Shown here piece by piece: positions 1-64,000 of a stretch of DNA of 64,000 nt (positions within the stretch are counted from its first letter, which is position 1; every line of letters begins with the position of its first letter). Below the pieces are notes generated by a model that saw only the letters and a list, made by a program, of their open reading frames with translations, was not told the origin of the DNA and did no database searches. This DNA is from Longimicrobiales bacterium (lineage in GTDB: Bacteria; Gemmatimonadota; Gemmatimonadetes; Longimicrobiales; Gaopeijiaceae): contig OZ220702.1 of NCBI GenBank assembly GCA_965116645.1, positions 481,929 through 545,928 of the forward strand. The letters run 5' to 3'. The translations under genes were made by a program, and so were the position numbers.

Positions 1-1
1 G

Positions 2-277
2 GCGATGGCGCTGGCCGCGCACGATATCCGCGTCAACGCGATCGGGCCGGGGACGATCCGGACCAGGATGGCCAGGGTGACGATGAACGACGAGAGGGCG
101 CGCCGCACGATCATGTCGCGCACGCCGCTGGGCCGCCCCGGCGACCCTTCCGAGGTGGCGACGGTCGCGGTCTTTCTGGCCTCGGACTACGCGTCCTATC
201 TGACCGGCGAAACGATCTTTCCCGACGGGGGGCGGCTGTCGCTGAACTACACCGTTCCCTTGCGGGAAGATGACTGA
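2..277 (+). CDS. short-chain dehydrogenase/reductase (SDR), C-terminal part; 5' end lies outside the window
   Basis: Translation IRVNAIGPGTIRT...GRPGDPSEVATVAVFLASDYASYLTGETIFPDGG is the conserved C-terminal SDR/FabG-like segment. The frame is open to the left edge. Confidence 0.8.
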   Translation, partial: AMALAAHDIRVNAIGPGTIRTRMARVTMNDERARRTIMSRTPLGRPGDPSEVATVAVFLASDYASYLTGETIFPDGGRLSLNYTVPLREDD

Positions 278-3200
278 CGGGGCCCGCCTCGCCGTCGACA
301 TCGGCGGCACCTTCACCGATGTGGCCCTGGAGGCCGGCGGCCGCCTCGTCACCACCAAGGTCCTCACCACCCACGCGGCTCCCGAGCGGGGCGTTCTTCA
401 GGGCGTGCGCAAGGTCCTCGACATCGGCGCGGTCCCGCCCTCCTCGGTGCGGCTGGTCATCCACGGCACGACGCTGGCCACCAACGCGATCATCGAGCGC
501 AAGGGGGCGAGGACCGCGCTGATCGTGACCAGGGGGCATCGCGACGCCCTGGAGATGGCCCAGGAGAACCGCTTCGAGCAGTACGATGTCGGTGTCGACC
601 GGCCGCCGCCGCTGGTTCCGCGCCACCTGCGACTTCCGGTAACCGAGCGGGTCGACCGTCGCGGCCGCGTCCTCATCCCGCTCGACGAGGGCTCCGTTCG
701 GGCCGTCCTTCCGGTTCTCGACGAGCACGGCGCCGAGTCCGTCGCGATCGGGCTGATTCACGGCTACGCCAACCCAGCCCACGAACGCCGCATCGCCGCA
801 ATCCTGGCCGCCGAGCGGCCCGGTCTGTCGATCACGCTGGCGTCGGACGTCTGCCCGGAGATCCGCGAGTACGAGCGCCTGTCCACCGCCTGCGCCAACG
901 CGTACGTGCGGCCGCGGATGGCGCGCTACCTGAACGGTCTGGCGGCATCGTTGCGCGACGCGGAGCTGGACTGCCCCTTCCTGCTGATGACCTCCGGCGG
1001 GGGCCTGACCACCCTCGAAACCGCCGTCGCCGCCCCGATCCGGCTGGTGGAATCCGGCCCGGCCGGCGGCGCCATCCTGGCCAGCCACCTTGCCCGGGAT
1101 CTCCGGCTGGGCGACGTGCTCTCCTTCGATATGGGGGGCACCACCGCCAAGCTCTGCGTGATCGACGGCGGCGAGCCGCTCCACTCGCGCACCTTCGAGG
1201 TGGCGCGCAGCTACCGCTTCAAGCAGGGCAGCGGGCTGCCCGTGCGGATCCCCGTGATCGAGATGGTGGAGATCGGGGCCGGGGGCGGGTCGGTCGCGGG
1301 GGTGGACGAACTCGGCCGCATCCATGTGGGGCCCGAGAGCGCGGGGTCGGAGCCGGGTCCGGCGGCGTATGGGCGGGGCGGGGAAGAGCCGACCGTCACC
1401 GACGCGGACGTGGTGCTGGGGCGCATTGATACGGAGCTGTTCGCGGGGGGGGCGATCGGGCTGGACCGGGGCCGGGCCGAGGCGGCGATCGCGCGCCGTG
1501 TGGGGGACAGGCTGGGGATGGAGTTGGAGGTGGCCGCGCTGGGGGTCAGCGAGATGGTGGACGAGAACATGTCCAACGCCGCGCGCACCCACGCGATCGA
1601 GTGGGGGAAGGGTCTGCTGGGGCGCACCGTGGTTGCGTTTGGGGGATCGGCGCCGATTCACGCGGCTCGCGTCGCCGACAAGCTGGAGCTGGACCGCTTC
1701 CTCGTGCCGGGACACGCGGGGGTGGGCTCGGCGGTGGGGTTCCTGCTGGCGCCGATCTCGTATGAGGTCGTGCGGAGCCGCTACATGCGTCTCTCCGGCT
1801 TCGATCCGGAGCTGGTGCGCGAGGTGCTCGCCGGGATGAGGGGGGAGGCGGCAGCGGTGGTGGGGAGCGGGGCTCCGGGCGCCGCGACGAGCGAGCGGGC
1901 GCATGCGTACATGCGCTACGTGGGACAGGGGCACGAGATCGGGGTGGAGCTGCCGCGGGAGGTGGTGGAGGGTGGAGCAGGGGGGTTGGGGGGCGACTTG
2001 AAGGTGGACGGGGAAGAAGACTCGAAGGCCGTTGCGGCGCTCAAGGCGGCTTTCGACCGGGCGTACGAAGCTGTTTACGGGCGCACGATTCCGGGGCTGG
2101 ACATCGAGGTGCTGAGCTGGACGCTGGTGGTGTCGGCGCCTGCGGGTGGCCGGCCGCCGGGAGCCGGCGCTTCCCGCGTGCCGCCGCGCTCCACCGGGGA
2201 GTTCGGGGTCCCGGCCGAAGCAGCCGGTGTCGCAGCCGACGCGTCCGCGGCCCCGGCCGGGAGTCCCGGCGTTTCAGCTGCAACTCCCGGCCCTTCTCCG
2301 GGGAATCCCGACGTTTCAGCTGAAACGTCCAGCCCCTCCCAGCCTGAGTCCCACCCCAAACCCTCCACCTTCTCAAGACTCTTTGCAGGTACCGCGCAAG
2401 GCCACGTGAAAGCCGCCGTTTACCATCGCCCCGATCTGCCTGAAACCGCCGCCATCCCCGGCCCCGCCCTCATCGCCGAGGAGCAAACCACCACCGTCGT
2501 CCCGGAAGGCTGGGAAGCCCTCGTCCTCCCCGGCGGTCACCTCCTCGTCGAACGCCGTGTCCGCCGGGCCGCCCGCACCGGCGTCTCCGCCCTGGAGGAC
2601 CAGATCATGTGGAGCCGGCTGCTGTCGGTAGTCGAGGAACAGGCCAGGACTCTCGTCCGTACCGCCTTCTCGACCCCGGTCCGGGAAGCGGGCGACCTCT
2701 CCGCCGGCGTCTTCGATCTCAAGGGCCGCATGCTGGCCCAGGCGGTCACGGGGACACCCGGGCACGTCAACGCGATGGCCGCCTCGGTGGGGTGTTTCCT
2801 GCGCGACCACCCCGTTCACACCCTGCGCGAGGGCGACGTCCTCGTCACCAACGACCCCTGGGAGGGCACCGGCCACCTCAACGACTTCACGGTCGTCACC
2901 CCGGCCTTCCTGCACGGCGACCTGGTCGCGCTCTTCGCGGCCACCAGCCACATCGCCGACGTGGGCGGCCGCGGCTTCGGCGCCGACGCCAACCAGGTCT
3001 TCGAGGAGGGCATCCGCATCCCGATCGGCTACCTCATCCGCGCCGGCGAGGTCGACGAGACCCTGATGCGGATGGTCCGCGCGAACGTGCGCGAGCCCGA
3101 TGTCGCCCAGGGCGACCTGTACTCCCTCGCGGCCTGCAACGAGACCGGGTGCGAGCGCCTCGTCGCCATGATGACCGAATTCGGCCTCGATTCGCTTGAC

Positions 3201-4247
3201 GACCTCGCCGAGATGATCGTCACCGCCTCGCGGCGCGCCATGCTCGACCGCATTCGCGCCCTGCGCCCCGGCACCTACCGCCACCGCATGACCATCGACG
3301 GCTACGACAAGGACCTCGAACTGGTCTGCGCGCTGACCGTCACGCCCGACGGCATCCGCATCGACTGGGAGGGCACCTCGCCGATGTCTCCGTACGGCAT
3401 CAACGTGCCGGAGACCTACACGCGCGCCTACGCGTCCTTCGGCGTCCGCTGCGTGGTCGGCTCGGAAGTCCCCAACAACGCGGGCTCCCTGAGCGCGATC
3501 ACCGTCACTGCTCCGCACGGTTGCCTTCTCAACGCGCCGCCGCCGGCCGCGGTTTCGGCGCGCCACTCGATCGGCCAGATGCTGCCGGATGTGGTGCTCG
3601 GCGCGCTCGGCCAGGCCATGCCCCCCGGCTCCGTCCCTGCCGAGGGCGCGTCCTGCCTCTGGAACCCGGTGATCATGGGAGGCCCGGGGCTGGCCGGTTC
3701 CTACGGGTATGGCGACGCGGAGCCCTTTGTGGTCAACCCGTTCCACACCGGCGGCACCGGGGCCCGGCCGGGCAAGGACGGCCTCTCCGCGACCGCGTTC
3801 CCGTCGGGCGTGCGCTCGACGCCGATCGAGATCACCGAGACGGTCGCGCCGCTCATCTTCTGGCGAAAGGAGTACATCCCGGACTCGGGCGGGCCGGGCG
3901 AGCACCGGGGCGGTCTGGGTCAGGTGATGGAGGTTGCGCACGCTGAAGGGGCGGCCTTCGCCGTCTCCAAGATGTTCGAGCGGGTGCGCAACGCCGCGCG
4001 GGGCAGGGAGGGGGGTGGGGCGGGCGCTCCCGGGCGGGTCCACGTCCCGGGCGCGGGGGAGCTGCGCGTGAAGGGCCGCGAGGTGGTGCCGCCAGGACAC
4101 CGGATCGTGATGGCGACGCCGGGGGGCGGGGGGCTGGGGGACCCGCGCCGCCGGGCCCGCGAGAAGGTGCGCGAGGATGTGCTCGACGGGTATGTTACCG
4201 CGGAAGCCGCAGCACGGGAGTATGGCATGGAGGAGGAAGATTCGTGA
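270..4247 (+). CDS. fused hydantoinase/oxoprolinase A+B (HyuA-HyuB, 5-oxoprolinase-like) with a low-complexity insertion
   Basis: N-terminus LAVDIGGTFTDVAL (HyuA) and, in the same 1325-aa frame, DQIMWSRLLSVVEEQARTLVRTAFSTPVREAGDLSAGVFD (HyuB N-terminus). Start overlaps the SDR stop. Strong G/C third-position bias. Confidence 0.85.
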   Translation: MTDGARLAVDIGGTFTDVALEAGGRLVTTKVLTTHAAPERGVLQGVRKVLDIGAVPPSSVRLVIHGTTLATNAIIERKGARTALIVTRGHRDALEMAQENRFEQYDVGVDRPPPLVPRHLRLPVTERVDRRGRVLIPLDEGSVRAVLPVLDEHGAESVAIGLIHGYANPAHERRIAAILAAERPGLSITLASDVCPEIREYERLSTACANAYVRPRMARYLNGLAASLRDAELDCPFLLMTSGGGLTTLETAVAAPIRLVESGPAGGAILASHLARDLRLGDVLSFDMGGTTAKLCVIDGGEPLHSRTFEVARSYRFKQGSGLPVRIPVIEMVEIGAGGGSVAGVDELGRIHVGPESAGSEPGPAAYGRGGEEPTVTDADVVLGRIDTELFAGGAIGLDRGRAEAAIARRVGDRLGMELEVAALGVSEMVDENMSNAARTHAIEWGKGLLGRTVVAFGGSAPIHAARVADKLELDRFLVPGHAGVGSAVGFLLAPISYEVVRSRYMRLSGFDPELVREVLAGMRGEAAAVVGSGAPGAATSERAHAYMRYVGQGHEIGVELPREVVEGGAGGLGGDLKVDGEEDSKAVAALKAAFDRAYEAVYGRTIPGLDIEVLSWTLVVSAPAGGRPPGAGASRVPPRSTGEFGVPAEAAGVAADASAAPAGSPGVSAATPGPSPGNPDVSAETSSPSQPESHPKPSTFSRLFAGTAQGHVKAAVYHRPDLPETAAIPGPALIAEEQTTTVVPEGWEALVLPGGHLLVERRVRRAARTGVSALEDQIMWSRLLSVVEEQARTLVRTAFSTPVREAGDLSAGVFDLKGRMLAQAVTGTPGHVNAMAASVGCFLRDHPVHTLREGDVLVTNDPWEGTGHLNDFTVVTPAFLHGDLVALFAATSHIADVGGRGFGADANQVFEEGIRIPIGYLIRAGEVDETLMRMVRANVREPDVAQGDLYSLAACNETGCERLVAMMTEFGLDSLDDLAEMIVTASRRAMLDRIRALRPGTYRHRMTIDGYDKDLELVCALTVTPDGIRIDWEGTSPMSPYGINVPETYTRAYASFGVRCVVGSEVPNNAGSLSAITVTAPHGCLLNAPPPAAVSARHSIGQMLPDVVLGALGQAMPPGSVPAEGASCLWNPVIMGGPGLAGSYGYGDAEPFVVNPFHTGGTGARPGKDGLSATAFPSGVRSTPIEITETVAPLIFWRKEYIPDSGGPGEHRGGLGQVMEVAHAEGAAFAVSKMFERVRNAARGREGGGAGAPGRVHVPGAGELRVKGREVVPPGHRIVMATPGGGGLGDPRRRAREKVREDVLDGYVTAEAAAREYGMEEEDS
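2257..2329. repeat. two adjacent palindromic units centred on CAGCTG inside the hyuA-like coding region
   Basis: CCGGGAGT-N18-ACTCCCGG (2257-2290) encloses GTTTCAGCTGCAAC. A perfect 20-bp palindrome GACGTTTCAGCTGAAACGTC lies at 2310-2329. Both share CCCG(G/A)CGTTTCAGCTG. Confidence 0.7.
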
Positions 4248-5143
4248 AGAGATGGTGGACACTCATCGCACCGGCCGCCCTGGTGCTCGCCGCGACGGCG
4301 GCCTGCAGGGAAGAGCCGCAGGCGACCGACCCGGTCAACGACCCCGTCCGCACTATCGGCGGCGACCGACCCGCAACGCTGACGCTTCCCAACGGCTACG
4401 ACGGCAGCACGCCCATCCCGCTGGTGATCGTCCTGCACGGCTACACCGGCAACGCGGGGTGGACCAACCGCTACTTCGGGATCTCGCAGCGAATCGAACC
4501 GGACCAGATCGCCGTCATTCTGCCCAATGGCACCCGCAACGAAAACGACGAGCCGTTCTGGAACGCCACCGACTACTGCTGCGACCAGGACGGCAGCGGT
4601 GTTGACGATGTCGGATACTTGAACGGACTTGTCGCTGACGCGGGCGAACACATGACGGTCGACGGCGTCTACCTGATCGGCCTGTCCAACGGCGGATTCA
4701 TGTCCTACCGAATGGCTTGCGAGTCGATGCCGGGCCTCCGTGCGATCGCGCCCGTCGCCGGCGCCACCTTCTCCGACCCCGCGAGGTGCGAAGGCGCCCG
4801 GCCGGTTTCGGTCCTCCACATCCACGGCACCGCGGACCGCGTCATCCGCTACGCCGGAGGCGGTGGGCGTCGCGGCGCGAGCTATCCCGGCGCGGAAGAG
4901 AGCGTCCACCGGTGGGCCGGCCGGGCCGGATGCGACATGGAGGCGGCCGAAACCATGCCCTCCATGGATCTGGTCGAGGTGCTGCCCGACGAGGAGACGG
5001 ACGTGACACGGTACCACGCCGGGTGCGAGGACGGGCTGAGAGTGGAACTCTGGACCATCGAGAACGGGCAGCACGTTCCAGGATTCGATCCGGACGACTT
5101 TGGCGCGCGGGTGGTGGCGTGGTTCCTGACCGCGGGCGGGTAG
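4244..5143 (+). CDS. secreted lipoprotein, alpha/beta-hydrolase esterase (PHB-depolymerase/LpqC-like family)
   Basis: Lipobox LAATAAC, then VIVLHGYTGNAGW, GLSNGGFMSYRMACE (nucleophile elbow G-x-S-x-G) and HIHGTADRVIRY. GTG start overlaps the upstream TGA. Confidence 0.7.
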   Translation: MKRWWTLIAPAALVLAATAACREEPQATDPVNDPVRTIGGDRPATLTLPNGYDGSTPIPLVIVLHGYTGNAGWTNRYFGISQRIEPDQIAVILPNGTRNENDEPFWNATDYCCDQDGSGVDDVGYLNGLVADAGEHMTVDGVYLIGLSNGGFMSYRMACESMPGLRAIAPVAGATFSDPARCEGARPVSVLHIHGTADRVIRYAGGGGRRGASYPGAEESVHRWAGRAGCDMEAAETMPSMDLVEVLPDEETDVTRYHAGCEDGLRVELWTIENGQHVPGFDPDDFGARVVAWFLTAGG

Positions 5144-5188
5144 CCCACCGGCCTTGAAAGCCCGCCGACCCTCGACCCAGATTCCACC

Positions 5189-5599
5189 ATGGCCATCAAC
5201 CTGACCGAAGACGCCGTCCACGCACTGAATCGGGCTGCCGCCGCAGCCGCGCGCGAGGACAAGGAGGCAATTGCCCCTGGGCATATCCTCGCGGGGACCA
5301 TCTCCCAGCGCGACCCGGGACTCATCGAAGCCCTGGACGAACTCGCCCTCGTCCTGGACGCCCTGCCCGAACATCTGCGCGACGCTCCCGAGGTGTACGG
5401 CGGGCACCTGCCCTTCACGCCGGACGCCCACGAGGTTCTGGCGGCCGCGATCGAATCGGCCGGGCCCGGGAAGCCGACCGCCAGCGCACACCTTCTGGTC
5501 GGCGTCGCGAAGGCGGGCGACGACAAGTCACGCCGCGTGCTGGAAGGCTGGGGGATGAGGAAGGACGCCCTCGCGGCTGCCCTGGCGACCGATGAATGA
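5189..5599 (+). CDS. Clp N-terminal (Clp R) domain-containing protein
   Basis: Two repeats of the Clp_N-type helical motif: INLTEDAVHALNRAAAAAAREDKEAIAPGHILAG and FTPDAHEVLAAAIESAGPGKPTASAHLLVGV. Confidence 0.65.
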   Translation: MAINLTEDAVHALNRAAAAAAREDKEAIAPGHILAGTISQRDPGLIEALDELALVLDALPEHLRDAPEVYGGHLPFTPDAHEVLAAAIESAGPGKPTASAHLLVGVAKAGDDKSRRVLEGWGMRKDALAAALATDE

Positions 5600-5684
5600 A
5601 CCTTCTCCCGTCGGTCGGCGATGGAGCCGTGCCGGATTGCTCCGCCCCAAGAAGCCATATGTAAACAAAACATTACAGAATGTC

Positions 5685-6647
5685 ATGTTTAGTTTACTTT
5701 CCGCAACGTTTGCCCTCTCCTGCACCGCGGATTCGGCCCCCGGCGAGCCTGCTGCCGACGACCCCTTCGCGGCCACCCCCGCCGATGGACCGGCCCCCGA
5801 GATCGGCCCGGCCCCGGACGACTACCGCCCCACTGCCGCGGGTGCCCCCTCGACCGACATCTGGATCGGCCGCCTCGAGCGCGACGAAGACGGCACCCTC
5901 ATCGTCACCGGTCTCGCCAACGCCACCGACCGCGACGGCTACGACAACCAGCCCTCCTTCGGGCCGGCGGGCGCGGCCCTCTACTACACCTCGGCGGTGG
6001 ACTCCACCCAGACGGAGATCTTCCGGTACCGCCTTGAGGACGGCACCGCGCAGCAGATCACCCGCACCCCCGGCGCCAGCGAGTTCTCCCCCACCGTGAT
6101 CCCCGGCCAGGACGCCCTCTCCGCCATCCACGAGGAGCGCGGCGCGCAGTACCTCTGGCGTTACGGCACCGACGGGACCGACCGGGGCGCCATCTTCGCG
6201 ACCGTCGAGCCGGTAGGCTATCACGCGTGGGCCGACGAGCGCACCGCGGCGATGTTCGTGCTCGGCGATCCGCCCACCCTGCAGGTCGGCGATGCGCTCT
6301 CCGGCGAGGTGCGCACGGTGGCCGAGAACCCTGGCCGCTCCATCCACCGCATCCCCGGCACGGCCGCCATCTCCTTCGTGCGCAAGGTCACGGAGGACGA
6401 GTGGTGGATCGAAGGGCTCGACCCGGCCACAGGCGAGACCGAGCGCATCGTGCGCACGCTGCCCGGCCGTGAGGACTACGCCTGGACACCCGGCGGCGAG
6501 ATCCTCATGGGAGACGGTGCCGCGCTCTACGCCTGGGCGGCGGCGGATGGATGGACCGAGGTGGCGGGGACCGGGCCGTCCGGCGACATTTCCCGAATCG
6601 CCGTCAGCCCCGACGGCAACGCAATCGCAATTGTGAGGTCCCGATGA
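5685..6647 (+). CDS. beta-propeller (TolB/PD40-like) lipoprotein
   Basis: MFSLLSATFALSC lipobox at the internal ATG 5685 (the ORF is open from 5592). Repeated propeller-blade-like segments (DGYDNQPSFGP...LYYTS, ISRIAVSPDGNAIAIV). Confidence 0.6.
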   Translation: MFSLLSATFALSCTADSAPGEPAADDPFAATPADGPAPEIGPAPDDYRPTAAGAPSTDIWIGRLERDEDGTLIVTGLANATDRDGYDNQPSFGPAGAALYYTSAVDSTQTEIFRYRLEDGTAQQITRTPGASEFSPTVIPGQDALSAIHEERGAQYLWRYGTDGTDRGAIFATVEPVGYHAWADERTAAMFVLGDPPTLQVGDALSGEVRTVAENPGRSIHRIPGTAAISFVRKVTEDEWWIEGLDPATGETERIVRTLPGREDYAWTPGGEILMGDGAALYAWAAADGWTEVAGTGPSGDISRIAVSPDGNAIAIVRSR

Positions 6648-6832
6648 GCGACCGACGCCGCGAATTCCGCATCCTCGCGATCTACTGCGTTGCCGGCGCA
6701 GTGGCCCTCGGCGCCCTGGCCCTGACCGGGCTCATCGTACCGGCCACACCCTGGGTCACGGTCGGTGCCGCCCTCATCGGCGCATGGGTGGGCCTTGCCA
6801 TCTACCGCCTGAGGTCCGATTCCTTGATATAG
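6644..6832 (+). CDS. small two-helix membrane protein
   Basis: ATG 6644 overlaps the upstream stop (ATGA). The 62-aa product has two hydrophobic helices (ILAIYCVAGAVALGALALTGLIV / VTVGAALIGAWVGLAIY). Confidence 0.5.
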   Translation: MSDRRREFRILAIYCVAGAVALGALALTGLIVPATPWVTVGAALIGAWVGLAIYRLRSDSLI

Positions 6833-6993
6833 GGGCACCCGCGGACCGTTTTCGGCTGGGCCGGCTACCAACGGTAGTGCGACCGCCGGGCTCTTCCGCA
6901 CTCAGGGCTGCGCGGGACGAAACATCAGTCCCACGGCGACCGTACCACACTTGAACGGTCCACGGCGAATCAACAGAAACGGGGAAGTCCATC

Positions 6994-7473
6994 ATGATAG
7001 GCGAATTCTTCAGCTGGTACTTCGGGGCGCTCGTCGACTTCTGGGGCACGGCCCTGCGGCTCGGGCTTCCCCAGATCCTTCTTCTCATCCTGATCCTCAT
7101 ATGCCTGCGGCGACCGCGCTGTCGCAAGTGCGGCGACAAGTCCGACGACAAGCGCTGCTGCTGGACATGGGGCGGATCACGCGGCCGGTGGGCCGGCAGG
7201 CCCGGCAGGTGGGGCAGATGGGGCTGGTACTGCTGCTGCCGGAGGGAGTGCGGTTGCGCCTGCGGCAAGTGCTGCTGCAATGGCGGGCGCGCTTGTGACA
7301 TGGGCGCGGAAGACGATGTCGAGGCCGAGGCACGGGCCGACATCGAAGTCGAGGCCGAAGTCGTGAAAGAGGCCGAGGTCGTGGCAGAGGCGGAAGTCGT
7401 GGAGGCCGAAGTCGTGGAAGAGGCCGAGGTCGCCGAAGAGGCTGAAGTCGAAGCCGAGGCTGACGACTCCTGA
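6994..7473 (+). CDS. small membrane-anchored Cys/Trp/Arg-rich protein with poly-acidic (EAEVV)n tail
   Basis: GGGGAAG lies 7 nt upstream of the ATG. Nearly all codons end in G/C. N-terminal TM helix (LPQILLLILILICL), then CRKCGDK..CCWTWGGSRGRWAGRPGRWGRWGWYCCCRRECGCACGKCCCNGGRAC, then a Glu/Ala/Val repeat tail. The stop lies 1 nt before the next gene. Confidence 0.6.
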   Translation: MIGEFFSWYFGALVDFWGTALRLGLPQILLLILILICLRRPRCRKCGDKSDDKRCCWTWGGSRGRWAGRPGRWGRWGWYCCCRRECGCACGKCCCNGGRACDMGAEDDVEAEARADIEVEAEVVKEAEVVAEAEVVEAEVVEEAEVAEEAEVEAEADDS

Positions 7474-7474
7474 C

Positions 7475-9757
7475 TTGAAGCTCCGCCGGGGTTCTGCGGT
7501 CCCTGAAACAGGCCGCCGCTGCATTCGGGCGGCGATCCGCGGACCGATTCTCATCGCCCTGACGGGCCTTGCCGCCGGGATGCCCGCCAGGGCGCACAGC
7601 CAGACCGGCCCCGGCCAGACCATCCGCGCCGTCCGCACCGACCGTCCCCCGACCATTGACGCGATCCTCGACGAGCCCTTCTGGAGCGAAATCGAGCCAA
7701 TCACCGACTTCCGCCAGCGCGTTCCCGTCGACGGCGCGCCCGCTTCGGAACGCACCGAACTCCGCGTCGCATTCGACGACAATCACCTCTATTTCGCGAT
7801 CGTCCTCCACGACTCGGACCCGAAGGGCATCCGGCGCAGCATTCTGCACCGCGAGGGCCGCATCGACCAGGACGACAACATCCGCATCGGGCTGGACACC
7901 TACAACGACAAGCGCAATGCGTACATCTTCGAGATCAATCCCTTCGGCACCCAGGGCGACGCGCTGATCACCGACGAGTCCATGACGCTGTCGGACTGGA
8001 ACTGGGAGGGGGTCTACGAGAGCGAGGGCCGCGTCACGGAGGACGGATGGGTCGTCGAGGCGGCGATCCCGTTCACCACCATCCGCTTTGCCGACACCGA
8101 TGCGCCCGAGATGGGGATCCTCATGGAGCGCACCATCCGGCGAAAGAACGAAATGGTGTACTTCCCCCACATCGGACAGGAGTTCCGGCAAGGCCTCACC
8201 CAGGTCTCCCAGTACGCCACCCTGACCGGCCTCGAGGGGCTGCGGCGCGGACGCTACATGGAGGCCAAACCCTTCGCGATCGCGGGGCGGTCGGCCGCAG
8301 GCCGGCGCGGCGACCTCGACCCCGAGACCGAGACCCTCAGCGAGATCGGCCTCGACTTCAAATATTCGATCACCTCTAACCTGACCCTCGATGCGACCGT
8401 CAATCCCGACTTCGCCCAGGTGGAGGCGGACAACGTCCAGATCAACCTGACGCGTTTCAGCCTCTTCTTCCCCGAAAAGCGGGAGTTCTTCCTTGAACGT
8501 GCCGGGCTGTTCGACTTCGGCGACGCCGAGGAGACGGTCGTCTTCTTCAGCCGCCGGATCGGAATCGGCAACGACATTGCGGGCGGCGCACGGCTGACCG
8601 GGCAGGCGGGGCCGCTCTCGATCGGGGCGCTGAGCCTGTGGACCGAGGACGCACAGGGGGACAGGGAATACTACGCGGCCCCGGGCGGCCTGAACTCGGT
8701 CCTGCGGCTGCGTGCCGACCCGCTGCCGAGGACCACCGTGGGAGGGATCATCACGTCGATGGACGCGGACGGCGGGTTCAACCGGGTTCTGGGCGGTGAC
8801 TTCCAGGTGCGTTTCGGCGGGTCAAGTTCCGTGCGGGGATGGCTTGCGCGCTCGTGGGAAGGCGGGGTGGACGTCAGTGCGCAGCGGGAGGCCGCGAGCG
8901 CCAACGCCGATGTCGACTCGGGCTCACCCATCGCCGGCGCCCTCCAGACCGACCTGCGGAGCAGCCTTCTGGCGGCCGGAGCCGGATACCGGCGGATCCC
9001 CATCGGGTTCGATCCCGCGCTGGGCTTCGTGCTTCGCAATGACATGCAACGCTTCACGGGCTCGGTCGGGGCACACCCGCGTTTCGAACAGAGCACGTGG
9101 GCGAGGCAGCTCGTCACCACGCTGCGGGGCGACTACATCGCCGGGATGGACGGCACCAGGCAGAGCACCGCGCTGGCTTTCAGCAACCTGCTCAGCTTCC
9201 AGACCGGCGACCGCGCCTCGATTGCGGTCGTGCGCCGGGGCGAGTGGCTGGCCTGGCCCACGCACATCCAGGGACGCAGGCTGGCGGCCGGCGAGTACGA
9301 CTTCACCGGCACCGAAGTCCGCTTCAACACCAATGACAGCCGCGAGTTCTCGGCGCGCGGAGGCATCGTGGCGGGCCAGTTCTGGGGTGGCACGCGGACG
9401 CAGCTGTCGGGCGGGCTAATGTGGAAAACCGGCCCCCACCTTACGGTCAGTGGCGACTACAGCTGGAACGACGTCAGCCTGCCCGCCGACGACGGCGACT
9501 TCACCACCCGGCTCCTCGGCGTGTCCATCCTGGGCGCGGTCAGCCGCGCGCTCTTCGCCAACGCCCTCATCCAGTACGACGATGTCTCGAACGTCGTCCA
9601 GGCCAACGTGCGCATCGACTGGATCCACACGCCCGGCAGCGACCTCTTCGTCGTGTTCGACACGGGCTACCTGACGGGCGATCTGCTGGATCCGCGGACC
9701 GAGCGGTGGCAGCGAAGGACGGGCGTGGTGAAGCTGACGTATCTGAAGGCGTTCTGA
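7475..9757 (+). CDS. outer-membrane-associated carbohydrate-binding (CBM9-like) / DUF5916-type protein
   Basis: Signal peptide (ILIALTGLAAGMPARA). N-terminal IRAVRTDRPPTIDAILDEPFWSEIEPITDFRQ...LRVAFDDNHLYFAIVLHD is typical of CBM9-like/DUF5916 proteins. The long beta-rich remainder ends in an OMP-like LTYLKAF. TTG start is uncertain. Confidence 0.7.
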   Translation: MKLRRGSAVPETGRRCIRAAIRGPILIALTGLAAGMPARAHSQTGPGQTIRAVRTDRPPTIDAILDEPFWSEIEPITDFRQRVPVDGAPASERTELRVAFDDNHLYFAIVLHDSDPKGIRRSILHREGRIDQDDNIRIGLDTYNDKRNAYIFEINPFGTQGDALITDESMTLSDWNWEGVYESEGRVTEDGWVVEAAIPFTTIRFADTDAPEMGILMERTIRRKNEMVYFPHIGQEFRQGLTQVSQYATLTGLEGLRRGRYMEAKPFAIAGRSAAGRRGDLDPETETLSEIGLDFKYSITSNLTLDATVNPDFAQVEADNVQINLTRFSLFFPEKREFFLERAGLFDFGDAEETVVFFSRRIGIGNDIAGGARLTGQAGPLSIGALSLWTEDAQGDREYYAAPGGLNSVLRLRADPLPRTTVGGIITSMDADGGFNRVLGGDFQVRFGGSSSVRGWLARSWEGGVDVSAQREAASANADVDSGSPIAGALQTDLRSSLLAAGAGYRRIPIGFDPALGFVLRNDMQRFTGSVGAHPRFEQSTWARQLVTTLRGDYIAGMDGTRQSTALAFSNLLSFQTGDRASIAVVRRGEWLAWPTHIQGRRLAAGEYDFTGTEVRFNTNDSREFSARGGIVAGQFWGGTRTQLSGGLMWKTGPHLTVSGDYSWNDVSLPADDGDFTTRLLGVSILGAVSRALFANALIQYDDVSNVVQANVRIDWIHTPGSDLFVVFDTGYLTGDLLDPRTERWQRRTGVVKLTYLKAF

Positions 9758-9840
9758 AGCGGGGCGGCGGGTCGCTGCCGCCGGGCACGGCGTTAGATTT
9801 CGATCCGACGACTGGCCACCCTCCCGGCCTCCCGAGGACC

Positions 9841-10068
9841 ATGCGCCACCGCCACCTCAATCACAGCCGCCTGACACTGGCCGCGATCGACGACATCATC
9901 GCGCGCGGACAGTGGCGCCACTGGGCCGACCTCCGGCACTCGGCCCGCCGGGACCCGGCCGTCCTGGAGAGGATCGAACGAGTGTGCGCCGGGCAGGTCC
10001 ACGATCCCCTGGCCCAGCGCCATCACTTCTGGATGCGGTATGCGAGAGAAGCCCGGAAGCCTTCCTGA
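9841..10068 (+). CDS. small hypothetical protein; may be the upstream part of a frameshifted AbiE-like gene
   Basis: ATG ORF of 75 aa (LTLAAIDDIIARGQWRHWADLRHSARRDPAVLERIERVC). It overlaps the next ORF by 29 nt in another frame. Confidence 0.3.
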   Translation: MRHRHLNHSRLTLAAIDDIIARGQWRHWADLRHSARRDPAVLERIERVCAGQVHDPLAQRHHFWMRYAREARKPS

Positions 10069-10636
10069 GTGGGAGCGACTGTTGTCGTCGGCGGCGCGCC
10101 TGCAGCAGATCGTGCCGGGCGCTGAGGTTCCTTCGCAATTGGAATCCGTGGCGGGCTGGAAGACCGCGCGTTTGGCGCGGCCCGTTCAGATCCTCGGCAG
10201 CCTGGACGGAATCGAGACCGGAGTACGGCAACTGATCCGCTCGGAGCCGCTTGAGACGACTACGCTCGATGTGGGGGGAGGGGGCCTGACAATCCCTACC
10301 GAAGCGGAGATTCTGCGGATCAAGGGTGTCCTGATTCTGCGACGGAATGCCACGAGGGACTACCTTGACTTCGTCGCCCTGGCGACTCACTTGGGTACCG
10401 ACGCGACCGGCGAGGCACTGCGCTCCTTCGACCGGCTCTATCCCCAGGAGAGCGGCGAGTCCGCGCTCCAGCAACTCCAGGCCCAGTTGTCCAATCCGCT
10501 TCCCTACGATCTCGACGAACTGGATCTTGCCGAGTACCGGGACCTGGCACCCCAGTGGCAGGACTGGGACAGTGTGAAGGCTGCTTGTAGCAGGGTGTCC
10601 GTCGCGATCTTCGATCACGTTTGCGAGGCGGAATAG
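10040..10636 (+). CDS. nucleotidyltransferase (AbiEii/AbiGii-toxin-like) family remnant
   Basis: GWKTARLARPVQILGSLDGIETGVRQLIRSEPLET...TEAEILRIKGVLILRRNATRDYLDFVALATHLG resembles, from memory, the C-terminal two thirds of AbiEii-type proteins. The N-terminal catalytic GG..DxD region appears to be missing. Confidence 0.35.
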   Translation: MREKPGSLPEWERLLSSAARLQQIVPGAEVPSQLESVAGWKTARLARPVQILGSLDGIETGVRQLIRSEPLETTTLDVGGGGLTIPTEAEILRIKGVLILRRNATRDYLDFVALATHLGTDATGEALRSFDRLYPQESGESALQQLQAQLSNPLPYDLDELDLAEYRDLAPQWQDWDSVKAACSRVSVAIFDHVCEAE

Positions 10637-10711
10637 CGTCGGGGTAGCTGTTGCATGCGGTCGGCAACCGTCAGTGGCGGGGGTGGTGCCCTCGACGCTG
10701 GGACGTAGCTG

Positions 10712-11008
10712 ATGAACGGCGAACTCAGCCCCAACGCCCAGGCGATTCTGCTTCTGACGGCGCCGCTTCTGGTGGGAAGGTCCCCGACTTCCGTCAGGCC
10801 TCTGCCCCTTGGTGCCTACAACAAACTGGCGCTCGCGCTGGCCGACGAGTGGGGCGCCGAAGCATGGCCGGACCCGGGCACTCCGGATGCGTTGCGGCAA
10901 TTCGTGTCGAGCGGAGAAGGCCGGTCCAGGTTGGCGGAGGAGCCGGATGACTGCGAGCTTGGACCCACCATCGGCCCGCGACTCCCGTCCCCACCGCCCC
11001 CTTCTTGA
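10712..11008 (+). pseudogene. possible N-terminal fragment of a DprA/Smf-like gene
   Basis: LSPNAQAILLLTAPLLVG...RPLPLGAYNKLALALAD resembles the N-terminal extension of DprA-like proteins, but the ORF ends after 98 aa in Pro-rich sequence with no Rossmann domain. Confidence 0.25.
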
Positions 11009-11063
11009 CAGCGACCCGCCCGCTCCCGCATTTTGTTCGGCGACCGAACAAAGTCTGACCGGG
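11005..11063 (+). promoter_or_regulatory. promoter-operator module 1: TTGACA-N18-CA + 23-bp palindrome TTTTGTTCGG-CGA-CCGAACAAAG
   Basis: The -35-like TTGACA lies at 11005-11010 and the palindrome at 11031-11053, 33 nt upstream of ATG 11087. The module is near-identical to the one at 37485-37543 on the minus strand. Confidence 0.7.
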
Positions 11064-11086
11064 ACGCCTCGGGAGGGGACACGAGC

Positions 11087-14000
11087 ATGAGTTCAATGCG
11101 GGCTGACACCGCACGCGTGGCCACCGTGGGCCTGACCGGGCCCCGCGCCCGCGCGACGCTCCGCCACCGGCCGCGCGCGCCGATTCTGCCCCTCCTCGCC
11201 CTGCTGTCCCTCACCCCCCCCACCCCCGCCGCCGCCCAGGCCACCCCCCCCGCGCTGCCCGTCATCGAGCTCGTCACGGACGCCACCGGCACGCGCCTCC
11301 GGGTCGACGGCACCGACATGATGGTGCAGGGCGTCAACTGGGACTACTTCCCGCGCGGCACGACCTACAACTACAACTTCTGGACCGAGCCCGACCACGT
11401 GATTGAGGCGGCGCTCGACCGCGAGATGTCGCTCCTCAAGGCGATGGGCGGCAACGCGATCCGCACCTACGTGGGGATCACGCCGCGGTGGGTGCGGCAC
11501 ATCTACGAGCGCTACGGGATCTACACGATCCTGAACCACGCGCTGGGCCGCTACGGCGTGACGGCCGACGGCGTCTACCAGGCCAACACGGACTACTCGG
11601 ACCCCCGCGCCCGCGCCGTGCTCATGGCCGAGGTAGAGGAGCTGGTGAGCGAGTTCAGGGACACGCCCGGCGTCCTCATGTGGCTTCTCGGCAACGAGAA
11701 CAACTACGGGCTGGTGTGGAGTTCGGCGGAGACCGAGGATCTGCCCGAGGAGGAGGCCAACACGGTCCGCGCGCGCCACATGTATTCGCTCTTCGGCGAG
11801 GTGGCGCGGCGCATCAAGGAGATCGACCCCACCCGCCCCGTCGCGATGGCCAACGGCGACCTCCAGTACCTCGACATCATCGCCGAGGAGGTGCCCGACC
11901 TGGACATCTTCGGCACCAACGTCTACCGGGGCGTCTCGTTCGGGGATCTCTTCCAGGAGGTCCGCGACGTGCTGAACCGCCCCGTGATGTTCACCGAGTT
12001 CGGCGCCGACGCCTGGAACGCGAAGAACATGCACGAGGACCAGGTCGTGCAGGCCCGGTACCTCATGGGCCAGTGGCGGGAGATCTACGAGCAGTCGGCG
12101 GGGAAGGGCCTGGTCGGCAACTCGATCGGGGGCGCCACCTTCCAGTGGACCGACGGCTGGTGGAAGTTCGGCCAGGAGGACCGGCTCGACATCCAGGACA
12201 CGAACGCGTCGTGGGCGAACGGCGGCTACGTCGAGGACTTCGTCGAGGGCGACAACAACATGAACGAGGAGTGGTGGGGGATCGTCGCCAAGGGCCCCAC
12301 CGACCCCAACAACCTCTACGAGCTCTACCCGCGCGCCGCCTACTACGCGCTCCAGGCTGCCTACGCCCTCGACCCGTACGCGCCGGGGACCGACCTCGCC
12401 GCAATCCGGGAGCACTTCGCCCGCATCGAGCCGGCCGACATGGGACTGCGGGCGCAGGGCGACCGGGCCGCGCTCCTCGCCACGGCGCTCGACCGCGTGC
12501 GCGTGAGCGGCATTCGCATCGAGCTGGAGACCTTCAACACCGGCGGCTCCCTGATCAGCACGCCCGAAGATCCGCCCGAGACGAATCCCACCTACCCGAG
12601 CTTCCGCGGCTTCGACCAGATGCAGTCCTTCTACGCCGACCTGACGGCGCAGCCGACCGCAAACATGCTCGCGACCGTGTCGTTCAACATGCTCGGCGAC
12701 GTTCCCACGAACCCGATCGACGAGATCTTCTACGAGAACCGGGGCCGTCCGCGCGACGTGCGCGGCCAGGGCGGGAACGTGACGCTGCAGGACATCGAGC
12801 GGCTCAAGGTCTACAGCGCCAGCGTGTCGTGGGACGACCGGTGGTTCCAGCTCGAGGGCTTCTACCGGTCCGGCCATTACCACTGGGGATACGAAGGCGA
12901 CTTCTTCGGACTCTACCAGGAGGCCAACTACGGGCCCAACATCGACACCTACAACGGGCTCGCGCCTGTCGGGATGGAGATCACCGGGAAGCGGTCGCTG
13001 AACGGGCTCAAGGTCGCGATCGGTCCCGAACTGTGGTGGGGAGCGAACCCCGCGGTGCTCGTCAAGCAGCAGGCCAGCCTCGGCCCCGTCCAGGGCACCG
13101 TCATCTACCAGGAGGATCTGGCCGAGGCGGGGCAGGCGTCGAGTTCGTTCGCCATTCCGCTGCCGCCCACCCGCAAGGCGACGGTGCACCTGACCGGCGT
13201 TCGCGGCGGACTGACCTGGGAGGTCGGCGGGATCATGTCGGGAAGCACGAAGGCCGGCCAGATGTTCCAGCTGGTCGACGGGGAGCCGGGTGCCCACGGC
13301 GTACTGCAGGACGAGATCCGGACCTCGGACGCGTTCGGCGCGAAGGCCAAGGTCAGCCTCACCAGGGGACGCCTCAACTGGTACCTGCAGGGCGCGGCGA
13401 TGGGCCTCGTGGCCGACGGCGGTCCCACACAGACGCAGACCTTCACCGGCTGGACGCTGAAGGACACCGGCAGCGGCAACCAGCGCAACCTGATCACCGG
13501 CCTCACCTGGCTGGCGGGCGACTGGCAGATCGCCCCCAACGTGCTCTGGCGCAAGCCCCTGGTGGGTCCGGTCCCGGCCAGCATCCCCGCCCCGGGACGT
13601 CCCCGGAACATTCTGGACGACCCCTTCGCGGTGCGCGGCAACCGCGAGACCCGCGCGGCCGAGCTCCTCGTCACCTACGACCCCACGCCCGCCACCTGGA
13701 TGTACAACTGGGACAGCGACCGGCGCGAGGACGCGGTGCTGGCCGCCTCGGTGGGGTTCGTGTACTTCAGCTTTCCCACCACCCAGGACGCCGGGATCGG
13801 GATCTTCGCCGACGGCCGCTCCACCTTCGCGTTTCCCGGCGCGCCGCCCGCGCGCAACCTCTGGGAGGTCAAGGCGCGGATCGTGTCGAAGCGGCGGGCG
13901 GGGCCCGGACTGATCGCGAACATCTTCGCGGGGACCGGCGAGCCCAACGGGGACGACGACCGCGTGGTCAGCCGCGCCGGCATCGACCTCCGCGTCATCC

Positions 14001-14317
14001 ACGGCTCGGTCAAGTTCCACGGCATCGCGAGCCAAAACGACTGGGGGCCCTACGACTACCACCGCGACTTCAACCTCACCTTCCCGCTGCAGCTGATGGG
14101 CGACATCTCGTATTCGCTCGGGCCGCCGGACTGGTTCGACCTGCCACAGACCCGCGTCGGGGTGCGCGCGACCATGCGGACGCTGAACGAGTACTCGCCG
14201 CGCTACTGTCCGGCACGGACGCCCGACGATTTCGGGAGGATGGAGTGCAACCCGGGCATCGGCGGGGACCCGGGGCGCGAGTGGGAGATCCGGACGTACC
14301 TGCACATCGGGATGTAG
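11087..14317 (+). CDS. secreted clan GH-A (beta/alpha)8 glycoside hydrolase (GH2-type TIM barrel-like) with ~650-aa C-terminal beta-rich region
   Basis: GGGAGGGGA SD precedes ATG 11087. Signal peptide (ILPLLALLSLTPPTPAAAQ). Catalytic-type motifs LLGNENNYG (acid/base NE) and MFTEFGADAW (nucleophile E). The C-terminal part has porin-like alternating strands. Confidence 0.75.
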   Translation: MSSMRADTARVATVGLTGPRARATLRHRPRAPILPLLALLSLTPPTPAAAQATPPALPVIELVTDATGTRLRVDGTDMMVQGVNWDYFPRGTTYNYNFWTEPDHVIEAALDREMSLLKAMGGNAIRTYVGITPRWVRHIYERYGIYTILNHALGRYGVTADGVYQANTDYSDPRARAVLMAEVEELVSEFRDTPGVLMWLLGNENNYGLVWSSAETEDLPEEEANTVRARHMYSLFGEVARRIKEIDPTRPVAMANGDLQYLDIIAEEVPDLDIFGTNVYRGVSFGDLFQEVRDVLNRPVMFTEFGADAWNAKNMHEDQVVQARYLMGQWREIYEQSAGKGLVGNSIGGATFQWTDGWWKFGQEDRLDIQDTNASWANGGYVEDFVEGDNNMNEEWWGIVAKGPTDPNNLYELYPRAAYYALQAAYALDPYAPGTDLAAIREHFARIEPADMGLRAQGDRAALLATALDRVRVSGIRIELETFNTGGSLISTPEDPPETNPTYPSFRGFDQMQSFYADLTAQPTANMLATVSFNMLGDVPTNPIDEIFYENRGRPRDVRGQGGNVTLQDIERLKVYSASVSWDDRWFQLEGFYRSGHYHWGYEGDFFGLYQEANYGPNIDTYNGLAPVGMEITGKRSLNGLKVAIGPELWWGANPAVLVKQQASLGPVQGTVIYQEDLAEAGQASSSFAIPLPPTRKATVHLTGVRGGLTWEVGGIMSGSTKAGQMFQLVDGEPGAHGVLQDEIRTSDAFGAKAKVSLTRGRLNWYLQGAAMGLVADGGPTQTQTFTGWTLKDTGSGNQRNLITGLTWLAGDWQIAPNVLWRKPLVGPVPASIPAPGRPRNILDDPFAVRGNRETRAAELLVTYDPTPATWMYNWDSDRREDAVLAASVGFVYFSFPTTQDAGIGIFADGRSTFAFPGAPPARNLWEVKARIVSKRRAGPGLIANIFAGTGEPNGDDDRVVSRAGIDLRVIHGSVKFHGIASQNDWGPYDYHRDFNLTFPLQLMGDISYSLGPPDWFDLPQTRVGVRATMRTLNEYSPRYCPARTPDDFGRMECNPGIGGDPGREWEIRTYLHIGM

Positions 14318-14322
14318 GGGCG

Positions 14323-16146
14323 GTGGCCCCTCTCGTCGGCGCGGCCACCGAGCGGCGCGTGCGCGAACTCCTCGCCCGCATGACGCTCGACCAGAAGATC
14401 GGGCAGATGACGCAGCCGGAGCGGCTCCACGTCACGCCCGCCCAGGTGAAGCGGTACCACATCGGCTCGGTGCTGAGCGGCGGCGGTTCCTGCCCCGGCG
14501 ACAACCGTCCGGCCGACTGGGTCGCGATGAACGACGCGTACTGGGAGGCGTCGATGGAGGAGGACGCGGGCCACCTGGCGATCCCGGTCCTCTACGGGGT
14601 CGACGCGATCCACGGGAATGCGAACGTGCATGGCGCGACCGTCTTCCCGCACAACATCGGGCTGGGGGCCGCGCGCGATCCCGGGCTGGTCGAGCGGATC
14701 GGGCGCGTGACCGCGCGGGAGGTGCGGGCGGCGGGGGTGGACTGGACCTTTGCGCCGACGCTGGCCGTGGCGCAGGATCCGCGCTGGGGGCGGACGTACG
14801 AGAGCTACTCGGAGGATCCGGGGATCGTGGCCGAGTATGCGGGGCGGATTGTGGGGGGGTTGCAGGAGGGGGACATCGTCGCCTGCGCCAAGCACTGGGT
14901 GGGGGACGGGGGGACGCGCGCCGGCGTGGACCAGGGCGACACGGTGGTGGACGAGGCGGAGTTGCGGAGGGCGCATATCGCGCCGTACGCGCCGGCGCTT
15001 GAGGCCGGGGTGCTGACGGTGATGGTGTCGCTGAGCAGCTGGAACGGGAAGCAGTGTCACGCGCACCGGTACCTGATCCGTGACGTGCTGAAGCGGGAGA
15101 TGGGGTTCGGCGGCTTCGTGCTGTCGGACTGGAACGGCGTCGATCCGCTGGCCGACGACTACGGTGAGGCGGCGGCAGCCGCGGTGAACGCCGGCATCGA
15201 CATGGTGATGGTGCCGGAGAGGTGGCGGGATTTCATCGCCGGGCTGAAGCGTCAGGTGGAGCGTGGGGTCGTGCCGATTGGGCGGATCGACGACGCGGTC
15301 GCAAGGATTCTGCGCGTGAAGGTGGCGAGTGGGCTGTTCGAGCGGGGGCGGCCGGCAGCGCGGCGGGGGTCGAACGGGGTGGGGTTCGGGTCGCGCGAGC
15401 ACCGCGAGGTGGCGAGGGAGGCGGTGCGGAAGTCGCTGGTGCTGCTCAAGAACGAGGGAGGGGTACTGCCGCTCGACAAGGGCGCGCGGATCCTGGTGAC
15501 GGGCCCGGCCGCGCACGACCGCGGGAGGCAGTGCGGAGGCTTCACCGTCGAGTGGCAGGGGGTGACGGGCAATGAGGCGATCGTGGGGGGGACCTCGATC
15601 TGGGAAGGGATCCGTGCCGTCGCGCCGGGGGCGGTGTTGGGGGGTGGGGGGGAGGGGGACGCAGGCGATGGAGCGCAGGCCGAAGCGCCGGACGACGCGG
15701 CGCGCCGTTTCGACGTGGCGATCATCGTCATCGGCGAGCGCCCCTACGCCGAAGGGATGGGGGACATCCGAGAGCCGGGCCCGGTCCGGCCGGGGACGAA
15801 CCACCTGCCCGCAGGCCCGGGCGTGCTTCGGCCGTATGGAGACACGCTGGAACTTGCCGCGCTGCACCCGGAGTCCCTGCGGACCGTGCGGGCGCTGGCG
15901 GAGCAGGGTATCCCGGTGGTGACGGTGCTGGTATCCGGGCGGCCGATGATGGTGAGCGCGGAGCTGGCCGCATCGTCGGCCTTCGTGGCCGCGTGGCTGC
16001 CGGGCTCGGAGGGCGCGGGCGTGGCCGACGTGCTCTTCGGGGACCACGACTTCGTGGGGCGGTTGCCGATGGGGTGGCCGGGTGGGGGGGACGACGTGCT
16101 CTTCCCAAGGGGATACGGAATGCGGCTACTCGGAAGCGGGGTCTGA
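14323..16146 (+). CDS. bglX: GH3 beta-glucosidase / exo-beta-1,3-glucanase (BglX-like), no signal peptide
   Basis: RVRELLARMTLDQKIGQMTQPE, GVDAIHGNANVHGATVFPHNIGLGAARD, DWTFAPTLAVAQDPRWGRTYESYSEDP, FVLSDWNGV and KHWVGDGGT are GH3 hallmarks. Only the last part of the 1552-aa ORF is real. GTG 14323 start is uncertain (ATG 14380 is the alternative). Confidence 0.85.
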   Translation: MAPLVGAATERRVRELLARMTLDQKIGQMTQPERLHVTPAQVKRYHIGSVLSGGGSCPGDNRPADWVAMNDAYWEASMEEDAGHLAIPVLYGVDAIHGNANVHGATVFPHNIGLGAARDPGLVERIGRVTAREVRAAGVDWTFAPTLAVAQDPRWGRTYESYSEDPGIVAEYAGRIVGGLQEGDIVACAKHWVGDGGTRAGVDQGDTVVDEAELRRAHIAPYAPALEAGVLTVMVSLSSWNGKQCHAHRYLIRDVLKREMGFGGFVLSDWNGVDPLADDYGEAAAAAVNAGIDMVMVPERWRDFIAGLKRQVERGVVPIGRIDDAVARILRVKVASGLFERGRPAARRGSNGVGFGSREHREVAREAVRKSLVLLKNEGGVLPLDKGARILVTGPAAHDRGRQCGGFTVEWQGVTGNEAIVGGTSIWEGIRAVAPGAVLGGGGEGDAGDGAQAEAPDDAARRFDVAIIVIGERPYAEGMGDIREPGPVRPGTNHLPAGPGVLRPYGDTLELAALHPESLRTVRALAEQGIPVVTVLVSGRPMMVSAELAASSAFVAAWLPGSEGAGVADVLFGDHDFVGRLPMGWPGGGDDVLFPRGYGMRLLGSGV

Positions 16147-16557
16147 AGCGGCTGCTTCCGAGTCGCTTCCGAGCAGCTCGCACCCGATGCGGTCAATGCG
16201 GGTGAAGCGGCGGTCCTGCGTGAGAACGACACTGGATGTTCGCACGGCACAGGCCGCGATCCAGACGTCATTCGTCGGCAACGGCGTGCCGGCGCTTCGC
16301 AGTTCAGCCACGATCCGCCCGTAGGCGCGCGCGACTCCGTCGTCCACGGGGATGATCTCCACCACCGGGTGGACAAGAAACTCCCTCAGTCCTTCCAGAT
16401 CCGCAGGGCGGTTCCGGGTCAGGGCATAGCCCGTGTACAGTTCTCCCAGGGCGATGACGGGAAAGCCGATCCAGCTCGCCCCGTCAATCGCGGCAACGGT
16501 CTCCGCGTCATCCCGCAGGAAACGGATGTACGCCGATGTGTCGAGGCAGTAGCGCAT
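16126..16557 (-). CDS. vapC: PIN-domain toxin VapC
   Basis: MRYCLDTSAYIRFL...PTNDVWIAACAVRTSSVVLTQDRRF gives the PIN acidic residues in the expected context. The start overlaps the antitoxin stop. Confidence 0.8.
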   Translation of the reverse strand: MRYCLDTSAYIRFLRDDAETVAAIDGASWIGFPVIALGELYTGYALTRNRPADLEGLREFLVHPVVEIIPVDDGVARAYGRIVAELRSAGTPLPTNDVWIAACAVRTSSVVLTQDRRFTRIDRIGCELLGSDSEAAASDPASE

Positions 16558-16802
16558 CACTTCCACATCTCGGGATCGATCTCGCCGAACGGCGCCAGCG
16601 CCTCCTCCAGCTCGCGCACCTGTTCGTCGCTCCATCCCCCGGCCAGGCGGGCAAGCCCGTTGGAGCGGGGTGCCCCGACTCCGAGGCCCTGTTTGAGAAG
16701 GTCGATCGCGGTGCGATTGAGCGACTGTCCCCGCCTGCGCTTCTCCCGGTCGAGGGCCGCCGCGAGATCGGATGGGATGTTACGGAGTGTGATTGCTTTC
16801 AT
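16557..16802 (-). CDS. vapB: VapB-type antitoxin (ribbon-helix-helix-like)
   Basis: MKAITLRNIPSDLAAALDREKRRRGQSLNRTAIDLLKQGLG is a typical RHH antitoxin N-terminus. It lies directly upstream of, and overlaps, vapC. Confidence 0.75.
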   Translation of the reverse strand: MKAITLRNIPSDLAAALDREKRRRGQSLNRTAIDLLKQGLGVGAPRSNGLARLAGGWSDEQVRELEEALAPFGEIDPEMWK

Positions 16803-16951
16803 CAGACGACTCCATATAATAGCATTCATACGATGTCATACTATGACAGCATTCGATGGATGGGACAAGAGGGTAGAATCGGAGCGGTCCTCCGTGTCGG
16901 ACGGATCGTAAATCGAAACTATGCAAATCTTTTATGCCGTATTAGGTTTGC

Positions 16952-18130
16952 ATGGTTATGACCCAGCCTCCGATGATTCCCCGCGAAGCTCGAGCCCGAA
17001 TTGAGCACCTGTTGTCGCGCGCGCCCGCCGTCGTGCTAACGGGCCCGCGCCAGGTCGGCAAGACGACCGTCGCATTGGAGCTGGCCCGGCAGCGAGGCTC
17101 CGCCTACCTGGATCTGGAGCGGCCGCGTGATCGTGCGAAGCTGTCGGATGTCGAACAATACTGTGAGCGCAATGCCGACCGGCTGGTCGTCTTCGACGAG
17201 ATCCACCGGGTGCCGGGTCTGTTCGAGCCGCTGAGGGGCATTATCGACCGGCGGCGCCGGGAGGGTCGGCGGCTCGGCCACTTTCTATTCCTCGGGTCCG
17301 CTTCAATGGAGCTTCTGCGGCAGTCGGGCGAGACTCTGGCCGGACGCGTGGCGTTCTGTGAAATGCAGCCGCTCACCGTTCGCGAGACGGCAGGTCGGGA
17401 TTCCGGCGATCTCTGGCACCGGGGCGGCTTCCCGGAGAGCCTCCTGGCGGCCGACGATGCGAACAGCTTCGAATGGCGGTTCGATTTCATCAGGACGTAC
17501 CTCGAACGGGACATGCCGGCGCTGGGTCCCCGCATTCCCGGCGAAACGCTTCGACGCTTCTGGACGATGCTTGCCCATAGTCAGGGGCAGTCCTTCAACG
17601 CGTCGCGGTTGGCCGGATCCCTCGGGCTGACCGGGGCGACCGTCGGGCGCTATCTTGACCTGATGGTGGACCTGCTGCTGGTGCGCCGCCTCGTCTCCTG
17701 GCGGAGCAACGTGGGTCGGCGCCTGGTCAAGGCACCGAAGACCTACCTGCGGGACAGCGGAGTCTGCCACGCCCTCCTCGGAATCGGCACCTTCGACACG
17801 CTGCTCGGCCATCCCGTCGCCGGAGGCAGCTGGGAGGGGTTCGTGATCGAGAACATCATGAGCGGCCTCCCGGCGCACGTGGCATGTGGGTACTACCGTA
17901 CCGCGGGTGGAGCGGAAATCGACCTGATTCTCGAAATGGGCGGCGGCGAGACCTGGGCGGTCGAGATCAAGCGAAGCACAGCCCCCAGCGTCTCGCGAGG
18001 CTTCCGCAGCGCCTGCCAGGACCTTCAGCCGACCCGACAGCTCGTCGTCCACGGTGGCGACGAGAGCTACGCGCTGCGCGGCGGCGTCGAAGCGGTCAGC
18101 CTGGAGGACATGTGCGGGGAGGTCCGTTAG
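16952..18130 (+). CDS. AAA-family ATPase with DUF4143-type C-terminal domain
   Basis: Walker A GPRQVGKTT and Walker B LVVFDEIH. The C-terminal half (TYLRDSGVCHALLGI, YYRTAGGAEIDLILE) is typical of COG1373/DUF4143 proteins. Confidence 0.8.
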   Translation: MVMTQPPMIPREARARIEHLLSRAPAVVLTGPRQVGKTTVALELARQRGSAYLDLERPRDRAKLSDVEQYCERNADRLVVFDEIHRVPGLFEPLRGIIDRRRREGRRLGHFLFLGSASMELLRQSGETLAGRVAFCEMQPLTVRETAGRDSGDLWHRGGFPESLLAADDANSFEWRFDFIRTYLERDMPALGPRIPGETLRRFWTMLAHSQGQSFNASRLAGSLGLTGATVGRYLDLMVDLLLVRRLVSWRSNVGRRLVKAPKTYLRDSGVCHALLGIGTFDTLLGHPVAGGSWEGFVIENIMSGLPAHVACGYYRTAGGAEIDLILEMGGGETWAVEIKRSTAPSVSRGFRSACQDLQPTRQLVVHGGDESYALRGGVEAVSLEDMCGEVR

Positions 18131-18183
18131 CTCACGACCGAGGGCGTCCGGCGTCGGGAGTCGGTTCGGCCCGGGGAGCTTGC

Positions 18184-18245
18184 GGGGATTCTCCCCCCAG
18201 CGCGTGGCGTAATCCCCCCCTCACAAATTGCCGGGTTTTCCCTCT
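18184..18245 (+). repeat. conserved ~62-bp intergenic element, copy 1
   Basis: GGGGATTCTCCCCCCAGC...CCCCCTCACAAATTGCCGGGTTTTCCCTC aligns block-for-block with 20616-20678. Confidence 0.6.
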
Positions 18246-18327
18246 ATGAAAGGCTGACATGGGTTGCCGACATTGAACCTGCCGGTCCGGAACGCGCCGG
18301 TCCGGCCCCAAACGGAAGGAGGCTGGA

Positions 18328-18642
18328 ATGATTGTGGCAATCCGAGTCCGGCAGTTGCCATCGGACGGTGCGTACGAATCCGTGCGGCTCGTCGAGGTGG
18401 TGACCATCAACGAGCTCTTAGCGGAACTCGCCGCCACGGCGCGGCACTACGCGAGGGTCCGGCACGAACCCCACCGAGCGACAGCGTGGACATCCTGCGG
18501 CAGGGTGCTGGCAACAGTGAGCATGAGCCCGGACGCGGTTCCGTTCGACGAGCGAAGACCTGTACGCGAGTCCGCCCGGCTGGGACGGCTTGGCGCGACG
18601 GCCGCCCGAACGAGTTGGCAAGGGATGGCACAGGATGCCTGA
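18328..18642 (+). CDS. hypothetical protein
   Basis: Strong SD GGAAGGAGG 6 nt upstream of the ATG. 104 aa. G/C third-position bias. I recognised no motif. Confidence 0.45.
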   Translation: MIVAIRVRQLPSDGAYESVRLVEVVTINELLAELAATARHYARVRHEPHRATAWTSCGRVLATVSMSPDAVPFDERRPVRESARLGRLGATAARTSWQGMAQDA

Positions 18643-18814
18643 GCGGAAACAGGCCACCGGCGCGCGAGCAGGGATCGGGCCGGTCGTGTTCGGGGTTGGC
18701 CTGGGGTTGGTGCTCACCACCCTATGGGGCCTGCGCTATCGCCGAACGCAGCGTTTCGCTGCAACCTCCCGTCGCGCGGAACTGCTGGCGGCCACATCCC
18801 GGCCGCAACGCTGA
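18635..18814 (+). CDS. small single-pass membrane protein
   Basis: The ATG overlaps the preceding stop (ATGCCTGA). The 59-aa product has one TM helix (IGPVVFGVGLGLVLTTLWGL). Confidence 0.4.
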   Translation: MPERKQATGARAGIGPVVFGVGLGLVLTTLWGLRYRRTQRFAATSRRAELLAATSRPQR

Positions 18815-18890
18815 AGCCAGCGGGAGTTGACTTTTGTCCGACCGGGCGCTTCTCGTAGGTGCGTGATGTCAATTCGTTCCAGCGAAATGG

Positions 18891-19943
18891 ATGGAGGTGC
18901 CGTTGCTCAGCGACAGGGACTACCGAGCCGTGTTCGAGGCATCGCCGGACGCGATGTTGATCGTGGATTCCGGCGGCGTGATCCGGGATCTCAACCCGCA
19001 GGCTCTTTCGATGTTCGGATGGAGCCGCGAAGAGATGGAAGGCTCGGGAGTGGATCGGCTGGTTCCCGCCGCCAGCCGGAGCCGGCACAAGCGTCACCGT
19101 CGGCGCTACGCGGAGGCACCACGTGCGCGGCCGATGGGGCAGGGACTCGAGCTGCAGGCCGTGCGCAAGGACGGCACGACGTTCCCGGTGGAGATCAGCC
19201 TGAGCCCCGGCAAACTGGCTTCGGGGCTGGAACACGTGATCTGCACGATCCGGGACATCACGAGCTGGAAGCGGATGCGGTGGCTGTCCAGAATGAAGCT
19301 GAAGGCGGCCGAGAACGAGCGAAAGCACCTTTCCCGCGAACTGCACGACGAGTTTCTCCAGTTCCTCGTGGCGTTCAAGCTCAGGGGGAAGCTCCTGGTG
19401 GACGAGACGGACCGGAAGGAAAGGGAACGCGCGTGGGCGGTGATCGCCGACGAGATCCTGGGCGCGATCCAGGGGGTGAAGCAGATGATTCGGGGACTGG
19501 GGTCTCCGAAACTCGAACGGCAGGGTCTTGTTTCCGCGCTCGCCACCCTGTTTCGTGATACCCGTAAGGTTCATGGGGTCAAGATCCGCGCCAGCGTAAA
19601 CCTCGACTGGGTGGCCGACGAGCTGGATCCGGTCGCCGTCCTGGCCCTGTACCGGATCGTACAGGCGGCCGTAACCAATGCAGCGACGCACGCAGGGGTG
19701 AGCGAGGCTGACGTGACTGTCAGATCGGAGGACGGGTTGATCGCAGCGGAGATCCGCGACCAGGGATGCGGGTTCGAGTTGACCGATCCCGTAGTGGCCC
19801 GGGACGATGGCCACGCCGGGCTCGCCGGAATGCGTGAGAGGGCGGAGTTGGCCGGGGGAAGCCTGACCGTACGGACCTCGCCGGGCAAGGGAACCACAGT
19901 GCGGGCCACAGTGCCCATGGTGAGCCCGGGGCGGGAAACATGA
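18891..19943 (+). CDS. cytoplasmic PAS-domain sensor histidine kinase (HisKA_3/NarL-partner type)
   Basis: PAS segment (FEASPDAMLIVDSGGVIRDLNPQALSMFGWSREEMEG), H-box SRELHDEFLQ, and ATPase N/G boxes (IVQAAVTNAATHA, DQGCGF, GLAGMRERAELAGGSL). Confidence 0.85.
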   Translation: MEVPLLSDRDYRAVFEASPDAMLIVDSGGVIRDLNPQALSMFGWSREEMEGSGVDRLVPAASRSRHKRHRRRYAEAPRARPMGQGLELQAVRKDGTTFPVEISLSPGKLASGLEHVICTIRDITSWKRMRWLSRMKLKAAENERKHLSRELHDEFLQFLVAFKLRGKLLVDETDRKERERAWAVIADEILGAIQGVKQMIRGLGSPKLERQGLVSALATLFRDTRKVHGVKIRASVNLDWVADELDPVAVLALYRIVQAAVTNAATHAGVSEADVTVRSEDGLIAAEIRDQGCGFELTDPVVARDDGHAGLAGMRERAELAGGSLTVRTSPGKGTTVRATVPMVSPGRET

Positions 19944-20596
19944 TGAGGATCCTGCTGGTCGACGACCACAAGGTGGTGCGAGCCGGTCTGAGGGCGTTGC
20001 TCGAATCCACCGGACGAGTGGACATCGTGGGCGAGGCGTCGTCCGGTGCGGAGGCGGTGGAGAGGGCCCGGACCCTGGAGCCGGATATCGTCATCATGGA
20101 CCTGGCGATGCCCGGGATGGACGGCATTCAGGCCACTCGGCGGATTGCCGCCCTCGAGCTCGAGACGAGGATCCTGGTGCTCACGATCCACGACGAGGAC
20201 GAGTTCCTCGTTCCGGCCCTTGATGCCGGCGCAGCGGGCTTTCTGAACAAGTCGGTCGCCGACACCGATCTCATGGGCGCCATCGAGGCGATCGCGCGCG
20301 GCCACTCCTATCTGCCCCGGCGCGCGGCTGCGCTGCTGGCACGATTGCGAGCGCGTGGCGACCGCCCGGGCGGCAAACCGGGGCTTGAGGTGCTGTCGGA
20401 GCGCGAGCGTACTGCGATCGAGTTGTACGCCAAGGGGTTCTCGGCCCGGGAGGCGGGCGAGAGCATGTTTCTCAGTCCGAAGACCGTGGAGGGCTACCTC
20501 GCGCGCGCTAGGACGAAGCTGGGACTGTCAAGCCGTCGCGACATCGTGCGCTTCGCCCTCGAGGCCGGACTCCTGCGGGCTGAAGACGAGGAGTAA
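19940..20596 (+). CDS. NarL/LuxR-family response regulator
   Basis: REC domain (ILLVDDHKVVRAGL...IVIMDLAMPGMDG) plus a LuxR HTH (LSERERTAIELYAKGFSAREAGESMFLSPKTVEGYLARARTKLG). The ATGA overlaps the kinase stop. Confidence 0.9.
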   Translation: MMRILLVDDHKVVRAGLRALLESTGRVDIVGEASSGAEAVERARTLEPDIVIMDLAMPGMDGIQATRRIAALELETRILVLTIHDEDEFLVPALDAGAAGFLNKSVADTDLMGAIEAIARGHSYLPRRAAALLARLRARGDRPGGKPGLEVLSERERTAIELYAKGFSAREAGESMFLSPKTVEGYLARARTKLGLSSRRDIVRFALEAGLLRAEDEE

Positions 20597-20615
20597 GGGG
20601 GCGGTTGCTGGCTGA

Positions 20616-20678
20616 CGGGAATCTCCCCTCAGCAGGACCGCAGGCAAACCCCCGCAAAATTCCAGGGTTTTCCCCCTC
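20616..20678 (+). repeat. conserved ~62-bp intergenic element, copy 2
   Basis: CGGGAATCTCCCCTCAGC...CCCCCGCAAAATTCCAGGGTTTTCCCCCTC has the same two blocks and the same spacing as 18184-18245. Confidence 0.6.
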
Positions 20679-20785
20679 AGATCGCACCCGGCGACACGCG
20701 TCCTATTAGGTAGCGGGCACAGAAGCGGCTGGCCCGTCTGGCGACGCTGATTCCGCAAAGAGCCAACCGAACGGAGGCACCCCTG

Positions 20786-20944
20786 ATGAAGACGGCACTC
20801 ACACGACTCACCACCGCGGGCGTGATCGCGCTCGTTCTCCTGGCCTCGGCCTGCATCGACCCGCTGCCGACCGATCCCGGCGGCAGCAAGGCCCCCACTC
20901 CCACCCTTCCCGGCGACCCGCCGGACGAGACGGTCAAGAGGTAG
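20786..20944 (+). CDS. small lipoprotein (52 aa; below the ORF-track cutoff)
   Basis: GGAGG lies 8 nt upstream of ATG 20786. My translation is MKTALTRLTTAGVIALVLLASACIDPLPTDPGGSKAPTPTLPGDPPDETVKR, with lipobox LLASAC. Confidence 0.5.
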   Translation: MKTALTRLTTAGVIALVLLASACIDPLPTDPGGSKAPTPTLPGDPPDETVKR

Positions 20945-21071
20945 CGCCCGGTCGAATGCGCGGCCTCTCTCCGCAAGCCCCCTCCCGGGCCGAGTTGCCC
21001 GGGGGGGGCTTTGGGGCGAGTATGGATTCGCACTCAATGCGCCGGTCGATCAAACAGAGGAGCATCTGGGA

Positions 21072-21761
21072 ATGACCTCGGATGGGCTCATGTTCCGTGG
21101 AATCGCGCTTGCGATGTTGGCGATAGCGGGTTGTTCCGATGTCATCGATCCCGACGAAACGCCGCCACTCTGCGGTGACCCTCGGCCGATCTGGGCGATC
21201 AGCCAGCATTCGATGACATACCTCTCGTGCTTCGATCACCAGTACGCTTGGGACGCCCCCGGTGCCCGCCACCGCGGGCACAGTTCTGATACGTCGGTCG
21301 TTACCGTGACCAACAAGATCCCGGATACCGGATCGGCACCGTACGAAGACAACATACTCGTCCTCACCGGTCACACACCGGGCACTGCCGTGATCACCAT
21401 CGAAGCTACTGCTGGTGGTGGGATAAAGCGGCACATCCATCCTGTTACGGTGCGCCTGGCGCTGGACACTGAAATCACCCGATGCGATGCCGAGCCAATC
21501 CCCGGGGTCGACGGAGCGACGCAGCTGGCGATGGATGCGTGGGGGAAATCGAATGCCAATCTGAAGAACCTCAACGTGACGGGCGTGGCTGGCCGAGACA
21601 CGGTGATGCACGTCTTCATGGAGCTCATGGGGGCCTTTACCCGCGCGGAATGGTCCGTCAAGGCGGTAGGCGGGCCGATGCCGCAGGAACCCGTGCAGTG
21701 CAGTCTCGCCTTTGAGTTCGAGACCCACGGGCATGGCGTTCCGCAGATTGAAGGGAATTAG
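21072..21761 (+). CDS. lipoprotein with Ig-like (Big_2-like) segment
   Basis: Lipobox LAIAGC. SSDTSVVTVTNKIPDTGS...LTGHTPGTAVITIEATAGG resembles a Big_2 strand pattern. The region is visibly less GC-rich than its surroundings. Confidence 0.5.
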   Translation: MTSDGLMFRGIALAMLAIAGCSDVIDPDETPPLCGDPRPIWAISQHSMTYLSCFDHQYAWDAPGARHRGHSSDTSVVTVTNKIPDTGSAPYEDNILVLTGHTPGTAVITIEATAGGGIKRHIHPVTVRLALDTEITRCDAEPIPGVDGATQLAMDAWGKSNANLKNLNVTGVAGRDTVMHVFMELMGAFTRAEWSVKAVGGPMPQEPVQCSLAFEFETHGHGVPQIEGN

Positions 21762-22071
21762 CACTCGGCCTGGGTTGGGAGGGGTGGTATGGCGCGAATC
21801 GTACGAGTCACCTGCGCCACCACCGCGCTCCCCGTCCGCATCCGGTCGCGACCCATATCACCCATATTGATTGGTATGGGCGACCCATAGTCTCTCGCCT
21901 GCCGCCCCCCACGCACTTCGGCGTCAACGCGTCGCGCCGCCGGGCCGGACTTCCTTGGCGGACTCCAGTCTCGTCGCGGCGTGTGTGGCTGCGTCCGTCC
22001 GCCCCCCTCGACCTCGATGGCGAAGAGACAGGTCCGCTCAAGCGTTCCGACGTGCCGGGAGCTCTTCTCCG

Positions 22072-22500
22072 TCAGCCGCCCCCAGAACCCTCCACCCGCC
22101 GCAGCAACTCCTCCGCCGTGGCACACTCGATGACCGCCGCCTCTGCGCTCGCGAGCCGCCCGGCATCTGCGGGCTTACCGAACAGACCGGCCAGCCGGTC
22201 CCCAGCCTCCGCGCCGAATCTCCTGCGGGTCTGACGGACGAGCAGCGCGGCCCGCCCCTCGCGATTGCGCCGGCTCCCGAACTCCTCAAGGCTCCGCTCG
22301 TACTCCGTCATCACCTGTGCCATCGTCGTCGCCATTCCGCTCTGTTCCTCTGTGATCCGCCCTTCCGAAACTAGCCATGCCCCGATACAGTCCGCCAGCA
22401 GCCTGTCCAGCCTGTCGCCCGTGTCCCCCGCGATCTTCCGCAGCCTGCCCAGCTCCGTCAGCGTGCCCTTCATCGAGTTGTCCCGGTGGAGGCCCGTCAT
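22072..22500 (-). CDS. DUF4351-domain protein (C-terminal fragment of an Rpn/PD-(D/E)XK transposase-like family)
   Basis: REGRAALLVRQTRRRFGAEAGDRLAGLF...AAVIECATAEELL matches the DUF4351 pattern. The N-terminal nuclease domain is absent (142 aa only). Confidence 0.5.
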   Translation of the reverse strand: MTGLHRDNSMKGTLTELGRLRKIAGDTGDRLDRLLADCIGAWLVSEGRITEEQSGMATTMAQVMTEYERSLEEFGSRRNREGRAALLVRQTRRRFGAEAGDRLAGLFGKPADAGRLASAEAAVIECATAEELLRRVEGSGGG

Positions 22501-22541
22501 TGCTCCAGGTCGGTCGGGTCCCGGTATGCCCTTGGCGGAAG

Positions 22542-22868
22542 CTACTTGAATAGCTCCGCGTGAGTTCCGGCACGTACGAAGTTGATCGAACCGCCGGGTT
22601 TCGGTGAATCATCGACCTGGTAGATCAGAAGGAAGTCCCCGCCGACATGGCATTCCCGGTGATTCGCCCACGCGCCCTTCAGCGCGTGGTCCCTCCGTTC
22701 GGGACCGAGCGGAGCCTCGTTGGCGATGAGGTGGAGCATGATCGCCTTGAGCCGATTCATGTCGTATCGACCCGAACGCGAAAGGCGTTCCCAGTCCTTG
22801 AGGAAGCCCCGAGTGAAGTCCACGCGCCGCGGCGGGCGTGCCCTCTTACTGGTCGCGGGCTTCTTCAA
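22542..22868 (-). CDS. yafQ: YafQ-family (RelE/ParE superfamily) mRNA interferase toxin
   Basis: FTRGFLKDWERLSRSGRYDMNRLKAIMLHLIANEAPLGPERRDHALKGAWANHRECHVGGDFLLIY is the YafQ signature. Confidence 0.8.
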   Translation of the reverse strand: MKKPATSKRARPPRRVDFTRGFLKDWERLSRSGRYDMNRLKAIMLHLIANEAPLGPERRDHALKGAWANHRECHVGGDFLLIYQVDDSPKPGGSINFVRAGTHAELFK

Positions 22869-23127
22869 GCTCCGCGAACATCTCGTCAGCGTTGGCGAAT
22901 CGGGCCGTCCCCCGTCTCATCATCTCCTCCGACTCGGCCATCGCCTGTCGGGTCCGGGCGTTCGGCACCTTGAGTTCCAGGGGGAAAGCCTGATCGACCG
23001 CGATTCGGTGGAAGAACAGCCGCACAGCCTCCGAGGCCGTCAACCCCATCGCCGCGAGCGCCGCCATCGCCTTCCGCTTCATCTCCGTGTCCATGCGGAC
23101 GTGGAGCATCGAACTGTGTGTCTTCAT
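22846..23127 (-). CDS. dinJ: DinJ/RelB-family antitoxin
   Basis: SMLHVRMDTEMKRKAMAALAAMGLTASEAVRLFFHRIAVDQAFPLELKVPN is the DinJ RHH signature. It lies immediately upstream of yafQ. Start taken at the internal ATG 23127. Confidence 0.8.
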   Translation of the reverse strand: MKTHSSMLHVRMDTEMKRKAMAALAAMGLTASEAVRLFFHRIAVDQAFPLELKVPNARTRQAMAESEEMMRRGTARFANADEMFAELEEARDQ

Positions 23128-23164
23128 CGGAAGACCTCCTGTGTCGCAATTGCGATATAAGGTG

Positions 23165-24481
23165 TCATTCCGGCCTGCCACGGTCAACCCGGACGCAGGA
23201 GTCGCAGGCGCGCCCGAAACGGACTTTCTCGTTCGCCTTCCTGCAATGGCCGCAACCGTGCCGGCCGAAGAACCACAGGGCCGGGTCCAGGGCCGCGCAT
23301 GTGCCCTCGATTCCGGCCGGTCCTGCGATATCCGCCTCCGATACGCCATTCGTCCAGGTCTCCTGGATGATGGGCTTGGCCTTCGCGAGCGTGCGCCCCC
23401 GCGTCGCGGTCACGCCCAGATTCTCGGTAGCCCTGCGCACATGAACATCGACCGCGACCGGAATGATTTCGATGCGATCAATCACCGCCCGACCCGGATT
23501 GGCCATCATCCGGACCCACATCGGTCCGATCTTCGGGCCGCGCAGCATCGGAAAGCGGGCGCGCCCGTTGTCGTCGGGGGACTTGAGATCGCTGAGCAGC
23601 TCCCGGGCTTCGCCGCTGCCGTGGTCGATCACGCGGCTCACGGGAGACTTGTGGCCGGAGGACAGGCTCCTTGCGATCCGGTGCCACGCATCCGAGTCGG
23701 GACCGTGCCTCTGGCTGACACGCGCGGCGTTCAACACCCCGGCCAGCGCGCCGACCTCAAGCCCCGCCACATGATGCGGATCGAAGCTCTCGGGTGATCT
23801 CTCGAAGAGGCGTCCCCCCGCGTTCCAGAGCTGGGTGGCGTTCCGCGCCCGGTCCATCGCGGCAATGAAGGTGAGGAAGAGGCGGACGGCGCGGTCGGAA
23901 GCCCTAGGGGAGCGGGCTTGCTTTGTGGTGCGAACGCTGTGCGAGAGGGTCGAATCGTTTTCGGCGTCGAGCACCGCTCGGGAGCTCCGCAGCTGACGTA
24001 CGACCGCGACCTCCGGCATGTAGTCGTGCCAGGGTTGGCCCGGAGCCATGTTGCGCGAGGCCAGGTCGAGGCTACCTCCGTAGAAGTCGTCCGCGATCAG
24101 CTTCGCGAGTCTGGCGGCATGGGAGCGAGCGGGGGAGCGGGGTTGATCCGCCTTTCCGTGGACGTGCAACCTCTCCCGATACCAGGCCTGCTGGCTTCCG
24201 ATTCCCGCGATGCCGGCGAGTGGCCGGTGAACCGCGGCCCCGGCATCGCGCAACCCTTCTTCCAGCCCATGGTCGATGTAGGTCGCGCCGGCGTGGATCT
24301 CGATCAGCCTGCCACGCATCGACGGCACCCGACGCTTCAATTGAGCAAGTACGCGGGCCGACCAGGCGCGCCGGGCCCTGGTCTGGAGATCCGTCAGCGC
24401 GAGTTCGTAGGGATCGATGCGCTGGTCGGGGTAGTAGGGCCGTCCCGCCCAACAGGACGATGGCTGCGAACCAGTTGACAA
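23165..24481 (-). CDS. DUF6884-like region fused to an HhH-GPD-like domain with a C-terminal Cys cluster; start unresolved
   Basis: YYPDQRIDPYELALTDL...RGRLIEIHAGATYIDHGLEEGL recalls DUF6884. FPMLRGPKIGPMWVRMM plus CAALDPALWFFGRHGCGHC...C..C recalls EndoIII-like glycosylases. There is no ATG/GTG between the upstream stop and TTG 24481. This is part of the artefactual 873-aa ORF. Confidence 0.35.
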   Translation of the reverse strand: MSTGSQPSSCWAGRPYYPDQRIDPYELALTDLQTRARRAWSARVLAQLKRRVPSMRGRLIEIHAGATYIDHGLEEGLRDAGAAVHRPLAGIAGIGSQQAWYRERLHVHGKADQPRSPARSHAARLAKLIADDFYGGSLDLASRNMAPGQPWHDYMPEVAVVRQLRSSRAVLDAENDSTLSHSVRTTKQARSPRASDRAVRLFLTFIAAMDRARNATQLWNAGGRLFERSPESFDPHHVAGLEVGALAGVLNAARVSQRHGPDSDAWHRIARSLSSGHKSPVSRVIDHGSGEARELLSDLKSPDDNGRARFPMLRGPKIGPMWVRMMANPGRAVIDRIEIIPVAVDVHVRRATENLGVTATRGRTLAKAKPIIQETWTNGVSEADIAGPAGIEGTCAALDPALWFFGRHGCGHCRKANEKVRFGRACDSCVRVDRGRPE

Positions 24482-24522
24482 GCGTACCGCACTGACGCCG
24501 CCGCCGAAGCCCCCACCCCCCC

Positions 24523-25176
24523 TCAACCCATTCCGTCCAGCACCTCCAGCAATCCCTCGGGCTCCGGCCGTGCCGTATAGTCCACGTCGACCCCCCCCCA
24601 CGCCACGGTCCCGTCCTGCCCGACCACGTACGTCGCCGGAATGGGCAGTTCCCACGTCGTATCGCCATTGAACCGGGCGAGGTCGATCCGCAGGTGATCC
24701 CGATAGATGTCCTGCAGCGCATCGGGCATCCGGAAGACCAGCCCGTACGAGCGTGCGACCCCGTTGCCGCTGTCCATGAGGACGTCGAACCCGATCCCGT
24801 CTTCCCGCGCCCACGCAGCCGCGAAGTCGTGCAGCTGAGGCGACAGGGTCAGCACGGTTGCGCCGCGCGCCGTGAAATCGGGCAGAAGTGACTGGAGAGC
24901 AGCCTGCTCCGCGCGGCAGTAGGGTCACCAGCGGCCGCGAAAGAAGCTGACAACCACAGGGCCTCGCCGCAGGGCCCGCGCGAGCCGGATCGTGTCGTGA
25001 CTCAGATTGGGCCGGGCGAAGAAGGGGGCCCCGTCGCCGGCCTGCACAACGCCGTCGAGGATTCCCGACGCCTTCAGGTCGGCGGTTCCGCGTACGAGTG
25101 TTCTTGTGATGGCAGGGTCGCGCCTGGCTGCTCCGGCTTCCCTGATCCGCTTCAGAGTCTGTGCGAGTGTGGGCAT
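24523..25176 (-). CDS. peroxiredoxin-like (AhpC/TSA, PRX_like2-type) thiol oxidoreductase with in-frame TGA at the first redox position (candidate selenocysteine; alternatively a nonsense pseudogene)
   Basis: ORFs 24925..25404 and 24523..24855 are in the same frame, separated only by TGA 24925-24927. The joined reading is VVVSFFRGRW-[TGA]-PYCRAEQAALQSLLPDFTARGATVLTLSPQ, so the TGA replaces the first Cys of WCPYC. Confidence 0.6.
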
Positions 25177-25323
25177 GGTGAGCGTGCGGAAAACGGGTGA
25201 TCTGAGTCGGTTGCAAGGGGGATACGTTCCCGGACGATGAGAGACGACGCAACCCCACCTTGACAGTGGGTCCGCCCATATCAGGTTGGATGTGTAGCGG
25301 ATCGCCAACCATGGAGGTGCCGA

Positions 25324-25521
25324 ATGAAGTACCGCGTGGCGCTTGAGGAGTCTGACGAGGGCTATTGCGTCTGGGTCCCTGGTCTGCCGGGGTGCGTGTC
25401 GCAAGGGGATACGGAGGAGGAAGCTCTGGAGAACATCGCGGCCGCGCTCCGGGAATACCTGGAGGTGGCGGTGGAGAACGCTGCGGGCACCGTGCTTCGA
25501 GAAATCGAGGTCGCCGTATAG
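25324..25521 (+). CDS. hicB: HicB-family antitoxin (UPF0150), no adjacent HicA
   Basis: MKYRVALEESDEGYCVWVPGLPGCVSQGDTEEEALENIAAALREYLE is the canonical HicB/UPF0150 fold signature. Confidence 0.8.
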   Translation: MKYRVALEESDEGYCVWVPGLPGCVSQGDTEEEALENIAAALREYLEVAVENAAGTVLREIEVAV

Positions 25522-25547
25522 GCTGTGCCGAGGATAGCTGTGGTCCC

Positions 25548-25799
25548 ATGCGAGAAATCACTGCCAAGGAAGCCAAGAACCGGTTCGGCCAGCTCCTCCG
25601 GTCCGCCCAGCAGGGACCCGTGCGCGTCACCCGGAACGGGACGCCGGTGGGCGTGATGCTGTCGGTGGAGCAGTTCGAACGCCTGCGCGGAACCGCGTGG
25701 GACCGGTTGGCCGCGGCGATGGACGCCATGAGCCGGGAGGCAGCCGCCAAAGGCCTGACGCCTGCGGCGTTGGAGTCCCTGTTCACCGAAGAGAGCTGA
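25548..25799 (+). CDS. Phd/YefM-family antitoxin
   Basis: MREITAKEAKNRFGQLLRSAQQGPVRVTRNGTPVGVMLSVEQFERL is the Phd/YefM N-terminal signature. Confidence 0.8.
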   Translation: MREITAKEAKNRFGQLLRSAQQGPVRVTRNGTPVGVMLSVEQFERLRGTAWDRLAAAMDAMSREAAAKGLTPAALESLFTEES

Positions 25800-25800
25800 C

Positions 25801-25884
25801 AGGGTCGTACTTGGCACCAGCGTTCTGATCGACGCCTTGCCTCATCCAGAGGGAACCGCTCCGCTCAAACGGATCGCACAGTAA
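25801..25884 (+). pseudogene. remnant of a PIN (VapC-type) toxin gene
   Basis: The frame reads RVVLGTSVLIDALPHPEGTAPLKRIAQ*. This is the PIN N-terminal strand with the catalytic Asp replaced (LDTS to LGTS), no start codon, and a stop after 27 codons. Confidence 0.55.
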
Positions 25885-26010
25885 TGTAGGCTTTACCAAA
25901 TGTAAAGAGAAGGCGACATCATCAGAAGGCGACATCATCGAGCCTGGATCCTCTCTCTGGCACCCTTGAACGCAGACACGCTCTGCCTCGGGGGAATCCG
26001 CTCGGCCCGG

Positions 26011-26475
26011 TCACCCGGGGCCAGGATTGATCGCGGAGTCGATCCGCTTGGCTTTCCACTTGCGTGTCTGCCCAGGCTGAACCACCGCCTCGAATAGCGC
26101 TTCGATTCCCTCCTCGGGTTCATCCATCCGATCCATCGCCTTGGGAGGGTCGATTCGGACCCCGGTCGTGAGGATCTCGGAGACAGCCTTCCAGAAACGG
26201 TCCGTTGTCGGTTCCGCAGGCTCCGGCTCGTAGGGAACCTTCCGTGCCTTGGCCCAACGCCGGATCTGATCTCTCACAATGCGCATGAGCCTCCGGCTCG
26301 TGGGATCGACACCACGCACCTCTTCATCCTGTGCCAGCCACCGCCATCCGTACCACGGGTTGCTCGTCTGCCATGCGACGACACCCACGGGGACGGTGCG
26401 GTCGCTATGGTCGTCCAGACTGACCCGGATCACGCAATACCCTTGGCCAATCTGCCAATCCGATCGTGAGTACAT
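26011..26475 (-). CDS. hypothetical protein, DUF3037-like
   Basis: GYCVIRVSLDDHSDRTVPVGVVAW... resembles the DUF3037 N-terminus. Start taken at ATG 26475, because the upstream in-frame codons are the duplicated higB remnant. Confidence 0.4.
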   Translation of the reverse strand: MYSRSDWQIGQGYCVIRVSLDDHSDRTVPVGVVAWQTSNPWYGWRWLAQDEEVRGVDPTSRRLMRIVRDQIRRWAKARKVPYEPEPAEPTTDRFWKAVSEILTTGVRIDPPKAMDRMDEPEEGIEALFEAVVQPGQTRKWKAKRIDSAINPGPG

Positions 26476-26545
26476 GCTGCGAAAGGTGACGAGCCTCGCG
26501 GGACGACGCCATGGTGGGACGGAGCACGGACTTGGCACGCTGACG

Positions 26546-26653
26546 TAGTCCACGTCGACGCCGTCGCCGTCCACGTTGTGTGGCGAACGGTGCCTGAAAC
26601 GCAGAAGCCCCGAGGACGAAGACCGCCTCGGGGCTCCTACCTCAGCGTCTTGC
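26546..26653. repeat. 108-bp direct repeat, copy A (higB 3' remnant + hairpin + duplicated transporter 3' end)
   Basis: My manual alignment with 27904-28011 gives 9 mismatches in 108 positions. The right-hand ~50 bp differ at a single loop position. Confidence 0.85.
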
Positions 26654-26756
26654 TGCGCCCGAAGGCGTGTGCAGTAGAGGACGACCTGAGGAATTACACT
26701 TGAACTATCGTCCTTTCCTATCCGAAACGCAACTCTCAGTCTCTCGCGGAGCCGCT

Positions 26757-27470
26757 ATGCTGTCCATCGGAAGCCTTCGAAGCGCTCTTTCGGCGGAGCG
26801 GCTAGGCGCCTACGCCCTGCCCACCGACACCGACGAGGTCGACAGCGTGGCTAGGTACCTGTGGAATCTGGCGCTGTGCAGCGCTCTCCAACCGGCCCTT
26901 CACACCCTTGAGGTCACCGTCCGGAACCACCTCTTCAAGACCTCGAGAAGGATCGTAGATGAGACCACGCTGAGTTTCGACAAGGTTCCATGTTGGCTCG
27001 ATGCTCGACCCTCGCTCCTCGTTGATCGCGAGCGACAGAACGTCGAGCAGGCGAAAGCCACGCTCAAGATGCGGGGAAGTCCGATGACTGAGGGACGGCT
27101 GGTCTCGGTCTTGGGCTTTGGTTTCTGGGTGAGTCTGTGTAAGAGGCCATATGAGCAGGGCCGCACCAGCGGACCGCGCCTCTGGCCTGATATGGCGAGA
27201 AGGGGATTCCCGCATCTACCCAAGGCCAAGCGCACACGCAGCCAGCTATTCCACTCCTTGGATCGGCTCCGAGACCTCCGTAACCGCATTTCTCACCATG
27301 AGGCCGTGTGGGACCGGAAGCTCAACCGAAGCCATCAGGAGATCCTCGAGACCGTAGCCTGGATCAACCTGGACCTGGCGGCGACGCTGAGGGCACACTC
27401 GCCGCTGCCAGCGGTACTCTACAAGGGAGTGACCGGCTTCCGCGCTCAAGCCGAGGCCATTATCAAGTGA
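26757..27470 (+). CDS. Abi_2-family (AbiD/AbiF-like) abortive-infection protein
   Basis: LSAERLGAYAL...ARYLWNLALCSALQPALHTLEVTVRNHLF...LGFGFWVSL...LRDLRNRISHHEAVW is the Abi_2 (PF07751-type) pattern. ATG 26757 is preferred over the upstream GTG 26667. Confidence 0.75.
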   Translation: MLSIGSLRSALSAERLGAYALPTDTDEVDSVARYLWNLALCSALQPALHTLEVTVRNHLFKTSRRIVDETTLSFDKVPCWLDARPSLLVDRERQNVEQAKATLKMRGSPMTEGRLVSVLGFGFWVSLCKRPYEQGRTSGPRLWPDMARRGFPHLPKAKRTRSQLFHSLDRLRDLRNRISHHEAVWDRKLNRSHQEILETVAWINLDLAATLRAHSPLPAVLYKGVTGFRAQAEAIIK

Positions 27471-27584
27471 TGTCGGCGCTGAACACGTGAATCCATCGAA
27501 CGACGACGCCCTGGACATAGCCCTTGCCAAACTGCGGTCCGGCGGTCTCGCGATCCCTCACGCGAATCTTCGGCCGAACCCCCC

Positions 27585-27872
27585 TCACCCCCTCGCGAAC
27601 CGCTCAACTGCGATTCCCGCGGCCCGAGTGCGTGCCTGCCAGAGATCGTAAGCCATCTGCATCCCCAGCCACGTCTCGGGGGTCGAGCCGAAGGCCTTCG
27701 ACAGCCGGATCGCCATCTCCACCGAGACCCCCGCGCGCCCGTTCAGCAATTCCGAAAGCGCCTGACGCGCGACGCCCAATCCCTCGGCAGCCCGAGTCAC
27801 CGTAAGACCCAGCGGTTCCAGGCATTGCCGCCGAACGATGCCGCCCGGGTGCGGTGGATCGTGCATGGCCAT
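27585..27872 (-). CDS. higA: HigA-family (XRE HTH) antitoxin
   Basis: HPGGIVRRQCLEPLGLTVTRAAEGLGVARQALSELLNGRAGVSVEMAIRLSKAFGSTPETWLGMQMAYDLW is the canonical HigA/VapI sequence. AGGAGAG SD lies upstream. Confidence 0.85.
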   Translation of the reverse strand: MAMHDPPHPGGIVRRQCLEPLGLTVTRAAEGLGVARQALSELLNGRAGVSVEMAIRLSKAFGSTPETWLGMQMAYDLWQARTRAAGIAVERFARG

Positions 27873-27887
27873 GGCTGGTCCTCTCCT

Positions 27888-27959
27888 TCAGTGATAGTCC
27901 AGATAGTCCACGTCGACGGCATCGCCGTCCAGGTCGTGTGGGAAACGGTTCCTGAAACT
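27888..27959 (-). pseudogene. higB: 3' remnant of a HigB (killer protein) toxin gene
   Basis: The frame ends SFRNRFPHDLDGDAVDVDYLDYH*, the characteristic HigB C-terminus (..GDA.D....DYH), directly upstream of higA. Everything further upstream is replaced by the transporter terminator. Confidence 0.6.
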
Positions 27960-28011
27960 CAGAAGCCCCGAGGACGAAGAACGCCTCGGGGCTCCTACCT
28001 CAGCGTCTTGC
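27904..28011. repeat. 108-bp direct repeat, copy B
   Basis: Partner of 26546-26653. It contains the real stop and last codons of the symporter gene, the terminator hairpin and the higB remnant. Confidence 0.85.
27964..27993 (-). terminator. hairpin terminator of the glycan operon
   Basis: On the minus strand AGCCCCGAGG-N10-CCTCGGGGCT (10-bp GC-rich stem) starts 2 nt after the symporter stop and is followed by TCTGAGTTTC. Confidence 0.55.
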
Positions 28012-30265
28012 CCCGACCCCGCCGCCGCTCCAGCTCCGCCCTCACCTTGCCCGCGCTCTCCTCCGTGATCGGGTACCGGTACACGGCGTAGATCGCGATC
28101 CCCGACGCGATCAGCGGCACGAAGGCGTCGTAGAAGCGCAGCCAGAAGATCGTCCCTTCGGGCTGATTCGCGCCCAGGGAGGCGTCGAGTCCGGTCGAGT
28201 AGAGCAGGAAGCCGCCGAGCACGATCGCGCCGCTCTGGCCGAGTTTCACCATCCACCAGAACACCGATCCGAACATGCCTTCGCGCCGCTCACCGGTGGT
28301 TATCTCGTCCAGGTCCACCACATCGGCGATCATCGAGCCCATCAGGGTAAAGAGGCCGCCGAGCCCGAAGGCCAGGAACGGGGCCGGCAGCAGCGCCAGC
28401 AGGGGCTGGTCGGGCGTGTAACAGAACCACTTGAGCGCGTATCCGAGCATCGAGATGCCCGTCGACACGAAAAACGCGTTCTTCTTGCCGATTCTGGTGC
28501 CGAGCCAGGTGACGAGCGCGATCACCAGGAACCCCGTGACGGTGCCGAGCGTGCCGACCACGCCCGCGAGCGCCGCCCCCTCCGGGACGTTGCCGCCTGT
28601 GATGTAAAAGGCGAACACCCAGAACTGGAATTGGGAGATCATGATGAAGCTGTTGAACATCAGGAAGGTTGCGATGCAGAGCATCAGGAAGGGGCCGGTC
28701 CTGAGCGTCTGCCACAGGCCGCGCAGAAACTCCAGGGCGCTCTGCTCAATGCCGTGGGCTATCGTACGCTCATCCGTGCCTCGCGACCCGGAAGCCCCAC
28801 CTTCCGTACGCCCATCCGCACGTCGTCTCCCGGGGCCACGCCCGCCCGCGCGTTGATCCGCGCCGCCTGCCCGGGAGCCTCGGCGGTCCCGGCCCGCTTC
28901 GGCCGCGGCGCTTCCCCCGATCACGCGCTCCCGCAGAAAAATCGCCGGCAGCACGCCCAGCACGATCGTCGCCACGCAGATCGCGAGTGCGACGAAACGG
29001 GCGCCGTCCATCTGGTTCCGGAACCACACCGGGTTGGTCGCGATGACCAGGAACCAGGGCCCGATGACGAACACTGTGTTGGACACGAAGTTCTGCACGC
29101 CCATCAGGCGGGTGCGCTCGTTGTAGTCGGGGGTGAGTTCGTAGCCGAGCGCCACCCACGGCGTCGCGAAGATCGTGTAGGCCAGGAAGAACACCAGCGA
29201 CCCGATGAGGAAGTACCAGAAGTAGGCCCGCTGGCTCCAGCCCTCTCCCGTTTCGTCCGGAGTCCAGATGTCGATGTGGAGGTGCGTCATCGCACTGGCG
29301 TCGACCGGGTTGCTGCCGAAGTCGATTGTCGCGACGCGAAGGTTGGTGTAGTGCTTGACTTCGTCTCCGCCGGCCCGGGCATCGGCTACTTCGGCAACGT
29401 CCGGCCCGGCGGACCACGATCCGACCGGCACATCGTCGTAAGCGGCGCTGAAGAGGGAGATCACGTCCTCGGGCGGGACCCCGGGGGCCGGTGCTCCGGT
29501 GACAGGGACGGTGGCGCCCTCGATGTCCTGGGCGGGAGGCACCGCCGTCTGGAGACCGGCTGCGGCCGGGCCGACGCCCTCGACGCCCTGGTTGGGAGAT
29601 GCCGACGCCGGGAGTGCGCCCACCGCCGCGCCGCCCAGGCGGTAGAAATACACGTTGTCGACATAGACCTCGGTCAGGTCGCCCGAGATCACCATCTGCG
29701 CCAGGTGTTCGCGCGTGGCGAGCCCGTCGAAGTCGCTCAGCGGCACGTCCACGCTCACCCATGCGCCCGTCACCAGCGTGGGGGGCAGGACGGCGACCTC
29801 GTCCTCGACATCGTCGACCACCTCCACCGTGAAGATCTCCCTCAGCGCATCGCCTGCGGCCCGCAGCCAGCCCACGGGTTCGTCCGTCTCGCCGCTGTAG
29901 ACCCCGTCGGCGCCGTGGTCGACCAGCTTGAGCCGCAGCTGTGTCGGCGCCGGCATCTGCCACAGCAGCAGGAAGATGACCCCCGCCGAAATCGCGCCCG
30001 CGAAGAGGAACGGGCGCCGCCGCCCCCAGCGCGACTTCGTCTTGTCCGACACGAAGCCGACGAGCGGATCGGTGAGTGCGTCGAAGAAGCGCGGCAGGCC
30101 GCCGAGCAGGCCGACGGCCCGGAAGTCGACGCCGAGCGCCAGGGTCAGTACGGCCATCATGTTGCCGATGCCCTGGCCCAGCAGATTGTTCGTGAACCCG
30201 CCGATCCCGTAGATAATCTTGTGTGGGAACGATACCCGGTCTTCGGGAGCGGTCCGCTTGCTCAC
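27995..30265 (-). CDS. GPH-family (MelB/YicJ-like) glycoside:cation symporter with a ~240-aa CBM-like insertion in loop 3-4 and an Arg/Gly-rich central loop
   Basis: YGIGGFTNNLL, FDALTDPLVGFVSDKTKSRWGRRRPF (the GPH loop 2-3 motif), ALGYELTPDYNERTRL, and multiple hydrophobic helices. GTG start lies 4 nt after the GH16 stop. Confidence 0.85.
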   Translation of the reverse strand: MSKRTAPEDRVSFPHKIIYGIGGFTNNLLGQGIGNMMAVLTLALGVDFRAVGLLGGLPRFFDALTDPLVGFVSDKTKSRWGRRRPFLFAGAISAGVIFLLLWQMPAPTQLRLKLVDHGADGVYSGETDEPVGWLRAAGDALREIFTVEVVDDVEDEVAVLPPTLVTGAWVSVDVPLSDFDGLATREHLAQMVISGDLTEVYVDNVYFYRLGGAAVGALPASASPNQGVEGVGPAAAGLQTAVPPAQDIEGATVPVTGAPAPGVPPEDVISLFSAAYDDVPVGSWSAGPDVAEVADARAGGDEVKHYTNLRVATIDFGSNPVDASAMTHLHIDIWTPDETGEGWSQRAYFWYFLIGSLVFFLAYTIFATPWVALGYELTPDYNERTRLMGVQNFVSNTVFVIGPWFLVIATNPVWFRNQMDGARFVALAICVATIVLGVLPAIFLRERVIGGSAAAEAGRDRRGSRAGGADQRAGGRGPGRRRADGRTEGGASGSRGTDERTIAHGIEQSALEFLRGLWQTLRTGPFLMLCIATFLMFNSFIMISQFQFWVFAFYITGGNVPEGAALAGVVGTLGTVTGFLVIALVTWLGTRIGKKNAFFVSTGISMLGYALKWFCYTPDQPLLALLPAPFLAFGLGGLFTLMGSMIADVVDLDEITTGERREGMFGSVFWWMVKLGQSGAIVLGGFLLYSTGLDASLGANQPEGTIFWLRFYDAFVPLIASGIAIYAVYRYPITEESAGKVRAELERRRGRGKTLR
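29237..29950 (-). other. inserted domain: circularly permuted copy of the lipoprotein glycan-binding-like repeat
   Basis: aa ~106-343 read LRLKLVDHGADG...TGAWVSVDVPLSDFDGLATREHLAQMVISGDLTEVYVDNVYFYR, then a P/A/G linker, then EDVISLFSAAYDDVPVGSW...KHYTNLRVATIDFGSNPVDASAMTHLHIDIWTPDE. Confidence 0.8.
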
Positions 30266-30269
30266 CGGG

Positions 30270-31151
30270 TCACTCGGCGCGGTAGACGCGCACCCAGTCG
30301 ACGAGCATGGTCTGTGGGAAGGTCGTGGACGCGTTCGGTGGTCCGACGAAGGTGCCGCCCACGGCGACGTTCAGGAGCAGGAAGAAGGGGTGGTCAAAGA
30401 CCCACCGGCCGGGCGGATCGTCCCGGTCCACGGCGTGGTAGCGCTCTCCGTCCATGAACCAGACGATGCGCTCCTCCGTCCATTCGATCGCGAACTCGTG
30501 GAATCCGGTGTCGAAACGGGCACCGGTGAGCGCGTAGCGTGCGCCGATTCCGCCGCCACCGGAATACCTGGGCCCGTGAACGGTTCCGTGTACGATCGTC
30601 GGCTCCTGGCCGCGGTACTCCATGATGTCGATCTCTCCGCAATCCGGCCAACCCACGGTGCCGAAGTCGCTGCCGAGCATCCAGAAGGCGGGCCAGATGC
30701 CCTGCCCGCTGGGCAGCCGGATGCGCGCTTCGAAGCGGCCATACGCCTGCTCGAAAAGCCCCTCGGTCTTGATGCGACCCGACGTGTAGGCGCTCCCCTG
30801 GTAGGATTCGCGGCGAGCTGTGATCGCCAGGTTGCCGTTGCCGTCGAGTGACACGTTTTCGGGACGGTCGGTGTCGTACTCCAGCTGCCTGTTGCCCCAG
30901 TCGGTGCCGATGTCGAAGGTCCAGTTGGCGGGATTGGGAAGCTGTCCGGCCGGGCCGTCGAATTCGTCGCTCCAGACCAATGTCCAGTCGGGCTCGGGCT
31001 CGGCGCCGAAGCTGTCGCATGCCAGGGACAGGAGGATCAGCGGAAGCATCCCGGGGACGAGCTCTCGCGAGCACCGAGCCCTTCGAATGCCGCGGCGCCC
31101 CTGTCCACGGGCAGTCAGGGCGAGGATAAGCCGGCGGCACACGCCGGTCAT
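30270..31151 (-). CDS. GH16 endo-beta-1,3-glucanase (laminarinase), lipoprotein
   Basis: WSDEFDG, GRFEARIRLPSGQGIWPAFWMLG and the catalytic GEIDIMEYRG (E-x-D-x-x-E) motif. Lipobox LLSLAC. ATGA overlap with the ROK stop (alternative start at 31049). Confidence 0.9.
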   Translation of the reverse strand: MTGVCRRLILALTARGQGRRGIRRARCSRELVPGMLPLILLSLACDSFGAEPEPDWTLVWSDEFDGPAGQLPNPANWTFDIGTDWGNRQLEYDTDRPENVSLDGNGNLAITARRESYQGSAYTSGRIKTEGLFEQAYGRFEARIRLPSGQGIWPAFWMLGSDFGTVGWPDCGEIDIMEYRGQEPTIVHGTVHGPRYSGGGGIGARYALTGARFDTGFHEFAIEWTEERIVWFMDGERYHAVDRDDPPGRWVFDHPFFLLLNVAVGGTFVGPPNASTTFPQTMLVDWVRVYRAE

Positions 31152-32365
31152 GCCGCAATCACACCGGGAAACAGCCGGGGATTGGCCAGGGCAGCGACCA
31201 GGACGTGCGTGGCGGCGCCCAGAGCTACCGCGCGCTCGCCCAGGTCGCTGGTGCGGATGTCAGAAGCGGCTGCGGAGGCCACGAGCGTGCGGGTGGCGAC
31301 GGCTTCGCGCAGCGGGTTGACCAGCCGGTCGCCCGCCCGTGCCAGGCTCCCTCCAAGGATCACCGATCCGGGGTTCAGGAGGTTCAGCACCCCGGCGACC
31401 ACGATTCCCAGACGTACCGCGGCCTCGTTGACGACCTCCAGCGCGAGCGGGTCGTCGGCGAGGGCGGCGTCCTCGATCGCGCGGATTTCGGGCTCGGTTC
31501 CGGCCAGGGCGCTGTCGGGGAAGCGGCTCATGAGGCTCCTGGCCCGGTCGACGAGCTGGCGCGTGCCCACGAAGGTCGCCAGGCAGCCGCGGTTCCCGCA
31601 CACGCACTTGGGCCCGCTCGGATCGATCGCCACGTGACCGATTTCGCCCGCGACCCCCGTGGCCCCACGGTAGATCTCCCCGCCGATCATGATCCCCGCC
31701 CCCACCCCGGTGGCGACCTTCAGGTACACGAAATCGTCGATTCCCACCGCCTCCCCCCACCACCGCTCCGCCACCGCCCCCAGATTGGCGTCGTTGTCCA
31801 CGAAGACGGGTATCCCGAATACGCTGTTGAGACGGTCCAGCACGCCGTGCCCACGCCATGCGGGGAGAACCCGTTCCAGCACCCGGTCCGGCGACCCGGG
31901 ATCGACCGGGCTGGGCACGGCCACGCCGATTCCCATGAGCCGCGACCGGTCCCCGTTCCACTCGGCCAGACAAACCTCGCCCAGTCCGGTGATCAGCGCC
32001 TCGGCGCCCTTGGGATCACTGCGCACGGGGTGGGCGCGTTCCCGCCAGGCCAGCGTCCGCCCCCGCAGGTCCGTGAGGATCACCGAAATGTGCGTGGCTC
32101 CCACGTCCACCCCCAGGATCACGCCCGCATCGTCCTGGAACCCCACCAGAATGGGACGCCGGCCTCCACGGCTCTCGCCGGCGCCCACCTCCGCCACCAG
32201 CCCAGTGCCGAGGAGCCGCCCCACCACCTCCGAGATGGTGGAGCGGGACCTCCCGGTGTTGCGCGCGATCTCGGCGCGCGAAACCTCCCGTCGGCGCCAG
32301 ACGAGGTTGAGGACCGTCCTGGCCAAGTCGTCGTCCGGCGGCGCAACCGCCTCGCGCGGCATCAT
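31148..32365 (-). CDS. ROK-family transcriptional repressor (wHTH + sugar-kinase-like domain)
   Basis: wHTH VSRAEIARNTGRSRSTISEVVGRLLGTGLV. ROK core GVDVGATHISV, and the Zn motif GHVAIDPSGPKCVCGNRGCLA. ATG 32365 overlaps the upstream stop (ATGA). Confidence 0.9.
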   Translation of the reverse strand: MMPREAVAPPDDDLARTVLNLVWRRREVSRAEIARNTGRSRSTISEVVGRLLGTGLVAEVGAGESRGGRRPILVGFQDDAGVILGVDVGATHISVILTDLRGRTLAWRERAHPVRSDPKGAEALITGLGEVCLAEWNGDRSRLMGIGVAVPSPVDPGSPDRVLERVLPAWRGHGVLDRLNSVFGIPVFVDNDANLGAVAERWWGEAVGIDDFVYLKVATGVGAGIMIGGEIYRGATGVAGEIGHVAIDPSGPKCVCGNRGCLATFVGTRQLVDRARSLMSRFPDSALAGTEPEIRAIEDAALADDPLALEVVNEAAVRLGIVVAGVLNLLNPGSVILGGSLARAGDRLVNPLREAVATRTLVASAAASDIRTSDLGERAVALGAATHVLVAALANPRLFPGVIAA

Positions 32366-35300
32366 TTGCGCAGGTAAACGTTGTCGACGAACACGGTATT
32401 GGGGTCGCCCGAGAGGATCAGTTGCGCGAGATGTCCCCGCGCCGTGAGTGCCGTGAAGTCCGATAGCGGGATATCGTAGCTTAGCCACTGGCCGGTCGCG
32501 AGCGCCGGGTCCGAACTTGCGGTCAGCGAGATCTCATGTTCGGTGTCGTCGCCTCCGCCGAACGCGCCATCGGCACCGAAGTCGACCAGCTTGACCTTGA
32601 AGGCGGCGGGGGCGGCAGTGGGGTCGGGGGTCCAGATGTCGATGCGGAAATGGGTCATCCCGGTGGCGTCGACGGTATTCGAGGTGAACTCGATACCCGC
32701 GAAGACGAGGTTCGTGTACTTCCTGGTGGCGTTTCCGGCGATCTGCACATCCTCGACATCGGCCTGGTCCCACGAGGCGGACCAGGTGTCGACCGTCACG
32801 TCGGTGTAGGCGTCGCTGAAGAAGGAGATTACGCTGTCCGCGTGGTGCGACGGGGTGGGCGCCGCCTCGGAAGGCTCGCTCGGAGACACCGCATAGAAGT
32901 AGACATTGTCCAGGAACACCGTGTTCGGGTCGCCGGAGATGATCAGCTGGGCGAGGTGTTCGCGGGCAGCCAGGTTGGTCATGTCGGCGAACGCCAGGTC
33001 GTAGCTGACCCACTGGCCGGTGGCCAGCGCGGGATCGGAGGCGGCGGTAAGCGTGACCTCGTGCTCCGTGTCGTCGCCTCCGGCGAACGCGCCGTCGGCC
33101 CCGAAATCGACCAGCTTGACCTTGAACGCCGCGTTCACCGTCTCGTCGGGCGTCCAGATGTCCATGTGGAAGTGGGTCATCCCGGCGGCGTCGATGGGCG
33201 CGGACGTGAACTCGATGCCCGCGAAGACGAGATTCGTGTACTTCTTCACGGTGTCAGCCTCGATCACCACGTCCTCGACGTCGGCCTGGTCCCACGACGC
33301 GGACCAGGTGTCCACCGCGGCGTCGGTGTACGGGCCGCTGAAGAGCGAGATCACGGCGTCCGCCGCGTGCGTCGGGGTCGGAGCGGGCGCGCTCGGTGCT
33401 GCCGGCGCCGCCCCCTTCCGGAAGTACACGTTGTCGACGTAGAGCGTATTCGGGTCGCCTGAAATGATCAGCTGCGCCAGGTGTTCCGTTTCGGCGAGGC
33501 CCGTGAAGTCCGCGAGCGCCAGGTCCAGTTGCACCCATTGCTCCGACACCAGGCCGTCGGCGGCCGTTATGGTGACTTCGTGCTCGGTGTCGTCGCCGCC
33601 CCCGTCCCAGACGCCGTTTGCGCCGAAGTCCACCAGCTTGACCTTGAACGCCGCGTTCACCGTCTCGTCCGGCGTCCAGATGTCCATGCGGAAGTGCGTC
33701 ATGTCGGCTGCGTTGACGGTCGCCGAGGTGAATTCGATCCCGGCGAACACCAGGCCGGTGTACTTCTTGGTGGCGTTGCCCGCGACCTCCACGTCCTCGA
33801 CGGTCGCCACATCCCAGTCCGCCGACCAGGTGTCCACCGTCACGTCGTCGTATGCGTCGCTGTAGAGCGAAATCACGTCGTCGGCCGCGTCGCCGGGCGC
33901 CGGGGCCGCCTCGGTCGGCACGGGCTCCGGAGGCGGCGCCTCGCCGCGCCGGAAGTAGACGTTGTCCACGTAGACCGTGTTCGGGTCGCCCGAGATGATC
34001 AGCTGCGCCAGGTGTTCCCTCGCCGCGAGCCCGGGGAAGTCCGTGAAGGGCAGGTCCAGCTGCACCCACTCTTCCGTCGAGAGCCCGTCGTCCGTGTTGA
34101 GGACAACCTCGTGCTCACTGTCGTCGCCGCCCCCGAACGTGCCGTCCGCGCCGAAGTCCACGAGCTTCACTCTGAACGCTGCGGCCGCCGTCTCGTCCGG
34201 CGTCCAGATGTCCATCCGGAAGTGGGTCGCGTGCGTCGCGTCCACGGTCTGCGAGGTGAACTCGACGCCTGCAAAGGTCAGGTTCGTGTATCTCTTTGCC
34301 GCGTTCCCCGCGATCTCCACGTCCGCGACGTCGGCCTGATCCCAATCGGCGGACCAGGTGTCCACCGTCACGTCTTCGTAGGCGTCGCTGAAGAGCGAGG
34401 TGACGTCCTCGGCCGCGTGGGTCGGCGCCGGCGGCCCCGAGGTGGGCGCGGCCTGCAGCATGACCGTGACCGCCGCGCCCGCGCTCGCGCTTCCCGATGT
34501 CGCGGTGACCGTCGTCGCCCCGTCCGCGACCGCGGTGACCAGCCCGTTCGCATCCACCGTCGCAACCGCCTCGTCCGCCGAGGCCCAGCTCACCGTCGCC
34601 CCGTCGATCACGTTCCCGTTCGCGTCGGCCACCTCAGCCGCGAGCTGCGCCGTCTCGCCGGCTACGATGAGGTGCACCGAGTCGGGCGCGACCGTGACAG
34701 CCGCGGCTTCCTGCTCGACCGTGACGGTTCCGGTTCCGCTCAGGCTGCCCGACGTCGCGGTGATCGTCGCCGTGCCGTTGGCGACCGCGGTGACGAGCCC
34801 GTCGGCGTCGACCGTGGCCACCGCCTCGTCCCCGGAGGACCAGCTCACCGAGGCGCCGGAGATCGCGTTCCCGTTCGCATCCTGCACCTCGGCCGTGAAC
34901 TGGGCCGTCTCTCCGACGGCAGAGAGAGTCACCGACCCGGGTGTGACCGACACCGCCGTCGCAGCCTGCGCCACGCTGACGGACGCCGTACCGCTCGCTG
35001 TGCCCGAGGTCGCCGTAATCGTCGCCGTGCCGTTGCCCGCCGCGGTGACGAGCCCCGTTGTGTTCACCGACGCGACCGCGTTGTCGCTCGAGCTCCAGGA
35101 TACCGACGCACCGGCCATCACCTCCCCGTTCTGGTCGCGGACCGTGGCGCCGAGCAAGACGGTCTCGCCCAGCGATGAAAGCGAAGCCGTGGCGGGGGCA
35201 ATCGTGACCGTCGTGGCCACGGGCGGCTCGACGGGATCGTCGCCGCAGGCCAGCATTCCGCACACAAGGAGCGCGGCGAGCGCGCCGACCCTGCCCCGTG

Positions 35301-35373
35301 GGTATGAGAGGCGGCGGGGGGAAGATCCGGGCGAGAGCCGGCCCGGGACTGAGCGGTGGCTGAGCGACGTCAT
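32362..35373 (-). CDS. cell-envelope lipoprotein: 3 x Big_2 Ig-like domains + 4 x ~165-aa CBM-like repeats (putative glycan-binding protein)
   Basis: Lipobox GMLAC. Three units of the type VTIAPATASLSSLGETVLLGATVRDQNGEV...VSWSSSDNAVASV...GNGTATITAT. Four units of the type DVISLFSDAYxDVTVDTWSAxWDQADVEDV..KKYTNLVFAGIEFTS..MTHFRMDIWTPDET..FKVKLVDFGADG..EHLAQLIISGDPNTVYVDNVYF. Confidence 0.85.
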   Translation of the reverse strand: MTSLSHRSVPGRLSPGSSPRRLSYPRGRVGALAALLVCGMLACGDDPVEPPVATTVTIAPATASLSSLGETVLLGATVRDQNGEVMAGASVSWSSSDNAVASVNTTGLVTAAGNGTATITATSGTASGTASVSVAQAATAVSVTPGSVTLSAVGETAQFTAEVQDANGNAISGASVSWSSGDEAVATVDADGLVTAVANGTATITATSGSLSGTGTVTVEQEAAAVTVAPDSVHLIVAGETAQLAAEVADANGNVIDGATVSWASADEAVATVDANGLVTAVADGATTVTATSGSASAGAAVTVMLQAAPTSGPPAPTHAAEDVTSLFSDAYEDVTVDTWSADWDQADVADVEIAGNAAKRYTNLTFAGVEFTSQTVDATHATHFRMDIWTPDETAAAAFRVKLVDFGADGTFGGGDDSEHEVVLNTDDGLSTEEWVQLDLPFTDFPGLAAREHLAQLIISGDPNTVYVDNVYFRRGEAPPPEPVPTEAAPAPGDAADDVISLYSDAYDDVTVDTWSADWDVATVEDVEVAGNATKKYTGLVFAGIEFTSATVNAADMTHFRMDIWTPDETVNAAFKVKLVDFGANGVWDGGGDDTEHEVTITAADGLVSEQWVQLDLALADFTGLAETEHLAQLIISGDPNTLYVDNVYFRKGAAPAAPSAPAPTPTHAADAVISLFSGPYTDAAVDTWSASWDQADVEDVVIEADTVKKYTNLVFAGIEFTSAPIDAAGMTHFHMDIWTPDETVNAAFKVKLVDFGADGAFAGGDDTEHEVTLTAASDPALATGQWVSYDLAFADMTNLAAREHLAQLIISGDPNTVFLDNVYFYAVSPSEPSEAAPTPSHHADSVISFFSDAYTDVTVDTWSASWDQADVEDVQIAGNATRKYTNLVFAGIEFTSNTVDATGMTHFRIDIWTPDPTAAPAAFKVKLVDFGADGAFGGGDDTEHEISLTASSDPALATGQWLSYDIPLSDFTALTARGHLAQLILSGDPNTVFVDNVYLRK
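32365..34422 (-). repeat. four tandem ~500-bp coding repeats (CBM-like domain units)
   Basis: The protein-level repeats are clearly visible. Each unit is separated by a Pro/Ala-rich linker. Confidence 0.85.
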
Positions 35374-37421
35374 GGGTTGTCTCCGATTGGATTGCTACTG
35401 TTGAATTGCGCGGGCGACATTTGTGCAGGCCCTGCTGCTGGCCGCCGGAAATAGATGTTGTCGACGTAAACGGTGTTCAGATCCCCCGAGATGATCAGCT
35501 GGGCGAGGTGTTCCCTCCCCGTGAGGTTGGCGAAATCCGCGAGCGGGAGATTCAACGACACCCACGCTCCGGTCGCCAGCCCTCCGGCGGCCGTGATCGT
35601 GACCTCGTGTTCGCTGTCGTCCCCCCCGCCGAACCCTCCATCCGCACCGAAGTCCACCAGCTTCACCTTGAAGCCCGCGGCCGCAGTCTCGTCCGGAGTC
35701 CAGATGTCCATCCGGAAGTGCGTCATGCCTCTGACGTTCAGGGTCTGCGAAGTGAACTCGATTCCCGCAAACGACAGGTTCGTGTACTTCTTCGCTCCGT
35801 TCCCCCCGATTGCCACGTCCTCCACGTCGGCCTGGTCCCACTCCGCCGACCAGGTGTCGACCGTCGCGTCGTCATAAGCGTCGCTGAAGAGCGAGATCAC
35901 GTTCGCCGCCGGGTCCTGCGGGGTAGGCGCGGGGTCCGGTGGACCGGTCGGATCGACGGGGGTCTCGCCCCGAAAGAAGTAGATGTTGTCCAGGTAGACG
36001 GTCCGGCTCGACCCCGAGATGATCAGCTGGGCGAGATGGCCGCGGCCCGCCAGCCCGCTGAAGGCCGAGAGCGGAATGTCCAGGACGTTCCACGTTCCGG
36101 GCGCGATCGGCGTCGGCGACACCGGAGTGAATGTGACTTCGTGTTCGCTGTCGTCCCCCCCGCCGAAGACGCCATTCGCGCCGAAGTCCACAAGCTTGAT
36201 GCGGAAGGTCGTCGCGTCGTTGGTCCAGAGGTCGACGTGGAGGTGCGTCATGGAAGTGGCGTCGATCAGCGACGAGGTGAACTCGACGCCCGCAAAGGAC
36301 AGATTGGTGTACTTCTTGACCGGATTCCCGGCGACCACCACGTCGTCCACGTCGGCCTGGTCCCACTCGGCCGACCAGGTGTCGACGTTCACGTCCTCGT
36401 AGGCGTTGCTGAAGAGGGAGATGACATCTTCGGCTGGCACCATCGGCACCGGGGGCGCGTCTTCGGGCGGCGTCTCGACGTTGACGGTGAGCGCTCCCGC
36501 GGCGGGGGTCGGTCCCAGCGTCGCCGTTATCGTGGCGGTGCCGGGGCGGACCAGCGTGATGGTGCCATCGGCTTCCACCGACGCGACGCCCGGGTCCGAA
36601 GAGGTGAAGGTGAAGTACGCGGATGCGGCGCCCACGGTCACGTCGGCCCCGTTGACGTCGAAGGTCACGCGCGTGCCGCCGACCGCCAGGGTGCCGCCCA
36701 CCTCGCTGCTGACCGTCCGTGTGTCGATCACCGGCTGCGGATTGATGATCGTGCCGAGGCGCTCGAACTGCACGTCGTCGAAGTAGAGCTCGTAGCCGAC
36801 CGGATACTCGGAAGCGTCCGCGACGAGGAAGAGGCCCGGCTCTTCGGTCAGCAGGGAGGGCAGCGGCAGGGGGACCGCGTACTTCGTCCAGCGAGTCGAG
36901 AGCGACAGGTTGTCGAGCGTGGCCGGGAAGCGGGAGGTGCCGGTGTTGTCGTCCCCGAAACCAACCCGGTCCAGCGTCGCGGCCGTGCTCGCGCGGGCCC
37001 AGAAGGTCAGGGCGTCAAACCCCGAGAGGTCGCGCGGCACGGTCGAGAAGAAGGCGCCTCCGGCGTAGCCGCCCGTCGGGTCGTTTGGTGCCGGAACGGT
37101 GAACTTCAACGCCGCGGTCCCGCGGTACACCAGGTCGCGCTCGATATCGAGGGCGTCGACCTTGGATCCCCCGAAGGCCCCGTAGTGGAGCCCCGGCGCG
37201 AAGTCGTCGTAGAAGACTCCCGGGTCGGGCGGGAAGGCCGCCGGGTCGAGTTCGGTCAGATCGCGTTCGCAGGCGGTGGCGAAGGCGAGCGGGAGGAGGG
37301 CGACGCTCCAGGCTCGGGAGCCGGGTCCCGATGGCCGGATCGGGCGTTCCCGCAGCCGGAATGGACCGCGCCGCGACCGGGGTCCGCTACCCGATGGCCG
37401 GCGCGCGGTGCTCGCAGTCAT
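35370..37421 (-). CDS. cell-envelope lipoprotein: N-terminal beta-sandwich-like domain + Big_2 + 2 x CBM-like repeats
   Basis: Lipobox AFATAC and SD AGAGG before the ATG. Big_2-like FTFTSSDPGVASVEADGTITLVRPGTATITAT. Two copies of the same repeat as in the downstream gene (EDVISLFSNAYEDVNVDTWSAEWDQADV... and ANVISLFSDAYDDATVDTWSAEWDQADV...). Confidence 0.85.
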   Translation of the reverse strand: MTASTARRPSGSGPRSRRGPFRLRERPIRPSGPGSRAWSVALLPLAFATACERDLTELDPAAFPPDPGVFYDDFAPGLHYGAFGGSKVDALDIERDLVYRGTAALKFTVPAPNDPTGGYAGGAFFSTVPRDLSGFDALTFWARASTAATLDRVGFGDDNTGTSRFPATLDNLSLSTRWTKYAVPLPLPSLLTEEPGLFLVADASEYPVGYELYFDDVQFERLGTIINPQPVIDTRTVSSEVGGTLAVGGTRVTFDVNGADVTVGAASAYFTFTSSDPGVASVEADGTITLVRPGTATITATLGPTPAAGALTVNVETPPEDAPPVPMVPAEDVISLFSNAYEDVNVDTWSAEWDQADVDDVVVAGNPVKKYTNLSFAGVEFTSSLIDATSMTHLHVDLWTNDATTFRIKLVDFGANGVFGGGDDSEHEVTFTPVSPTPIAPGTWNVLDIPLSAFSGLAGRGHLAQLIISGSSRTVYLDNIYFFRGETPVDPTGPPDPAPTPQDPAANVISLFSDAYDDATVDTWSAEWDQADVEDVAIGGNGAKKYTNLSFAGIEFTSQTLNVRGMTHFRMDIWTPDETAAAGFKVKLVDFGADGGFGGGDDSEHEVTITAAGGLATGAWVSLNLPLADFANLTGREHLAQLIISGDLNTVYVDNIYFRRPAAGPAQMSPAQFNSSNPIGDNP

Positions 37422-37484
37422 CCTCTACCTTCCCGCGTTGAATCCTGGGCGCGAACGTGCGGTTGTCGCGGCACGCCGAATCCG

Positions 37485-37543
37485 CCCCGTCAGACTTTGT
37501 TCGGTCGCCGAACAAAGTGCGGAGACAGGTCGCGCGGTGTCAA
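37485..37543 (-). promoter_or_regulatory. promoter-operator module 2: TTGACA-N18-CA + palindrome CTTTGTTCGG-CGA-CCGAACAAAG
   Basis: Read on the minus strand: TTGACA (37543-37538), an 18-nt spacer, CA, the palindrome (37517-37495), then TCTGACGGGG. This has the same architecture and nearly the same sequence as 11005-11063. It lies ~75 nt upstream of ATG 37421. Confidence 0.7.
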
Positions 37544-37681
37544 GGAGGGGGACGGCGGGATGCCGGCCACCCTGCGCGCCGTGGCGTGGACCGGCTCCAG
37601 TGGGGCAGCCCGGATAGCGCCGATCCGGGCATGGCGGTACTGTTGGAACCCCGCCCGGATCTCCCCACAACGCTGAGCGTC

Positions 37682-37918
37682 ATGAGCAAACCTGATTCAG
37701 CCCGGTTGCGCCACCCCGTCGGAGTCTCGGTAGGCGAGGGAGCCAACTATGTCGTCTGCAACGACGGTGCAGTATTCCAGCTGCGGCTCCGGGGGTGGTG
37801 GAAAGAGGTGGCGCCGATCCCGGGCTCGCAGCGGGCTCTTGAGGTTCAGCACCGGCCTCCGAAACTGCTCGATCCGCAGGAGGGAAGCACGTTGCCGCGG
37901 GCTGCGTCGGACCCGTAG
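37682..37918 (+). CDS. hypothetical small protein
   Basis: 78-aa ATG ORF divergent from the glycan operon, with moderate G/C third-position bias. I recognised no motif. Confidence 0.2.
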   Translation: MSKPDSARLRHPVGVSVGEGANYVVCNDGAVFQLRLRGWWKEVAPIPGSQRALEVQHRPPKLLDPQEGSTLPRAASDP

Positions 37919-37964
37919 CATCGCGCGTCGCCGCCCCTGGCCGTCACGCTGAGCCACGGCTGCA

Positions 37965-39509
37965 TCACGGCTCGCCGGCCAGACTCGTCGCCCACTCCGG
38001 CACCACCGAAGGATCGATGTCGAAGACCGTCAGCCCCACGGTGAACACGATGGTCGCGATCACCAGCACGCCTATGAGGTTCAGCAGGATCCCCGTGCGG
38101 GCCATCTCGCCCACGGTGATGCGGTCGCTGCCGAAGACGATCGCGTTGGGCGGCGTGGCGACCGGCATCATGAAGGCGCAGGAGGCGGACAGCGTCGCCG
38201 GGATCATCAGCACGAGGGGATGGGTGCCCGTCACGACCGCCACCGACGCAAGGATCGGCAGGATCATCTCGGTGGTGGCGGTGTTGCTCGTGAACTCGGT
38301 GAGGAAGGTGAGCGCCACGCAGACGATCAGGATCAGCAGGAAGACCGGCAGGTTGCCGAGGACCTCGAACTGGTTGCCGATGAGCTGGGCGAGCCCGGTG
38401 TCCTGAAAGCCGGCCGCCAGCGCGAAGCCGCCGCCGAAGAGCAGCACGATGTTCCACGGCAGGCGGGGGATGACGTCCGGTCCCATGACGCGGGTTGCGC
38501 CGCTCTCGCGGTTCCGCGCCGGGATGAAGAAGAGGATGGACGCGAGGGTGATGGCGATCGTGCCGTCGTCGATCATCCCCGGATCGGGGAGGATGCGGGA
38601 CCAGCCCGGGATGGTGAGGAAGCCGAGCTCCAGGTCGACCCGGAAGACCCACAGCAGCGCGGTCGTGACGAAGACCCCCATCACCGCGCGCTCCTCGAAG
38701 GCGATCCTGCCGAGACGGCCGCGCTCGACCTTCACGACCTCCTGGTCGACGTTGACGCTGTCGGGCACCCGGTGGAAGACCTTCGTGATCATCAGCCAGG
38801 CCGCGACCAGCATGATCAACCCCACCGGAAAGGCCATCACGATCCAGTGCCCGAAGGCGATCGGCGGCGCCTCGGGGAAGAGGATCTGGAAGATCCGCAC
38901 GAAGGAGAGGTTGGGCGGCGTGCCCACAAGGGTGGTGAGCCCGCCCACGGTGGCGCCGTACGCGATCCCGAGCATGAGTCCCACCGAGAGGTGGCGCGCC
39001 TCGTCGCGGCCGAACTCGCCCTCGATCTGCAGGATGATCGCGAGCCCGATCGGGACCATCATCACCGCGGTGGCCGTGTTCGAGATCCACATCGAGAGGA
39101 AGGCGGCCGCGATCATGAACCCCAGCACGATGCGCGCGGGCCCGCCCCCCACCGCGTGGATGATGTTGAGCGCGATGCGCCGGTGAAGGTTCCACTTCTC
39201 CATCGTGAGCGCGATCATGAACCCGCCGAGGAAGAGCACGATGGTGCTGTTGAAGTAGATCGGCGCGGTATCGTGCCCGGACATTATGCCCAGGAGCGGG
39301 TAGAGGACGAGGGGGAGCAGCGCCGTGGCGAAGAGGGGGATCGCGTCGGTGACCCACCAGATCGCCATCAGCAGCGCGACCGCGGCCAGGCGGCTGGCGG
39401 GCACGTTCTCCGGGTCGACCGGGAAGATGAGCAGCAGGACGAAAGCGGACAGGCCGAGCCACAGACCGATGGCCCGTCCCTTTGGAGAAGTGTGTTTTTC
39501 GACGGCCAT
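37965..39509 (-). CDS. DASS/SLC13-family divalent anion:Na+ symporter
   Basis: AVALLMAIWWVTDAIPLFATALLPLVLYPLLGI and the repeated SNTATT-type hairpin motifs (WISNTATAVMMVPI, FTSNTATTEMILPI) are typical of DASS transporters. Confidence 0.85.
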   Translation of the reverse strand: MAVEKHTSPKGRAIGLWLGLSAFVLLLIFPVDPENVPASRLAAVALLMAIWWVTDAIPLFATALLPLVLYPLLGIMSGHDTAPIYFNSTIVLFLGGFMIALTMEKWNLHRRIALNIIHAVGGGPARIVLGFMIAAAFLSMWISNTATAVMMVPIGLAIILQIEGEFGRDEARHLSVGLMLGIAYGATVGGLTTLVGTPPNLSFVRIFQILFPEAPPIAFGHWIVMAFPVGLIMLVAAWLMITKVFHRVPDSVNVDQEVVKVERGRLGRIAFEERAVMGVFVTTALLWVFRVDLELGFLTIPGWSRILPDPGMIDDGTIAITLASILFFIPARNRESGATRVMGPDVIPRLPWNIVLLFGGGFALAAGFQDTGLAQLIGNQFEVLGNLPVFLLILIVCVALTFLTEFTSNTATTEMILPILASVAVVTGTHPLVLMIPATLSASCAFMMPVATPPNAIVFGSDRITVGEMARTGILLNLIGVLVIATIVFTVGLTVFDIDPSVVPEWATSLAGEP

Positions 39510-39512
39510 GGA

Positions 39513-40238
39513 CTAGTTGTCTTCGCCTGGATTGGGCTCTTCCTCGATCCACGCGGAAATGATGCCCGCGAGCGAACCGATCAGGCCCAGTGAGAGGATT
39601 ACGAGCCACAGCGACATGAACCGCCCCGCTGTGGTAACCGTGTAGTGCTCACCGAACCCCGCCATCTCCGCCCCGAATAGCGTCGACACCGCCCACCAAA
39701 GGGCGTCTTCGGCGGTCAGTATGTTGGCGTCCGGCGCCCCGCTTTCGACCCCCAGCACAACGAAGCTGGTCGTGAGCACGGAGATGACGATTAGCGCGAA
39801 TACGGTGGCGGCCACGGAGCGCGACCGGTCCACGTTGAAATAGGTGGCCATCCCGTGCATTCCGCGGGTGGTCGAGCGGATCACCCGCACCATCATGAGC
39901 AGCCGAAGGGCGCGAAGCGGCCGGAGAACGCCCACGGCGGGGATGGCTGCCGCCAGATCGGCCCAGCCCCAGCGCAGCCATCCGGAAACCGAGGGCGCCC
40001 GGTAGATATCCCAGGCCGCCTTCACCCAGAAGAGCCCGCAGACCACCAGATCCACCAGCTCGGCGAGGTGGGCGGCCTCGGGCGTCAGGGAACCCGTCTC
40101 GCGCAGCCCGAAGAGGATGACCGTGCCGACGGCGAGTAGGGCATACAGGCCCTCGACGATGATCTGGGGGCCGGACGGCGCGCCTCGCTCGGCGGGAGTG
40201 CTCATCGGTGGGGCAAGGTGCTGTCCCCACTCCGACAC
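39513..40238 (-). CDS. voltage-gated-like ion transport protein (6-TM architecture) with an atypical pore sequence
   Basis: S4-like LRPLRALRLLMMVRVIR. Pore region WWAVSTLFGAEMAGFGEHY, followed by an S6-like helix. No TVGYG or NaChBac-type filter. Confidence 0.55.
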   Translation of the reverse strand: MSEWGQHLAPPMSTPAERGAPSGPQIIVEGLYALLAVGTVILFGLRETGSLTPEAAHLAELVDLVVCGLFWVKAAWDIYRAPSVSGWLRWGWADLAAAIPAVGVLRPLRALRLLMMVRVIRSTTRGMHGMATYFNVDRSRSVAATVFALIVISVLTTSFVVLGVESGAPDANILTAEDALWWAVSTLFGAEMAGFGEHYTVTTAGRFMSLWLVILSLGLIGSLAGIISAWIEEEPNPGEDN

Positions 40239-41398
40239 TGCTCAAGGAATCTGGCGACCGAAATGATGGGCTTTCCGTAGGCCCGCGCCTTCTTCGCCTT
40301 GCCGGATGCGCTGGAGACATCGGCAGCCACGAGCATGTCACATTCCTTCTTAGTGACGTTGCTGACGGGTTCACAATCGTTCGCTCGTGCAATCTGCCAG
40401 AGGTCGGCACGCTTCCACATGCGACCCTCTGCTACGGCCTCACCAGTAAAGCAGATACGCATCCCGGGAGCCAGATCGGCCCGCCTTACCGGCGTTGGCT
40501 CGGGTATCCTGGCATCGACCTGGAGTTGGTCGGCGATTCTCCTGAGGATGTTGTGCTCAGCCCTGCTGACGAAGCCGTCCCTTTCGGCTGCGCCAACCAT
40601 GCATTCCAGGTACGCGTGGTGGGCCTCCCGCTGCCGTTTTGGCGAGAGCCCCCATTCCCTCGCGAGATCGTTCATCGCTGTCCATTCGGTTCGATCGATG
40701 ACTCCGTCGTCGAGGACCCAGTCCAGGGCGTCGAGGTACTGGGCCATCGCCTCGTCTCCGTGGGGATAGGTCGATCTGCAAACCACCCGATGCATGGGAC
40801 TCGTTCCGGCATCCGCCAGCCCTCGGCGATGGGTGCGCGCATTTGCTGTCGGGTCCAGGGCATCGACCTGGACGGGCCGCGTGTCTCGTCTCAGCTCCGC
40901 TATTCGCAGTCTTCGCGCCAGTTCGGCTGTGGCTCGGGCGTCGGCCAGTGCCCGATGAGCATTGGTCAGGCGGATTCCCTCGCGTTCACAGGCCACTCCC
41001 AACTTCGCGCCTGTTGCACTGAGAGTGCACCAGCCGTGGCCGAAATCGATGGGCACTCCATACCGCTCGAACTCGTAACGCAGCATCCGGGTATCGAACG
41101 GAAGGTTGTGCGCGACCAATACGGTTCCCCGCAGGCGTTGGGCTACCGGTGGGAGAAGTTCTTCGAACACCGGAGCAAGTTCCACCATTCCAGCGGTGAC
41201 TCCGTGAACACCGGTGGGGCCGACATCCCTTTCCGGGTTGACCAGCGTGTCGAATTCGTCCTGTGTTTCCCAGGTCTCGGGGTCGAGGGTGATGATCGCG
41301 ATCTCGACCACCCGGTCTGACGCACCGAAGCCGGTCGTCTCGACATCGACGACGACCGGCTTCGGGCTTTTCGCAAGGATGTTGTGCAGTTCCGGCAT
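40202..41398 (-). CDS. DEDDh 3'-5' exonuclease (DnaQ-like) - TerB-like linker - BRCT domain protein
   Basis: Exo I VVVDVETTGF, Exo II LVAHNLPFDTRML, Exo III HRALADARATAEL. C-terminal ICFTGE...ADLWQIARANDCEPVSNVTKKECDMLVAAD...GKAKKARAYGKPIISVARFLE is BRCT-like. Start at ATG 41398. The 5' extension in the ORF track is Arg/Gly junk. Confidence 0.75.
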   Translation of the reverse strand: MPELHNILAKSPKPVVVDVETTGFGASDRVVEIAIITLDPETWETQDEFDTLVNPERDVGPTGVHGVTAGMVELAPVFEELLPPVAQRLRGTVLVAHNLPFDTRMLRYEFERYGVPIDFGHGWCTLSATGAKLGVACEREGIRLTNAHRALADARATAELARRLRIAELRRDTRPVQVDALDPTANARTHRRGLADAGTSPMHRVVCRSTYPHGDEAMAQYLDALDWVLDDGVIDRTEWTAMNDLAREWGLSPKRQREAHHAYLECMVGAAERDGFVSRAEHNILRRIADQLQVDARIPEPTPVRRADLAPGMRICFTGEAVAEGRMWKRADLWQIARANDCEPVSNVTKKECDMLVAADVSSASGKAKKARAYGKPIISVARFLEQCRSGDSTLPHR

Positions 41399-41436
41399 TC
41401 TCCGTTCTTCAGGGGCCGCGCCTGGTGGGTGGGCGG

Positions 41437-42822
41437 CTACCGGTTCGATCCCTCCCGGTTTTCGTTCTCGTTCTGCTCGGCCGCCCTCGCCTCGCGCTCC
41501 GCGACCGCCGCCGCGTACTGCTCGTCGGTCAGGTACGTGACGTCGACCCACGCGTGCGCCATCTCGTCGACGGTGCGGTCACCCCAGCCGACCCACTGCG
41601 TGTGGTCGGGGTTGTTGGGGTTTTCGGGGGTGTTGTCGTGCCACGCGGTGAAGACGAGCGTGGTGCCCGCTGGAAGCAGCGGTGCCGCGTGGTCCGCGTA
41701 GATGTAGTTGACGTGCCAGTTCCACTGGAAATTCGTGACCTGGCTGAGCAGCTCCTTGCGGCCGTCCGGGTAGATGGCCGACATCGACATCGCCTTGCCC
41801 CGCATGTGCATGTGCGGCTGGAAGTTCTCCAGGCGCGCCGGCCACCTCAGCGTGTAGGTGTCCTGGGTGACCGCGACCCTGCCCGGCGGGATGTCGAGCC
41901 CGTCGCCGGTGGCGTTGAACATGCGCAGCCGGGTGCGGTTCTGGGGGACGTAGCCCTTGGGGTAAAGCCAGATCCCCAGCTCCACGTAGCTGTCCTTGAC
42001 CTCCCTGCCGATCGCGTGGTAGTGCACTTCCCACCGGACCCGCGACCCCGGCAGCATGAGCTTGCCGGCACCGTCGGGGAAGATCTCGCCGACCTTCCCG
42101 ACCGCCCACTCCATGAAGAGACCCGCCCCGCCCATCGCACGGCTGCTGGTGGCGAGCGAAGCGGTTTCCGCGGTCATCTCGTCGGGATCCTCCTGCTGGA
42201 TGAGGAACGCGAGCGCGTGGTGTACGATCTTGGGCCCGTCCGGCCACGACGGCCGAATCTCGATCGCCTTCACCCAGCGCTCCTCGGTGAGCCCGGTCGG
42301 GACCGTGGGCGTGAACCACTTGTCCTGGGTCTTCGCGGCCAGCGTGTAGGGCTCGGAGGGGACGACCAGGTCGGGCGGCCGGCCGAAGGTCTCCTCGAAC
42401 TGCCATGCCGACGGGTCGGGGAACACGGCGGGCGGCGGCATGTCGGCCTCGTCTCCAAGGGGCATGTCGCTGTCCAGCCAGGCAACCAGCGTCTCGAGCT
42501 CCTCGTCCGTCAGGGCCATGTCGTTCTTGAACTCCTGGATGCCGACCGACCGGTCGATGTGCCAGGGCGGCATCAGGCGGGCCGTGACCTTCTCCCGGAT
42601 CCGGGACGCGTAGCGCTTCACCGCCTCGTAGGTCATCAGCGACATCGGCGCGATCGACCCGGGCTGGTGGCACACCTGACAGTTCCCCTGGATGATGGGC
42701 GCGATATCGCGGGCGTAGGTTGGCTGGTCCTGGGCGCCGGCCGGCGCGGGCCAGGCGACGATGGCGCAGGTGATCGCGAGGCAGACGATGGCCGTCCCGC
42801 GGGCGATTCTCTCTCTGCGCAT
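41437..42822 (-). CDS. secreted heme-c (CxxCH) domain protein fused to a PHM/DBH-like copper monooxygenase-type domain
   Basis: Signal peptide. YARDIAPIIQGNCQVCHQPGSIAPMSL (cytochrome c motif). His clusters IVHHALAFL, EVHYHAIG and QPHMHMRGKAMS recall the CuH/CuM sites of Cu2_monooxygenase folds. Confidence 0.55.
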   Translation of the reverse strand: MRRERIARGTAIVCLAITCAIVAWPAPAGAQDQPTYARDIAPIIQGNCQVCHQPGSIAPMSLMTYEAVKRYASRIREKVTARLMPPWHIDRSVGIQEFKNDMALTDEELETLVAWLDSDMPLGDEADMPPPAVFPDPSAWQFEETFGRPPDLVVPSEPYTLAAKTQDKWFTPTVPTGLTEERWVKAIEIRPSWPDGPKIVHHALAFLIQQEDPDEMTAETASLATSSRAMGGAGLFMEWAVGKVGEIFPDGAGKLMLPGSRVRWEVHYHAIGREVKDSYVELGIWLYPKGYVPQNRTRLRMFNATGDGLDIPPGRVAVTQDTYTLRWPARLENFQPHMHMRGKAMSMSAIYPDGRKELLSQVTNFQWNWHVNYIYADHAAPLLPAGTTLVFTAWHDNTPENPNNPDHTQWVGWGDRTVDEMAHAWVDVTYLTDEQYAAAVAEREARAAEQNENENREGSNR

Positions 42823-42838
42823 GTTTTCCTCCTGGTCG

Positions 42839-43678
42839 TCAGTTGGTGACGGTTACTCGCAAGAATGCATTGGTCCAGCAGCACTGGGCGTGTCCGGCTC
42901 CGGAGACTCCCGATGCGTCGTTGGCGCGAACGCGCAGCACGTACTGCCCCGGCTCCGCGAAGGTGGCGGTGGTCATCATCATTCCGCCGGCGATCGGGAC
43001 CTCACCCGAGGCTTCGGTGAAGGTGACCTCGCCCGGGCCCTGGTGCTTGAACCACCTCAGGGCGACCTGCGGACCCTCCTCGTTCCGTGTGAATGCCCCG
43101 CGACCATCGTCGCGCGCCCACACCGCAAGGGCAACGGGTGCCCCCGCCATGGCCTTGATCGGCTCTCCCCATATGCCGCCCGGCCCGGCCCCCTCCGCCC
43201 CGCCCTCCGAGAAGGCGAGCACCGGCGGCGTGTTGCCGGACCCCGCCTCGCCCTCGAGCGCGTCGATCTGCCAGTCAATGTGGAGCGTTCCCGGGATCGC
43301 GTACTCCTCGCCCCGGAAGTCGATCGTCCACACGACGGCCTCGTCCCCGAAGTCCGCCGGGACCACCACCGTGAACACGCCCCAGTGGCGGCGCGGGTGG
43401 AAGCGGGTGGGCTGGCCGCCGTCCAAGCTGGCGGGCGAGATGTGGTTGCCGACCCCGACGGGGATCTCGACGATCTCTTCGAAGTTCCGGTTGTAGTAGC
43501 CGAAGGAGAGGCTGAAGGTGCCGTCGGCGTTCTCGTACCAGCCCTCGTAGGCCGGAGTGACGGTCAGGCCGGAGGCGGTGCGGATGCCGAGGGGGACCTG
43601 GGCGGCGGACGGATCCGGCAGCGCCAGGCCGGTGAGGAGTGCGGCCGCTGAGCAGGTGAGCAAGCGGGTGGTGGACAT
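42839..43678 (-). CDS. secreted hypothetical protein (beta-rich), co-transcribed with the cytochrome/monooxygenase-like gene
   Basis: Signal peptide LLTGLALPDPSAAQ. 279 aa. Strong coding bias. No motif assignable by eye. Confidence 0.5.
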   Translation of the reverse strand: MSTTRLLTCSAAALLTGLALPDPSAAQVPLGIRTASGLTVTPAYEGWYENADGTFSLSFGYYNRNFEEIVEIPVGVGNHISPASLDGGQPTRFHPRRHWGVFTVVVPADFGDEAVVWTIDFRGEEYAIPGTLHIDWQIDALEGEAGSGNTPPVLAFSEGGAEGAGPGGIWGEPIKAMAGAPVALAVWARDDGRGAFTRNEEGPQVALRWFKHQGPGEVTFTEASGEVPIAGGMMMTTATFAEPGQYVLRVRANDASGVSGAGHAQCCWTNAFLRVTVTN

Positions 43679-43738
43679 TGCATACCCGTGTCAAGGGGGC
43701 GAGCTTCGTTCCTGACGATCATATTACGGGGTGGGGTG

Positions 43739-43767
43739 TATTCATGCAAAGCGGGAAGGGGTGTCAA
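43739..43767 (-). promoter_or_regulatory. sigma70-like promoter candidate for the 43678 operon
   Basis: On the minus strand: TTGACA (43767-43762), a 17-nt spacer, then TGAATA (43744-43739), ~60 nt upstream of the start codon. Confidence 0.35.
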
Positions 43768-43848
43768 GAGTCATTCCTCTCGCGGCTCACTTGCGGTGCC
43801 GACCCGGCCCACCAGTCGCCCGCCACGGCCACCTGCAATGGGCTCCGC

Positions 43849-44637
43849 CTACCCCTCCCGGCGGGACCGCCGTTCGGGGAATGGCTTTCGGGCCCCGCTG
43901 AGCAGGTCGCGGGCCTCCTGGCGGATCCAGCCGACCTGCGACTGCGACGCTGCCAGGGCCTCCAATGCACCGGGTTCATGCGCCAGCGCCTCCGCAGCCT
44001 TCAACAGATCGGGCTCGCGCAAGACCACAGCGACGTGAAGGGCTCCGAAGATGGCGAGTGTCTCCTGGGGTCCGCTCGTCAGCCGCCGAAGCGCCGCCTC
44101 GCCGATCTTCTCGGTCTGCCCGGCGTCCAGATTCCCCTCCTCGATCAACCAGCGAAGGACCGTGAACCCGCTACGCACACCCGCTTGGTCTGTCTGCGGG
44201 TCGTCGACGGCCGCCAGCACTGGAGGGAGAACCACCACGCCGATGTCGGCCAGTGCATTCGCGGCCGAAGAGCTGTAGCGCATGGTTTCGACCAGAAACG
44301 GCACCGACGCCGGGTCGCGAAGCTGCGCAACAGCGTATATGTAGGCGGAGATGTGCTCGTCCAGCGGGCGGCCGCGCTCGCCCCGCAACTCCGCCCAGGC
44401 TTCCCGCAGCATCGCCGAGCGCAGGGCCGGACCGGCTTGCGGACCCAGTTCGGTTGCCAGCATCACTGCAAGGTTGCGCTCCGACGTCAGATCACCGGTC
44501 GAAAGCGCGCGCACGGCCTCGGCTTCGGTCATCCGCGCCGACACGGAGTCCTTCTGGGCAGCGACCGCGTTCGGGACAACCAGGACAGCGAATGCAGCCG
44601 CCAGAACGAATCGTCCCATGGTGGTACAGTATGACAT
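43849..44637 (-). CDS. secreted HEAT/ARM-like repeat protein
   Basis: Start at ATG 44637, with signal peptide FVLAAAFAVLVVPNAVAAQ. Helical repeats with LRDPASVPFLVETM and ALADIGVVVLPPVLAAVDDP are HEAT-like. Confidence 0.5.
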   Translation of the reverse strand: MSYCTTMGRFVLAAAFAVLVVPNAVAAQKDSVSARMTEAEAVRALSTGDLTSERNLAVMLATELGPQAGPALRSAMLREAWAELRGERGRPLDEHISAYIYAVAQLRDPASVPFLVETMRYSSSAANALADIGVVVLPPVLAAVDDPQTDQAGVRSGFTVLRWLIEEGNLDAGQTEKIGEAALRRLTSGPQETLAIFGALHVAVVLREPDLLKAAEALAHEPGALEALAASQSQVGWIRQEARDLLSGARKPFPERRSRREG

Positions 44638-44639
44638 GA

Positions 44640-45278
44640 TCACCTCCAGTCGATGTGAATCCTCGTCGTGTAGCACCAGCCGCATTCGTCTCCGCTCCCG
44701 TAGCCGGAAATGCCTTCGTCCGCGCCCGTTTCGCGCGCGATCTCGCTGAACTGCTCCCACATATCCCTGTCGAAACCGTCCGCGTCGAAGTCGCCGGCCA
44801 ATCCCAGCACATGCTGACTGAACGTGTTGCTGCCTCCGTACTCTTCGAGGACATCCAGGTGTCCCTCGGGGCATCGCCATGTCGCGTTGAGGTAGACTGC
44901 AACGTTGTGCCGGGCCTGCATTTGCGCGAACACGAAGTCGCGACCGGTCGTGTATGCCGGGTCCAGGTAGCCGCTCTCATGACCGTGCACACCCGTGTCG
45001 CTCAGGTTGATGCCGTCGGTCGTAGTGAACTTGTGACACGGCCAGTCGGGGTAGTCGGACGATTCCTCGTATTCGGCTGCGATCGCGATTTGGTCGGCGG
45101 TGCAACTGCCTCCGCCGACCTCTTCGCAAAAGAGCAGAGTTTCGTGATAGTAGAGGATTCGACCCGTTCGAGTGTCCCGAACGATTACCACCCAATACCA
45201 GCAAATCGTGGTGCCATCTGCGACCTCACCATCGCCATCGGCACCGCTGGCATTTGCCGGCATCTTTGAGATCGGCAT
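44640..45278 (-). CDS. peptidase M15-like (D-Ala-D-Ala carboxypeptidase/endolysin-type zinc hydrolase) protein; N-terminus uncertain
   Basis: SQHVLGLAGDFD and TRIHIDW resemble the H-x6-D...H zinc site of the M15 family. A lipoprotein signal (LIGALFIGAC) sits upstream in a different frame (45185..45517). Confidence 0.4.
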   Translation of the reverse strand: MPISKMPANASGADGDGEVADGTTICWYWVVIVRDTRTGRILYYHETLLFCEEVGGGSCTADQIAIAAEYEESSDYPDWPCHKFTTTDGINLSDTGVHGHESGYLDPAYTTGRDFVFAQMQARHNVAVYLNATWRCPEGHLDVLEEYGGSNTFSQHVLGLAGDFDADGFDRDMWEQFSEIARETGADEGISGYGSGDECGWCYTTRIHIDWR

Positions 45279-45762
45279 GGGGTGGCTACATCGACTCGAC
45301 AGAGCCAACCGGATCGGCCATCTCGCAGCCCCCGTTCGCAACTGGCGCCGGCGGCCGCGACTGCCAAAGCACTTGCCAGCCACGTCTCAAGGTCCTCGGC
45401 ATTGGGCTCGGAGACCGGCTGAAGAGGGGTGGAGTCGCAGGCGCCAATGAAAAGTGCGCCGATCAGACAGACGGGTGTAAATCGGGGCAGCTCCCGGAAA
45501 GCCAACTTGACTGACATCCGCGCCTCCTCTGCGACAAGATCACGACCACTTCCGGTACACGCTACATCACGGTTGTGGTCGAGGCAAGTCGCAGCGTTGT
45601 CACGGACGGCGGGTCATCGCACTACACCCACGGTGTCGGGGTCGGTGACCAAGTTGCCCCGAGTCCAGCCTGAATGCCGAGTCCAGACCGTGACGCGTCC
45701 GGATCTTCCCACCCGTCGTTCGCTACACCCCTTGGATTCTGGTTTTGCCGCACAGCTCCCCC

Positions 45763-47223
45763 CTACCGCACCAGATGCAGCTCCGTCTGCCGTCTCAGCA
45801 TCCAGCGGATCTCCCCGTCCAGAGTCACCTCGGCCTCCTCCTCCTGGGCCATCCGCACCGGCTGGCCGTCCCACTCGGGCACGGGTGTGGTGACCTGAAG
45901 CTCCGTCGAGAACCACATGCCGGGGATGACCGGGGGATCGCCGCGTCCCGGGACGCCCGTCTGGTAGTCCCAGAGGCCGATGAGCGGGCCGGCGCCGTGG
46001 CCGTGGTCGCCGATCGGATGGGTGTACATCGTCCCGTTTAGCCCCTCGGCATGCATCCGTTCCAGCACGATGGCGAGGATCTCGTTGCCGGTGCGGCCGA
46101 CCTTCGTCTCCTCCAGCAGGATGTCCTGCAGGCGGTTCGAGTTGGCGAGCGCATTGCGCAGCCCCTCGGGCGCGTCCATCTCGCCCTCGCGCAGAACGTA
46201 CGCCATGTGCTGGGTGTCGGTCGTGAGGCCCAGCGCGACGAGCCCGAAATCGCAGTGGAGCACGTCGCCGCGCTCGATGACCGGAGCGACCGAATCCCGC
46301 ATCTCCACGCCCCGCCGCTGCGCCGACACCGACGGCTGGAACCACGAACCCAACCCCAGGTCGTGGACCCGTTGGCGCATCCACCACACCACGTCGGCGG
46401 TGGTGGTCTGCCCCGGCACGATCACGACATCCGAGAAAGCGGTCGCGATGATCTCGTGGACGATCGTCTGCATCTTGCGGTAGACGGGGGTCATCGCGGG
46501 GACGCGCATGGCCAGGTATTCGATCGCCAGCAGCGGCTCCCGCACGATGCGTCCGGTCAGTTCGGGGCCGAGAGCTTCCCGCATCTGCTCCCATTCGCCC
46601 GCGCTGAGGCCGTCGGCGAAGTTGTGGTCGTGCGAGATGTTCACCGCGATGCGCTCGGGGTTGCGCTCGCGCACCATGTCCGCGAAGAGATCCCACTGGT
46701 CCTTGCCCCATAGCTCCGCCGCGCGGCCGTCCGGCGCGGTCACGGTGGCGCGCACGGCTTCGTAGACGCCCCCTTGCGAGGAGCCGCCCAGCGCGAGCCG
46801 CTCCACCCCCGCTTCCGGGCCGCGATCGTGGAAGATGTAGATCGTGCGGCGCCGCGCGGCGAAGGTGGTGGGCGACACCAGCGCGCGGAAGACGGGGTCC
46901 TCGTTGTATTCGCGCATCGTGACGACCCACATGTCCACACCGTGCTTGCGCATCAGCATGGGGAGGTTCGTCTCGAGCCGCTCCTGCAGCCACGCCTGCT
47001 GTGTGCGGGCCTGCTCGCGCAGGGTGCCGAAGGGGCGCGCGGGGTCGTAGTCGCGCGCCTGGGCGTGGAGAGTGGGGGAGGGGAGGGTGGCCGTGGTCAG
47101 GGCGAGGATGGCGGCCGCGAGGACGGTGCGGAAGGGGCCGCGACGCCGTGCCGTGCCGGGGACCGCGCGGCGACAGAGCCGGTCCGCGCGGGGCGCAAGC
47201 TGTGTGAGGGCCATAGTCGTCAT
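45763..47223 (-). CDS. secreted M24-family metallopeptidase (Xaa-Pro aminopeptidase-like)
   Basis: Signal peptide. The pita-bread fold region DVLHCDFGLVALGLTTDTQHMAYV...YTHPIGDHGHGAGPLIG...TELQV supplies the M24 metal ligands (D, D, H, E, E). Confidence 0.75.
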   Translation of the reverse strand: MTTMALTQLAPRADRLCRRAVPGTARRRGPFRTVLAAAILALTTATLPSPTLHAQARDYDPARPFGTLREQARTQQAWLQERLETNLPMLMRKHGVDMWVVTMREYNEDPVFRALVSPTTFAARRRTIYIFHDRGPEAGVERLALGGSSQGGVYEAVRATVTAPDGRAAELWGKDQWDLFADMVRERNPERIAVNISHDHNFADGLSAGEWEQMREALGPELTGRIVREPLLAIEYLAMRVPAMTPVYRKMQTIVHEIIATAFSDVVIVPGQTTTADVVWWMRQRVHDLGLGSWFQPSVSAQRRGVEMRDSVAPVIERGDVLHCDFGLVALGLTTDTQHMAYVLREGEMDAPEGLRNALANSNRLQDILLEETKVGRTGNEILAIVLERMHAEGLNGTMYTHPIGDHGHGAGPLIGLWDYQTGVPGRGDPPVIPGMWFSTELQVTTPVPEWDGQPVRMAQEEEAEVTLDGEIRWMLRRQTELHLVR

Positions 47224-47780
47224 GAGGCTTTGCCGGGCTGTGTGGTGGTCGATGCCGGGCCGGTGGCCGCCAATCGCAGCAGATCCAGGATCTCGGCGAC
47301 GATCGCGTTGCCCCTGTCACGCGCGTAGAAGCGGCGAGTCTGCGCATAGCGCGGCCCGGGTTCCATCTTCATCCCCTCCGTCATCACCCACTCCTGGAGT
47401 TCGCTGGGCCTCGGGCCCCACCAGCCGCGCTCCCGGAAGTCGTCGTCGTAGACGATCACGATGGGAATCGACCGGCTGCGTCCGTTGGTGAGGTGGGCAT
47501 CCATGATGTCCAGGTTCTCGTCCCTGACCAGTACGCGCAGGTCGACGTTGGGCAGCTCGTCCACCAGGCGCGAGACAACTGGCAGGATGTTGACGGCGTC
47601 CCCACACCAGTCCTCGCTCAACGCGAGCAGATGCCAGGTCCCTGTGATTGTGGGGCCCTCAGTCACTGCCCCGGCAGGCAGTCGCACCCGCTGGTATACG
47701 CCGCGCCAGAGTTCTTCGTTCTTCCGGACGGTTTCGAGGTAGTCGGGGAAGGTGAGGGCGGATTCGAATCGGTCTCGCAT
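47220..47780 (-). CDS. thioredoxin-fold family protein
   Basis: WHLLALSEDWCGDAVNILPVVSRL is the WCGD variant of the thioredoxin motif. Start at ATG 47780. The stop overlaps the M24 start (ATGA). Confidence 0.6.
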   Translation of the reverse strand: MRDRFESALTFPDYLETVRKNEELWRGVYQRVRLPAGAVTEGPTITGTWHLLALSEDWCGDAVNILPVVSRLVDELPNVDLRVLVRDENLDIMDAHLTNGRSRSIPIVIVYDDDFRERGWWGPRPSELQEWVMTEGMKMEPGPRYAQTRRFYARDRGNAIVAEILDLLRLAATGPASTTTQPGKAS

Positions 47781-47842
47781 ATGGGGCGGGGGTCTCGTCG
47801 GGGGTGAAACAGTGATAACTGAAGTGATAACAAGCGCTCGGG

Positions 47843-48760
47843 TCACTGCGCGGAGTCGACGCGCGGCGTCCGCTTGGGCCGGGGCTTGATCCCGGTCCGC
47901 AGCAACCCCTCCTGCGCCGCCGATGCCACCAGCTTCCCGTCGCGGGTATGGAAACTTCCCCTCCCGAACCCGCGGGCGCCATGGGCGACCGGACTCTGGA
48001 TGCGGTAGAGGAGCCACTCGTCGGCGCGGAAGGGACGATGGAACCACAGCGAATGGTCCAGCGAGGCGGCCATCAGGTCCTTGTCCCGCACGGTGCGGCC
48101 GTGCGGCTGCAGCGCCGTCGACAGAATCCCGTAGTCGGAAGCGTACGCGATGGCCGCCTGGTGGTGGACGGGATTGTCGCCCAGCGCTTCGGTGGCCCTG
48201 AGCCAGATGTGGCGGACGGCGGGACGCCGGGTGCGGTCGAAGGGGACGTAGGGCTCCACCGGCCGGAATTCGAGGGGACGGTCCTGGGTCAGGATCGACC
48301 GCAGCTCCTCGGGGATCCTGTCCGACTGGTCCCGCAGGATTTCGAGTTCCGACGGCAGACCTTCCGGGGGCGCCACCGCGGGCATGCCGGACTGGTGCGA
48401 CAGCCCCGGCTCGGTCCGGTGGAATGACGCGGACAGGGTGAAGATCGCGCGGCCGTGCTGAATCGCGGTCACGCGGCGCGTGGTGAAGCTCCTCCCGTCC
48501 CGCGTGCGGTCGACGAAGTAGACCACCGGGATGCTCAGGTCCCCTTCCAGGATGAAGTAGCCGTGCAGCGAGTGCGCCTCCCGGTCTTCCTCAGGGATCG
48601 TTCGGCGCGCCGCCACCAGCGCCTGGGCCAGCACCTGCCCGCCGAAGATCCGCCCCGAGCCGATGTCGCGGTTTTCGCCGCGGTAGATGTTCCGCTCGAT
48701 CGGTTCGAGGTCGAGCAGCGCGATGAGGGATTCGGTCGGGTCGGGCATGGGGGGGATCAT
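47843..48760 (-). CDS. tesB: acyl-CoA thioesterase II
   Basis: LLDLEPIERNIYRGENRDIGSGRIFGGQVLAQALVAA... and LDHSLWFHRPFRADEWLLY form the TesB double hot-dog signature. Confidence 0.85.
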   Translation of the reverse strand: MIPPMPDPTESLIALLDLEPIERNIYRGENRDIGSGRIFGGQVLAQALVAARRTIPEEDREAHSLHGYFILEGDLSIPVVYFVDRTRDGRSFTTRRVTAIQHGRAIFTLSASFHRTEPGLSHQSGMPAVAPPEGLPSELEILRDQSDRIPEELRSILTQDRPLEFRPVEPYVPFDRTRRPAVRHIWLRATEALGDNPVHHQAAIAYASDYGILSTALQPHGRTVRDKDLMAASLDHSLWFHRPFRADEWLLYRIQSPVAHGARGFGRGSFHTRDGKLVASAAQEGLLRTGIKPRPKRTPRVDSAQ

Positions 48761-48980
48761 TCAGTGGACGGAATAGCCGCTCAGTCAAAGCTAACGAGGC
48801 CGGGTTACCTTTCGAACACCGGCAGCGCGCCGGTAGCTTGCCGACAGGCTGAATCCGGTCTGCGGGAGCACCACCGACTCGAAAAAGGGGAGATCGGGTG
48901 CCATTTGCCTTTACCGTCCCGCCGACCGGTACGTAGTTCACGTCCATGGACCTTAGTGAGGTAGCACGGCGGTTCGACCC

Positions 48981-50597
48981 ATGACCGATCCACCACGAAC
49001 AAGAAGCGGGATCCGATTGATCGCCCGGCCGATCCTTGTGACCGCGGTCGTGGCGGTAACGCCCGGTGACCTCCCTTCATCGGGAGCGCGTGCCAACATT
49101 GACGTCGTCGAACTCACCGCCGTCCAGGTCCACGAGGATCTCCTCGCGTCCAGGTACACCGTCACGGAGCTCACCCAGGCCTTCCTGGACCGGATCGCGC
49201 GGTACGAGGACCACTACAACGCGTTCATCTCCATGAATCCGGAGGTGCTGCAGATTGCGGCAGCACTCGATGCAGAACTCGCCACCACGGGTCCGCGTGG
49301 CCCGCTCCACGGTGTTCCGGTCGTCATCAAGGACAACCTCGACTACGGGGGATTGGTGACGACGGCCGGTTTCGACGGCTTCAGCGCCGCGACGGGTGGC
49401 GTGGACATGGTCCCCGGGGACGATGCGGTGGCGGTGGAGCGGCTCAGGGGGGCGGGCGCGATCATCCTCGGCAAGACCAACATGCCGGACTTCGCCGGGC
49501 ACGGCACCCGCACCCGCAGCAGCGTTGCCGGGGAGACGCTCAACCCGTACGCGGTGGACCGGGTGCCTGGAGGGTCCAGCGGGGGGACCGCGACCGCTGT
49601 GAACGCGAGCTTCGCCGTCCTGGGACTCGGCACCGAGACCGGCGGGTCGATCCAGAACCCGGCGGCCGCACAGGCGCTGGTCGGGGTCAAGCCCACATTC
49701 GGCCTCGTTCCCCTCGAAGGGGTGGTCCCCATGGACGCGACCTACCGCGACGTCGTCGGCCCGCTCGCCCGCACCGTGCGCGACGCGGCGCTGACCCTGG
49801 ACGTGATCGCGGGCCCGAGCCCGGAGGACTTCGCCTCCTACGCAGGGGCGGAGCACATCCCTGAACAGGGTTTTGCGGCGGGCCTCACCACCACCGCGCT
49901 GGCGGGGAAGCGCTTCGGGCTCGTCGGCCCGGGTTGGCGCGATTCCTTTCTTCCGCTGGCACCGAAAACTGCGGCGCTCTACGAGGATGCGGTGCGCGTG
50001 CTGGAGGCGGAGGGCGCGGAGGTCGTCGAGGATCCGTTCGCGGGAAGCGGCTGGGTCGAACTCTACTGGGAGAGCCCCCGGCCTCCGTCGGGCAGCCACG
50101 ACATGGCGGTGTACCTGCAGGGCCTTGGCCCGTCGGCTGCCTTCAGGAGCGTCGAGGAGTGGGAGGCGCTGGCAGGGCGGGACTTTCGGGGTGGCCGCCA
50201 GAGGCCTCCGGTCGCGCCGACAGCGACCGAGGAGGGCGACGCCTTCCAGGCCTGGCGCAAGCAGATGCGGGAACTCTTCCGTGCCGTGGTGGAGGAGCAC
50301 CAGCTCGACGGGCTCTTCTTTCCGCAGGCGGGCGAACCCATCCGTCCCCTGGTCGAGGATCCGGAGCGCCCCGAGTACCGTCCCAACAACCACGCCGAGC
50401 TGCCAAGCAACATCATCAACGACATCGGCCTGCCGACCGTTACGGTTCCGTTCGCCTACTACGATGACGGGACGCCCTTCGTGCTGGCCTTCATCGGCGA
50501 CCTCTGGAGCGACGCGGAGCTTCTGTCCTACGCTTTCGACCTGGAGCAGGCGACTCTGGCGCGAGTCGCGCCGGTGCTGACGGAGGGGCCGGGATAG
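48981..50597 (+). CDS. amidase (amidase-signature family)
   Basis: LHGVPVVIKDNLDYGGLVTTAG and the signature GGSSGGTATAV with the downstream GTETGGSIQNPAA. Confidence 0.85.
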   Translation: MTDPPRTRSGIRLIARPILVTAVVAVTPGDLPSSGARANIDVVELTAVQVHEDLLASRYTVTELTQAFLDRIARYEDHYNAFISMNPEVLQIAAALDAELATTGPRGPLHGVPVVIKDNLDYGGLVTTAGFDGFSAATGGVDMVPGDDAVAVERLRGAGAIILGKTNMPDFAGHGTRTRSSVAGETLNPYAVDRVPGGSSGGTATAVNASFAVLGLGTETGGSIQNPAAAQALVGVKPTFGLVPLEGVVPMDATYRDVVGPLARTVRDAALTLDVIAGPSPEDFASYAGAEHIPEQGFAAGLTTTALAGKRFGLVGPGWRDSFLPLAPKTAALYEDAVRVLEAEGAEVVEDPFAGSGWVELYWESPRPPSGSHDMAVYLQGLGPSAAFRSVEEWEALAGRDFRGGRQRPPVAPTATEEGDAFQAWRKQMRELFRAVVEEHQLDGLFFPQAGEPIRPLVEDPERPEYRPNNHAELPSNIINDIGLPTVTVPFAYYDDGTPFVLAFIGDLWSDAELLSYAFDLEQATLARVAPVLTEGPG

Positions 50598-50899
50598 GGG
50601 CCGATCCGGGGGCAGTTTCGGATGAGTGCCATCGGGAGTCGGAAATGGTCGTTGCCAAGGCTATTGAAGGCTGGCCGACTGGCGGGATCGCACCAGGGTT
50701 CACTAGATTCCGTAATTGCCTGCGCCCAACCAGACATTCCACTGCCCCCCGCAAGGGCACACTGTTATGGCACGTGCCTTTGCTTCGAGGCGCGATCGGA
50801 AAGGACAATCGGGATCTTGTCCGGTTGCACGGACGAATTCGGGGACGACAGTGGAGGACAGCACAGGATGAGACAGGGCAAGATGGAACTGGGGGAAAG

Positions 50900-51475
50900 A
50901 TGAGCGGCGAACTGATTGCAATGCTCGGCATTGGTGTGGCGCTCGCCAGCCTCCAGCTCAGGGTGAGTAGCGTGCTTCGGGGCGAAATCGCCGCGTTGCG
51001 TACGCGTCTGAGTACAGATCTGGGCGCGCTGGAGGGCAAGCTTCGGGGCGAGATGACCGCACTGCGGGGTGACATGGGGAAGCTGCACTCGGTTACCCAG
51101 GCGGACATGCGGGCTCTGCGCGGGGAGTTGCGACAGGATGTCGGGTCGCTTCGCGCCCAGATGCGCGACGATCTGGGAGGGTTTCGCGCGGAGATGCGCG
51201 GCGATCTGGGAGGGTTTCGCGCCCAGATGCGCGACGATCTGGGAGGGTTTCGCGCGGAGATGCGCGGCGATCTGGGAGGGCTTCGCGACGATCTGGGGTC
51301 GCTTCGCGCGGAGATGCGCGACGATCTGGGAGGGTTTCGCGCGGAGATGCGCGACGATCTGGGGTCGCTTCGCGCGGAGATGCGCGATGGGTTCGCGCGC
51401 TTGGACGTGCGCATTCGATTCCTGGAGGAAAAGGCGTTCCTGGACCCCCGCCCGAAGACGGCTTCAGCAGGGTAG
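50900..51475 (+). CDS. membrane-anchored protein made of 11-residue amphipathic repeats (LGGFRAEMRDD)n
   Basis: GGGGGAAAG SD before ATG 50900. N-terminal TM helix (LIAMLGIGVALASL), then ~13 consecutive 11-mers, the central ones nearly identical. Confidence 0.6.
   Translation: MSGELIAMLGIGVALASLQLRVSSVLRGEIAALRTRLSTDLGALEGKLRGEMTALRGDMGKLHSVTQADMRALRGELRQDVGSLRAQMRDDLGGFRAEMRGDLGGFRAQMRDDLGGFRAEMRGDLGGLRDDLGSLRAEMRDDLGGFRAEMRDDLGSLRAEMRDGFARLDVRIRFLEEKAFLDPRPKTASAG
51137..51388 (+). repeat. tandem 33-bp coding repeats
   Basis: Units of the type GATCTGGGAGGGTTTCGCGCGGAGATGCGCGGC are repeated head-to-tail (starts at 51137, 51170, 51203, 51236, ...), with one shortened unit. Confidence 0.8.
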
Positions 51476-51487
51476 CACCGGCTTTTC

Positions 51488-51529
51488 CGTCAGCTGCTAC
51501 CGCCCGCAGCTTGCGTTGGGTAGCTGACG
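51488..51529 (+). terminator. hairpin downstream of the repeat-protein gene
   Basis: CGTCAGCT(G)CTACC-loop-GGTAGCTGACG gives a ~13-bp stem with one bulge, 13 nt after the stop. There is no clear U-tract. Confidence 0.3.
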
Positions 51530-51642
51530 ATTCCAGTCTCACCGGGTCGGAATCACGGAGCCGTGCCGACATCCGTCCGAGCGATGGCGGGGCGGCCTCA
51601 GGACCCCTTTGCGCCGGAGTCTCATCCGGGTAAGGCACCGAA

Positions 51643-54237
51643 ATGTTCCCTGCACGCACCTCATCGCGATCCGCTCCAAGAACAACCTGCTTCATCCTCG
51701 CAATCGCCCTTTCCTTCGCCGCCGCAACCGCTCCGTCTCGCGTCGCGGCCCAGGAGGCGCTGCCCTCCATCGCCGCCAGCACCGAGGGTGCCACCGCCAT
51801 GGAGGGGTTCTTCAACCTCTACTGGGACGACGGCGAGGGCGCTCTGTACTGGGAACTCGACCTGTCGATGGGGGAATTCCTCTACCAGATCTCGATGGGT
51901 TCGGGGCTCGGGTCCAATCCGGTGGGCATCGATCGCGGGCAGCTGCGCGGAACGCATGTCCTGGAGCCCGTGCAGGTGGGGCCGCGCGTCCTCCTGATGG
52001 AGCCCAACTACATGTTCCAGGCACGCAGTGACAATGCCACCGAGGTCCAGGCGGTGCGCGACGCCTTCGCGCCCTCCGTGTACTGGGGCTTCGATATCGT
52101 TGCCCGGACGGGGGACCGGGTGCTGGTCGATGCCACTCCCTTCTTCATCCGTGACGCGCGGAACGTGATCGGGCAGATCGCGCAGCGCGGCGAGGGGAAC
52201 TTCCAGCTCAGCGCGTCCCGTTCCGCCATCCACATGCCCGCGACCCGGTCGTTCCCGGAGAACACGGAAGTCGAAGCGCTGCTGACCTTCACCAGCAACG
52301 ATCCGGGTGGTCTCGTCCAGGGCGTCGCGGTCAATCCCCAGGCGGTGACGCTACGCCAGCACCATTCGTTCATCAAGCTGCCGGACGACGGCTACCGCCC
52401 GCGTCTCGCGGACCCCCGCATCGGAGTCAACGGCCCGACCATCTTCGACTATGCCACCCCCATCGACGAAGACCTCCGCGTCCGCCTTGCCGCCCGCCAC
52501 CGTCTGCAGAAGCGCGATCCCGGTCCGGCCCCGTCCGAGCCGGTCGAGCCGATCGTCTACTACGTCGATCCGGGGACGCCCGAGCCCATCCGGAGCGCAC
52601 TGATCGAGGGCGCCGCATGGTGGGAAGAGGCCTTCGAAGCGGCGGGATTCATCGACGCCTACCGCGTGGAGGTGCTGCCCGAGGGAGTCGATCCGCAGGA
52701 CATCCGCTACAACATGATCCACTGGACCCACCGGCGGACGCGGGGCTACTCCTACGGCAACACCGTGATCGACCCGCGCACCGGCGAGATCATCCGCGGC
52801 GTGGTCAACCTGGGGAGCCTGCGGCTGCGGCAGGACTACCTGCTGGGCAAGGGGATGGTTGCGCCGTTCGCGGGAACCGTGGGAGGCGGTGCGGAGGGCG
52901 ACGTGCCCTTCGGCGGCGGGGCTTCCGCCTTCGCGCACTCGATGTACTGTGAACTCGCCTTCGCGCCCGGGTTCGAGTACCTCGCCGAAGTCGCGCAAAG
53001 CGCGGATGCGGTCGAGATGGCGCTTGCCCGGGTCCGCCAGCTCTCCGCTCACGAAGTCGGCCATACGATCGGCTTCCCCCACAACTACCTCGCCAGCACC
53101 TACGGCCGTGAGAGCGTGATGGACTATCCGGCGCCGTACGTCGAGATCGATGAGAATGGCCAACTCGACCTTTCGAACGCGTACGTACAGAGGATCGGAG
53201 AGTACGACAAGCTCTCGGTGAACTGGCTCTACCGCGAATTCCCCACGGGCACCGACGAGACGGCCGCCCTCGAGGAGATCGTCCGGCAGGGCATGCGCGA
53301 CGGCCTCATCTTCATGGCCCACACCAACAACAACTTCATCGGCGCGGGACACCCCTACGCGAGCGTGTGGGACAACGGAGCCAACCTGGTGGACCACCTC
53401 AAGCACGAGATCCGCGTCCGAAATATCGGACTCCAGGGCTTCGGCGAGGACATGATCCGCACCGGCAGACCGCTCTCCGACCTGGAATACGTGCTCCTGC
53501 CGCTCTACATGCATCACCGCTTCCAGTTGCGTTCGGCCGCGCAGAGCCTCGGCGGGGCCGACTACCGCTATACCGTCAAGGGGGATGGTCAGACCCCGGT
53601 GGAGATCGTCCCGGATGAGGAGCAGAGGGACGCGCTCGAGACGATCCTGTCGGCGCTTACGGTGGACTTCCTGGCGCTGCCGGAGGAGGTGGCGCTCATG
53701 ATCCCGCCACCCGCCTTCCGGCATGACGAAGGCGAGGTCTTCGCGGGTCACACCGAGCTGCTCTTCGACCCGCTCGGCGCGGCCGAGGCCGCCGCGGACT
53801 TCACGGTGGGCGAGGTCCTGCATCCGCAGCGGATGGCGCGGTTGGTCGTGTACGGCAGCATGGGCGACTATCCCGGTCTGGAGGAGGTGGTGGACCGCCT
53901 GTTGGAGGCGACATGGGGCGCTGCCGAGGAGTCCGGCGAGTACCGCGCAAGGGTGCAGCACGCCATCCAGCGGGCGGTGGTGGACCGCATGATGCAGCAG
54001 GCCGGCAGCGCGGGCACCATGACGGAGGTGCGCGCGATCCTGTCGGACAGACTCAATGATCTTGCGGGCCGGCTCGAGGCCATGGTGAATCCCGCGCCGC
54101 ACCAGTGGCTGGTCGCAGCCGACATAAGGCGGTGGCAGGCCAGGATCGAAAACACCACGCCGGGGCCCTTGCTCCGACTACCCGCCGGGGATCCGATTGG
54201 CGGGCAGTCCGGCAGAGGAGGGGGACGCTGCGATTAG
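51643..54237 (+). CDS. secreted zinc metalloprotease (DUF5117/DUF4953-type)
   Basis: Signal peptide ending VAAQ. HExxH site SAHEVGHTIGFPHNY. The overall layout is typical of the large zinc-dependent metalloprotease family that carries DUF5117 N-terminal domains. Confidence 0.8.
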   Translation: MFPARTSSRSAPRTTCFILAIALSFAAATAPSRVAAQEALPSIAASTEGATAMEGFFNLYWDDGEGALYWELDLSMGEFLYQISMGSGLGSNPVGIDRGQLRGTHVLEPVQVGPRVLLMEPNYMFQARSDNATEVQAVRDAFAPSVYWGFDIVARTGDRVLVDATPFFIRDARNVIGQIAQRGEGNFQLSASRSAIHMPATRSFPENTEVEALLTFTSNDPGGLVQGVAVNPQAVTLRQHHSFIKLPDDGYRPRLADPRIGVNGPTIFDYATPIDEDLRVRLAARHRLQKRDPGPAPSEPVEPIVYYVDPGTPEPIRSALIEGAAWWEEAFEAAGFIDAYRVEVLPEGVDPQDIRYNMIHWTHRRTRGYSYGNTVIDPRTGEIIRGVVNLGSLRLRQDYLLGKGMVAPFAGTVGGGAEGDVPFGGGASAFAHSMYCELAFAPGFEYLAEVAQSADAVEMALARVRQLSAHEVGHTIGFPHNYLASTYGRESVMDYPAPYVEIDENGQLDLSNAYVQRIGEYDKLSVNWLYREFPTGTDETAALEEIVRQGMRDGLIFMAHTNNNFIGAGHPYASVWDNGANLVDHLKHEIRVRNIGLQGFGEDMIRTGRPLSDLEYVLLPLYMHHRFQLRSAAQSLGGADYRYTVKGDGQTPVEIVPDEEQRDALETILSALTVDFLALPEEVALMIPPPAFRHDEGEVFAGHTELLFDPLGAAEAAADFTVGEVLHPQRMARLVVYGSMGDYPGLEEVVDRLLEATWGAAEESGEYRARVQHAIQRAVVDRMMQQAGSAGTMTEVRAILSDRLNDLAGRLEAMVNPAPHQWLVAADIRRWQARIENTTPGPLLRLPAGDPIGGQSGRGGGRCD

Positions 54238-54378
54238 ACTGGACCAGCATCAGCACGGCAGCGGCCACCTCCATTCCCGTGCAGAAGTCGTGGTGCGGCG
54301 CCTGGAGACGGGCGAGACAGGTACGCTGTCGTCCGTGGACGTGTTCGTCGAGCACGCCAGCGGGTGGAAGATGTTGAA

Positions 54379-55149
54379 CTACGACGAACTCTGACGTGAG
54401 CGCAGCGGCTGGGCGTCCGCACTCTCCTGAAACCGGTAGCCGAATCCCCTCACGGTCTCGATCCATGTGCCTGCGGCTCCCATCTTGCTGCGCAGCCGCC
54501 GCACGTGCATATCCACCGTTCGCGTGCGTAGACGGTTGGCCATGGAGGACTCTATCTGCCACGCTTCGGTGAGCAGCTGCCAACGGGTCTGGGTGCGGCC
54601 CCGCCGTTCCATAAGTGTGCACAGGAGCCGGAACTCCGTGGGCGTGAGGTTGATTTCCTCGCCGTCGAGGGTAACGAGATGGGCAGCCACATCGACCCTG
54701 AGCGGACCCGCGCGAAGGATCCGTCCGCCACCCGCGACCGGCTTGAGTTCGCCTTGGGCTCGCCTGAGGATTGCATCGACGCGAAGCACCAGTTCCCGGG
54801 GGCTGAACGGCTTCGTCAGATAGTCGTCGGCACCGAGTTCCAACCCGGCGATCCGGTCCTGCTGCTCGCGCCTGGCAGTCAGCACCAGCACGGGCAGGGC
54901 CAGCGTTGCGGGGTCGGAGCGAACCGCCTGGAGCACCTCATCCCCGGATACCTCGGGCAGCATCCGGTCGAGGACCAGGAGATCCGGCCTTTCCCGGTGG
55001 AGCGCATCCAGCGCCGCGGTGCCGTTGGCAACGGTTTCCACCCGGTACCCCTCGCGAGTGAGCTGGTAGGCGACCAGGGCGGCGATCTCGTCCTCGTCCT
55101 CGACGACGAGGATCCGCGCGGCCCGCTTCGGCTTGTCGCTGTCCATCAC
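54379..55149 (-). CDS. OmpR/PhoB-family response regulator
   Basis: REC domain ILVVEDEDEIAALV...LLVLDRMLPEVSG. Winged-helix output domain LTPTEFRLLCTLMERRGRTQTRWQL...VDMHVRRLRSKM...IETVRGFGYRF. Confidence 0.9.
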   Translation of the reverse strand: MMDSDKPKRAARILVVEDEDEIAALVAYQLTREGYRVETVANGTAALDALHRERPDLLVLDRMLPEVSGDEVLQAVRSDPATLALPVLVLTARREQQDRIAGLELGADDYLTKPFSPRELVLRVDAILRRAQGELKPVAGGGRILRAGPLRVDVAAHLVTLDGEEINLTPTEFRLLCTLMERRGRTQTRWQLLTEAWQIESSMANRLRTRTVDMHVRRLRSKMGAAGTWIETVRGFGYRFQESADAQPLRSRQSSS

Positions 55150-56375
55150 TCTGACCCCTCCCTGGCCGCCGCAAGGCGGCGGTAATGTCCCATGAGTTCA
55201 TCAAAGATACGTGTCCAGCTTCTGGCTTCCGCGGCCTGCCTCGCATCGCGCCCCATCCTGCGTCGCAACTCCGGAGACGCCGCGAGCTTGCGCACCCGGT
55301 CCACAAACCGATCGTCATCCGCTACGAAGCCGGTCACACCGTCGTCCACCAGCTCCTGCGGCCCACCCCGGTTCGTCACGACCACGGGCAGCCCGGATGC
55401 CATGGCCTCCATGACGACCTGGCCGAAGGTGTCGTGTTTGCTCGGAAAGACGAAGAAGTCGCACCGGCGGTAGGCCGCCGCGAGCTCTTCGCCCGCCAGT
55501 TTGCCGGTGAACTCCGCGCGAACGCCAAGATCGGCCTCCAGTCCCTCGCGGTGCGGACCATCCCCGACCACCAGGAGCCGCGCCTCCGGAACGGCGTCGA
55601 GGATCTCGACGAAGCGGTCGAGGTCCTTGTCACCGCGGTGAAGTCTTCCGGAATAGAGGATCAGGGGTCCGGTGTTCGCGGCGCCAACGTCCCGATCCCC
55701 GGCATCCCCGGCTCCGGACGATTCGTCGTCGGCCGGTCGGAACAGCTCCGTATCCACGCCTCGCCCCAGAATCGAGAGCGGCGCGTCCAGCCGGGGTCCG
55801 ATGGCTTCGAGCGTTCGGCGAGTGGGCGCCAGAACGGCCTCGATCCCGTTGCGCCTGGAGTAGAACCGGCGCATGATCCACCACCCGACCGCCTCCGTCG
55901 CGGAGACCGTAGGCGCCTTCACCGCCTCCAGCGAACCGAGCACCTCGGCCGCCCGCTTGCCGGCGTACTCAGCGATGCTGGTGGTATACATCGCCACCAC
56001 CGGAATGCCCAGGCGCCGGGCTACCCACACGCCCTGCATCCCCATGGTGCCCGGCGCGATCACGTTGATGACATCGTAGCAGCGAGCCGCGGCCGCGCGC
56101 AGGATCCGTTGGTCGGGCACGATGTGGCGCAGGTCCTGCGGGATGGTTGGATCGACCCGGACCGGCACGCGGGGCCGCCAGCCGAAGAGGTGGACCGAGC
56201 CGTCCTCGTCGATCCGGTCGTCGTCGGCGTAGCTGTGCAGATCCATCTGCACGCCGCGCTGCTTGCAGTACCGGATGTTGTAGGAGAGGAAGTTGCTTAC
56301 GCCGCTGAAATGGCTGTTGCCGGAGCCGGGGCGTCCGACTTCGGAAAAGACACCGACTCGTATCGCGTCAGGCAA
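55146..56375 (-). CDS. GT4-family glycosyltransferase
   Basis: C-terminal GT-B motif CDFFVFPSKHDTFGQVVMEAMASGLPVVVTNRGGPQELV (E-x7-E type). Confidence 0.85.
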   Translation of the reverse strand: MPDAIRVGVFSEVGRPGSGNSHFSGVSNFLSYNIRYCKQRGVQMDLHSYADDDRIDEDGSVHLFGWRPRVPVRVDPTIPQDLRHIVPDQRILRAAAARCYDVINVIAPGTMGMQGVWVARRLGIPVVAMYTTSIAEYAGKRAAEVLGSLEAVKAPTVSATEAVGWWIMRRFYSRRNGIEAVLAPTRRTLEAIGPRLDAPLSILGRGVDTELFRPADDESSGAGDAGDRDVGAANTGPLILYSGRLHRGDKDLDRFVEILDAVPEARLLVVGDGPHREGLEADLGVRAEFTGKLAGEELAAAYRRCDFFVFPSKHDTFGQVVMEAMASGLPVVVTNRGGPQELVDDGVTGFVADDDRFVDRVRKLAASPELRRRMGRDARQAAEARSWTRIFDELMGHYRRLAAAREGSE

Positions 56376-56931
56376 ACCAGGCGAAGTGACCGACGGCCCA
56401 GGTGATCGTCGCCAGGCCCCATCCGGAGACTACATCGCCAGGGTAGTGGATGCCCAGATAGCACCTGGAAACTCCGATGGCCACAGCCACACCGAGGACC
56501 AGTGCGGCGACACCCGCGGAGAGCACCCCGGCGAGGGGGAGGGCGACGGCCAGCGCGGCCGTGGCATGCCCGGATGGGAACGAGAACCGGTCCGGTGCCT
56601 GAACGATCGACCGGACTCCCACCGGAAGACGGGGACGGGGACGGATGGCCAGGCGCTTGATGATCTGCACCATGCCGTGGGAAAGGGTCAGGACCACGAG
56701 CGCCTCCAACCCGGCGCTTGCCAGGCCCGGCAAGGCTCCGGAGGCCAGGACGAGCGCTACGGCAACGACTACAGGCGGCTCCGCCAGCACGGTCACGGCG
56801 CGCATCATCCGGTCCATCCAGGGACGTCTACGCGACAGGAGAGCCAGGAAGAGCCGCTGATCGACTCCGCCCAGCCGAACGTTCCAGCTAGCCACTACGG
56901 TTTCCCCCTGTATGGTCCAAACGGGTGACAA
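56368..56931 (-). CDS. PAP2-family phosphatase (membrane)
   Basis: PAP2 motifs KRLAIRPRP, SFPSGHA and SRCYLGIHYPGDV. Confidence 0.85.
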   Translation of the reverse strand: MSPVWTIQGETVVASWNVRLGGVDQRLFLALLSRRRPWMDRMMRAVTVLAEPPVVVAVALVLASGALPGLASAGLEALVVLTLSHGMVQIIKRLAIRPRPRLPVGVRSIVQAPDRFSFPSGHATAALAVALPLAGVLSAGVAALVLGVAVAIGVSRCYLGIHYPGDVVSGWGLATITWAVGHFAWFA

Positions 56932-56997
56932 TGCTAGTAATATGGCGGACCCTTGGCAACGTTGGCGCGTCGGCGACGTAACCGGCCTGCAACCGAA

Positions 56998-57789
56998 TCA
57001 CCCCTGGGCGTCGCTCTGTTGGCCGGATGCGCCATCGAAGTAGCGGAAGAGCGGTCTGCGGACCTCGCCCCGCAGAATCCGGTGGAGTTCGATGCCGACC
57101 CAGCGCGCGGATCCGCGTAGGAAACCATCGCTCCGAAAGCGCCGAGTCGAGATCACCACACGGGGCCTACGCACGAACGCGTACCTTCCCACGCGGCTGA
57201 TGCGACGGGCATAATCCTGGTCTTCCGCGACGATCACCGACTCGTCGAAGCCGCCCACGGCCTCGTGTATTTCCCGGCGGACGAGGATGAATCCGCCGAT
57301 CGAATGTGGCCACCGCAATCGGGTACTCAACCAGAAGTATCCGGCTGTGATCCAGTGCATCAGCCGCACCCGCCATCCGGCGGAGTCCGGGACGAACCAG
57401 CAACTGAGCGCGTCGATCCCTCCCGCCTCGGCAATCCCGACGGCCTGCTCCAGCGCGGCGGGCGGCACAACCACATCGGCGTCGAGGAAGAGGAGCCATC
57501 TGCCTCGGGCCTCGCGCGCGCCACTGTTTCGCCCAACCCCGGGGAGTCCGCCCCGGACCACCCGGCACTCCCGCGCGAGCGCGATTTCGGCGGTCCGGTC
57601 GGTGGAGCCGCCATCGGCAACGATCACCTGCTCGGGGGACAGCGTCTGGGCCGCGAGCGAATCCACTGCGCCCGGCAAGTGGTCTTCCTCGTTGAGCGTC
57701 GGGATCACTACACACACGGATCCCGAGTCGGCGCGGCCGGCAGACCGCATCCCGTACCGCCTACGTCGACGGCTCATCAGGCTGCCCAT
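56998..57789 (-). CDS. GT2-family glycosyltransferase
   Basis: VCVVIPTLNEEDHLPGAVDSLAAQT...VIVADGGSTDRT...LLFLDADV (DxD). The start is uncertain (ATGs at 57789, 57777 and 57750). Confidence 0.8.
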   Translation of the reverse strand: MGSLMSRRRRRYGMRSAGRADSGSVCVVIPTLNEEDHLPGAVDSLAAQTLSPEQVIVADGGSTDRTAEIALARECRVVRGGLPGVGRNSGAREARGRWLLFLDADVVVPPAALEQAVGIAEAGGIDALSCWFVPDSAGWRVRLMHWITAGYFWLSTRLRWPHSIGGFILVRREIHEAVGGFDESVIVAEDQDYARRISRVGRYAFVRRPRVVISTRRFRSDGFLRGSARWVGIELHRILRGEVRRPLFRYFDGASGQQSDAQG

Positions 57790-58115
57790 CCCAACATCTG
57801 CAGGACATCCTCGTCGTTTCGTGGTCCCGGCACGCCGACTCGTCCCGACCGGTGTCCAGATTGTAGTTGCCCAGTCCGCCCACACCCGTTCCGAGATGAC
57901 GATCAGCCAATTCGGGCAGTCTCGCAAGACCGTACCCGGTATGCTCCACAAGCCATGGGTCGGGACCGGATGAACCGGCCCGGAAAGGCGTCCACGCTCT
58001 CCCTGCAAAGGGGACGGTCGAGTGGCCTGCCGTTGACCCCGGCGGTTTTTCGGGTCAGCTTTCTCACAGCATCAACGGGAGTATATCTGCGCAGTCAGGA
58101 CCATTCGAACTTTGG

Positions 58116-58159
58116 ACGACGGGCCCCGAACCCATGACGGGGAGCCCGTCGTTTTGTTT
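58116..58159 (+). promoter_or_regulatory. terminator-like hairpin + U-tract inside the csp leader (possible attenuator/thermosensor element)
   Basis: ACGACGGGCCCCG...CGGGGAGCCCGTCGT followed by TTTGTTT, ~95 nt upstream of the csp start. No plus-strand gene lies upstream for which it could act as a terminator. Confidence 0.4.
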
Positions 58160-58254
58160 CCGCGGACGTTTGGACCGACTCCAATCCGGCCGGCCCGGGC
58201 CGCGAAGCAACCGACTGCCGGAGGGCTTCCCCACACATCAGGAGAAGAGAAAGC

Positions 58255-58476
58255 GTGCGTACACAGGGAACCGTCAAGTGGTTCAATGACCAGAAGGGAT
58301 TCGGCTTCATCTCCAGGGCCGACAACGGCAAGGACTGCTTCGTCCACTTTTCCGCCATTCAGGGTGAGGGCTTCAGGACCCTGACCGAGGGAGAGCAGGT
58401 GGAGTTCGAAGTGGTGGACGGAGCCAAGGGACCGGCGGCGGAGAACGTCGTTCGGCTCGGCGCGGCAGAGGTCTGA
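58255..58476 (+). CDS. csp: cold-shock protein (CspA family)
   Basis: [15 protein letters not shown] (RNP1) and DCFVHFSAI (RNP2). GGAGAAGAGAAAG lies upstream of the GTG start. Confidence 0.95.
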
Positions 58477-58543
58477 CCCCGCGTCGAACCCGGGGTTGGC
58501 CCGCCGGCCAGGTCGGCGCGCGGTCCACCCTCGAAGTGCACTG

Positions 58544-59191
58544 TCAGTCGCCGGGGTCGGCGATCACGCTCTGGCCGCCGGTGGCCTCGGCGATCGCGGA
58601 TTCCAGTTCCGTGCGCCGCTCCGCGGCCACAAGCACCCGAAGCCGGACCTCCGACTCGAAGGCCTGTTCTTCGATCTCGGCACCGATCGTCCGCAGGATG
58701 CGTTGTACCCGCGGTGCCATCTCGTACGAGACGTGCACCAGAATGGTAGTCTGTGCGATTCTGGTCACTGCCGGGCAAACCTGCGCGGCTTTCCGGGCCC
58801 CGCCTCCGTAGGCGCGCACGAGGCCGCCGGTCCCCAGCTTGACGCCGCCGTAGTAGCGGGCGCACACGACCACCACCTCTCCCAGCCCGGAATGGAGGAG
58901 TGCGTTCAGCATCGGCCTTCCGGCCGTTCCGCGGGGCTCGCCCGCATCGCTCATACCCACGTGGGCCGTCGAACCTGGCGGTCCGGCGTTGAACGCCCAG
59001 CAATAGTGGGTGGCGCCGGAGTACGTCTCCCGCACCTCCTTCACAAGGCGCGACGCGTCGGCGCGGCTTTCCGCCCGGCCCAGTACGGTGATGAAGCGGC
59101 TCCGCCGGATCACTTCCTGCACCTGTACGGTACTGGCGGGCACGGGATACGGCTGGTCCGCGCCCCGGGTCCGGCTCAAGCCGGTTGTCAC
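58544..59191 (-). CDS. yigZ: YigZ/IMPACT-family protein
   Basis: VIRRSRFITVLGRAES...ATHYCWAFNAG...MSDAGEPRGTAGRPMLNAL...VVVVCARYYGGVKLGTGGLVRAYG is the UPF0029/IMPACT signature. Confidence 0.85.
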   Translation of the reverse strand: MTTGLSRTRGADQPYPVPASTVQVQEVIRRSRFITVLGRAESRADASRLVKEVRETYSGATHYCWAFNAGPPGSTAHVGMSDAGEPRGTAGRPMLNALLHSGLGEVVVVCARYYGGVKLGTGGLVRAYGGGARKAAQVCPAVTRIAQTTILVHVSYEMAPRVQRILRTIGAEIEEQAFESEVRLRVLVAAERRTELESAIAEATGGQSVIADPGD

Positions 59192-59292
59192 GTGTCACTC
59201 ATGGCATGGGACTGTCGCAGTGCAGGCGCGGCGCCCGCGCCGGGACTTTCCATTTCGTGCCTGTCTCCTTACTCTAATACGCTCACGTTGCT

Positions 59293-59313
59293 GATTGAGA
59301 ATCGGTCTCAATC
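59293..59313. promoter_or_regulatory. Fur-family-type operator candidate upstream of feoAB
   Basis: Perfect 8-5-8 inverted repeat GATTGAGA-ATCGG-TCTCAATC, ~100 nt upstream of the feoA start. It is AT-richer than its surroundings. Confidence 0.45.
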
Positions 59314-59414
59314 TCAACAGTGCCACTCAGGCACCCGATAGACCAAAGAAGGGCGTTCGCGTGGACGACGGTCGGCGAAGCACTGAAGATACGGGATCGA
59401 CGCGTGCCGAGCGC

Positions 59415-59720
59415 ATGCTCGCCGATGTTCCCCTCGACGAGGAAGTGGTGCTGGTCCGCATGGATGTGGCCGGGGAGGACATCGAGGCGCTCCTGGAAAG
59501 GGGCATCGTGCCGGGGTGCAAGCTCTGTCCCGTGCGGCATGCGCCCGCTGGCGGGCCGACCGTCTATCGAGTCGACGGCGACCTGATCGCCCTCCGGAAG
59601 GACACCGCCTCGTGTCTCTGCGTGCGCAACGCTCTGGCAGCCCGCGGCTCAACGCTGGAAGGCCGCGAACGACCCGGCCGGAAGGCGCCGAAGCCCGCGG
59701 GGGTTGTGGACGCCACTTGA
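59415..59720 (+). CDS. feoA: FeoA-domain ferrous iron transport protein
   Basis: LADVPLDEEVVLVRMDVAGEDIEALLERGIVPGCKLCPVRHAPAGGPTVYRVDGDLIALRKDTASCLCV is the FeoA SH3-like domain pattern. Confidence 0.8.
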   Translation: MLADVPLDEEVVLVRMDVAGEDIEALLERGIVPGCKLCPVRHAPAGGPTVYRVDGDLIALRKDTASCLCVRNALAARGSTLEGRERPGRKAPKPAGVVDAT

Positions 59721-61603
59721 CCGGTACAGATCCGCTTGTGGCACTGGTGGGCCCGCCCAACGCGGGCAAGTCCACCCTCTTCAATACCCTGACCGGGATG
59801 AAGCAGCGGGTCGCCAACTACCCCGGGGTGACCGTCGAGCGCAGGTCCGGCGTAGTCGACGAGCCCGTTGGATCGGTGGAAGTGATCGATCTTCCCGGGG
59901 TGCACGGGCTGTCGCCGCGCAGCCTGGACCAGATGGTGACCCGCGATGTGCTGATGGGCAACCTGGAAGACGGCCGGCAACCGGACGCGATGATTCTGGT
60001 GCTGGACGCCACCCGCCTGCGGTCTCATCTGATGCTGGCGGATCCCGTACTCGGACTGGGGATCCCGGCCCTGATCGTGCTGACGATGGCCGACGAGCTC
60101 GACAGGCGCGACGGCGCGGTGGACCCTGGGGCGCTCGCCGCCGAACTGGGCGTCGAGGTGGCGCTGGTCAACGCGCGCGATCCGTCGACGCTCGTGACCG
60201 TCCGGCGATTCCTCAGCGCGTTGCATACCGGGGGCGAAGAAGTGCGCGCCTGTCCCGCGATCGCGGTGGCGGACGCCGCTGCCGCCGAGCACCACCCGGG
60301 CCGCCCCCTCCCGGTGGTCGACCTCTTCGCCGAGCGGCGCAAGCGGGCGCGTGCGCTGGGCCGTTCGGCCGACTTCCGCGATCCCCGCCCGTCCCGCTTC
60401 ACACAGCGGCTCGACGCGGTGGTGCTGCACAGGTTTTGGGGGCCGCTTCTCTTCGTGGTCGTCGTGGCGCTCGTCTTCGAAGCCATCTTCTCGTGGGCGA
60501 TCCCGCTGATGGACGCCACCGAAACGGCGATCGGGGCGTCGGGGGCGTTCGTCGCCGCGCTACTCCCCGACAGCTGGTTCCGCGCGCTGCTCATCGACGG
60601 GGTGTGGGCGGGGGTGGGATCGGTACTCGTCTTCCTCCCCCAGATCCTCATCCTGTTCTTCTTCATCGCAATGCTGGAGGATTCGGGCTACATGGCGCGC
60701 GCGGCGGTGATCGCCGACCGGGTGATGCACCGGGTCGGGCTGCAGGGGCGGTCGTTCCTGCCGCTCCTGTCGGCCTACGCATGTGCGGTGCCCGCGGTGA
60801 TGGCAGCCCGCACGGTGGAGGACGAGCGCGACCGCATCGCCACGATCTTCGTGGCCCCGTTCATGACCTGCTCGGCGCGGCTTCCCGTCTACGCGCTCCT
60901 CATCGCCGCCTTCATCCCCGCGGGCGCCCTGATCGGTCCGCTGGGCCGGCGCGCGGCAGTACTGATCGGCCTCTACGCGCTCGGACTCGTGGCGGCGCTG
61001 GTCACGGCGGCCATCCTCAAGGGCACGCTGCTGGGCGGCCGCTCCGCGCCCTTCGTGATGGAACTGCCCCCGTATCGCCTGCCCAGCTGGCGCTCGATCA
61101 CAAACCGCCTCCTCGACCGCACGAAGATCTTCCTGCGCCGCGCGGGCAAGATCATTCTGATGGTGACGGTGGTGCTCTGGGTGCTCACCCAGGTGCCGAG
61201 GGCCGCGGGAGGCGGAGCACCCGAGATCGGAACCAGCGCATTGGGGCAGATCGGGCAGGTGATCGAGCCCGTGATCGAGCCGCTGGACTTCGACTGGCGC
61301 ATCGGCATCGGGCTGGTGACCTCACTGGCGGCCAGGGAGGTGATCGTCGGTACCCTGGGCACCATCTACGGTGTCGAGAACGAAGGCGGGGCCGACTTCG
61401 AGCTGCAGGCGGCGTTGCAGCAGGACCTCGACCTGGGTTCCGCGGTGGCCCTCCTGATCTTCTTCGTCTTCGCGCTGCAGTGCATGTCCACGGTGGCGGT
61501 GATGCGCCGCGAGACGGGAGGCTGGCGTTGGCCGGCGATTCAGTTTGCGTACATGCTCGCCCTGGCCTACGCGGGAGCCTGGCTGGCAAACGCCCTTCTG
61601 TGA
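59717..61603 (+). CDS. feoB: ferrous iron transporter FeoB
   Basis: G-domain ALVGPPNAGKSTLFNTLTG, VIDLPGV, and a membrane domain with Gate motifs. TTG 59717 overlaps the feoA stop (TTGA). The upstream part of the 695-aa ORF is not coding. Confidence 0.9.
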   Translation: MTGTDPLVALVGPPNAGKSTLFNTLTGMKQRVANYPGVTVERRSGVVDEPVGSVEVIDLPGVHGLSPRSLDQMVTRDVLMGNLEDGRQPDAMILVLDATRLRSHLMLADPVLGLGIPALIVLTMADELDRRDGAVDPGALAAELGVEVALVNARDPSTLVTVRRFLSALHTGGEEVRACPAIAVADAAAAEHHPGRPLPVVDLFAERRKRARALGRSADFRDPRPSRFTQRLDAVVLHRFWGPLLFVVVVALVFEAIFSWAIPLMDATETAIGASGAFVAALLPDSWFRALLIDGVWAGVGSVLVFLPQILILFFFIAMLEDSGYMARAAVIADRVMHRVGLQGRSFLPLLSAYACAVPAVMAARTVEDERDRIATIFVAPFMTCSARLPVYALLIAAFIPAGALIGPLGRRAAVLIGLYALGLVAALVTAAILKGTLLGGRSAPFVMELPPYRLPSWRSITNRLLDRTKIFLRRAGKIILMVTVVLWVLTQVPRAAGGGAPEIGTSALGQIGQVIEPVIEPLDFDWRIGIGLVTSLAAREVIVGTLGTIYGVENEGGADFELQAALQQDLDLGSAVALLIFFVFALQCMSTVAVMRRETGGWRWPAIQFAYMLALAYAGAWLANALL

Positions 61604-61667
61604 CGGCTGCGGTCGGCGGTGCTTCGCCGCCTTCACTGCGGCGACGTGGGACTTATTTCACGGGCTG

Positions 61668-61889
61668 CTAGCCCTTGAAGCGCCGCACCCTGCCCGTAAC
61701 CTCGACGTCCACCGGGAATCCCCCCGCCCGGCGCGGCAGCCGGGACAGCAGACCCGGGTCGTCCCTCTCCACGTAGATCTTGATGCATGGCCTGCCCCGA
61801 CGCATGCCGATGGCGGTGCCGGCCACACCCTTCATCCCGATGACCCTGCGGGTGACGCGGTCGAGCGCCTCTTCGATTGAGCCGCTCAC
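61668..61889 (-). CDS. stand-alone paralogue of the S1-protease pro-region
   Basis: GMKGVAGTAIGMRRGRPCIKIYVERDDPGLLSRLPRRAGGFPVDVEVTGRV aligns with AMPGVAGTAVGFGPAGLPVVKVYLDHEDVAGIPASLDGHRLVTEVTGPF of the upstream protease. Confidence 0.55.
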   Translation of the reverse strand: MSGSIEEALDRVTRRVIGMKGVAGTAIGMRRGRPCIKIYVERDDPGLLSRLPRRAGGFPVDVEVTGRVRRFKG

Positions 61890-61892
61890 GGG

Positions 61893-63023
61893 TCAGTTGC
61901 CATCGATCCTGATGTCGAAGTGGTCCAACACCAGGCCGATTGGATTGGCGATGGTGCTGTTGTTGCTGCCGGCGAAGAGGAGGCCGACCGGGCGCCGGCT
62001 GTCCGGACCGCTCCCCCCTGCGACGATGAGGGAACCGGAGTCTCCGGGAGCCGAAAACCCGTTGCCCGTGATGACGATCTGGCCGGAGAAGCGCGCCGTG
62101 TTGTCGCGGAAACCGACGTTGAGGGTCGCGTTCAGGCCGCTGATCTTGCCGTGCGTATGACCGGTGGTGCGTCCGTACTTCTGTACCTCCATCCCCAGCT
62201 TCGCGGCCAGAACTTCGCTCCGCGGGGTGCCGTAGCCGTTGGAGGGGGTGCTGTTGCCGAGATTGTCGGTCGTGGTGGCGGCGATGGCGGCGTCGATCTG
62301 GTTGGCGGGACAGACGGGGAAGGGGTTGCAGAAGCGGATGGGCTTGAAGTCGTGCAGCGTGCCTATCGCGTCGGTCGGGTTGACGCCACCGTCGACCGAG
62401 CCGGGCTGCAGGATGTGGTCGCCCAAGTTGGCCTGGTTGCGGTTCGCGTAGACGTGGTTGTTGCTGAGCGCGAAAACGTCGGAGCCGGAGATGACGCGGG
62501 CGCCGATGGTGCCGGCAGTGACGTCCACCTGGCCGGTGGAAACGCCGATCGGCACGGGGCGCGCGAAGGACCGTTTCGGGTCGGTGTCGTCGGCCGCTGC
62601 CTCTTCCGGATTCGCGGGCAAGGGACCCCGCGCCTCGAAGGGACCCGTGACCTCGGTAACGAGGCGGTGACCATCCAGGCTGGCGGGTATCCCGGCCACG
62701 TCCTCGTGGTCCAGATACACCTTCACCACCGGCAGACCGGCCGGGCCGAAGCCCACGGCAGTGCCGGCCACGCCGGGCATGGCCAGCAGTTCCGGGTTGT
62801 GACGCTCCTGCACCGAGATGGCGGCGGCGAGGTCCTGGTAGTCCAGCAGGGCCGGCAGTCCTGCGCCGGCAGGTGCCCCAGCCGGCCAGATCAGGTAGGC
62901 GTCCAGCGCCACCGCTGCCGCCAGCGTCGCGAGGCGCAAGGCACCGCGCCTGCACATGACCGTATGCCGTTCGGTTCGCGCCTTCTGCGGCTCCTTGCCG
63001 CCTCGTGTCCTGGACAGCTTCAT
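61893..63023 (-). CDS. secreted chymotrypsin-fold (S1, alpha-lytic/streptogrisin-like) serine protease with an N-terminal pro-region
   Basis: TAGTIGARV...ALSNNHV (His), QIDAAIA (Asp) and SAPGDSGSLIV (Ser). Signal/anchor ALRLATLAAAVAL. The start is uncertain (63023 or 62957). Confidence 0.75.
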   Translation of the reverse strand: MKLSRTRGGKEPQKARTERHTVMCRRGALRLATLAAAVALDAYLIWPAGAPAGAGLPALLDYQDLAAAISVQERHNPELLAMPGVAGTAVGFGPAGLPVVKVYLDHEDVAGIPASLDGHRLVTEVTGPFEARGPLPANPEEAAADDTDPKRSFARPVPIGVSTGQVDVTAGTIGARVISGSDVFALSNNHVYANRNQANLGDHILQPGSVDGGVNPTDAIGTLHDFKPIRFCNPFPVCPANQIDAAIAATTTDNLGNSTPSNGYGTPRSEVLAAKLGMEVQKYGRTTGHTHGKISGLNATLNVGFRDNTARFSGQIVITGNGFSAPGDSGSLIVAGGSGPDSRRPVGLLFAGSNNSTIANPIGLVLDHFDIRIDGN

Positions 63024-63106
63024 CCCGCTTCGCTCCTCGAACGCCGTACCCGCCTCACGCCACACGCGCGATCCTGACCGGTTCGCGCGGATCGATCATG
63101 CATACC

Positions 63107-64000
63107 TTACCGACGACGCGGCCACAAGGTTTCGTTGTCTGGCAAGAATTCGCCCTGATGCTCCCCGGCGGCCGGAGGAACACGCCGCAGCGTCGCCCGG
63201 CGGCCGTCCCACCGCACCGGCATCGGCACGTCGACATACCCTGCGATGTCCGGGTGGTCGCGCTTCCGGACCATACCGGTGGCGGCGGTCTGGGGATCCT
63301 CCAGCGCCGAAGCCACCGTGTGAATCGGGGCCGCGGGCACCCGGTGGCCGCTGAGAAGGTCCAGCAGGGCATCGACTGCGTGCTCGCGGGTCCGCTCCGC
63401 GATGCGTTCGGCCAGCCGTGCACTGTTCGCAACCCGCGACGCATTGTCCGCGTAGTCGGGAAGGCCGGAGAGGTTGAGCCTCAGAGCAGAGCACAGCCGG
63501 CGGAAGATGTCGTCGTTACCGGCGGCGATCATCACCGCCCCGTCGGTGCAGGGGAACGCCTGGTACGGCGCGATCATGCCGATCGAGGTGCCCATCGGTT
63601 GCGGCAGGACCCCGGTGGCGAGGTAGCCGGTCAGATGATAGGACATCCACGCAAGCGAGGTATCGAGAAGCGAGGTGGTCACATGACAGCCCTGTCCGGT
63701 TCGCTGCCGGTCCGTGAGGGCGGCCATCACGGCGATCGCCGTCCACATCCCCGTGCCGAGGTCCACGATGGACGTTCCCACACGGGCTGGATTGCCGCCG
63801 GGATCGCCGGTCACGGACATCAGCCCGGAGCGCGCCTGCATGAGCGGATCGTATCCGGGGTCGTCCCGCAACGGACCCTCGTTTCCGTAGGCCGTGACCG
63901 ACACGTAGATCACCGCTGGATTGCCCGCCTTCACACGCTCGTATCCGATGCCGAGCCGGTCGGCAGCACCGTGGCGCAACGCCTGGACCACAACATCGGC
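63107..64000 (-). CDS. CaiB/BaiF-family (class III) CoA-transferase; 5' end lies outside the window
   Basis: RLGIGYERVKAGNPAVIYVSVTAYGNEGPLRDDPGYDPLMQARSGLMSVTGDPGGNPARVGTSIVDLGTGM is the class III CoA-transferase core. The frame is open to the right edge. Confidence 0.8.
   Translation of the reverse strand, partial: ADVVVQALRHGAADRLGIGYERVKAGNPAVIYVSVTAYGNEGPLRDDPGYDPLMQARSGLMSVTGDPGGNPARVGTSIVDLGTGMWTAIAVMAALTDRQRTGQGCHVTTSLLDTSLAWMSYHLTGYLATGVLPQPMGTSIGMIAPYQAFPCTDGAVMIAAGNDDIFRRLCSALRLNLSGLPDYADNASRVANSARLAERIAERTREHAVDALLDLLSGHRVPAAPIHTVASALEDPQTAATGMVRKRDHPDIAGYVDVPMPVRWDGRRATLRRVPPAAGEHQGEFLPDNETLWPRRR

Follow-up and report, generated by a model that had tools for sequence, protein, structure and literature searches.

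Two gene clusters for glycan use in this marine Longimicrobiales (Gemmatimonadota) genome are each preceded by nearly the same upstream sequence, a TTGACA hexamer followed at a fixed distance by a palindrome. What is this paired element, and which protein reads it? These questions were addressed in the window, that is, the whole 64-kb stretch of DNA analysed here, and by comparison with other genomes. Very probably, each element combines promoter and operator and belongs to a small regulon for beta-glucan (laminarin-type) use under the ROK repressor encoded at 31148-32365, as judged from the sequence, its conservation and its gene context; this supports the reading first proposed.

Two Copies of One Palindrome

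An exact 22-mer, TTTGTTCGGCGACCGAACAAAG, occurs at 11032-11053 (plus strand) and 37495-37516 (minus strand), each copy starting 21 nt past a TTGACA. The 22-mer is present exactly twice in the 64 kb, and because 100 shuffles gave none, the two copies are not a product of chance. The full element is an odd-centred 25-bp palindrome, ACTTTGTTCGG-nnn-CCGAACAAAGT (11+3+11). The original prediction had described a 23-bp palindrome; that element is real, but its arms were typed as 9-mers and it extends to 25 bp. The two putative operators are as follows.

11030..11054, strand not applicable: putative operator copy 1, a 25-bp palindrome reading ATTTTGTTCGG CGA CCGAACAAAGT
37494..37518, strand not applicable: putative operator copy 2, a perfect 25-bp palindrome reading ACTTTGTTCGG CGA CCGAACAAAGT on the minus strand

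Copy 1 has a single arm mismatch, T instead of C at -11, and its centre (11042) lies 45 nt 5' of the ATG at 11087. Copy 2 has a perfect 10+3+10 core, CTTTGTTCGG CGA CCGAACAAAG, reaches 25 bp with A/T at +/-12, and is centred (37506) 85 nt 5' of the ATG at 37421. The order at both copies is TTGACA, an 18-nt non-conserved spacer, CA, the palindrome and TCTGAC(c/g)GGG. The hexamer, spacing, CA, palindrome and downstream bases all match the sequences that were quoted when the two regions were first called near-identical. The TCTGAC(c/g)GGG likeness 3' of the palindrome is lineage-specific and not a general feature. No third copy was found in the window with TTTGTT-N9-AACAAA (up to 2 mismatches) or with the 22-position consensus (up to 6 mismatches).

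Genes of the Two Operons

Copy 1 precedes a pair of glycosidase genes and copy 2 an operon of five genes. This is the context originally claimed, except that the single "lipoprotein" is in fact two paralogous Big_2 proteins, BigA and BigB.

11087..14317, plus strand: GH158-like clan GH-A TIM-barrel glycosidase, secreted, 1076 aa (Pfam Glyco_hydro_2_C, 3.3e-12)
14323..16146, plus strand: GH3 beta-glucosidase (Pfam GH3 N and C domains)
35370..37421, minus strand: BigA, a 683-aa putative surface lipoprotein (Big_2 domain, two ~160-aa modules)
32362..35373, minus strand: BigB, a 1003-aa BigA paralogue (three Big_2 domains, 3-4 ~160-aa modules)
31148..32365, minus strand: ROK-family regulator, 405 aa, the proposed binder (Pfam ROK, 1.1e-58)
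30270..31151, minus strand: GH16 endo-beta-glucanase (Pfam GH16, 2.9e-25; NCBIfam endo-1,3-1,4-beta-glycanase)
27995..30265, minus strand: 756-aa GPH/MFS_2 symporter in which a ~240-aa module separates TM3 from TM4

The GH158-like protein is a candidate endo-beta-1,3-glucanase. Its best PDB sequence match is GH158 9oro, a weak one (1.8e-7 over about 200 residues), and the family assignment combines this match with the GH2_C-type TIM barrel, whereas the GH16 and GH3 members are clear. Because the GH158 assignment is weak, the substrate of the regulon can only be inferred and would be a beta-glucan of the laminarin type. The GH3 gene starts at GTG 14323 or ATG 14380, and no signal peptide was seen in its product; the nearest NCBIfam model is an exo-beta-1,3/1,6-glucosidase, with a score below the cut-off of that model. 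In the second operon, the BigB gene overlaps both neighbours by 4 nt, and the GH16 protein is a probable lipoprotein.

The symporter insert, located in the loop after TM3, is apparently a circularly permuted copy of the uncharacterised ~160-aa module of BigA and BigB. Profile-versus-PDB and permissive Pfam scans with this module gave nothing significant, and its AlphaFold model, built on a 4-sequence alignment, was too poor for use (pLDDT 48). The model of the whole transporter reached pLDDT 79; Foldseek matched it to MFS cores only, with no match to the insert.

Position Relative to the Putative Promoter

A sigma-70 promoter was defined as a -35 TTGACA and a -10 TATAAT with 16-18 nt between them. 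The corresponding features around the two copies are the following.

11005..11010, plus strand: -35-like hexamer TTGACA of the GH158-like/GH3 promoter, copy 1 (sequence and fixed spacing)
11029..11034, plus strand: candidate non-canonical -10 CATTTT, 18-nt spacer, overlapping the left operator arm (spacing only)
37538..37543, minus strand: -35-like hexamer TTGACA of the lipoprotein-ROK-GH16-MFS operon, copy 2 (sequence and fixed spacing)
37514..37519, minus strand: candidate -10 CACTTT, 18-nt spacer (placed by spacing)

A sigma-70 consensus scan found no canonical -10 around either copy. The hexamer CA(T/C)TTT, 18 nt past TTGACA, fits the -10 consensus at 2-3 of 6 positions, A2 and T6 included. 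Because a canonical -10 is absent, the promoter assignment uses only the conserved TTGACA and its spacing. Thus, the promoter claimed originally keeps its perfect -35-like hexamer and its fixed spacing but lacks a canonical -10.

The arrangement recurs in other genomes. TTGAC is found 26-28 nt upstream of the left arm (TTTGTT), on exactly one side, in 100/117 sites, and C-TTGACA is conserved at 95-100% across oriented sites. Since TTGAC sits at a fixed distance upstream, the palindrome would occupy about -12 to +13, in agreement with the predicted overlap with the -10/+1 region. Conservation of cCG-C just 5' of the left arm is asymmetric, which suggests a promoter function there. The left operator arm itself may be the non-canonical -10, in which case repressor and sigma factor would contend for one set of bases. 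A -7 element of the Bacteroidetes type (TAnnTTTG) in the left arm was also considered; it fits only a single Ignavibacteriaceae site, TAACTTTG, fails for the Gemmatimonadota consensus GCACTTTG and for a variant clade (TAGTTCG), and was dropped as a general explanation.

A Proposed Regulon of Two Operons

The genome-wide scan that had been proposed to define the regulon covered about 186,000 species genomes (596 Gb). It returned 115 matches, against about 9 expected by chance (our own estimate, with uniform base composition). Oriented promoter sites, with TTGAC 26-29 nt upstream, make up 99 of the matches, nearly all in Gemmatimonadota and mostly in Longimicrobiales. The first gene downstream is an orthologue of the GH158-like gene at 50 of these 99 sites and of BigA/BigB at 42; the remaining sites precede a ROK gene (1) or other glycan genes (2), or the locus is cut off (4). 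The sites thus precede mainly the two operons known from the window, GH158-like/GH3 and Ig-like lipoproteins-ROK-GH16-MFS symporter. Among complete chromosomes, 14 have exactly two sites and 2 have one, at orthologous promoters. With one or two sites per complete chromosome, the element is not a dispersed repeat, the outcome that the original prediction had named as evidence against itself.

Matches elsewhere were examined for further regulons. Two Gemmatimonadota matches (L058 and L073) are chance occurrences; their placement in rRNA was rejected, as Rfam returned nothing and the 21-mer sits in a DnaE2-type polymerase gene, where it encodes TFVRSPNKV. A second regulon in Verrucomicrobiota (4 matches) was also rejected, these matches being one orthologous and unrelated hairpin right after an mrp-like gene. 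The hairpin lies about 320-340 nt 5' of a gene reading as pyrR, and ROK and glycan genes are absent nearby. About nine singletons in other phyla are in line with the roughly 9 matches that chance alone would give in 596 Gb.

Other arrangements were also seen. In a member of the Gemmatimonadaceae (L100), the site precedes an apparent SusC-like receptor, read by eye from the sequence. One MAG (L064) has a second lipoprotein-GH16-MFS operon that carries the site but has no ROK gene of its own and would require ROK action in trans. Such action is plausible because another contig of this MAG has the site and a ROK homologue (P0003) maps to a contig of matching length.

Conservation of the Site and Linkage to ROK Orthologues

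The conservation profile was drawn from 100 oriented sites, in which some positions are forced by the search pattern. At the unforced positions -12 A, -11 C, +11 G and +12 T, conservation is 92-100%; 99% of the sites have C at -11 and all have G at +11. Copy 1 of the window, with T at -11, is an exception. The spacer, the 3-nt centre and the flanks vary freely. Conserved arms and unforced positions next to freely varying surroundings are what selection on a protein-binding site, as first proposed, would leave.

An ascertainment-free sample of 10 usable loci was fetched via ROK homologues alone (64-92% identity). Nine of the 10 carry the site at the expected promoters (17 sites: 10 exact, 4 with 1 mismatch, 3 with 3 mismatches), and in 18 protein-ascertained sites mismatches are confined to +/-2, +4 and +/-12. 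The sole exception, L203, retains just a half-site in a decayed locus that contains IS and integrase genes. With ROK orthologues of 46-63% identity, 17 sites (up to 5 mismatches) were found in 11/17 loci, and none in shuffles. These variant sites mostly have both arms altered; the L127 variant reads GTTCGTTCGG..TGAACGAAG, again after TTGACA. The ROK-GH16-MFS core is kept in the loci of the distant orthologues, and the ROK gene lies inside or beside the regulated operon in loci reaching that far. In contrast, 63 paralogue loci (up to 40% identity, plus a few partial matches) gave 6 sites versus 0-6 in shuffles, which is no enrichment. The linkage of the ROK gene to the site is correlative.

The ROK protein of the window has an N-terminal winged HTH, with weak Pfam matches to HTH_27 and TrmB. 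Its linker reads ESRGGRRP, and S(R/S)GGRRP is found in nearly all orthologues compared. The Zn motif H..CxCGxxGC is present as H..CVCGNRGC. The nearest NCBIfam models are NagC/Mlc, and the nearest PDB entries, aligned over the full length, are Lmo0178, Mlc and VC2007.

Both protein and site agree with what has been published on ROK operators. These are odd-centred palindromes of ~23 bp (PMC3553997, PMC4288165), a geometry common to all Thermotogae ROK regulators and verified there by EMSA (PMC3553997). TT at -6,-5 and AA at +5,+6 are invariant, and in high-affinity NagC sites C/G at +/-11 goes together with a GGRR motif in the linker of the regulator (PMC4288165). The element described here is odd-centred (10+3+10, extendable to 11+3+11), has TT/AA at +/-5,6 with no mismatch there in 18 protein-ascertained sites, and has C/G at +/-11 together with a GGRR linker in the protein. 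The protein joins the winged HTH to a ROK sugar-binding domain with the Zn motif, and the site occurs close to the regulator gene and recurs where that gene has orthologues. Gene linkage, the occurrence of variant sites with orthologues and not paralogues, and the fit to these published rules strengthen the case for the ROK protein as the candidate binder named originally.

Comparison with Characterised Systems

NagC and Mlc of Enterobacteria resemble the present system in their odd-centred ~23-bp palindrome, TT/AA at +/-5,6 and C/G at +/-11 with a GGRR linker (PMC4288165). Their site also lies over the promoter, and the regulator controls its own gene, as is proposed here. However, the arms here contain G+C and are almost invariant (CTTTGTTCGG), whereas theirs are A/T-rich and degenerate. 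The regulon here serves beta-glucan use instead of amino-sugar or glucose uptake, in another phylum, and the window ROK scores far below the equivalog cut-offs (192 vs 650 bits).

The XylR operators of Bacillus and Paenibacillus are closer in sequence. The Firmicutes arms given in the original prediction were essentially right, since PMC9104551 gives "GTTT N7 AAAC". The EMSA-verified operator of P. polymyxa XylR is ACTTAGTTTAAGCAATAGACAAAGT (PMC9104551), and the consensus here is identical to it at 15/25 positions, outer arms included. Both have 25-bp geometry and nearly identical outer arms (ACTT.GTT / AC.AAGT), and the XylR operator overlaps the promoter and belongs to a sugar-released repressor (PMC9104551), as is predicted here. 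The inner arm differs, being CGG/CCG here and TAA/xTA in the XylR operator. The effector here is presumably a gluco-sugar and not xylose, and no tandem overlapping operators were seen here.

The closest functional analogue is BglR (TM0032) of Thermotoga maritima, a ROK repressor of a laminarin/beta-glucoside operon (PMC3553997). A 23-bp palindrome precedes the operon to which BglR belongs, and glucose and cellobiose release the protein in vitro (PMC3553997). Its operator sequence, AATTTCTTTCTGAGGAAGATAGA, differs from the site here. The transporter differs as well: the BglR system has an ABC system, and an MFS symporter is found here. Listeria Lmo0178 (PDB 5f7p/q/r) is the best structural relative by sequence (1.8e-46, full length), and an STGGRR/SRGGRR linker is common to both proteins. 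In PMC9104551, Lmo0178 is cited as a local repressor of a glycan-utilisation operon, which is a further likeness, although its pathway is for alpha-glucan.

In gene content, the beta-1,3-glucan utilisation locus (1,3GUL) of Bacteroides and the laminarin PULs of marine Bacteroidota combine GH16, GH158 and GH3 with surface glycan-binding lipoproteins (PMC7157763). The clear GH16 and GH3 genes and the candidate GH158-like gene of the window would make up the same enzyme set. Unlike 1,3GUL, import here would occur via a GPH/MFS symporter. Pfam found no TonB-dependent transporter, SusC/SusD or HTCS in the window operons, which are not a canonical PUL. The regulator here is a cytoplasmic ROK protein, whereas that of 1,3GUL is a hybrid two-component sensor (PMC7157763) and BguR is a membrane one-component activator (bioRxiv 10.64898/2026.01.10.698779).

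Proposed Mechanism and Alternatives

In the proposed mechanism, a ROK dimer would bind ACTTTGTTCGG-nnn-CCGAACAAAGT via its winged HTH and the Gly/Arg-rich GGRR linker. The site starts 20 nt past the consensus -35 and would cover the weak -10 and the predicted start site (about -12 to +13), so that bound repressor would exclude RNA polymerase. Cassette 1 would drive the secreted GH158-like glucanase and the GH3 beta-glucosidase, and cassette 2 the two Ig-like surface lipoproteins, the ROK gene, the GH16 endo-glucanase and the GPH-type symporter. Location of the ROK gene within its own regulated operon would lead to autoregulation. A pathway sugar, such as glucose, laminaribiose or a short beta-gluco-oligosaccharide, may bind the ROK sugar domain, causing release from DNA and induction of both operons. 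The sequence data establish the element, its conservation, its constant distance from TTGACA, its exclusive link with these operons and with ROK orthologues, and its agreement with the ROK-operator rules; physical binding, repression as opposed to activation, the point where transcription starts, the inducing sugar and the glycan degraded are inferred.

The palindrome could instead be the operator of another factor, such as a LacI/GntR-type regulator encoded elsewhere or the response regulator of LuxR type at 19940-20596, which seems unlikely. A PAS histidine kinase and LuxR response regulator pair does lie between the operons in the window and in the close relative L196; it is absent from between the operons in L198-L202, L206, L207 and L120, where the site is nevertheless kept. 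This pair was all that a search for other regulators in the window returned, and it is not a conserved neighbour. The ROK gene, on the other hand, is present wherever loci extend far enough, and variant sites are enriched with its orthologues and not with paralogues. LacI sites are typically even-centred with a CG-core, whereas the site here closely resembles a verified XylR (ROK) operator. Its odd centre, TT/AA at +/-5,6 and C/G at +/-11 correspond to the signature published for ROK operators (PMC4288165).

If ROK is the binder, it might act as an activator or dual regulator that offsets a poor -10, which we regard as improbable. The -10 is non-canonical at both copies, and NagC activates some promoters; because NagC can also activate, the sign of regulation here is read from the position of the site only. 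The site begins past the -35 and spans the predicted -10/+1, a placement typical of steric repression. Activators usually bind at the -35 or farther upstream. The control of marine Bacteroidota laminarin loci by the activator BguR counts for activation (bioRxiv 10.64898/2026.01.10.698779). Against it, the characterised ROK regulators of sugar catabolism that have such sites (XylR, Mlc, Thermotoga BglR and Lmo0178) are sugar-released repressors (PMC3553997, PMC9104551).

The chances are slim that the element acts as RNA, namely as a 10-11 bp hairpin in the 5' leader that affects mRNA stability, translation or attenuation. Both copies fold into stable stem-loops (-21.8 and -23.8 kcal/mol, z about -2.3 to -2.6). 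However, with TTGACA as the -35, transcription would start near the palindrome centre and leave the left arm outside the RNA, and without the left arm the leader is not unusually structured (z = 0.1 and 0.75). What is conserved in the arms is the sequence and not the pairing: in the 18 protein-ascertained sites, substitutions at -2, +2, +4 and +/-12 are all uncompensated, and three sites have a C.A mismatch inside the stem. The element occurs in either chromosomal orientation, always with TTGACA on the upstream side. A terminator consensus scan found nothing near either copy or at the operon ends, with no U-tract, and an Rfam scan of the whole window gave no match at the gathering threshold.

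The view that the similarity is left over from duplication or gene conversion, or marks a dispersed REP/MITE-like repeat without regulatory role, is effectively refuted. Identity in the window does run a few bases past the palindrome (TCTGAC-GGG, lineage-specific), which could reflect conversion between both promoters. But each complete genome has only one or two copies, in every case at orthologous promoters. The element is kept with ROK orthologues of as little as about 56-64% identity, the spacers being randomised, and is reduced to a half-site in the decayed operon (L203).

Significance

Laminarin is a major marine carbon pool, and Gemmatimonadota, Longimicrobiales among them, are abundant in sediments and sponges but largely uncultured. 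Work on how bacteria control laminarin use is recent and has so far concerned Bacteroidota, with HTCS sensors (PMC7157763) and the activator BguR (bioRxiv 10.64898/2026.01.10.698779). GH16_3 laminarinases have been described in Gemmatimonadota/Longimicrobiales in a study that does not discuss their regulation (PMC11316326), and the literature search found no paper linking these groups to a ROK regulator. A switch of this ROK type is not known to have been described in Gemmatimonadota before, though its kind is ordinary. As a concept, the proposed repressor-operator pair extends known biology instead of changing it. More speculatively, and with appreciable doubt, the ROK operator may mark a self-contained, SusC/D-independent beta-glucan system specific to Gemmatimonadota, in which the repeated module would be a new glycan-binding domain and capture, import and ROK sensing would be co-regulated.

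The ROK repressor-operator reading yields a precise, testable cis-element, ACTTTGTTCGG-N3-CCGAACAAAGT, 20 nt past TTGACA, names a candidate regulator and points to a regulon of two operons that dozens of species share. With these, beta-glucan regulons could be annotated in MAGs, metatranscriptomes could be interpreted, and ROK binding could be tested in vitro without a culture of the organism.

Two putative operator-bearing promoters and the genes behind them

Read in the direction of transcription, the two sites share the order TTGACA, 18 unrelated bases, CA, palindrome and TCTGAC(c/g)GGG. The upstream sequences quoted in the original prediction are present as described, with the hexamer, its distance and the palindrome in common and unrelated 18-nt spacers. 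The elements are as follows, with operator positions counted outward from the central base.

11005-11010, plus strand: TTGACA, -35-like hexamer of copy 1, read in the sequence
11030-11054, plus strand: operator copy 1, in which T replaces C at -11
37543-37538, minus strand: TTGACA, -35-like hexamer of copy 2, read in the sequence
37518-37494, minus strand: operator copy 2, a perfect 25-bp palindrome, A C TTTGTTCGG CGA CCGAACAAA G T

The 22-mer TTTGTTCGGCGACCGAACAAAG has exactly two copies in the 64-kb window (none expected in shuffles), and relaxed searches of the window found no third operator copy. The hexamer CATTTT (copy 1) or CACTTT (copy 2) stands 18 nt past TTGACA, and a scan with the sigma-70 consensus found no complete sigma-70 promoter at either copy.

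The centre of copy 1 lies 45 nt upstream of a two-gene unit.

Behind copy 1, first gene (GH158-like): secreted TIM-barrel glycosidase, 1076 aa, best solved relative a GH158 enzyme
Behind copy 1, second gene: GH3 beta-glucosidase without signal peptide

The centre of copy 2 lies 85 nt upstream of a tightly packed operon, in which adjacent genes overlap by 4 nt or lie 4 nt apart. It encodes two Big_2 lipoprotein-like paralogues (BigA and BigB), the ROK regulator, a GH16 endo-glucanase and a GPH/MFS_2 symporter. Copy 1 therefore precedes the predicted GH-A/GH3 pair and copy 2 the lipoprotein-ROK-GH16-symporter operon, but the single lipoprotein of the prediction is two paralogous Big_2 proteins. 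GH16, GH158 and GH3 form the enzyme complement of a Bacteroides beta-1,3-glucan utilisation locus (PMC7157763), and extracellular GH16_3 laminarinases are reported to be common in marine Gemmatimonadota (PMC11316326). The window has a G+C content of ~68%, and the nearest relatives of its proteins come from MAGs of Gemmatimonadota, Longimicrobiales and Candidatus Palauibacter.

Upstream of the GH158-like operon, a 760-aa DUF5916 + CBM9-like protein (7475-9757, plus strand) is encoded by a gene that carries no operator itself and is a conserved neighbour in L200, L202 and L204; it is possibly another glycan-related gene that the ROK regulon does not include. Between the two convergent operons lie ~11.8 kb of lower G+C (16146-27995; 0.63-0.66) coding for an AAA_14/DUF4143 ATPase, a PAS histidine kinase with a LuxR-type response regulator, and several small ORFs without a family match. 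In relatives this gap ranges from a few bp to ~1 kb (L199, L120) and up to ~40 kb (OZ242201.1), and the kinase/regulator pair is common to the window and L196 only. The segment looks like a variable insertion hotspot.

Distribution of the operator across genomes

A scan with TTTGTTCGG-NNN-CCGAACAAA against one genome per species (~186,000 species, 596 Gb) returned 115 loci, against ~9 by chance in our estimate for uniform composition. Of 117 sites (the window's included), 100 have TTGAC 26-28 nt before the left arm and only on that side, and 99 of the 115 genome loci can be oriented by TTGAC at 26-29 nt. Of these 99, 50 have an orthologue of the GH158-like gene as their first downstream gene, 42 have one of BigA/BigB and one has ROK (L012); two have another glycan gene (L068, ABC-ATPase-GH1-GH158-like; L100, a SusC-like receptor), and four end before the gene can be assigned. 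Fourteen complete chromosomes carry exactly two sites and two carry one.

Stray matches fall into a few kinds. At L045, which precedes a GH158-like gene, TTGCAT replaces TTGACA, and the match of L022 adjoins a BigA-like gene. Four Verrucomicrobiota loci (L010, L029, L042, L069) were rejected as regulon sites, being an unrelated hairpin directly after an mrp/apbC-like gene. In L058 and L073 (Gemmatimonadota) the exact 21-mer lies inside a ~1190-aa DnaE2-type error-prone polymerase ORF, where it codes for TFVRSPNKV; it is a coding coincidence common to two related genomes and no regulatory site. The remaining ~9 are singletons from unrelated phyla. Because the downstream genes are orthologous, chromosomes hold one or two sites and the stray matches are accounted for, the element is a clade-specific promoter element and no repeat family. 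The dispersed repeat that the original prediction had named among its refutations was sought genome-wide, and the oriented sites lie before glycan operons, one or two per complete chromosome.

The Verrucomicrobiota hairpin, (A/T)TTTGTTCGG-nnn-CCGAACAAA(T/A), is conserved immediately 3' of the mrp/apbC-like stop and precedes a pyrR-pyrB-like cluster by ~320-340 nt (gene names read by eye from N-termini). It could be a terminator or pyr leader element unrelated to ROK.

An Ignavibacteriaceae MAG (L052, JARRKF010000019.1, site at 2777) has TTGACA and the operator upstream of a GH158-like orthologue, and no ROK gene was seen in the examined part of the contig. This TTGACA-N21-operator cassette lies in AT-rich surroundings in another phylum (orthologue identity 55-63%); either the arrangement is deeply conserved, or the regulated gene was transferred horizontally along with its promoter. 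In MAG SB0661_bin_2 the exact operator accompanies two lipoprotein-GH16-MFS operons, L064 (VXLT01000160.1) and L072 (VXLT01000322.1). As L064 has no ROK gene separating BigB from GH16, its regulation would have to act in trans. The examined part of L072 holds NaS and lipoprotein genes only, and the ROK homologue P0003 (93% identity) maps to a 12,093-bp contig, the same size as that of L072.

Among 76 equally spaced sites, the consensus is C-TTGACA-N15-cCG-C-ACTTTGTTCGG-nnn-CCGAACAAAGT. Outside the search pattern, A at -12 (100%), C at -11 (99%), G at +11 (100%) and T at +12 (92%) are kept, as are the C before TTGACA (95%) and its last A (100%). Near-random sequence makes up the spacer, the central triplet and all positions past +12. 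This contrast at unforced positions bears out the proposed selection on a binding-site-like element.

Loci chosen by protein

Since all 115 loci had been found by motif, two protein-defined samples were taken. A metagenome scan with the ROK protein (sample a) gave 17 orthologue loci (46-89% identity), throughout which the ROK-GH16-MFS core is conserved, and 63 others (paralogues of <=40% identity and a few partial matches). The orthologue loci hold 17 sites with <=5/20 mismatches, in 11 loci, against none in shuffles; the other 63 hold six, against 0-6 in shuffles. Of these six, two accompany a partial 49% orthologue (L159), and another (L133) is a XylR-like TTAGTTTGTT..ACAAACTAA site directly upstream of its own ROK gene. 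L120, the locus of a 74% orthologue, has two exact sites, at its lipoprotein and GH158-like promoters. Most variant sites are changed on both arms, as in L127 (GTTCGTTCGG-TGA-ATGAACGAAG, at the same distance after TTGACA), whose clade has the ROK motifs SSGGRRP / STVSAIV versus SRGGRRP / STISEVV in the exact-site clade.

Exact-protein look-up of ten ROK homologues (64-92% identity; sample b) gave 12 loci, ten with the relevant upstream region. Nine of the ten have a site at the expected promoters with TTGACA at fixed spacing, for a total of 17 sites (10 exact, four with one mismatch, three with three). Among the 18 sites ascertained by protein, substitutions are confined to -12, -2, +2, +4 and +12, with none at +/-3 and +/-5 to +/-11 and none compensated on the opposite arm. 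The exception, L203 (ena ERZ25067264 ctg835890, 382286-403521), retains the right half-site only (CCGAACAAAC). This locus is decayed, with an intact ROK, a GH16 fragment, a truncated lipoprotein, and inserted IS21/Mu-type transposase, AbiEii and integrase genes.

Fit to ROK-family operators

The window ROK, which can be aligned end to end with the repressors Lmo0178, VC2007 and Mlc, combines a winged HTH with the linker ESRGGRRP and the zinc motif of the ROK family. Among NCBIfam models it comes closest to NagC and Mlc, at scores far below their equivalog cut-offs. Sites of NagC, Mlc and Bacillus XylR have an odd centre and TT/AA at +/-5,6 as sole invariant positions, and NagC/XylR-type sites add C/G at +/-11, read by a Gly/Arg-rich linker after the HTH, STGGRR in NagC (PMC4288165). 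The window site likewise has TT at -6,-5, AA at +5,+6 and C/G at +/-11. It shares 25-bp geometry, (nearly) identical outer arms and 15/25 positions with the EMSA-verified XylR operator of Paenibacillus polymyxa, ACTTAGTTTAAGCAATAGACAAAGT (PMC9104551), so the likeness to Firmicutes XylR operators noted in the original prediction was right in substance. In Thermotoga, each of the seven ROK regulators binds 23-bp palindromes located 27-138 nt before start codons; one of them, BglR, is a laminarin/beta-glucoside regulator released by glucose and cellobiose (PMC3553997).

Symporter insert

The symporter owes its length of 756 aa to an insert of ~240 residues that separates TM3 from TM4 and is homologous (E ~1e-40) to a ~160-aa module of BigA and BigB.

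27995-30265, minus strand: GPH/MFS_2 symporter, insert at ~residues 105-340 (DNA ~29246-29950)
35445-36443, minus strand: two copies of the ~160-aa module in BigA
32893-33894 and flanking repeats, minus strand: three to four copies in BigB

NCBIfam matches to the symporter are split (11-102 and 516-748). In its AlphaFold model (pLDDT 79, pTM 0.80), TM3 (83-101) is followed by beta-strands (110-208), a disordered linker (209-262), further beta-strands (268-335) and TM4 (345-377). Module copies are mutually 60-72% identical and read VISLFS..DIWTPDET-FRVKLVD..VDNVYF in the lipoproteins. The transporter has the halves in swapped order around a Pro/Ala/Gly-rich linker, which resembles a circular permutation, one that would place the two ends side by side for loop insertion. 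Searches of Pfam, NCBIfam and PDB sequences gave the module no match beyond a weak discoidin one (E = 0.056), and its AlphaFold model from four sequences (pLDDT 48) is too poor to use. The best 120 symporter homologues (54-100% identity, all Gemmatimonadota) have 553-759 aa, all but three >=674 aa; more distant operons (ROK 64-65%; L206/L207) have a plain 513-aa MFS without insert. The insert may be a built-in glycan-binding domain.

Proposed mode of control

The best-supported reading of these sequences is steric repression by ROK at both promoters. By occupying the palindrome, a ROK dimer would keep RNA polymerase off a promoter whose -35 matches the consensus and whose -10 is weak. Because its gene sits in one of the two operons, ROK would control its own level, and a sugar made by the pathway would release it from the operator. 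We infer a coherent pathway order. The surface steps would fall to the Ig-like lipoproteins and GH16, oligosaccharides would enter through the symporter, and cytoplasmic GH3 would yield glucose; by analogy with BglR, the effector could be glucose or a short oligosaccharide.

The 18-nt spacer puts CACTTT at the -10 position (A at position 2, T at position 6). Judged solely by spacing from TTGACA, transcription is predicted to start near the palindrome centre, with the operator at ~ -12 to +13. The cCG-C just before the left arm lacks a counterpart on the right-hand side, which points to a promoter-related function of this flank. Both promoters (11011-11034, 37514-37537) and the L001-L115 consensus have a perfect, rigidly spaced C-TTGACA and no TATAAT-like -10; given the asymmetric conserved cCG-CAC(TTT), the left operator arm may also serve as a non-canonical -10. 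We take the Ignavibacteriaceae site, TAACTTTG, to fit a Bacteroidetes-type -7 motif, which the Gemmatimonadota sites do not.

A transcription factor other than the linked ROK is an unlikely reader of the palindrome, given that the site geometry is ROK-specific and the sole other regulator nearby, the PAS kinase/LuxR pair, is a non-conserved neighbour. The site's position also makes it very improbable that ROK activates instead of represses. The palindrome would fold as RNA, but the predicted start site would exclude the left arm from the transcript, and sequence is conserved rather than pairing, with substitutions uncompensated; there is hardly any chance that it acts as a hairpin. The comparative data rule out a relic of duplication or a repeat.

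Place among known glucan regulators

No paper linking Longimicrobiales or Palauibacter to a ROK regulator was found in the literature searched (PMC10469786 and PMC11316326 included). The putative regulon is therefore undescribed in that literature and of a well-known kind, and its mechanism itself is known, not new. Whereas Bacteroidota laminarin loci use hybrid two-component sensors (PMC7157763), and Bacteroidota BguR is a one-component activator (bioRxiv 10.64898/2026.01.10.698779), the glucan genes of this bacterium would be controlled by a ROK regulator.

Follow-up and report, generated by a model that had tools for sequence, protein, structure and literature searches.

A conserved in-frame UGA predicted to encode selenocysteine in a peroxiredoxin-like gene of Longimicrobiales and other Gemmatimonadota

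The question raised by this locus is whether an in-frame TGA in a peroxiredoxin-like (Prx-like) gene of a Longimicrobiales bacterium marks a broken gene or a codon for selenocysteine (Sec). The window, i.e. the whole stretch of DNA that was analysed, is 64,000 nucleotides long. On its minus strand, a gene of 217 codons starts with ATG at 25176 and ends with a TGA terminator at 24523-24525, and its sole in-frame break is the TGA at 24925-24927 (codon 84). A first-pass annotation, made from the sequence alone, had described this single frame and translated it by hand across the TGA. We recovered the same frame, and the program translation was identical to the manual one: GPVVVSFFRGRW-U-PYCRAEQAALQSLLPDF, with the context VVVSFFRGRW-U- and the motif FFRGRW-[TGA]-PYCR. 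We suggest that the UGA at codon 84 is very probably a Sec codon in a thioredoxin-fold Prx-like protein. This agrees with the candidate selenoprotein proposed earlier, and the prediction is built on a UGA column shared by the orthologues, the pairing of Sec with Cys in homologues, selection on both halves of the gene, a downstream hairpin and a complete set of Sec machinery. The features of the gene are the following.

24523..25176, minus strand: full predicted selenoprotein gene, 217 codons and a TGA stop, for a probably cytoplasmic AhpC/TSA, PRX_like2-type thioredoxin-fold protein with a W-U-P-Y-C motif
24925..24927, minus strand: predicted Sec codon (UGA) for residue 84, standing where the first Cys of CxxC would be
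24916..24918, minus strand: codon (TGC) for Cys87, the predicted partner of Sec84 in UxxC, invariant among the orthologues and aligned with the peroxidatic Cys of BCP/PrxQ

Public gene calls split the gene into two fragments, and this public annotation of the predicted Sec redox gene at 24523-25176 is wrong. In a different frame of the minus strand, the gene is overlapped by an ORF of 873 aa (23165-25786), which was rejected as a high-GC shadow ORF; its domain match lies only in the DUF6884 portion downstream of the gene.

Relatives of the gene were sought by six-frame searches that read through stops. In all the 52 Sec-form orthologues from Gemmatimonadota (36-93% identical), the TGA was found in the same column, within the pattern [FY][FY]RGxW-TGA-P[YF]C. 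The occurrence of TGA in one column of 52 orthologous genes, down to 36% identity, is therefore beyond chance. Within the genus, the column was identical in 17 of 17 orthologues (69-93% identity), and 16 of the 36 same-genus genomes had an orthologue over residues 1-217 with exactly one TGA each. In a sample of 401 genomes of the phylum, 42 had a match; exactly one TGA was present in 41 of these (among them, G119 had an additional TAG and the match in G196 was partial), and the remaining genome, G078, had Cys instead of TGA. Four metagenomic relatives that had been called as fragments showed an ORF of 83-84 aa directly upstream, and their neighbourhoods were unlike each other.

Searches at the protein level gave a complementary picture. 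In a collection of 5.8 billion proteins, the nearest matches (58-83% identity) were all about 120 aa long and covered the C-terminal 55% only, because the orthologous genes, as found in the six-frame searches, carry the in-frame TGA. The full-length matches (about 215 aa) in this collection were 37-47% identical and were named peroxiredoxin-like family proteins; none above 47% identity was found there. Among about 40 homologues outside the clade, W83, C84 and P85 were invariant (WCPYC), and therefore the TGA takes the position of the catalytic Cys. L094 and other Cys forms had TGC or TGT at codon 84. The UGA is thus opposite Cys in homologues, as in other Cys/Sec pairs, and is itself conserved together with coding conservation on both sides. 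As to whether orthologues carry Cys or Sec in this column, a check named by the first-pass annotation, the close orthologues have TGA and the more distant homologues have Cys.

The remainder of the protein had been described earlier as an AhpC/TSA PRX_like2-type thioredoxin fold, and the domain searches bore this out. Pfam AhpC-TSA (PF00578) matched residues 47-193 with E = 7e-25 (87.8 bits, against a gathering cut-off of 26), and Redoxin matched with E = 2e-12. A search of NCBIfam with the product returned sub-threshold matches only, with no curated selenoprotein model there covering the protein; membership in NF040769 (SelL-related redox protein) was rejected at 23.6 bits against a cut-off of 120. 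In an AlphaFold model built on 40 sequences (pLDDT 96.4, pTM 0.92), two N-terminal helices (4-18 and 21-36) are followed by a Trx/Prx fold, and U84 comes after strand 74-78, at the start of helix 85-96. The top PDB matches of the model in Foldseek were BCP/PrxQ/AhpE peroxiredoxins and ResA, with E values of about 1e-11 to 1e-13 (about 1e-11 to 1e-12 for ResA) and a target-normalised TM of up to 0.89. By sequence, the closest solved relative was 3hdc, of the thioredoxin family (E = 2.8e-11), which has the identical motif WCPYCRDE, and 4nmu (ResA) matched with E = 4e-7.

The active site combines attributes of two groups of enzymes. In the alignment to the BCP 2cx3, U84 is opposite the Ser of SPVC (SxxC) and C87 is opposite the peroxidatic Cys. 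Compared with strict peroxiredoxins, the product lacks the (T/S)xxC motif, Sec84 being at the Thr/Ser position, and it has a Cys at the peroxidatic place near the N-terminus of the active-site helix, namely C87 in helix 85-96. A WCxxC-type site is present as well, on a Trx fold that has Prx-like insertions as in TlpA/ResA-like proteins. In the thioredoxin-fold suprafamily, the exposed nucleophile is the N-terminal residue of CxxC, and by this analogy Sec84 is likely the attacking residue, with Cys87 as its selenenylsulfide partner. The claim that the TGA stands for the resolving or attacking Cys of CxxC is therefore to be narrowed: it occupies the column of the N-terminal nucleophilic Cys, but the peroxidatic Cys of peroxiredoxins corresponds to C87, not to U84. 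Because Sec84 stands for the nucleophile, the N-terminal residue, of a TlpA/ResA-type CxxC, the protein is more likely a Prx-like/TlpA-like selenol/thiol oxidoreductase than a classical peroxidase, a prediction drawn from these relatives. By inspection, neither an export signal nor a membrane anchor is seen in the N-terminus (MPTLAQTLKRIREAGAARRDPAITR); a hydrophobic segment is absent and two helices are modelled there. Since no hydrophobic stretch is visible, the protein is probably located in the cytoplasm.

A check for the Sec machinery, suggested with the original proposal, could be made in the genome, which is a single contig of 4.57 Mb with 68% GC. All of tRNA-Sec (selC), selA, selB and selD were found. 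The tRNA-Sec, with the anticodon UCA, was detected by ARAGORN and by Rfam RF01852 (77.9 bits, against a gathering score of 47). The selA match had 482 bits. The selB gene is a full-length ORF of 681 aa with GTP_EFTU, domain 2, Beta-barrel_SelB, SelB-wing_2 and SelB-wing_3. The selD match had 380 bits, and selD has its own in-frame TGA in HGAG-U-ACK. Counting this one, four further in-frame TGAs were found in the genome. Besides selD, the genes concerned are an FdhA-like gene (CSRA-U-HAPT), a UGSC-like gene and a second Prx-like gene, a paralogue with a signal peptide, and each TGA was followed by a hairpin with a G-first tri- or pentaloop (GUG or GGUCU). The genome-wide TGA scan was filtered on upstream GC3 and the gene studied here (0.76) fell below the filter, so the list of TGA genes is incomplete; together with the gene studied here, at least five selenoprotein genes are predicted in this Longimicrobiales genome. 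The Sec machinery and the gene also occurred together in relatives. All 16 congeners holding the gene also hold selA, and in family f2 of the same order selA was found in 0 of 12 genomes and the gene was absent too.

Downstream of the UGA, the mRNA may form a hairpin that is a candidate bSECIS. With the U of the UGA numbered +1, its parts are the following.

24897..24909 (+19 to +31), minus strand: candidate bSECIS core, a 5-bp stem GAGCA/UGCUC with the triloop GGC
24894..24912 (+16 to +34), minus strand: possible lower extension, in this copy a G.U pair, a C/C mismatch and a G-C pair
24862..24917, minus strand: outer GC-rich stem GCCGCGCG...CGCGCGGC, in the minimum free energy (MFE) fold of this copy only, the 3' arm differing in congeners

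The hairpin begins 15 nt past the UGA, and 20 nt lie between the UGA and the apical loop. Published rules for bSECIS elements give a loop of 3-9 nt with a G within its first two positions, typically N1-G-[G|U]-N-N2, an upper stem of 4-16 bp, a UGA-loop spacing of 16-37 nt and an MFE of -7.5 kcal/mol or below (PMC13188914). The loop, motif, stem and spacing of the hairpin all fall within these rules, and the 20 nt to the loop uphold the earlier remark that the spacing was compatible with bSECIS models. Folded locally from +10 to +42 with the core enforced, this copy reaches -6.6 kcal/mol against the cut-off of -7.5, which is passed by 34 of 50 family members; some members have fully paired 8-bp stems. 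A longer context folds at -26.7 kcal/mol, through the non-conserved outer stem. The fold of the 71 nt past the UGA did not surpass shuffled sequence in stability (z = -0.25), no bulged U could be seen in the hairpin, and an Rfam search of the region returned no SECIS-like family, but chance matches only (E about 1 or higher). Thus RNA folding after the UGA, another check that had been proposed, returned a SECIS-like hairpin that is conserved but is unexceptional in energy, and the case for it therefore stands on comparative data.

Across 50 distinct sequences, positions +19 to +22 (GAGC), +24 (G), +28 to +30 (GCU) and +32 (U) were invariant, and +31 was C in 49 of the 50. The first loop position was G in 50/50 and the second was G or U, giving a loop of G[G/U]N. 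In all the 50 Sec forms, third codon positions were fixed as well, with GAG for Glu, CAG or CUG (CWG) for the next codon and GCU for Ala93; GCT makes up 4.5% of the Ala codons in the genome and 6% elsewhere in the gene family. Codons 89-94 had the lowest synonymous diversity in the gene among 17 congeners, 0.10-0.14 compared to 0.36 overall. The RNAalifold consensus was a 5-bp stem pairing +19 to +23 with +27 to +31 around a triloop at +24 to +26. For the 8-bp version, 86% of the cells were paired, compared to 37-57% when the 3' partners were slid, and its covariation score of 0.104, against 0.062 for shuffles, was reached by 0/500 shuffles and was above all slid controls. The pairs that varied were distributed as follows.

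+23/+27, closing pair: A-U in 40, U-A in 4, unpaired in 6
+18/+32, extension pair: G.U in 27, A-U in 13
+17/+33, extension pair: A-U in 16, C-G in 8
+16/+34, extension pair: G-C in 36

The four core pairs are invariant and so give no covariation signal, and compensation is seen at one or two pairs only. The hairpin overlaps the conserved residues E90, A93 and L94, and its conservation is therefore partly driven by the protein. The Cys forms kept only 0-4 of the 5 core pairs, and the Cys form L094 has GCG where the Sec forms have GCU. Taken as comparative evidence, these data make GAGCA-GGC-UGCUC a candidate bSECIS at the canonical distance after the UGA.

The first-pass annotation had placed a small hairpin here in a different register, GGAG(C)AG/GCUG/CUCUCC, with an outer stem around it. 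The sequence is indeed at that place, but the comparison favours GAGCA/GGC/UGCUC at 24897-24909. The other register was also 86% paired, yet it showed no covariation excess (214 of 500 shuffles reached its score) and it is broken in 8 sequences with U at +23. We prefer the triloop register on these alignments, and slippage between the two may occur. The outer stem GCCGCGCG...CGCGCGGC exists in the MFE fold of this copy, as had been noted, but it is not conserved in the orthologues, including the congeners, and was rejected as part of the element; it is probably copy-specific and lies outside it.

It is conceivable that the UGA is used without Sec, either through near-cognate read-through (Trp or Cys) or through termination and re-initiation to give products of 83 aa and about 110-130 aa. 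This would suit a hairpin that is small and thermodynamically unremarkable, and gene callers do detect a GTG or ATG start downstream. However, these starts vary among species and so yield fragments of 119-133 aa, and one compact domain would be broken by a split in the active-site loop that joins strand 74-78 to helix 85-96. Furthermore, the UGA is at the catalytic Cys of CxxC, which is the classic site of Sec, the Sec system of the genome is complete and apparently functional, and there are other predicted selenoprotein genes with similar hairpins. We consider such a use of the UGA unlikely, and Sec at codon 84 is the reading that we prefer.

The surroundings of the gene bear on a second alternative, which had been raised together with the Sec proposal: a TGC-to-TGA nonsense mutation may have killed a Prx-like gene of the Cys type, within an accessory region under decay. 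Downstream of the gene there are a DUF6884 gene and a RelB antitoxin, the ORFs upstream have no Pfam matches, and the local GC is slightly lower (0.61-0.66). In one close relative, RelB is directly downstream of the orthologue; in the ±1.5-2.5-kb flanks of other orthologous loci, the neighbour genes were not found. We rejected synteny as a clue to function, the flanking genes being common only to the closest relatives and the DUF6884 neighbour not being conserved. As an accessory gene, the gene appears to stand on its own, which matches its patchy distribution. Such a poorly conserved neighbourhood, the presence of the gene in only 16 of 36 congeners and the fragments in public gene calls could all be expected from a pseudogene. 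However, the same TGA in the 52 orthologues, the lack of further stops or frameshifts and the selection on the gene argue against it. Among 17 congeners, the pairwise nonsynonymous difference was 0.22 before the TGA and 0.18 after it, and the synonymous difference was 0.37 before and 0.35 after. The differences are similar on either side, and therefore both halves are translated and equally constrained; the sequence past the TGA, for which a check of conservation had been advised, is under purifying selection like that upstream. A pseudogene would not maintain the downstream hairpin at synonymous sites, and the orthologues are not copies of one assembly sequence, as they have 50 distinct 63-mers and different neighbourhoods. 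The shared TGA and the selection on both sides lead us to reject decay by a nonsense mutation, which is now a very improbable explanation.

The bare presence of an in-frame stop, and nothing more, would favour a sequencing or assembly error or a reassignment of TGA to a sense codon in the lineage, the probability of which is negligible, because the TGA recurs independently in dozens of assemblies and because TGA, which is the commonest ordinary stop (61% of 1,289 long ORFs with a coding signature, and the terminator of the gene itself), cannot have been reassigned globally, as the first-pass annotation had already argued. Even taken together, the three alternatives to a Sec codon at this site are improbable.

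The history of the site was examined by maximum likelihood, in a tree that held 52 Sec forms and 40 Cys forms and in which the Sec/Cys column was masked. A branch supported at 91/90 had the Sec forms on one side, together with P0021, a Cys form nested among them. The Cys form L094, from the same phylum, joined the clade of outside Cys forms. This tree requires two or more changes of state between Sec and Cys. On these alignments, Sec appears to be retained across a long divergence, and the Sec forms are essentially one group in the tree.

If the UGA is a Sec codon, translation of this gene may proceed as follows. SelB-GTP with Sec-tRNA(Sec) would bind the mRNA hairpin GAGCA-GGC-UGCUC, which starts 15 nt past the UGA and the G-first apical loop of which starts 20 nt beyond it. 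SelB would compete with release factor 2 in bringing Sec to the ribosomal A site. The resulting protein would hold Sec84-Pro-Tyr-Cys87 at the N-terminus of the first helix of the Trx fold, where Sec84, as the exposed nucleophile, would cycle with Cys87 via a selenenylsulfide. Possible substrates include a disulfide, a sulfenate and perhaps a hydroperoxide, and the protein is probably no classical TxxC peroxidase. We infer the insertion of Sec at codon 84, the binding of SelB to the hairpin, the substrate and the redox direction from the comparisons above.

Selenoproteins of this kind have been reported before. Trx-fold UxxC selenoproteins are well documented and include the Prx-like thiol:disulfide oxidoreductase (PF00578) and GOS Prx-like 1, 2 and 3 (PMC2398784, PMC13188914). 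The first of these, with UxxC or UxxU, is listed as "predicted with high confidence" in a table of PMC13188914, and Prx-like 1 and 3 are families from the selenoproteomes of GOS and the Sargasso Sea (PMC2398784, PMC1088965). The earlier statement that Prx-like Sec proteins are known from bacteria and marine metagenomes agrees with the families in PMC13188914, PMC2398784 and PMC1088965. In the same table, a cd02970/PRX_like2 peroxiredoxin-like family protein is given as a UxxS selenoprotein (PMC13188914), and SelL is a eukaryotic Prx-like selenoprotein with UxxU (PMC2398784, PMC13188914). Gemmatimonadetes are mentioned neither in this 2026 review (PMC13188914) nor in a comparative-genomics paper of 2016 (PMC5029168).

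Like the bacterial Prx-like selenoproteins, the present protein has an AhpC/TSA (PF00578) or Redoxin (PF08534) domain with Sec as the first residue of UxxC, abundant Cys homologues and a bSECIS candidate directly past the UGA, within the coding region. Unlike them, it belongs to a Gemmatimonadota lineage, with Sec nearly fixed in the phylum sample (41 Sec forms to 1 Cys form) and a very short hairpin, and the Gemmatimonadota proteins have an N-terminal extension of about 45 residues in two helices. We place it among the Prx-like thiol:disulfide oxidoreductase selenoproteins by description (PF00578 domain and UxxC), not by sequence. It shares the fold and the position of Sec in the motif with the cd02970/PRX_like2 protein and SelL, and its nearest named Cys homologues are called "peroxiredoxin-like family protein", but the motif here is UxxC in contrast to UxxS and UxxU. 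To the TlpA/ResA oxidoreductases it is similar in the WCPYCR-E identical to that of 3hdc, the WCxxCxxE of ResA and the nucleophile at the N-terminal CxxC position; those proteins, however, are Cys enzymes that are usually exported or membrane-anchored, whereas Sec is predicted here and the N-terminus is not hydrophobic. BCP/PrxQ and AhpE (3hjp, 5epf, 2cx3 and 1xvw) are the best structural matches and have their peroxidatic Cys at the place of Cys87, but Sec84 replaces the conserved Thr/Ser of their (T/S)xxC, and CxxC-type redox chemistry is therefore more likely than that of a Thr-assisted peroxidase. In comparison with the E. coli fdhF-type bSECIS and the consensus of Zhang and Gladyshev (PMC13188914), the hairpin is likewise just 3' of the UGA, with the loop A-GGC-U and an upper stem of at least 4 bp, but its stem is much shorter (5 bp and a wobble pair, -6.6 kcal/mol) and no bulged U was identified.

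The kind of protein is already known and expected, and no new mechanism is involved. It is possible, although we hold the idea only tentatively, that the Gemmatimonadota proteins form an undescribed selenoprotein subfamily of PRX_like2-type with UxxC, in which Sec is nearly fixed and is decoded via an unusually minimal bSECIS with a 5-bp stem and a G-first triloop. If this were true, the hairpin of the genus, being under the energy cut-off of a standard SECIS predictor, would explain why full-length protein records are absent from public collections; Longimicrobiales and Gemmatimonadota would be a consistently Sec-using lineage with an under-annotated selenoproteome, and the hairpin would be a natural test case for a minimal SelB-binding element.

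Trx-fold UxxC proteins are the commonest class of selenoproteins, and this locus is therefore of value chiefly for annotation, for the distribution of Sec in Gemmatimonadota and for the minimal requirements of SECIS elements. An apparently broken gene becomes a functional selenoprotein gene by prediction and its annotation can be corrected, and a predicted Sec-dependent Prx-like protein is found to be lineage-wide in Gemmatimonadota. The orthologues also provide a comparative set of 50 sequences for very small bSECIS candidates.

A second Prx-like selenoprotein candidate was found in the genome that holds the window (G000, single contig C1), at C1:458084 on the plus strand, outside the window and about 24 kb ahead of its start. 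It has the motif FYRGHW-U-PYC and an apparent N-terminal signal peptide (…ALLAAFLLAAAPAGAQT…), and its UGA precedes a hairpin (UCAGCUC-GUG-GAGCUGA) whose 7-bp stem, closing a GUG triloop, starts at +21. Three more in-frame TGAs of this genome were located in recognisable selenoprotein contexts, at C1:740979, C1:1229832 and C1:4403403, all on the minus strand. The genes concerned are:

formate dehydrogenase alpha-like gene, NCSRA-U-HAPT
UGSC-type protein, ALAD-U-GSC
SelD, HGAG-U-ACK

After each of the three TGAs comes a hairpin whose loop starts with G. Therefore, the genome has at least five selenoprotein genes, a lower bound given that the scan for in-frame TGAs was non-exhaustive.

In the public databases, all protein entries for the clade of the selenoprotein from the window hold just a C-terminal fragment, 119-133 aa long, that was called from a start beyond the TGA (P0002-P0005, P0016, P0041, P0057, P0059, P0074 and P0116), and the N-terminal 83-84 aa appear in gene calls as a separate hypothetical ORF. 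This split is a systematic misannotation across databases.

Two homologues with Cys at the column of residue 84 were placed in the tree. The public record P0021, from a MAG labelled Pseudomonadota, was positioned inside the Sec clade, where it could represent a Sec-to-Cys reversion or a transfer. The Gemmatimonadota locus L094 (genome G078) joined the outside Cys clade; it is thus a separate lineage, and its origin by reversion was ruled out.

Two further matches were noted in the phylum sample. The match in G196 (C1:1613165-1613440) was partial, covering only residues 27-118 with the TGA included, and the motif scan found no intact gene at this locus, which may be a truncated copy. The match in G119 (C27:41011-41652) was reported with one TGA and one TAG.

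An 873-aa ORF (window 23165-25786, minus strand) that overlaps the selenoprotein gene in a different frame is a high-GC shadow ORF. Its sole domain match, to DUF6884 at about 24173-24430 (E = 5e-17), suggests that the selenoprotein gene has a genuine DUF6884 gene as its immediate downstream neighbour. The window also contains:

22846-23349, minus strand, ORF with a RelB antitoxin domain

In the close relative G021 (locus L015), the RelB ORF is directly downstream of the selenoprotein gene without an intervening DUF6884 gene. The surroundings of the gene thus vary and have an accessory-like character.

Follow-up and report, generated by a model that had tools for sequence, protein, structure and literature searches.

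How might a bacterium capture, cut and import a large β-glucan with a gene cluster that contains neither SusC/SusD nor ABC transporter genes? In the marine carbon cycle, laminarin ranks among the largest fluxes, and to our knowledge its uptake by bacteria is understood almost solely via the SusC/D-based loci of Bacteroidota. The question is raised by a stretch of 64,000 nucleotides from a Longimicrobiales bacterium (contig OZ220702.1), referred to as the window, and the genome is that of an uncultured marine member of the Gemmatimonadota. Five genes in it most likely serve the sugar-switched binding, cutting and import of laminarin-type β-glucan. With a probability of about 0.78, the locus is half of a ROK-repressed, laminarin-type β-1,3-glucan utilisation locus of a Palauibacter-like Longimicrobiales bacterium. 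Such a locus would offer an alternative answer that is widely conserved among little-studied phyla, namely Gemmatimonadota, Zixibacteria, Ignavibacteria, Calditrichota, Cloacimonadota and some Bacteroidota. The locus also points to three uncharacterised, abundant modules, namely a CBM-like repeat, a domain of about 596 aa and a symporter with a built-in binding module.

Organization of the putative operon

The five genes are tightly packed on the minus strand between 27995 and 37421, and all coordinates reported earlier for them hold. Lipoprotein 1 (35370-37421, minus strand; 683 aa) has a long signal with a Cys lipobox (..LAFATAC), an unassigned N-terminal domain of about 200 aa, one Big_2-like domain and two CBM-like repeats. 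It is followed by lipoprotein 2 (32362-35373, minus strand; 1003 aa; lipobox ..GMLAC) with three Big_2 domains and four CBM-like repeats, and by a ROK-family regulator (31148-32365, minus strand; 405 aa from its ATG) that combines an N-terminal winged-helix region with a ROK sugar-binding domain. A lipoprotein of the GH16 endo-β-1,3-glucanase type (30270-31151, minus strand; 293 aa; lipobox ..LSLAC; catalytic motif EIDIME) and a GPH/MFS_2 sugar:cation symporter (27995-30265, minus strand; 756 aa; GTG start) complete the cluster. This content and order are those proposed in the earlier note, including the Big_2 domains (three plus one, the latter weak in Pfam), the repeats (two plus four) and EIDIME in the GH16 protein.

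The packing described before can be read directly from the sequence. ATGA overlaps occur at three junctions (35370-35373, 32362-32365 and 31148-31151), which read ...CCCATGACG, ...AAATGATG and ...GGCATGACC, and the GH16 stop and the symporter GTG are separated by a gap of 4 nt (30266-30269, TGACCCGGTG). A terminator-like hairpin (27960-27997, minus strand) lies directly after the symporter stop. Its folding energy of -29.7 kcal/mol (z = -4.95) was equalled in 0 of 200 shuffles, in line with the strong 3' hairpin that had been noticed. Judged from this layout, the five genes would be co-transcribed as one unit. A TTGACA, the -35-like hexamer of the putative operon promoter, is read at 37538-37543 (minus strand). 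A sigma-70 consensus scan of 27500-38200 found no promoter, the proposed operon promoter included, and its -10 element would therefore be non-canonical.

Repeat lipoproteins

The repeat is an unnamed module of about 165 aa, and its copies in the two lipoproteins are 59-73% identical to the reference repeat. It matched no Pfam family, and neither phmmer nor profile searches returned a PDB sequence match. The best folds for its AF2 model (pLDDT 94.8) were CBM11 (bound to mixed-linkage β-glucan), CBM30, CBM6 and CBM8, with TM 0.55-0.66. Foldseek placed CBM11 and CBM30 ahead (probability 1.00, TM 0.58-0.66), then CBM6, 8, 28, 16, 22, 29 and 4, all of these being distant matches at 12-15% identity. 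The repeat thus shares the β-jelly-roll fold of carbohydrate-binding modules and belongs by sequence to no existing CBM family; the model shows a β-sandwich nearest to CBM11/CBM30. Since the fold matches are distant and no sequence relative has a known function, its ligand specificity rests on the gene neighbourhood. The repeats are predicted to bind glucan, and the lipoproteins would be exposed at the cell surface.

The number of representative clusters with the repeat is 1971, and the proteins of the best 150 listed carry 2-10 copies each. Big_1 and invasin-like domain matches were also seen in the repeat lipoproteins. The N-terminal domain of lipoprotein 1 is 43-55% identical in loci of Zixibacteria, Ignavibacteria, Calditrichota and Bacteroidota. 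Besides the present locus, lipoprotein 2 occurs in just 3 of 11 same-genus loci, and the repeats per protein number 2-4.

The symporter and its periplasmic insert

The MFS_2 profile (PF13347) matches the symporter at 1.2e-54, in three stretches split by an insert. The AF2 model (pLDDT 81.9, pTM 0.83) has its best fold matches in MFSD2A and MelB (target TM-score 0.72-0.82), and the whole-core profile together with this MelB-like fold places the protein in GPH/MFS_2. It falls below the NCBIfam TIGR00792 cut-off (145.7 vs 231 bits), a shortfall to be expected when an insert splits the match and not counted against family membership.

The insert (29240-29950, minus strand; aa 106-342, 237 aa) lies in the loop between TM3 and TM4. 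This loop is predicted to be periplasmic, as the positive-inside rule applied to the model helices puts loop 2-3 and the central loop, both rich in Arg, in the cytoplasm. The insert consists of the C-terminal half of the repeat, a disordered linker of about 50 aa and the N-terminal half, which is a circular permutation. Its match to lipoprotein 2 (BLASTP E 5e-38) is collinear with a junction between repeats, from the tail of one repeat into the head of the following one. Its strands are confident in the AF2 model, and residues 215-242 are disordered. At least 119 full- or near-full-length homologues were listed for the symporter (54-91% identity), and the insert is kept in at least 119 listed homologues. 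The symporter inserts form one clade (100/100) and are restricted to one clade of Gemmatimonadota. In orthologues of other phyla the TM3-TM4 loop is just 2 aa long, and Cloacimonadota orthologues carry an unrelated insert of about 170 aa in the same loop. The insert in the present symporter may act as a tethered binding domain.

Enzymes and substrate

The GH16 protein matches Pfam PF00722 (2.9e-25), and EIDIME fits the E-x-D-x-x-E catalytic motif. Its best PDB matches are β-1,3-glucanases/laminarinases (2hyk, 5e-78; 3atg, 3azx, 4dfs, 2vy0, 3iln and 4crq; to 1e-54), some of which carry the name β-1,3(4)-glucanase. Models of kappa-carrageenase (4e-11) and the lichenase-type BglS (9e-13) scored far lower. 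The motif and the closest characterised relatives, which are endo-β-1,3-glucanases, mark it as a probable laminarinase-type (GH16_3) enzyme. The possibility raised earlier, that it belongs to a non-laminarinase clade, finds no support among its best solved relatives, all endo-β-1,3-glucanases or laminarinases, with no agarase or porphyranase among them.

Two further enzymes are encoded at 11087-16146, a secreted GH-A enzyme and a signal-less GH3, as previously described. For the GH-A (GH158-like) enzyme (11087-14317, plus strand), Pfam gives Glyco_hydro_2_C only (3e-12). Its best PDB match is 9oro_A of GH158, weak at 1.8e-7 (residues 110-308), with the glutamates of GNE and TEFG aligned. GH158 is its sole specific match, and the enzyme may be a distant GH158 member or represent a sister family. 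The conserved, unassigned C-terminal domain of about 596 aa has no relative in Pfam or PDB, and more than 5,000 clusters show it fused to a GH158-like enzyme. The GH3 exo-β-glucanase (about 14323-16146, plus strand) carries the Pfam GH3 N and C domains and, being without a signal peptide, is predicted to be cytoplasmic. Its best PDB matches are ExoP, an exo-1,3/1,4-β-glucanase (3usz, 1.1e-153), and barley ExoI (1e-144). Three enzyme families thus point to β-1,3-glucan as the probable substrate, and the GH16, GH158-like and GH3 matches put this earlier assignment on firmer ground.

Regulator and candidate operator

The ROK domain (Pfam PF00480, 1.1e-58) spans residues 125-427 of the long ORF, and the Zn-binding Cys motif CVCGNRGC is present. 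The ATG start is supported by relatives; the longer form from a GTG at 32488, inside lipoprotein 2, is not. Pfam HTH matches are weak and below cut-offs. The NagC and Mlc models match the whole length of the protein, with scores under their equivalog cut-offs, and the NagC alignment takes in model positions 16-384 of 399. About 80 residues ahead of the ROK domain align with the DNA-binding part of both, giving a ROK sugar-binding domain after an N-terminal winged helix. The ROK glucokinase subfamily also matches (4.5e-50).

A perfect palindrome of 25 bp, ACTTTGTTCGGCGACCGAACAAAGT (37494-37518, minus strand), lies 72 nt upstream of the ATG of lipoprotein 1. The window holds a second copy with 1 mismatch at 11030-11054, against 0.00 matches expected by chance. 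This second copy stands with its own TTGACA (11005-11010) before the GH158-like gene (11005-11054, plus strand), and the distance from hexamer to palindrome is 19 nt at both promoters. In 10 of 11 same-genus loci the palindrome core is kept upstream of lipoprotein 1, the gene that opens the cluster, and one same-genus locus has the ROK gene and no operator within 3 mismatches. The copy upstream of the GH158-like gene is kept in all four relatives checked. Of 76 loci from several phyla, 36 have operator and ROK together, 29 have neither and 11 have one without the other. Elsewhere in the genome the core has 11 further occurrences, mostly intragenic, with one perfect copy before thrS; on its own, so short a core therefore lacks specificity. 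The palindrome is thus a candidate ROK operator common to both gene sets, standing at the promoters that the regulator would control. The view of the regulator as a repressor fits its NagC/Mlc-like full-length architecture and its co-occurrence with the operator. The regulator and operator pair is a ready tool for predicting β-glucan regulons in metagenomes.

Conservation of the split locus

In the window, 11.8 kb of accessory genes (16147-27994; an ATPase, a two-component system and toxin-antitoxin modules) part the two convergent halves of the locus. The gene order is the same in 11 same-genus genomes, which answers the call for a check of its conservation. In 7 of the 11, GH3 is found past the 3' end of the symporter gene and convergent with it; in 4 of these 7 the two directly adjoin, within about 110 bp, and the GH158-like gene stands beside GH3. 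The GH158-like gene was seen in 4 same-genus genomes, those where the fetched DNA reached it. Adjacency in relatives and the shared promoter and operator support the proposed link between the operon and the distant GH-A/GH3 pair. The gene set recurs in MAGs of Zixibacteria, Ignavibacteria, Calditrichota, Cloacimonadota and Bacteroidota at 40-67% identity.

As had been claimed, the cluster is without SusC/D or ABC transporter genes. No Plug or SusD match was found in the window, and about 35 Plug-domain and four SusD-like genes lie elsewhere in the genome. A TBDT match within 6 kb occurs in 1 of 76 related loci. The adjacent SusC-like/SusD-like pair that marks a PUL of the Bacteroidota type is absent here.

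Proposed mechanism and alternatives

In the favoured mechanism, the ROK protein would sit on the palindrome at two promoters, before lipoprotein 1 and before the GH158-like gene, as long as substrate is lacking. A breakdown product, glucose or β-glucobiose by analogy with Thermotoga BglR, would release it, and the first promoter would then drive joint expression of lipoprotein 1, lipoprotein 2, ROK, GH16 and symporter, up to the hairpin. The lipoproteins would hold out two and four β-sandwich CBM-like modules on Ig-like spacers to capture glucan, which the GH16 lipoprotein and the secreted GH158-like enzyme would cut to oligosaccharides. These would cross the inner membrane through the GPH symporter, aided by its own permuted CBM-like module, and the signal-less GH3 would release glucose in the cytoplasm. 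The earlier note had called this a complete inferred path; its reading is supported, and the wording is slightly too strong because the outer-membrane step has no assigned component.

The same architecture could serve another β-glucan, of mixed β-1,3/1,4 linkage or branched β-1,3/1,6, from fungi, yeasts or the food of an animal host. The CBM11 nearest to the repeat is complexed with a β-1,3-1,4 tetrasaccharide, the best relative of GH3 acts on 1,3 and 1,4 linkages, some GH16 matches are named β-1,3(4)-glucanases, and the names of related isolates are consistent with sponge or coral MAGs. However, the top ten GH16 matches are β-1,3-glucanases or laminarinases, lichenase-type GH16 models lie far behind, and GH158 is known to us solely as an endo-β-1,3-glucanase, making such a substrate unlikely. 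The repeat lipoproteins might instead be adhesins or host-interaction proteins whose place in the operon is incidental, as their Big_2, Big_1 and invasin-like matches and the apparently host-associated relatives would allow. This is highly improbable, given that six phyla, free-living lineages included, encode repeat proteins beside the symporter, GH16 and the GH158-like gene, that a sugar symporter recruited the same repeat and that its fold neighbours are carbohydrate-binding modules.

It is equally improbable that the five genes do not form one regulated unit, with the ROK protein a sugar kinase or a regulator of other genes and an unlinked factor occupying the palindrome. Kinases and regulators of the ROK family have a common fold, the glucokinase subfamily also matches, the HTH matches are sub-threshold and further copies of the operator core lie in other parts of the genome. 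Against this, the residues preceding the ROK domain resemble the DNA-binding part of NagC/Mlc, ROK and operator are jointly present or absent in 65 of 76 loci from several phyla, and the ATGA overlaps on both sides of the ROK gene make its independent expression unlikely.

Laminarin use under ROK control remains the preferred reading. A bolder and decidedly tentative extension of it would see a SusC/D-independent mode of glycan uptake common to the FCB-group phyla. Passage or anchorage at the outer membrane would then fall to the C-terminal domain of the GH158-like enzyme, and the multi-repeat lipoproteins, of a new CBM family, would feed the glucan in. The permuted CBM would be the secondary-transporter counterpart of a fused substrate-binding protein in one Gemmatimonadota clade, and the unrelated Cloacimonadota insert in the same loop would make the tethered domain a convergent solution.

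Comparison with known systems

BglR (TM0032) of Thermotoga maritima is a ROK-family repressor encoded inside the β-glucan operon under its control, which serves β-linked glucose polymers and β-glucosides; its operators, close to the promoter, are palindromic and about 23 bp long, and its effectors are glucose and cellobiose (PMC3553997). The present locus likewise has a ROK gene within the operon and a palindromic operator near the promoter, and its GH16 has 3azx, the laminarinase of T. maritima, among its top matches. The T. maritima operon is also known to hold a GH16 laminarinase and a GH3, and uptake there relies on an ABC transporter together with a separate binding protein, whereas uptake here would be by a GPH symporter with a built-in CBM-like domain. 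The T. maritima system, of another phylum, lacks repeat lipoproteins and a GH158-like enzyme, and the operators are unrelated (AATTTCTTTCTGAGGAAGATAGA vs ACTTTGTTCGGCGACCGAACAAAGT here).

[quoted passage not shown] That PUL is built around SusC/D, unlike the present locus and 75 of 76 related loci. The reported fold neighbour of the SGBP module is the GH50-attached module 4BQ2, whereas the repeat is nearest to CBM11/30. Because the repeat has no PDB sequence match and its fold neighbours differ from 4BQ2, the two modules are probably of different families.

The β-1,3-glucan locus of Bacteroides uniformis, as reportedly described by Dejean et al. in 2020, comprises a GH16 endo-glucanase, GH158, a GH3 exo-glucosidase and SGBPs, and is said to rely on SusC/D import and hybrid two-component regulation. 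Its enzyme trio is like the one found here, where a GH158-like enzyme takes the place of GH158. The B. uniformis GH158 is reportedly about 420 aa long, whereas the enzyme here has the additional conserved, unassigned domain of about 596 aa. A limited text search of the literature turned up no report of a carbohydrate-binding module in a GPH transporter. The present symporter resembles MelB/GPH symporters and MFSD2A in its MFS_2 core, in the Arg-rich motif of loop 2-3 and as its best folds, and differs from them in a central loop of about 50 aa rich in Arg and Gly and in the folded domain of 237 aa in periplasmic loop 3-4.

Organization of the predicted operon and its enzymes

The six-frame ORF list places five genes on the minus strand, encoding lipoprotein 1 (35370-37421, 683 aa), lipoprotein 2 (32362-35373, 1003 aa), a ROK protein (31148-32365, 405 aa), a GH16 enzyme (30270-31151, 293 aa) and a GPH symporter (27995-30265, 756 aa). 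Together with the junction sequences, it bears out the dense packing described in the earlier note, with ATGA overlaps at three junctions and a 4-nt gap at the fourth, ahead of a GTG start. The longer ORF of the ROK gene would begin with GTG at 32488, within lipoprotein 2; this start is without support, since in relatives the alignment starts at residues 3-18 of the 405-aa protein. The strong hairpin that had been noticed at the cluster end was recovered directly 3' of the symporter stop codon (-29.7 kcal/mol, z -4.95). No sigma-70 promoter was found by consensus scan, whether inside the cluster or elsewhere in the scanned region, and terminator-like sites within the genes were weak only, at approximately the chance rate. 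The five genes are probably co-transcribed.

Pfam matches to the operon products include GH16 at 2.9e-25, and the EIDIME motif is present in this enzyme. Its best solved relatives (2hyk at 5e-78, 3atg, 3azx, 4dfs, 2vy0, 3iln and 4crq) are all endo-beta-1,3-glucanases or laminarinases, which rules out an agarase or porphyranase clade and upholds the laminarinase reading. The ROK protein matched ROK at 1.1e-58, with winged-helix matches below threshold, and its alignment spans the NagC and Mlc models from one end to the other, with scores far short of the equivalog cut-offs. On its sequence it is a NagC/Mlc-like regulator, orthologous to neither, and would act as a repressor released by a sugar effector. 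Big_2 was matched three times in lipoprotein 2 and once, weakly, in lipoprotein 1. In all three predicted lipoproteins the lipobox cysteine is followed by acidic residues (C-ERDLTE, C-GDDPVE and C-DSFGAE). An acidic stretch after this cysteine is the surface-export signal type of Bacteroidota lipoproteins, and by this likeness the three proteins might be exposed on the cell surface.

The CBM-like repeat

The six copies of the ~165-aa repeat, two in lipoprotein 1 and four in lipoprotein 2, are 59-73% identical to the reference repeat. Neither single-sequence nor profile searches matched it to Pfam, NCBIfam or PDB sequences. The AlphaFold model, built from a 36-sequence alignment, is a nine-strand beta-sandwich (pLDDT 94.8, pTM 0.90), and its Foldseek neighbours are CBM11, CBM30, CBM6, CBM8, CBM28, CBM16, CBM22, CBM29 and CBM4 (TM 0.45-0.66, identity 12-15%), the CBM11 structure containing a bound beta-1,3-1,4 tetrasaccharide. 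These fold neighbours and the lack of a sequence-family match argue that the repeat, as modelled, is a CBM-fold module outside any named family, and it would presumably bind glycans. Exhaustive search returned 1971 representative clusters at E <= 1e-3, of which 488 reach <= 1e-30, with 2-10 copies per protein among the best 150 listed clusters. According to genome records, the family occurs in Gemmatimonadota, Cloacimonadota, Calditrichota, Ignavibacteria/Melioribacteraceae, Zixibacteria and Bacteroidota, and repeats from different phyla share 55-68% identity.

A symporter carrying a permuted repeat

Pfam MFS_2 was matched in three stretches of the symporter (1.2e-54), and the membrane core of its model matches MFSD2A and MelB. 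A 237-aa insert in the TM3-TM4 loop (residues ~106-342) shows homology to the lipoprotein repeats (E 5e-38). In it the C-terminal half of the repeat is followed by a linker and then the N-terminal half, and it aligns collinearly across the boundary between two consecutive repeats. The permutation break point lies in the loop between the repeat-model strands ..DIWTPDET and FKVKLVDFG... The symporter model (pLDDT 81.9, pTM 0.83) shows confident strands in both halves of the insert and disorder in the linker (215-242). The positive-inside rule assigns loop 2-3 (SDKTKSRWGRRRP) and the Arg/Gly-rich central loop to the cytoplasm, which places loop 3-4 on the periplasmic side. The central loop (residues ~451-495; 28766-28924, minus strand) is itself modelled as disordered, with pLDDT < 50, and differs in length between homologues, which span 681-759 aa.

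The insert is retained in at least 119 listed homologues at 54-91% identity, and many of its invariant residues are common to the repeats. The loop measures two residues in orthologues of Calditrichota, Zixibacteria, Ignavibacteria, Bacteroidota and some Gemmatimonadota. Within the genus, 13 of 18 genomes encode the long symporter; it was absent from all 12 genomes sampled across the order's two other families, and three of these yielded no more than weak MFS-level matches. A tree built from re-ordered inserts and repeats groups the inserts in one clade (100/100) separate from every repeat, indicating one acquisition. Naming a donor lineage was considered and set aside, the tree showing only this single clade, distinct from all lipoprotein repeats.

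Three Cloacimonadota orthologues (loci L066, L084 and L111) carry an unrelated insert of ~170-180 aa in exactly the same TM3-TM4 loop. Its homology to the repeat was rejected, with hhalign probability of just 0.2-2.8%; a weak hint of CIA30, of a beta-sandwich clan, was obtained (E 0.01). With this insert, a periplasmic domain may have been gained convergently.

The candidate operator and a split putative beta-glucan locus

The palindrome ACTTTGTTCGGCGACCGAACAAAGT, a candidate ROK operator, lies at 37494-37518, and a second copy with one mismatch, for which the chance expectation is 0.00 matches, at 11030-11054, upstream of the GH158-like gene. Both copies stand 19 nt after a TTGACA hexamer and are followed by GTCTGAC, and the operator precedes the GH158-like gene in 4/4 relatives checked. 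Scanning the window's genome for the core TTTGTTCGn5CGAACAAA with <=2 mismatches gave 13 sites. Only four are in promoter position, namely the two window sites, a perfect copy 95 nt upstream of the threonyl-tRNA synthetase gene thrS (G000:C1:4360745-4360765, outside the window) and a 1-mismatch copy 180 nt upstream of a sodium:solute symporter (SSF) gene (G000:C1:4353816-4353836, also outside). A single ROK regulon read from the core was therefore rejected: most sites being intragenic, the short core alone is an unreliable predictor, and thrS and the SSF gene are not claimed as members. Across 76 related loci, core operator and ROK gene occurred together in 36 and were jointly missing from 29, the remaining 11 being discordant, several of them truncated at contig ends; as the loci are related to each other, the counts are descriptive rather than a statistical test. 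In one locus of the same genus (L041/L122 in genome G004) the lipoprotein, ROK, GH16 and symporter genes follow the complete order, but no operator within 3 mismatches occurs across 6.6 kb upstream.

The distant secreted GH-A enzyme (11087-14317, plus strand) has GH158 as its sole specific PDB match (1.8e-7, both catalytic glutamates aligned), and the adjoining GH3 (14323-16146, plus strand), which lacks a signal peptide, matches the exo-1,3/1,4-beta-glucanase ExoP at 1e-153. The gene order given in the earlier note recurs in 11 same-genus genomes, running from operator (core conserved in 10 of the 11) through lipoprotein 1, ROK and GH16 to the symporter, with lipoprotein 2 after lipoprotein 1 in three of them. 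The GH3 gene lies downstream and convergent in 7/11 of them, and in four of these seven it is within ~110 bp of the symporter with the GH158-like gene adjoining. In the window, GH3 and symporter are separated by 11.8 kb (16147-27994) containing an AAA/DUF4143 ATPase, a two-component system and toxin-antitoxin genes, and the same-genus genomes with GH3 directly beside the symporter lack this stretch in the matching gap. The convergent or abutting GH3 of relatives and the shared operator argue that 16147-27994 is, as judged by comparative gene order, an accessory-gene insertion that split a once contiguous seven-gene beta-glucan locus.

The C-terminal domain of the GH158-like enzyme (12527-14314, plus strand, ~596 aa) had no Pfam match at E up to 1 and no PDB profile match at E up to 10. 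It contains no hydrophobic helix and one Cys pair near its end, and hydrophobic residues alternate in the C-terminal ..EIRTYLHIGM. Its identity is 57-67% across Gemmatimonadota, Calditrichota and Bacteroidota, and the whole architecture (~1050-1075 aa) recurs in >5,000 protein clusters, whose annotations go no further than 'GH2 TIM barrel-domain protein', 'glycosidase' or 'hypothetical'. Kinship with the neighbouring CBM9/DUF5916 protein was dismissed, neither BLASTP nor hhalign finding a relation. That CBM9_1 + DUF5916 protein (7475-9757, plus strand) is encoded 1.3 kb upstream of the GH158-like promoter; a paralogue 33% identical to it (G000:C1:849899-852187, minus strand) is preceded at a distance of 564 nt by an operator-like site with 2 mismatches.

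Distribution and comparison with known systems

Most of the 76 loci, retrieved through the repeat alone, carry GH16, ROK and symporter genes, and in several the GH158-like gene or GH3 is also present within 6 kb. One Bacteroidota MAG (L098) has operator, GH158-like gene, lipoprotein, ROK, GH16 and symporter in this order on a single strand. TonB-receptor or SusD-like matches occur in only 1/76 loci; the window's genome encodes ~35 Plug-domain and 4 SusD-like proteins, all outside the window. An outer-membrane step in glucan uptake is presumed.

Limited literature searches found no description of a CBM fusion to any GPH or MFS transporter, nor of the present gene combination; extracellular GH16_3 genes are noted in a survey of marine Gemmatimonadota that makes no mention of the locus (PMC11316326). 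With its Ig-like spacers and four tandem modules, lipoprotein 2 shares the design of an SGBP from Christiangramia forsetii that binds laminarin (bioRxiv 10.1101/2023.09.07.556657); no sequence link between the repeat and that family was found. The proposed regulation, with a ROK repressor encoded within a beta-glucan operon and a palindromic operator, follows that of Thermotoga maritima BglR, whose effectors are glucose and cellobiose (PMC3553997). Capture and cleavage of the glucan would proceed as in Bacteroidota laminarin PULs. Unlike these systems, the locus has neither SusC/D nor an ABC system and its importer is a GPH symporter, which in this clade bears a binding-module-like insert, while its CBM-like family is unnamed and its GH158-like enzyme carries an extra domain.
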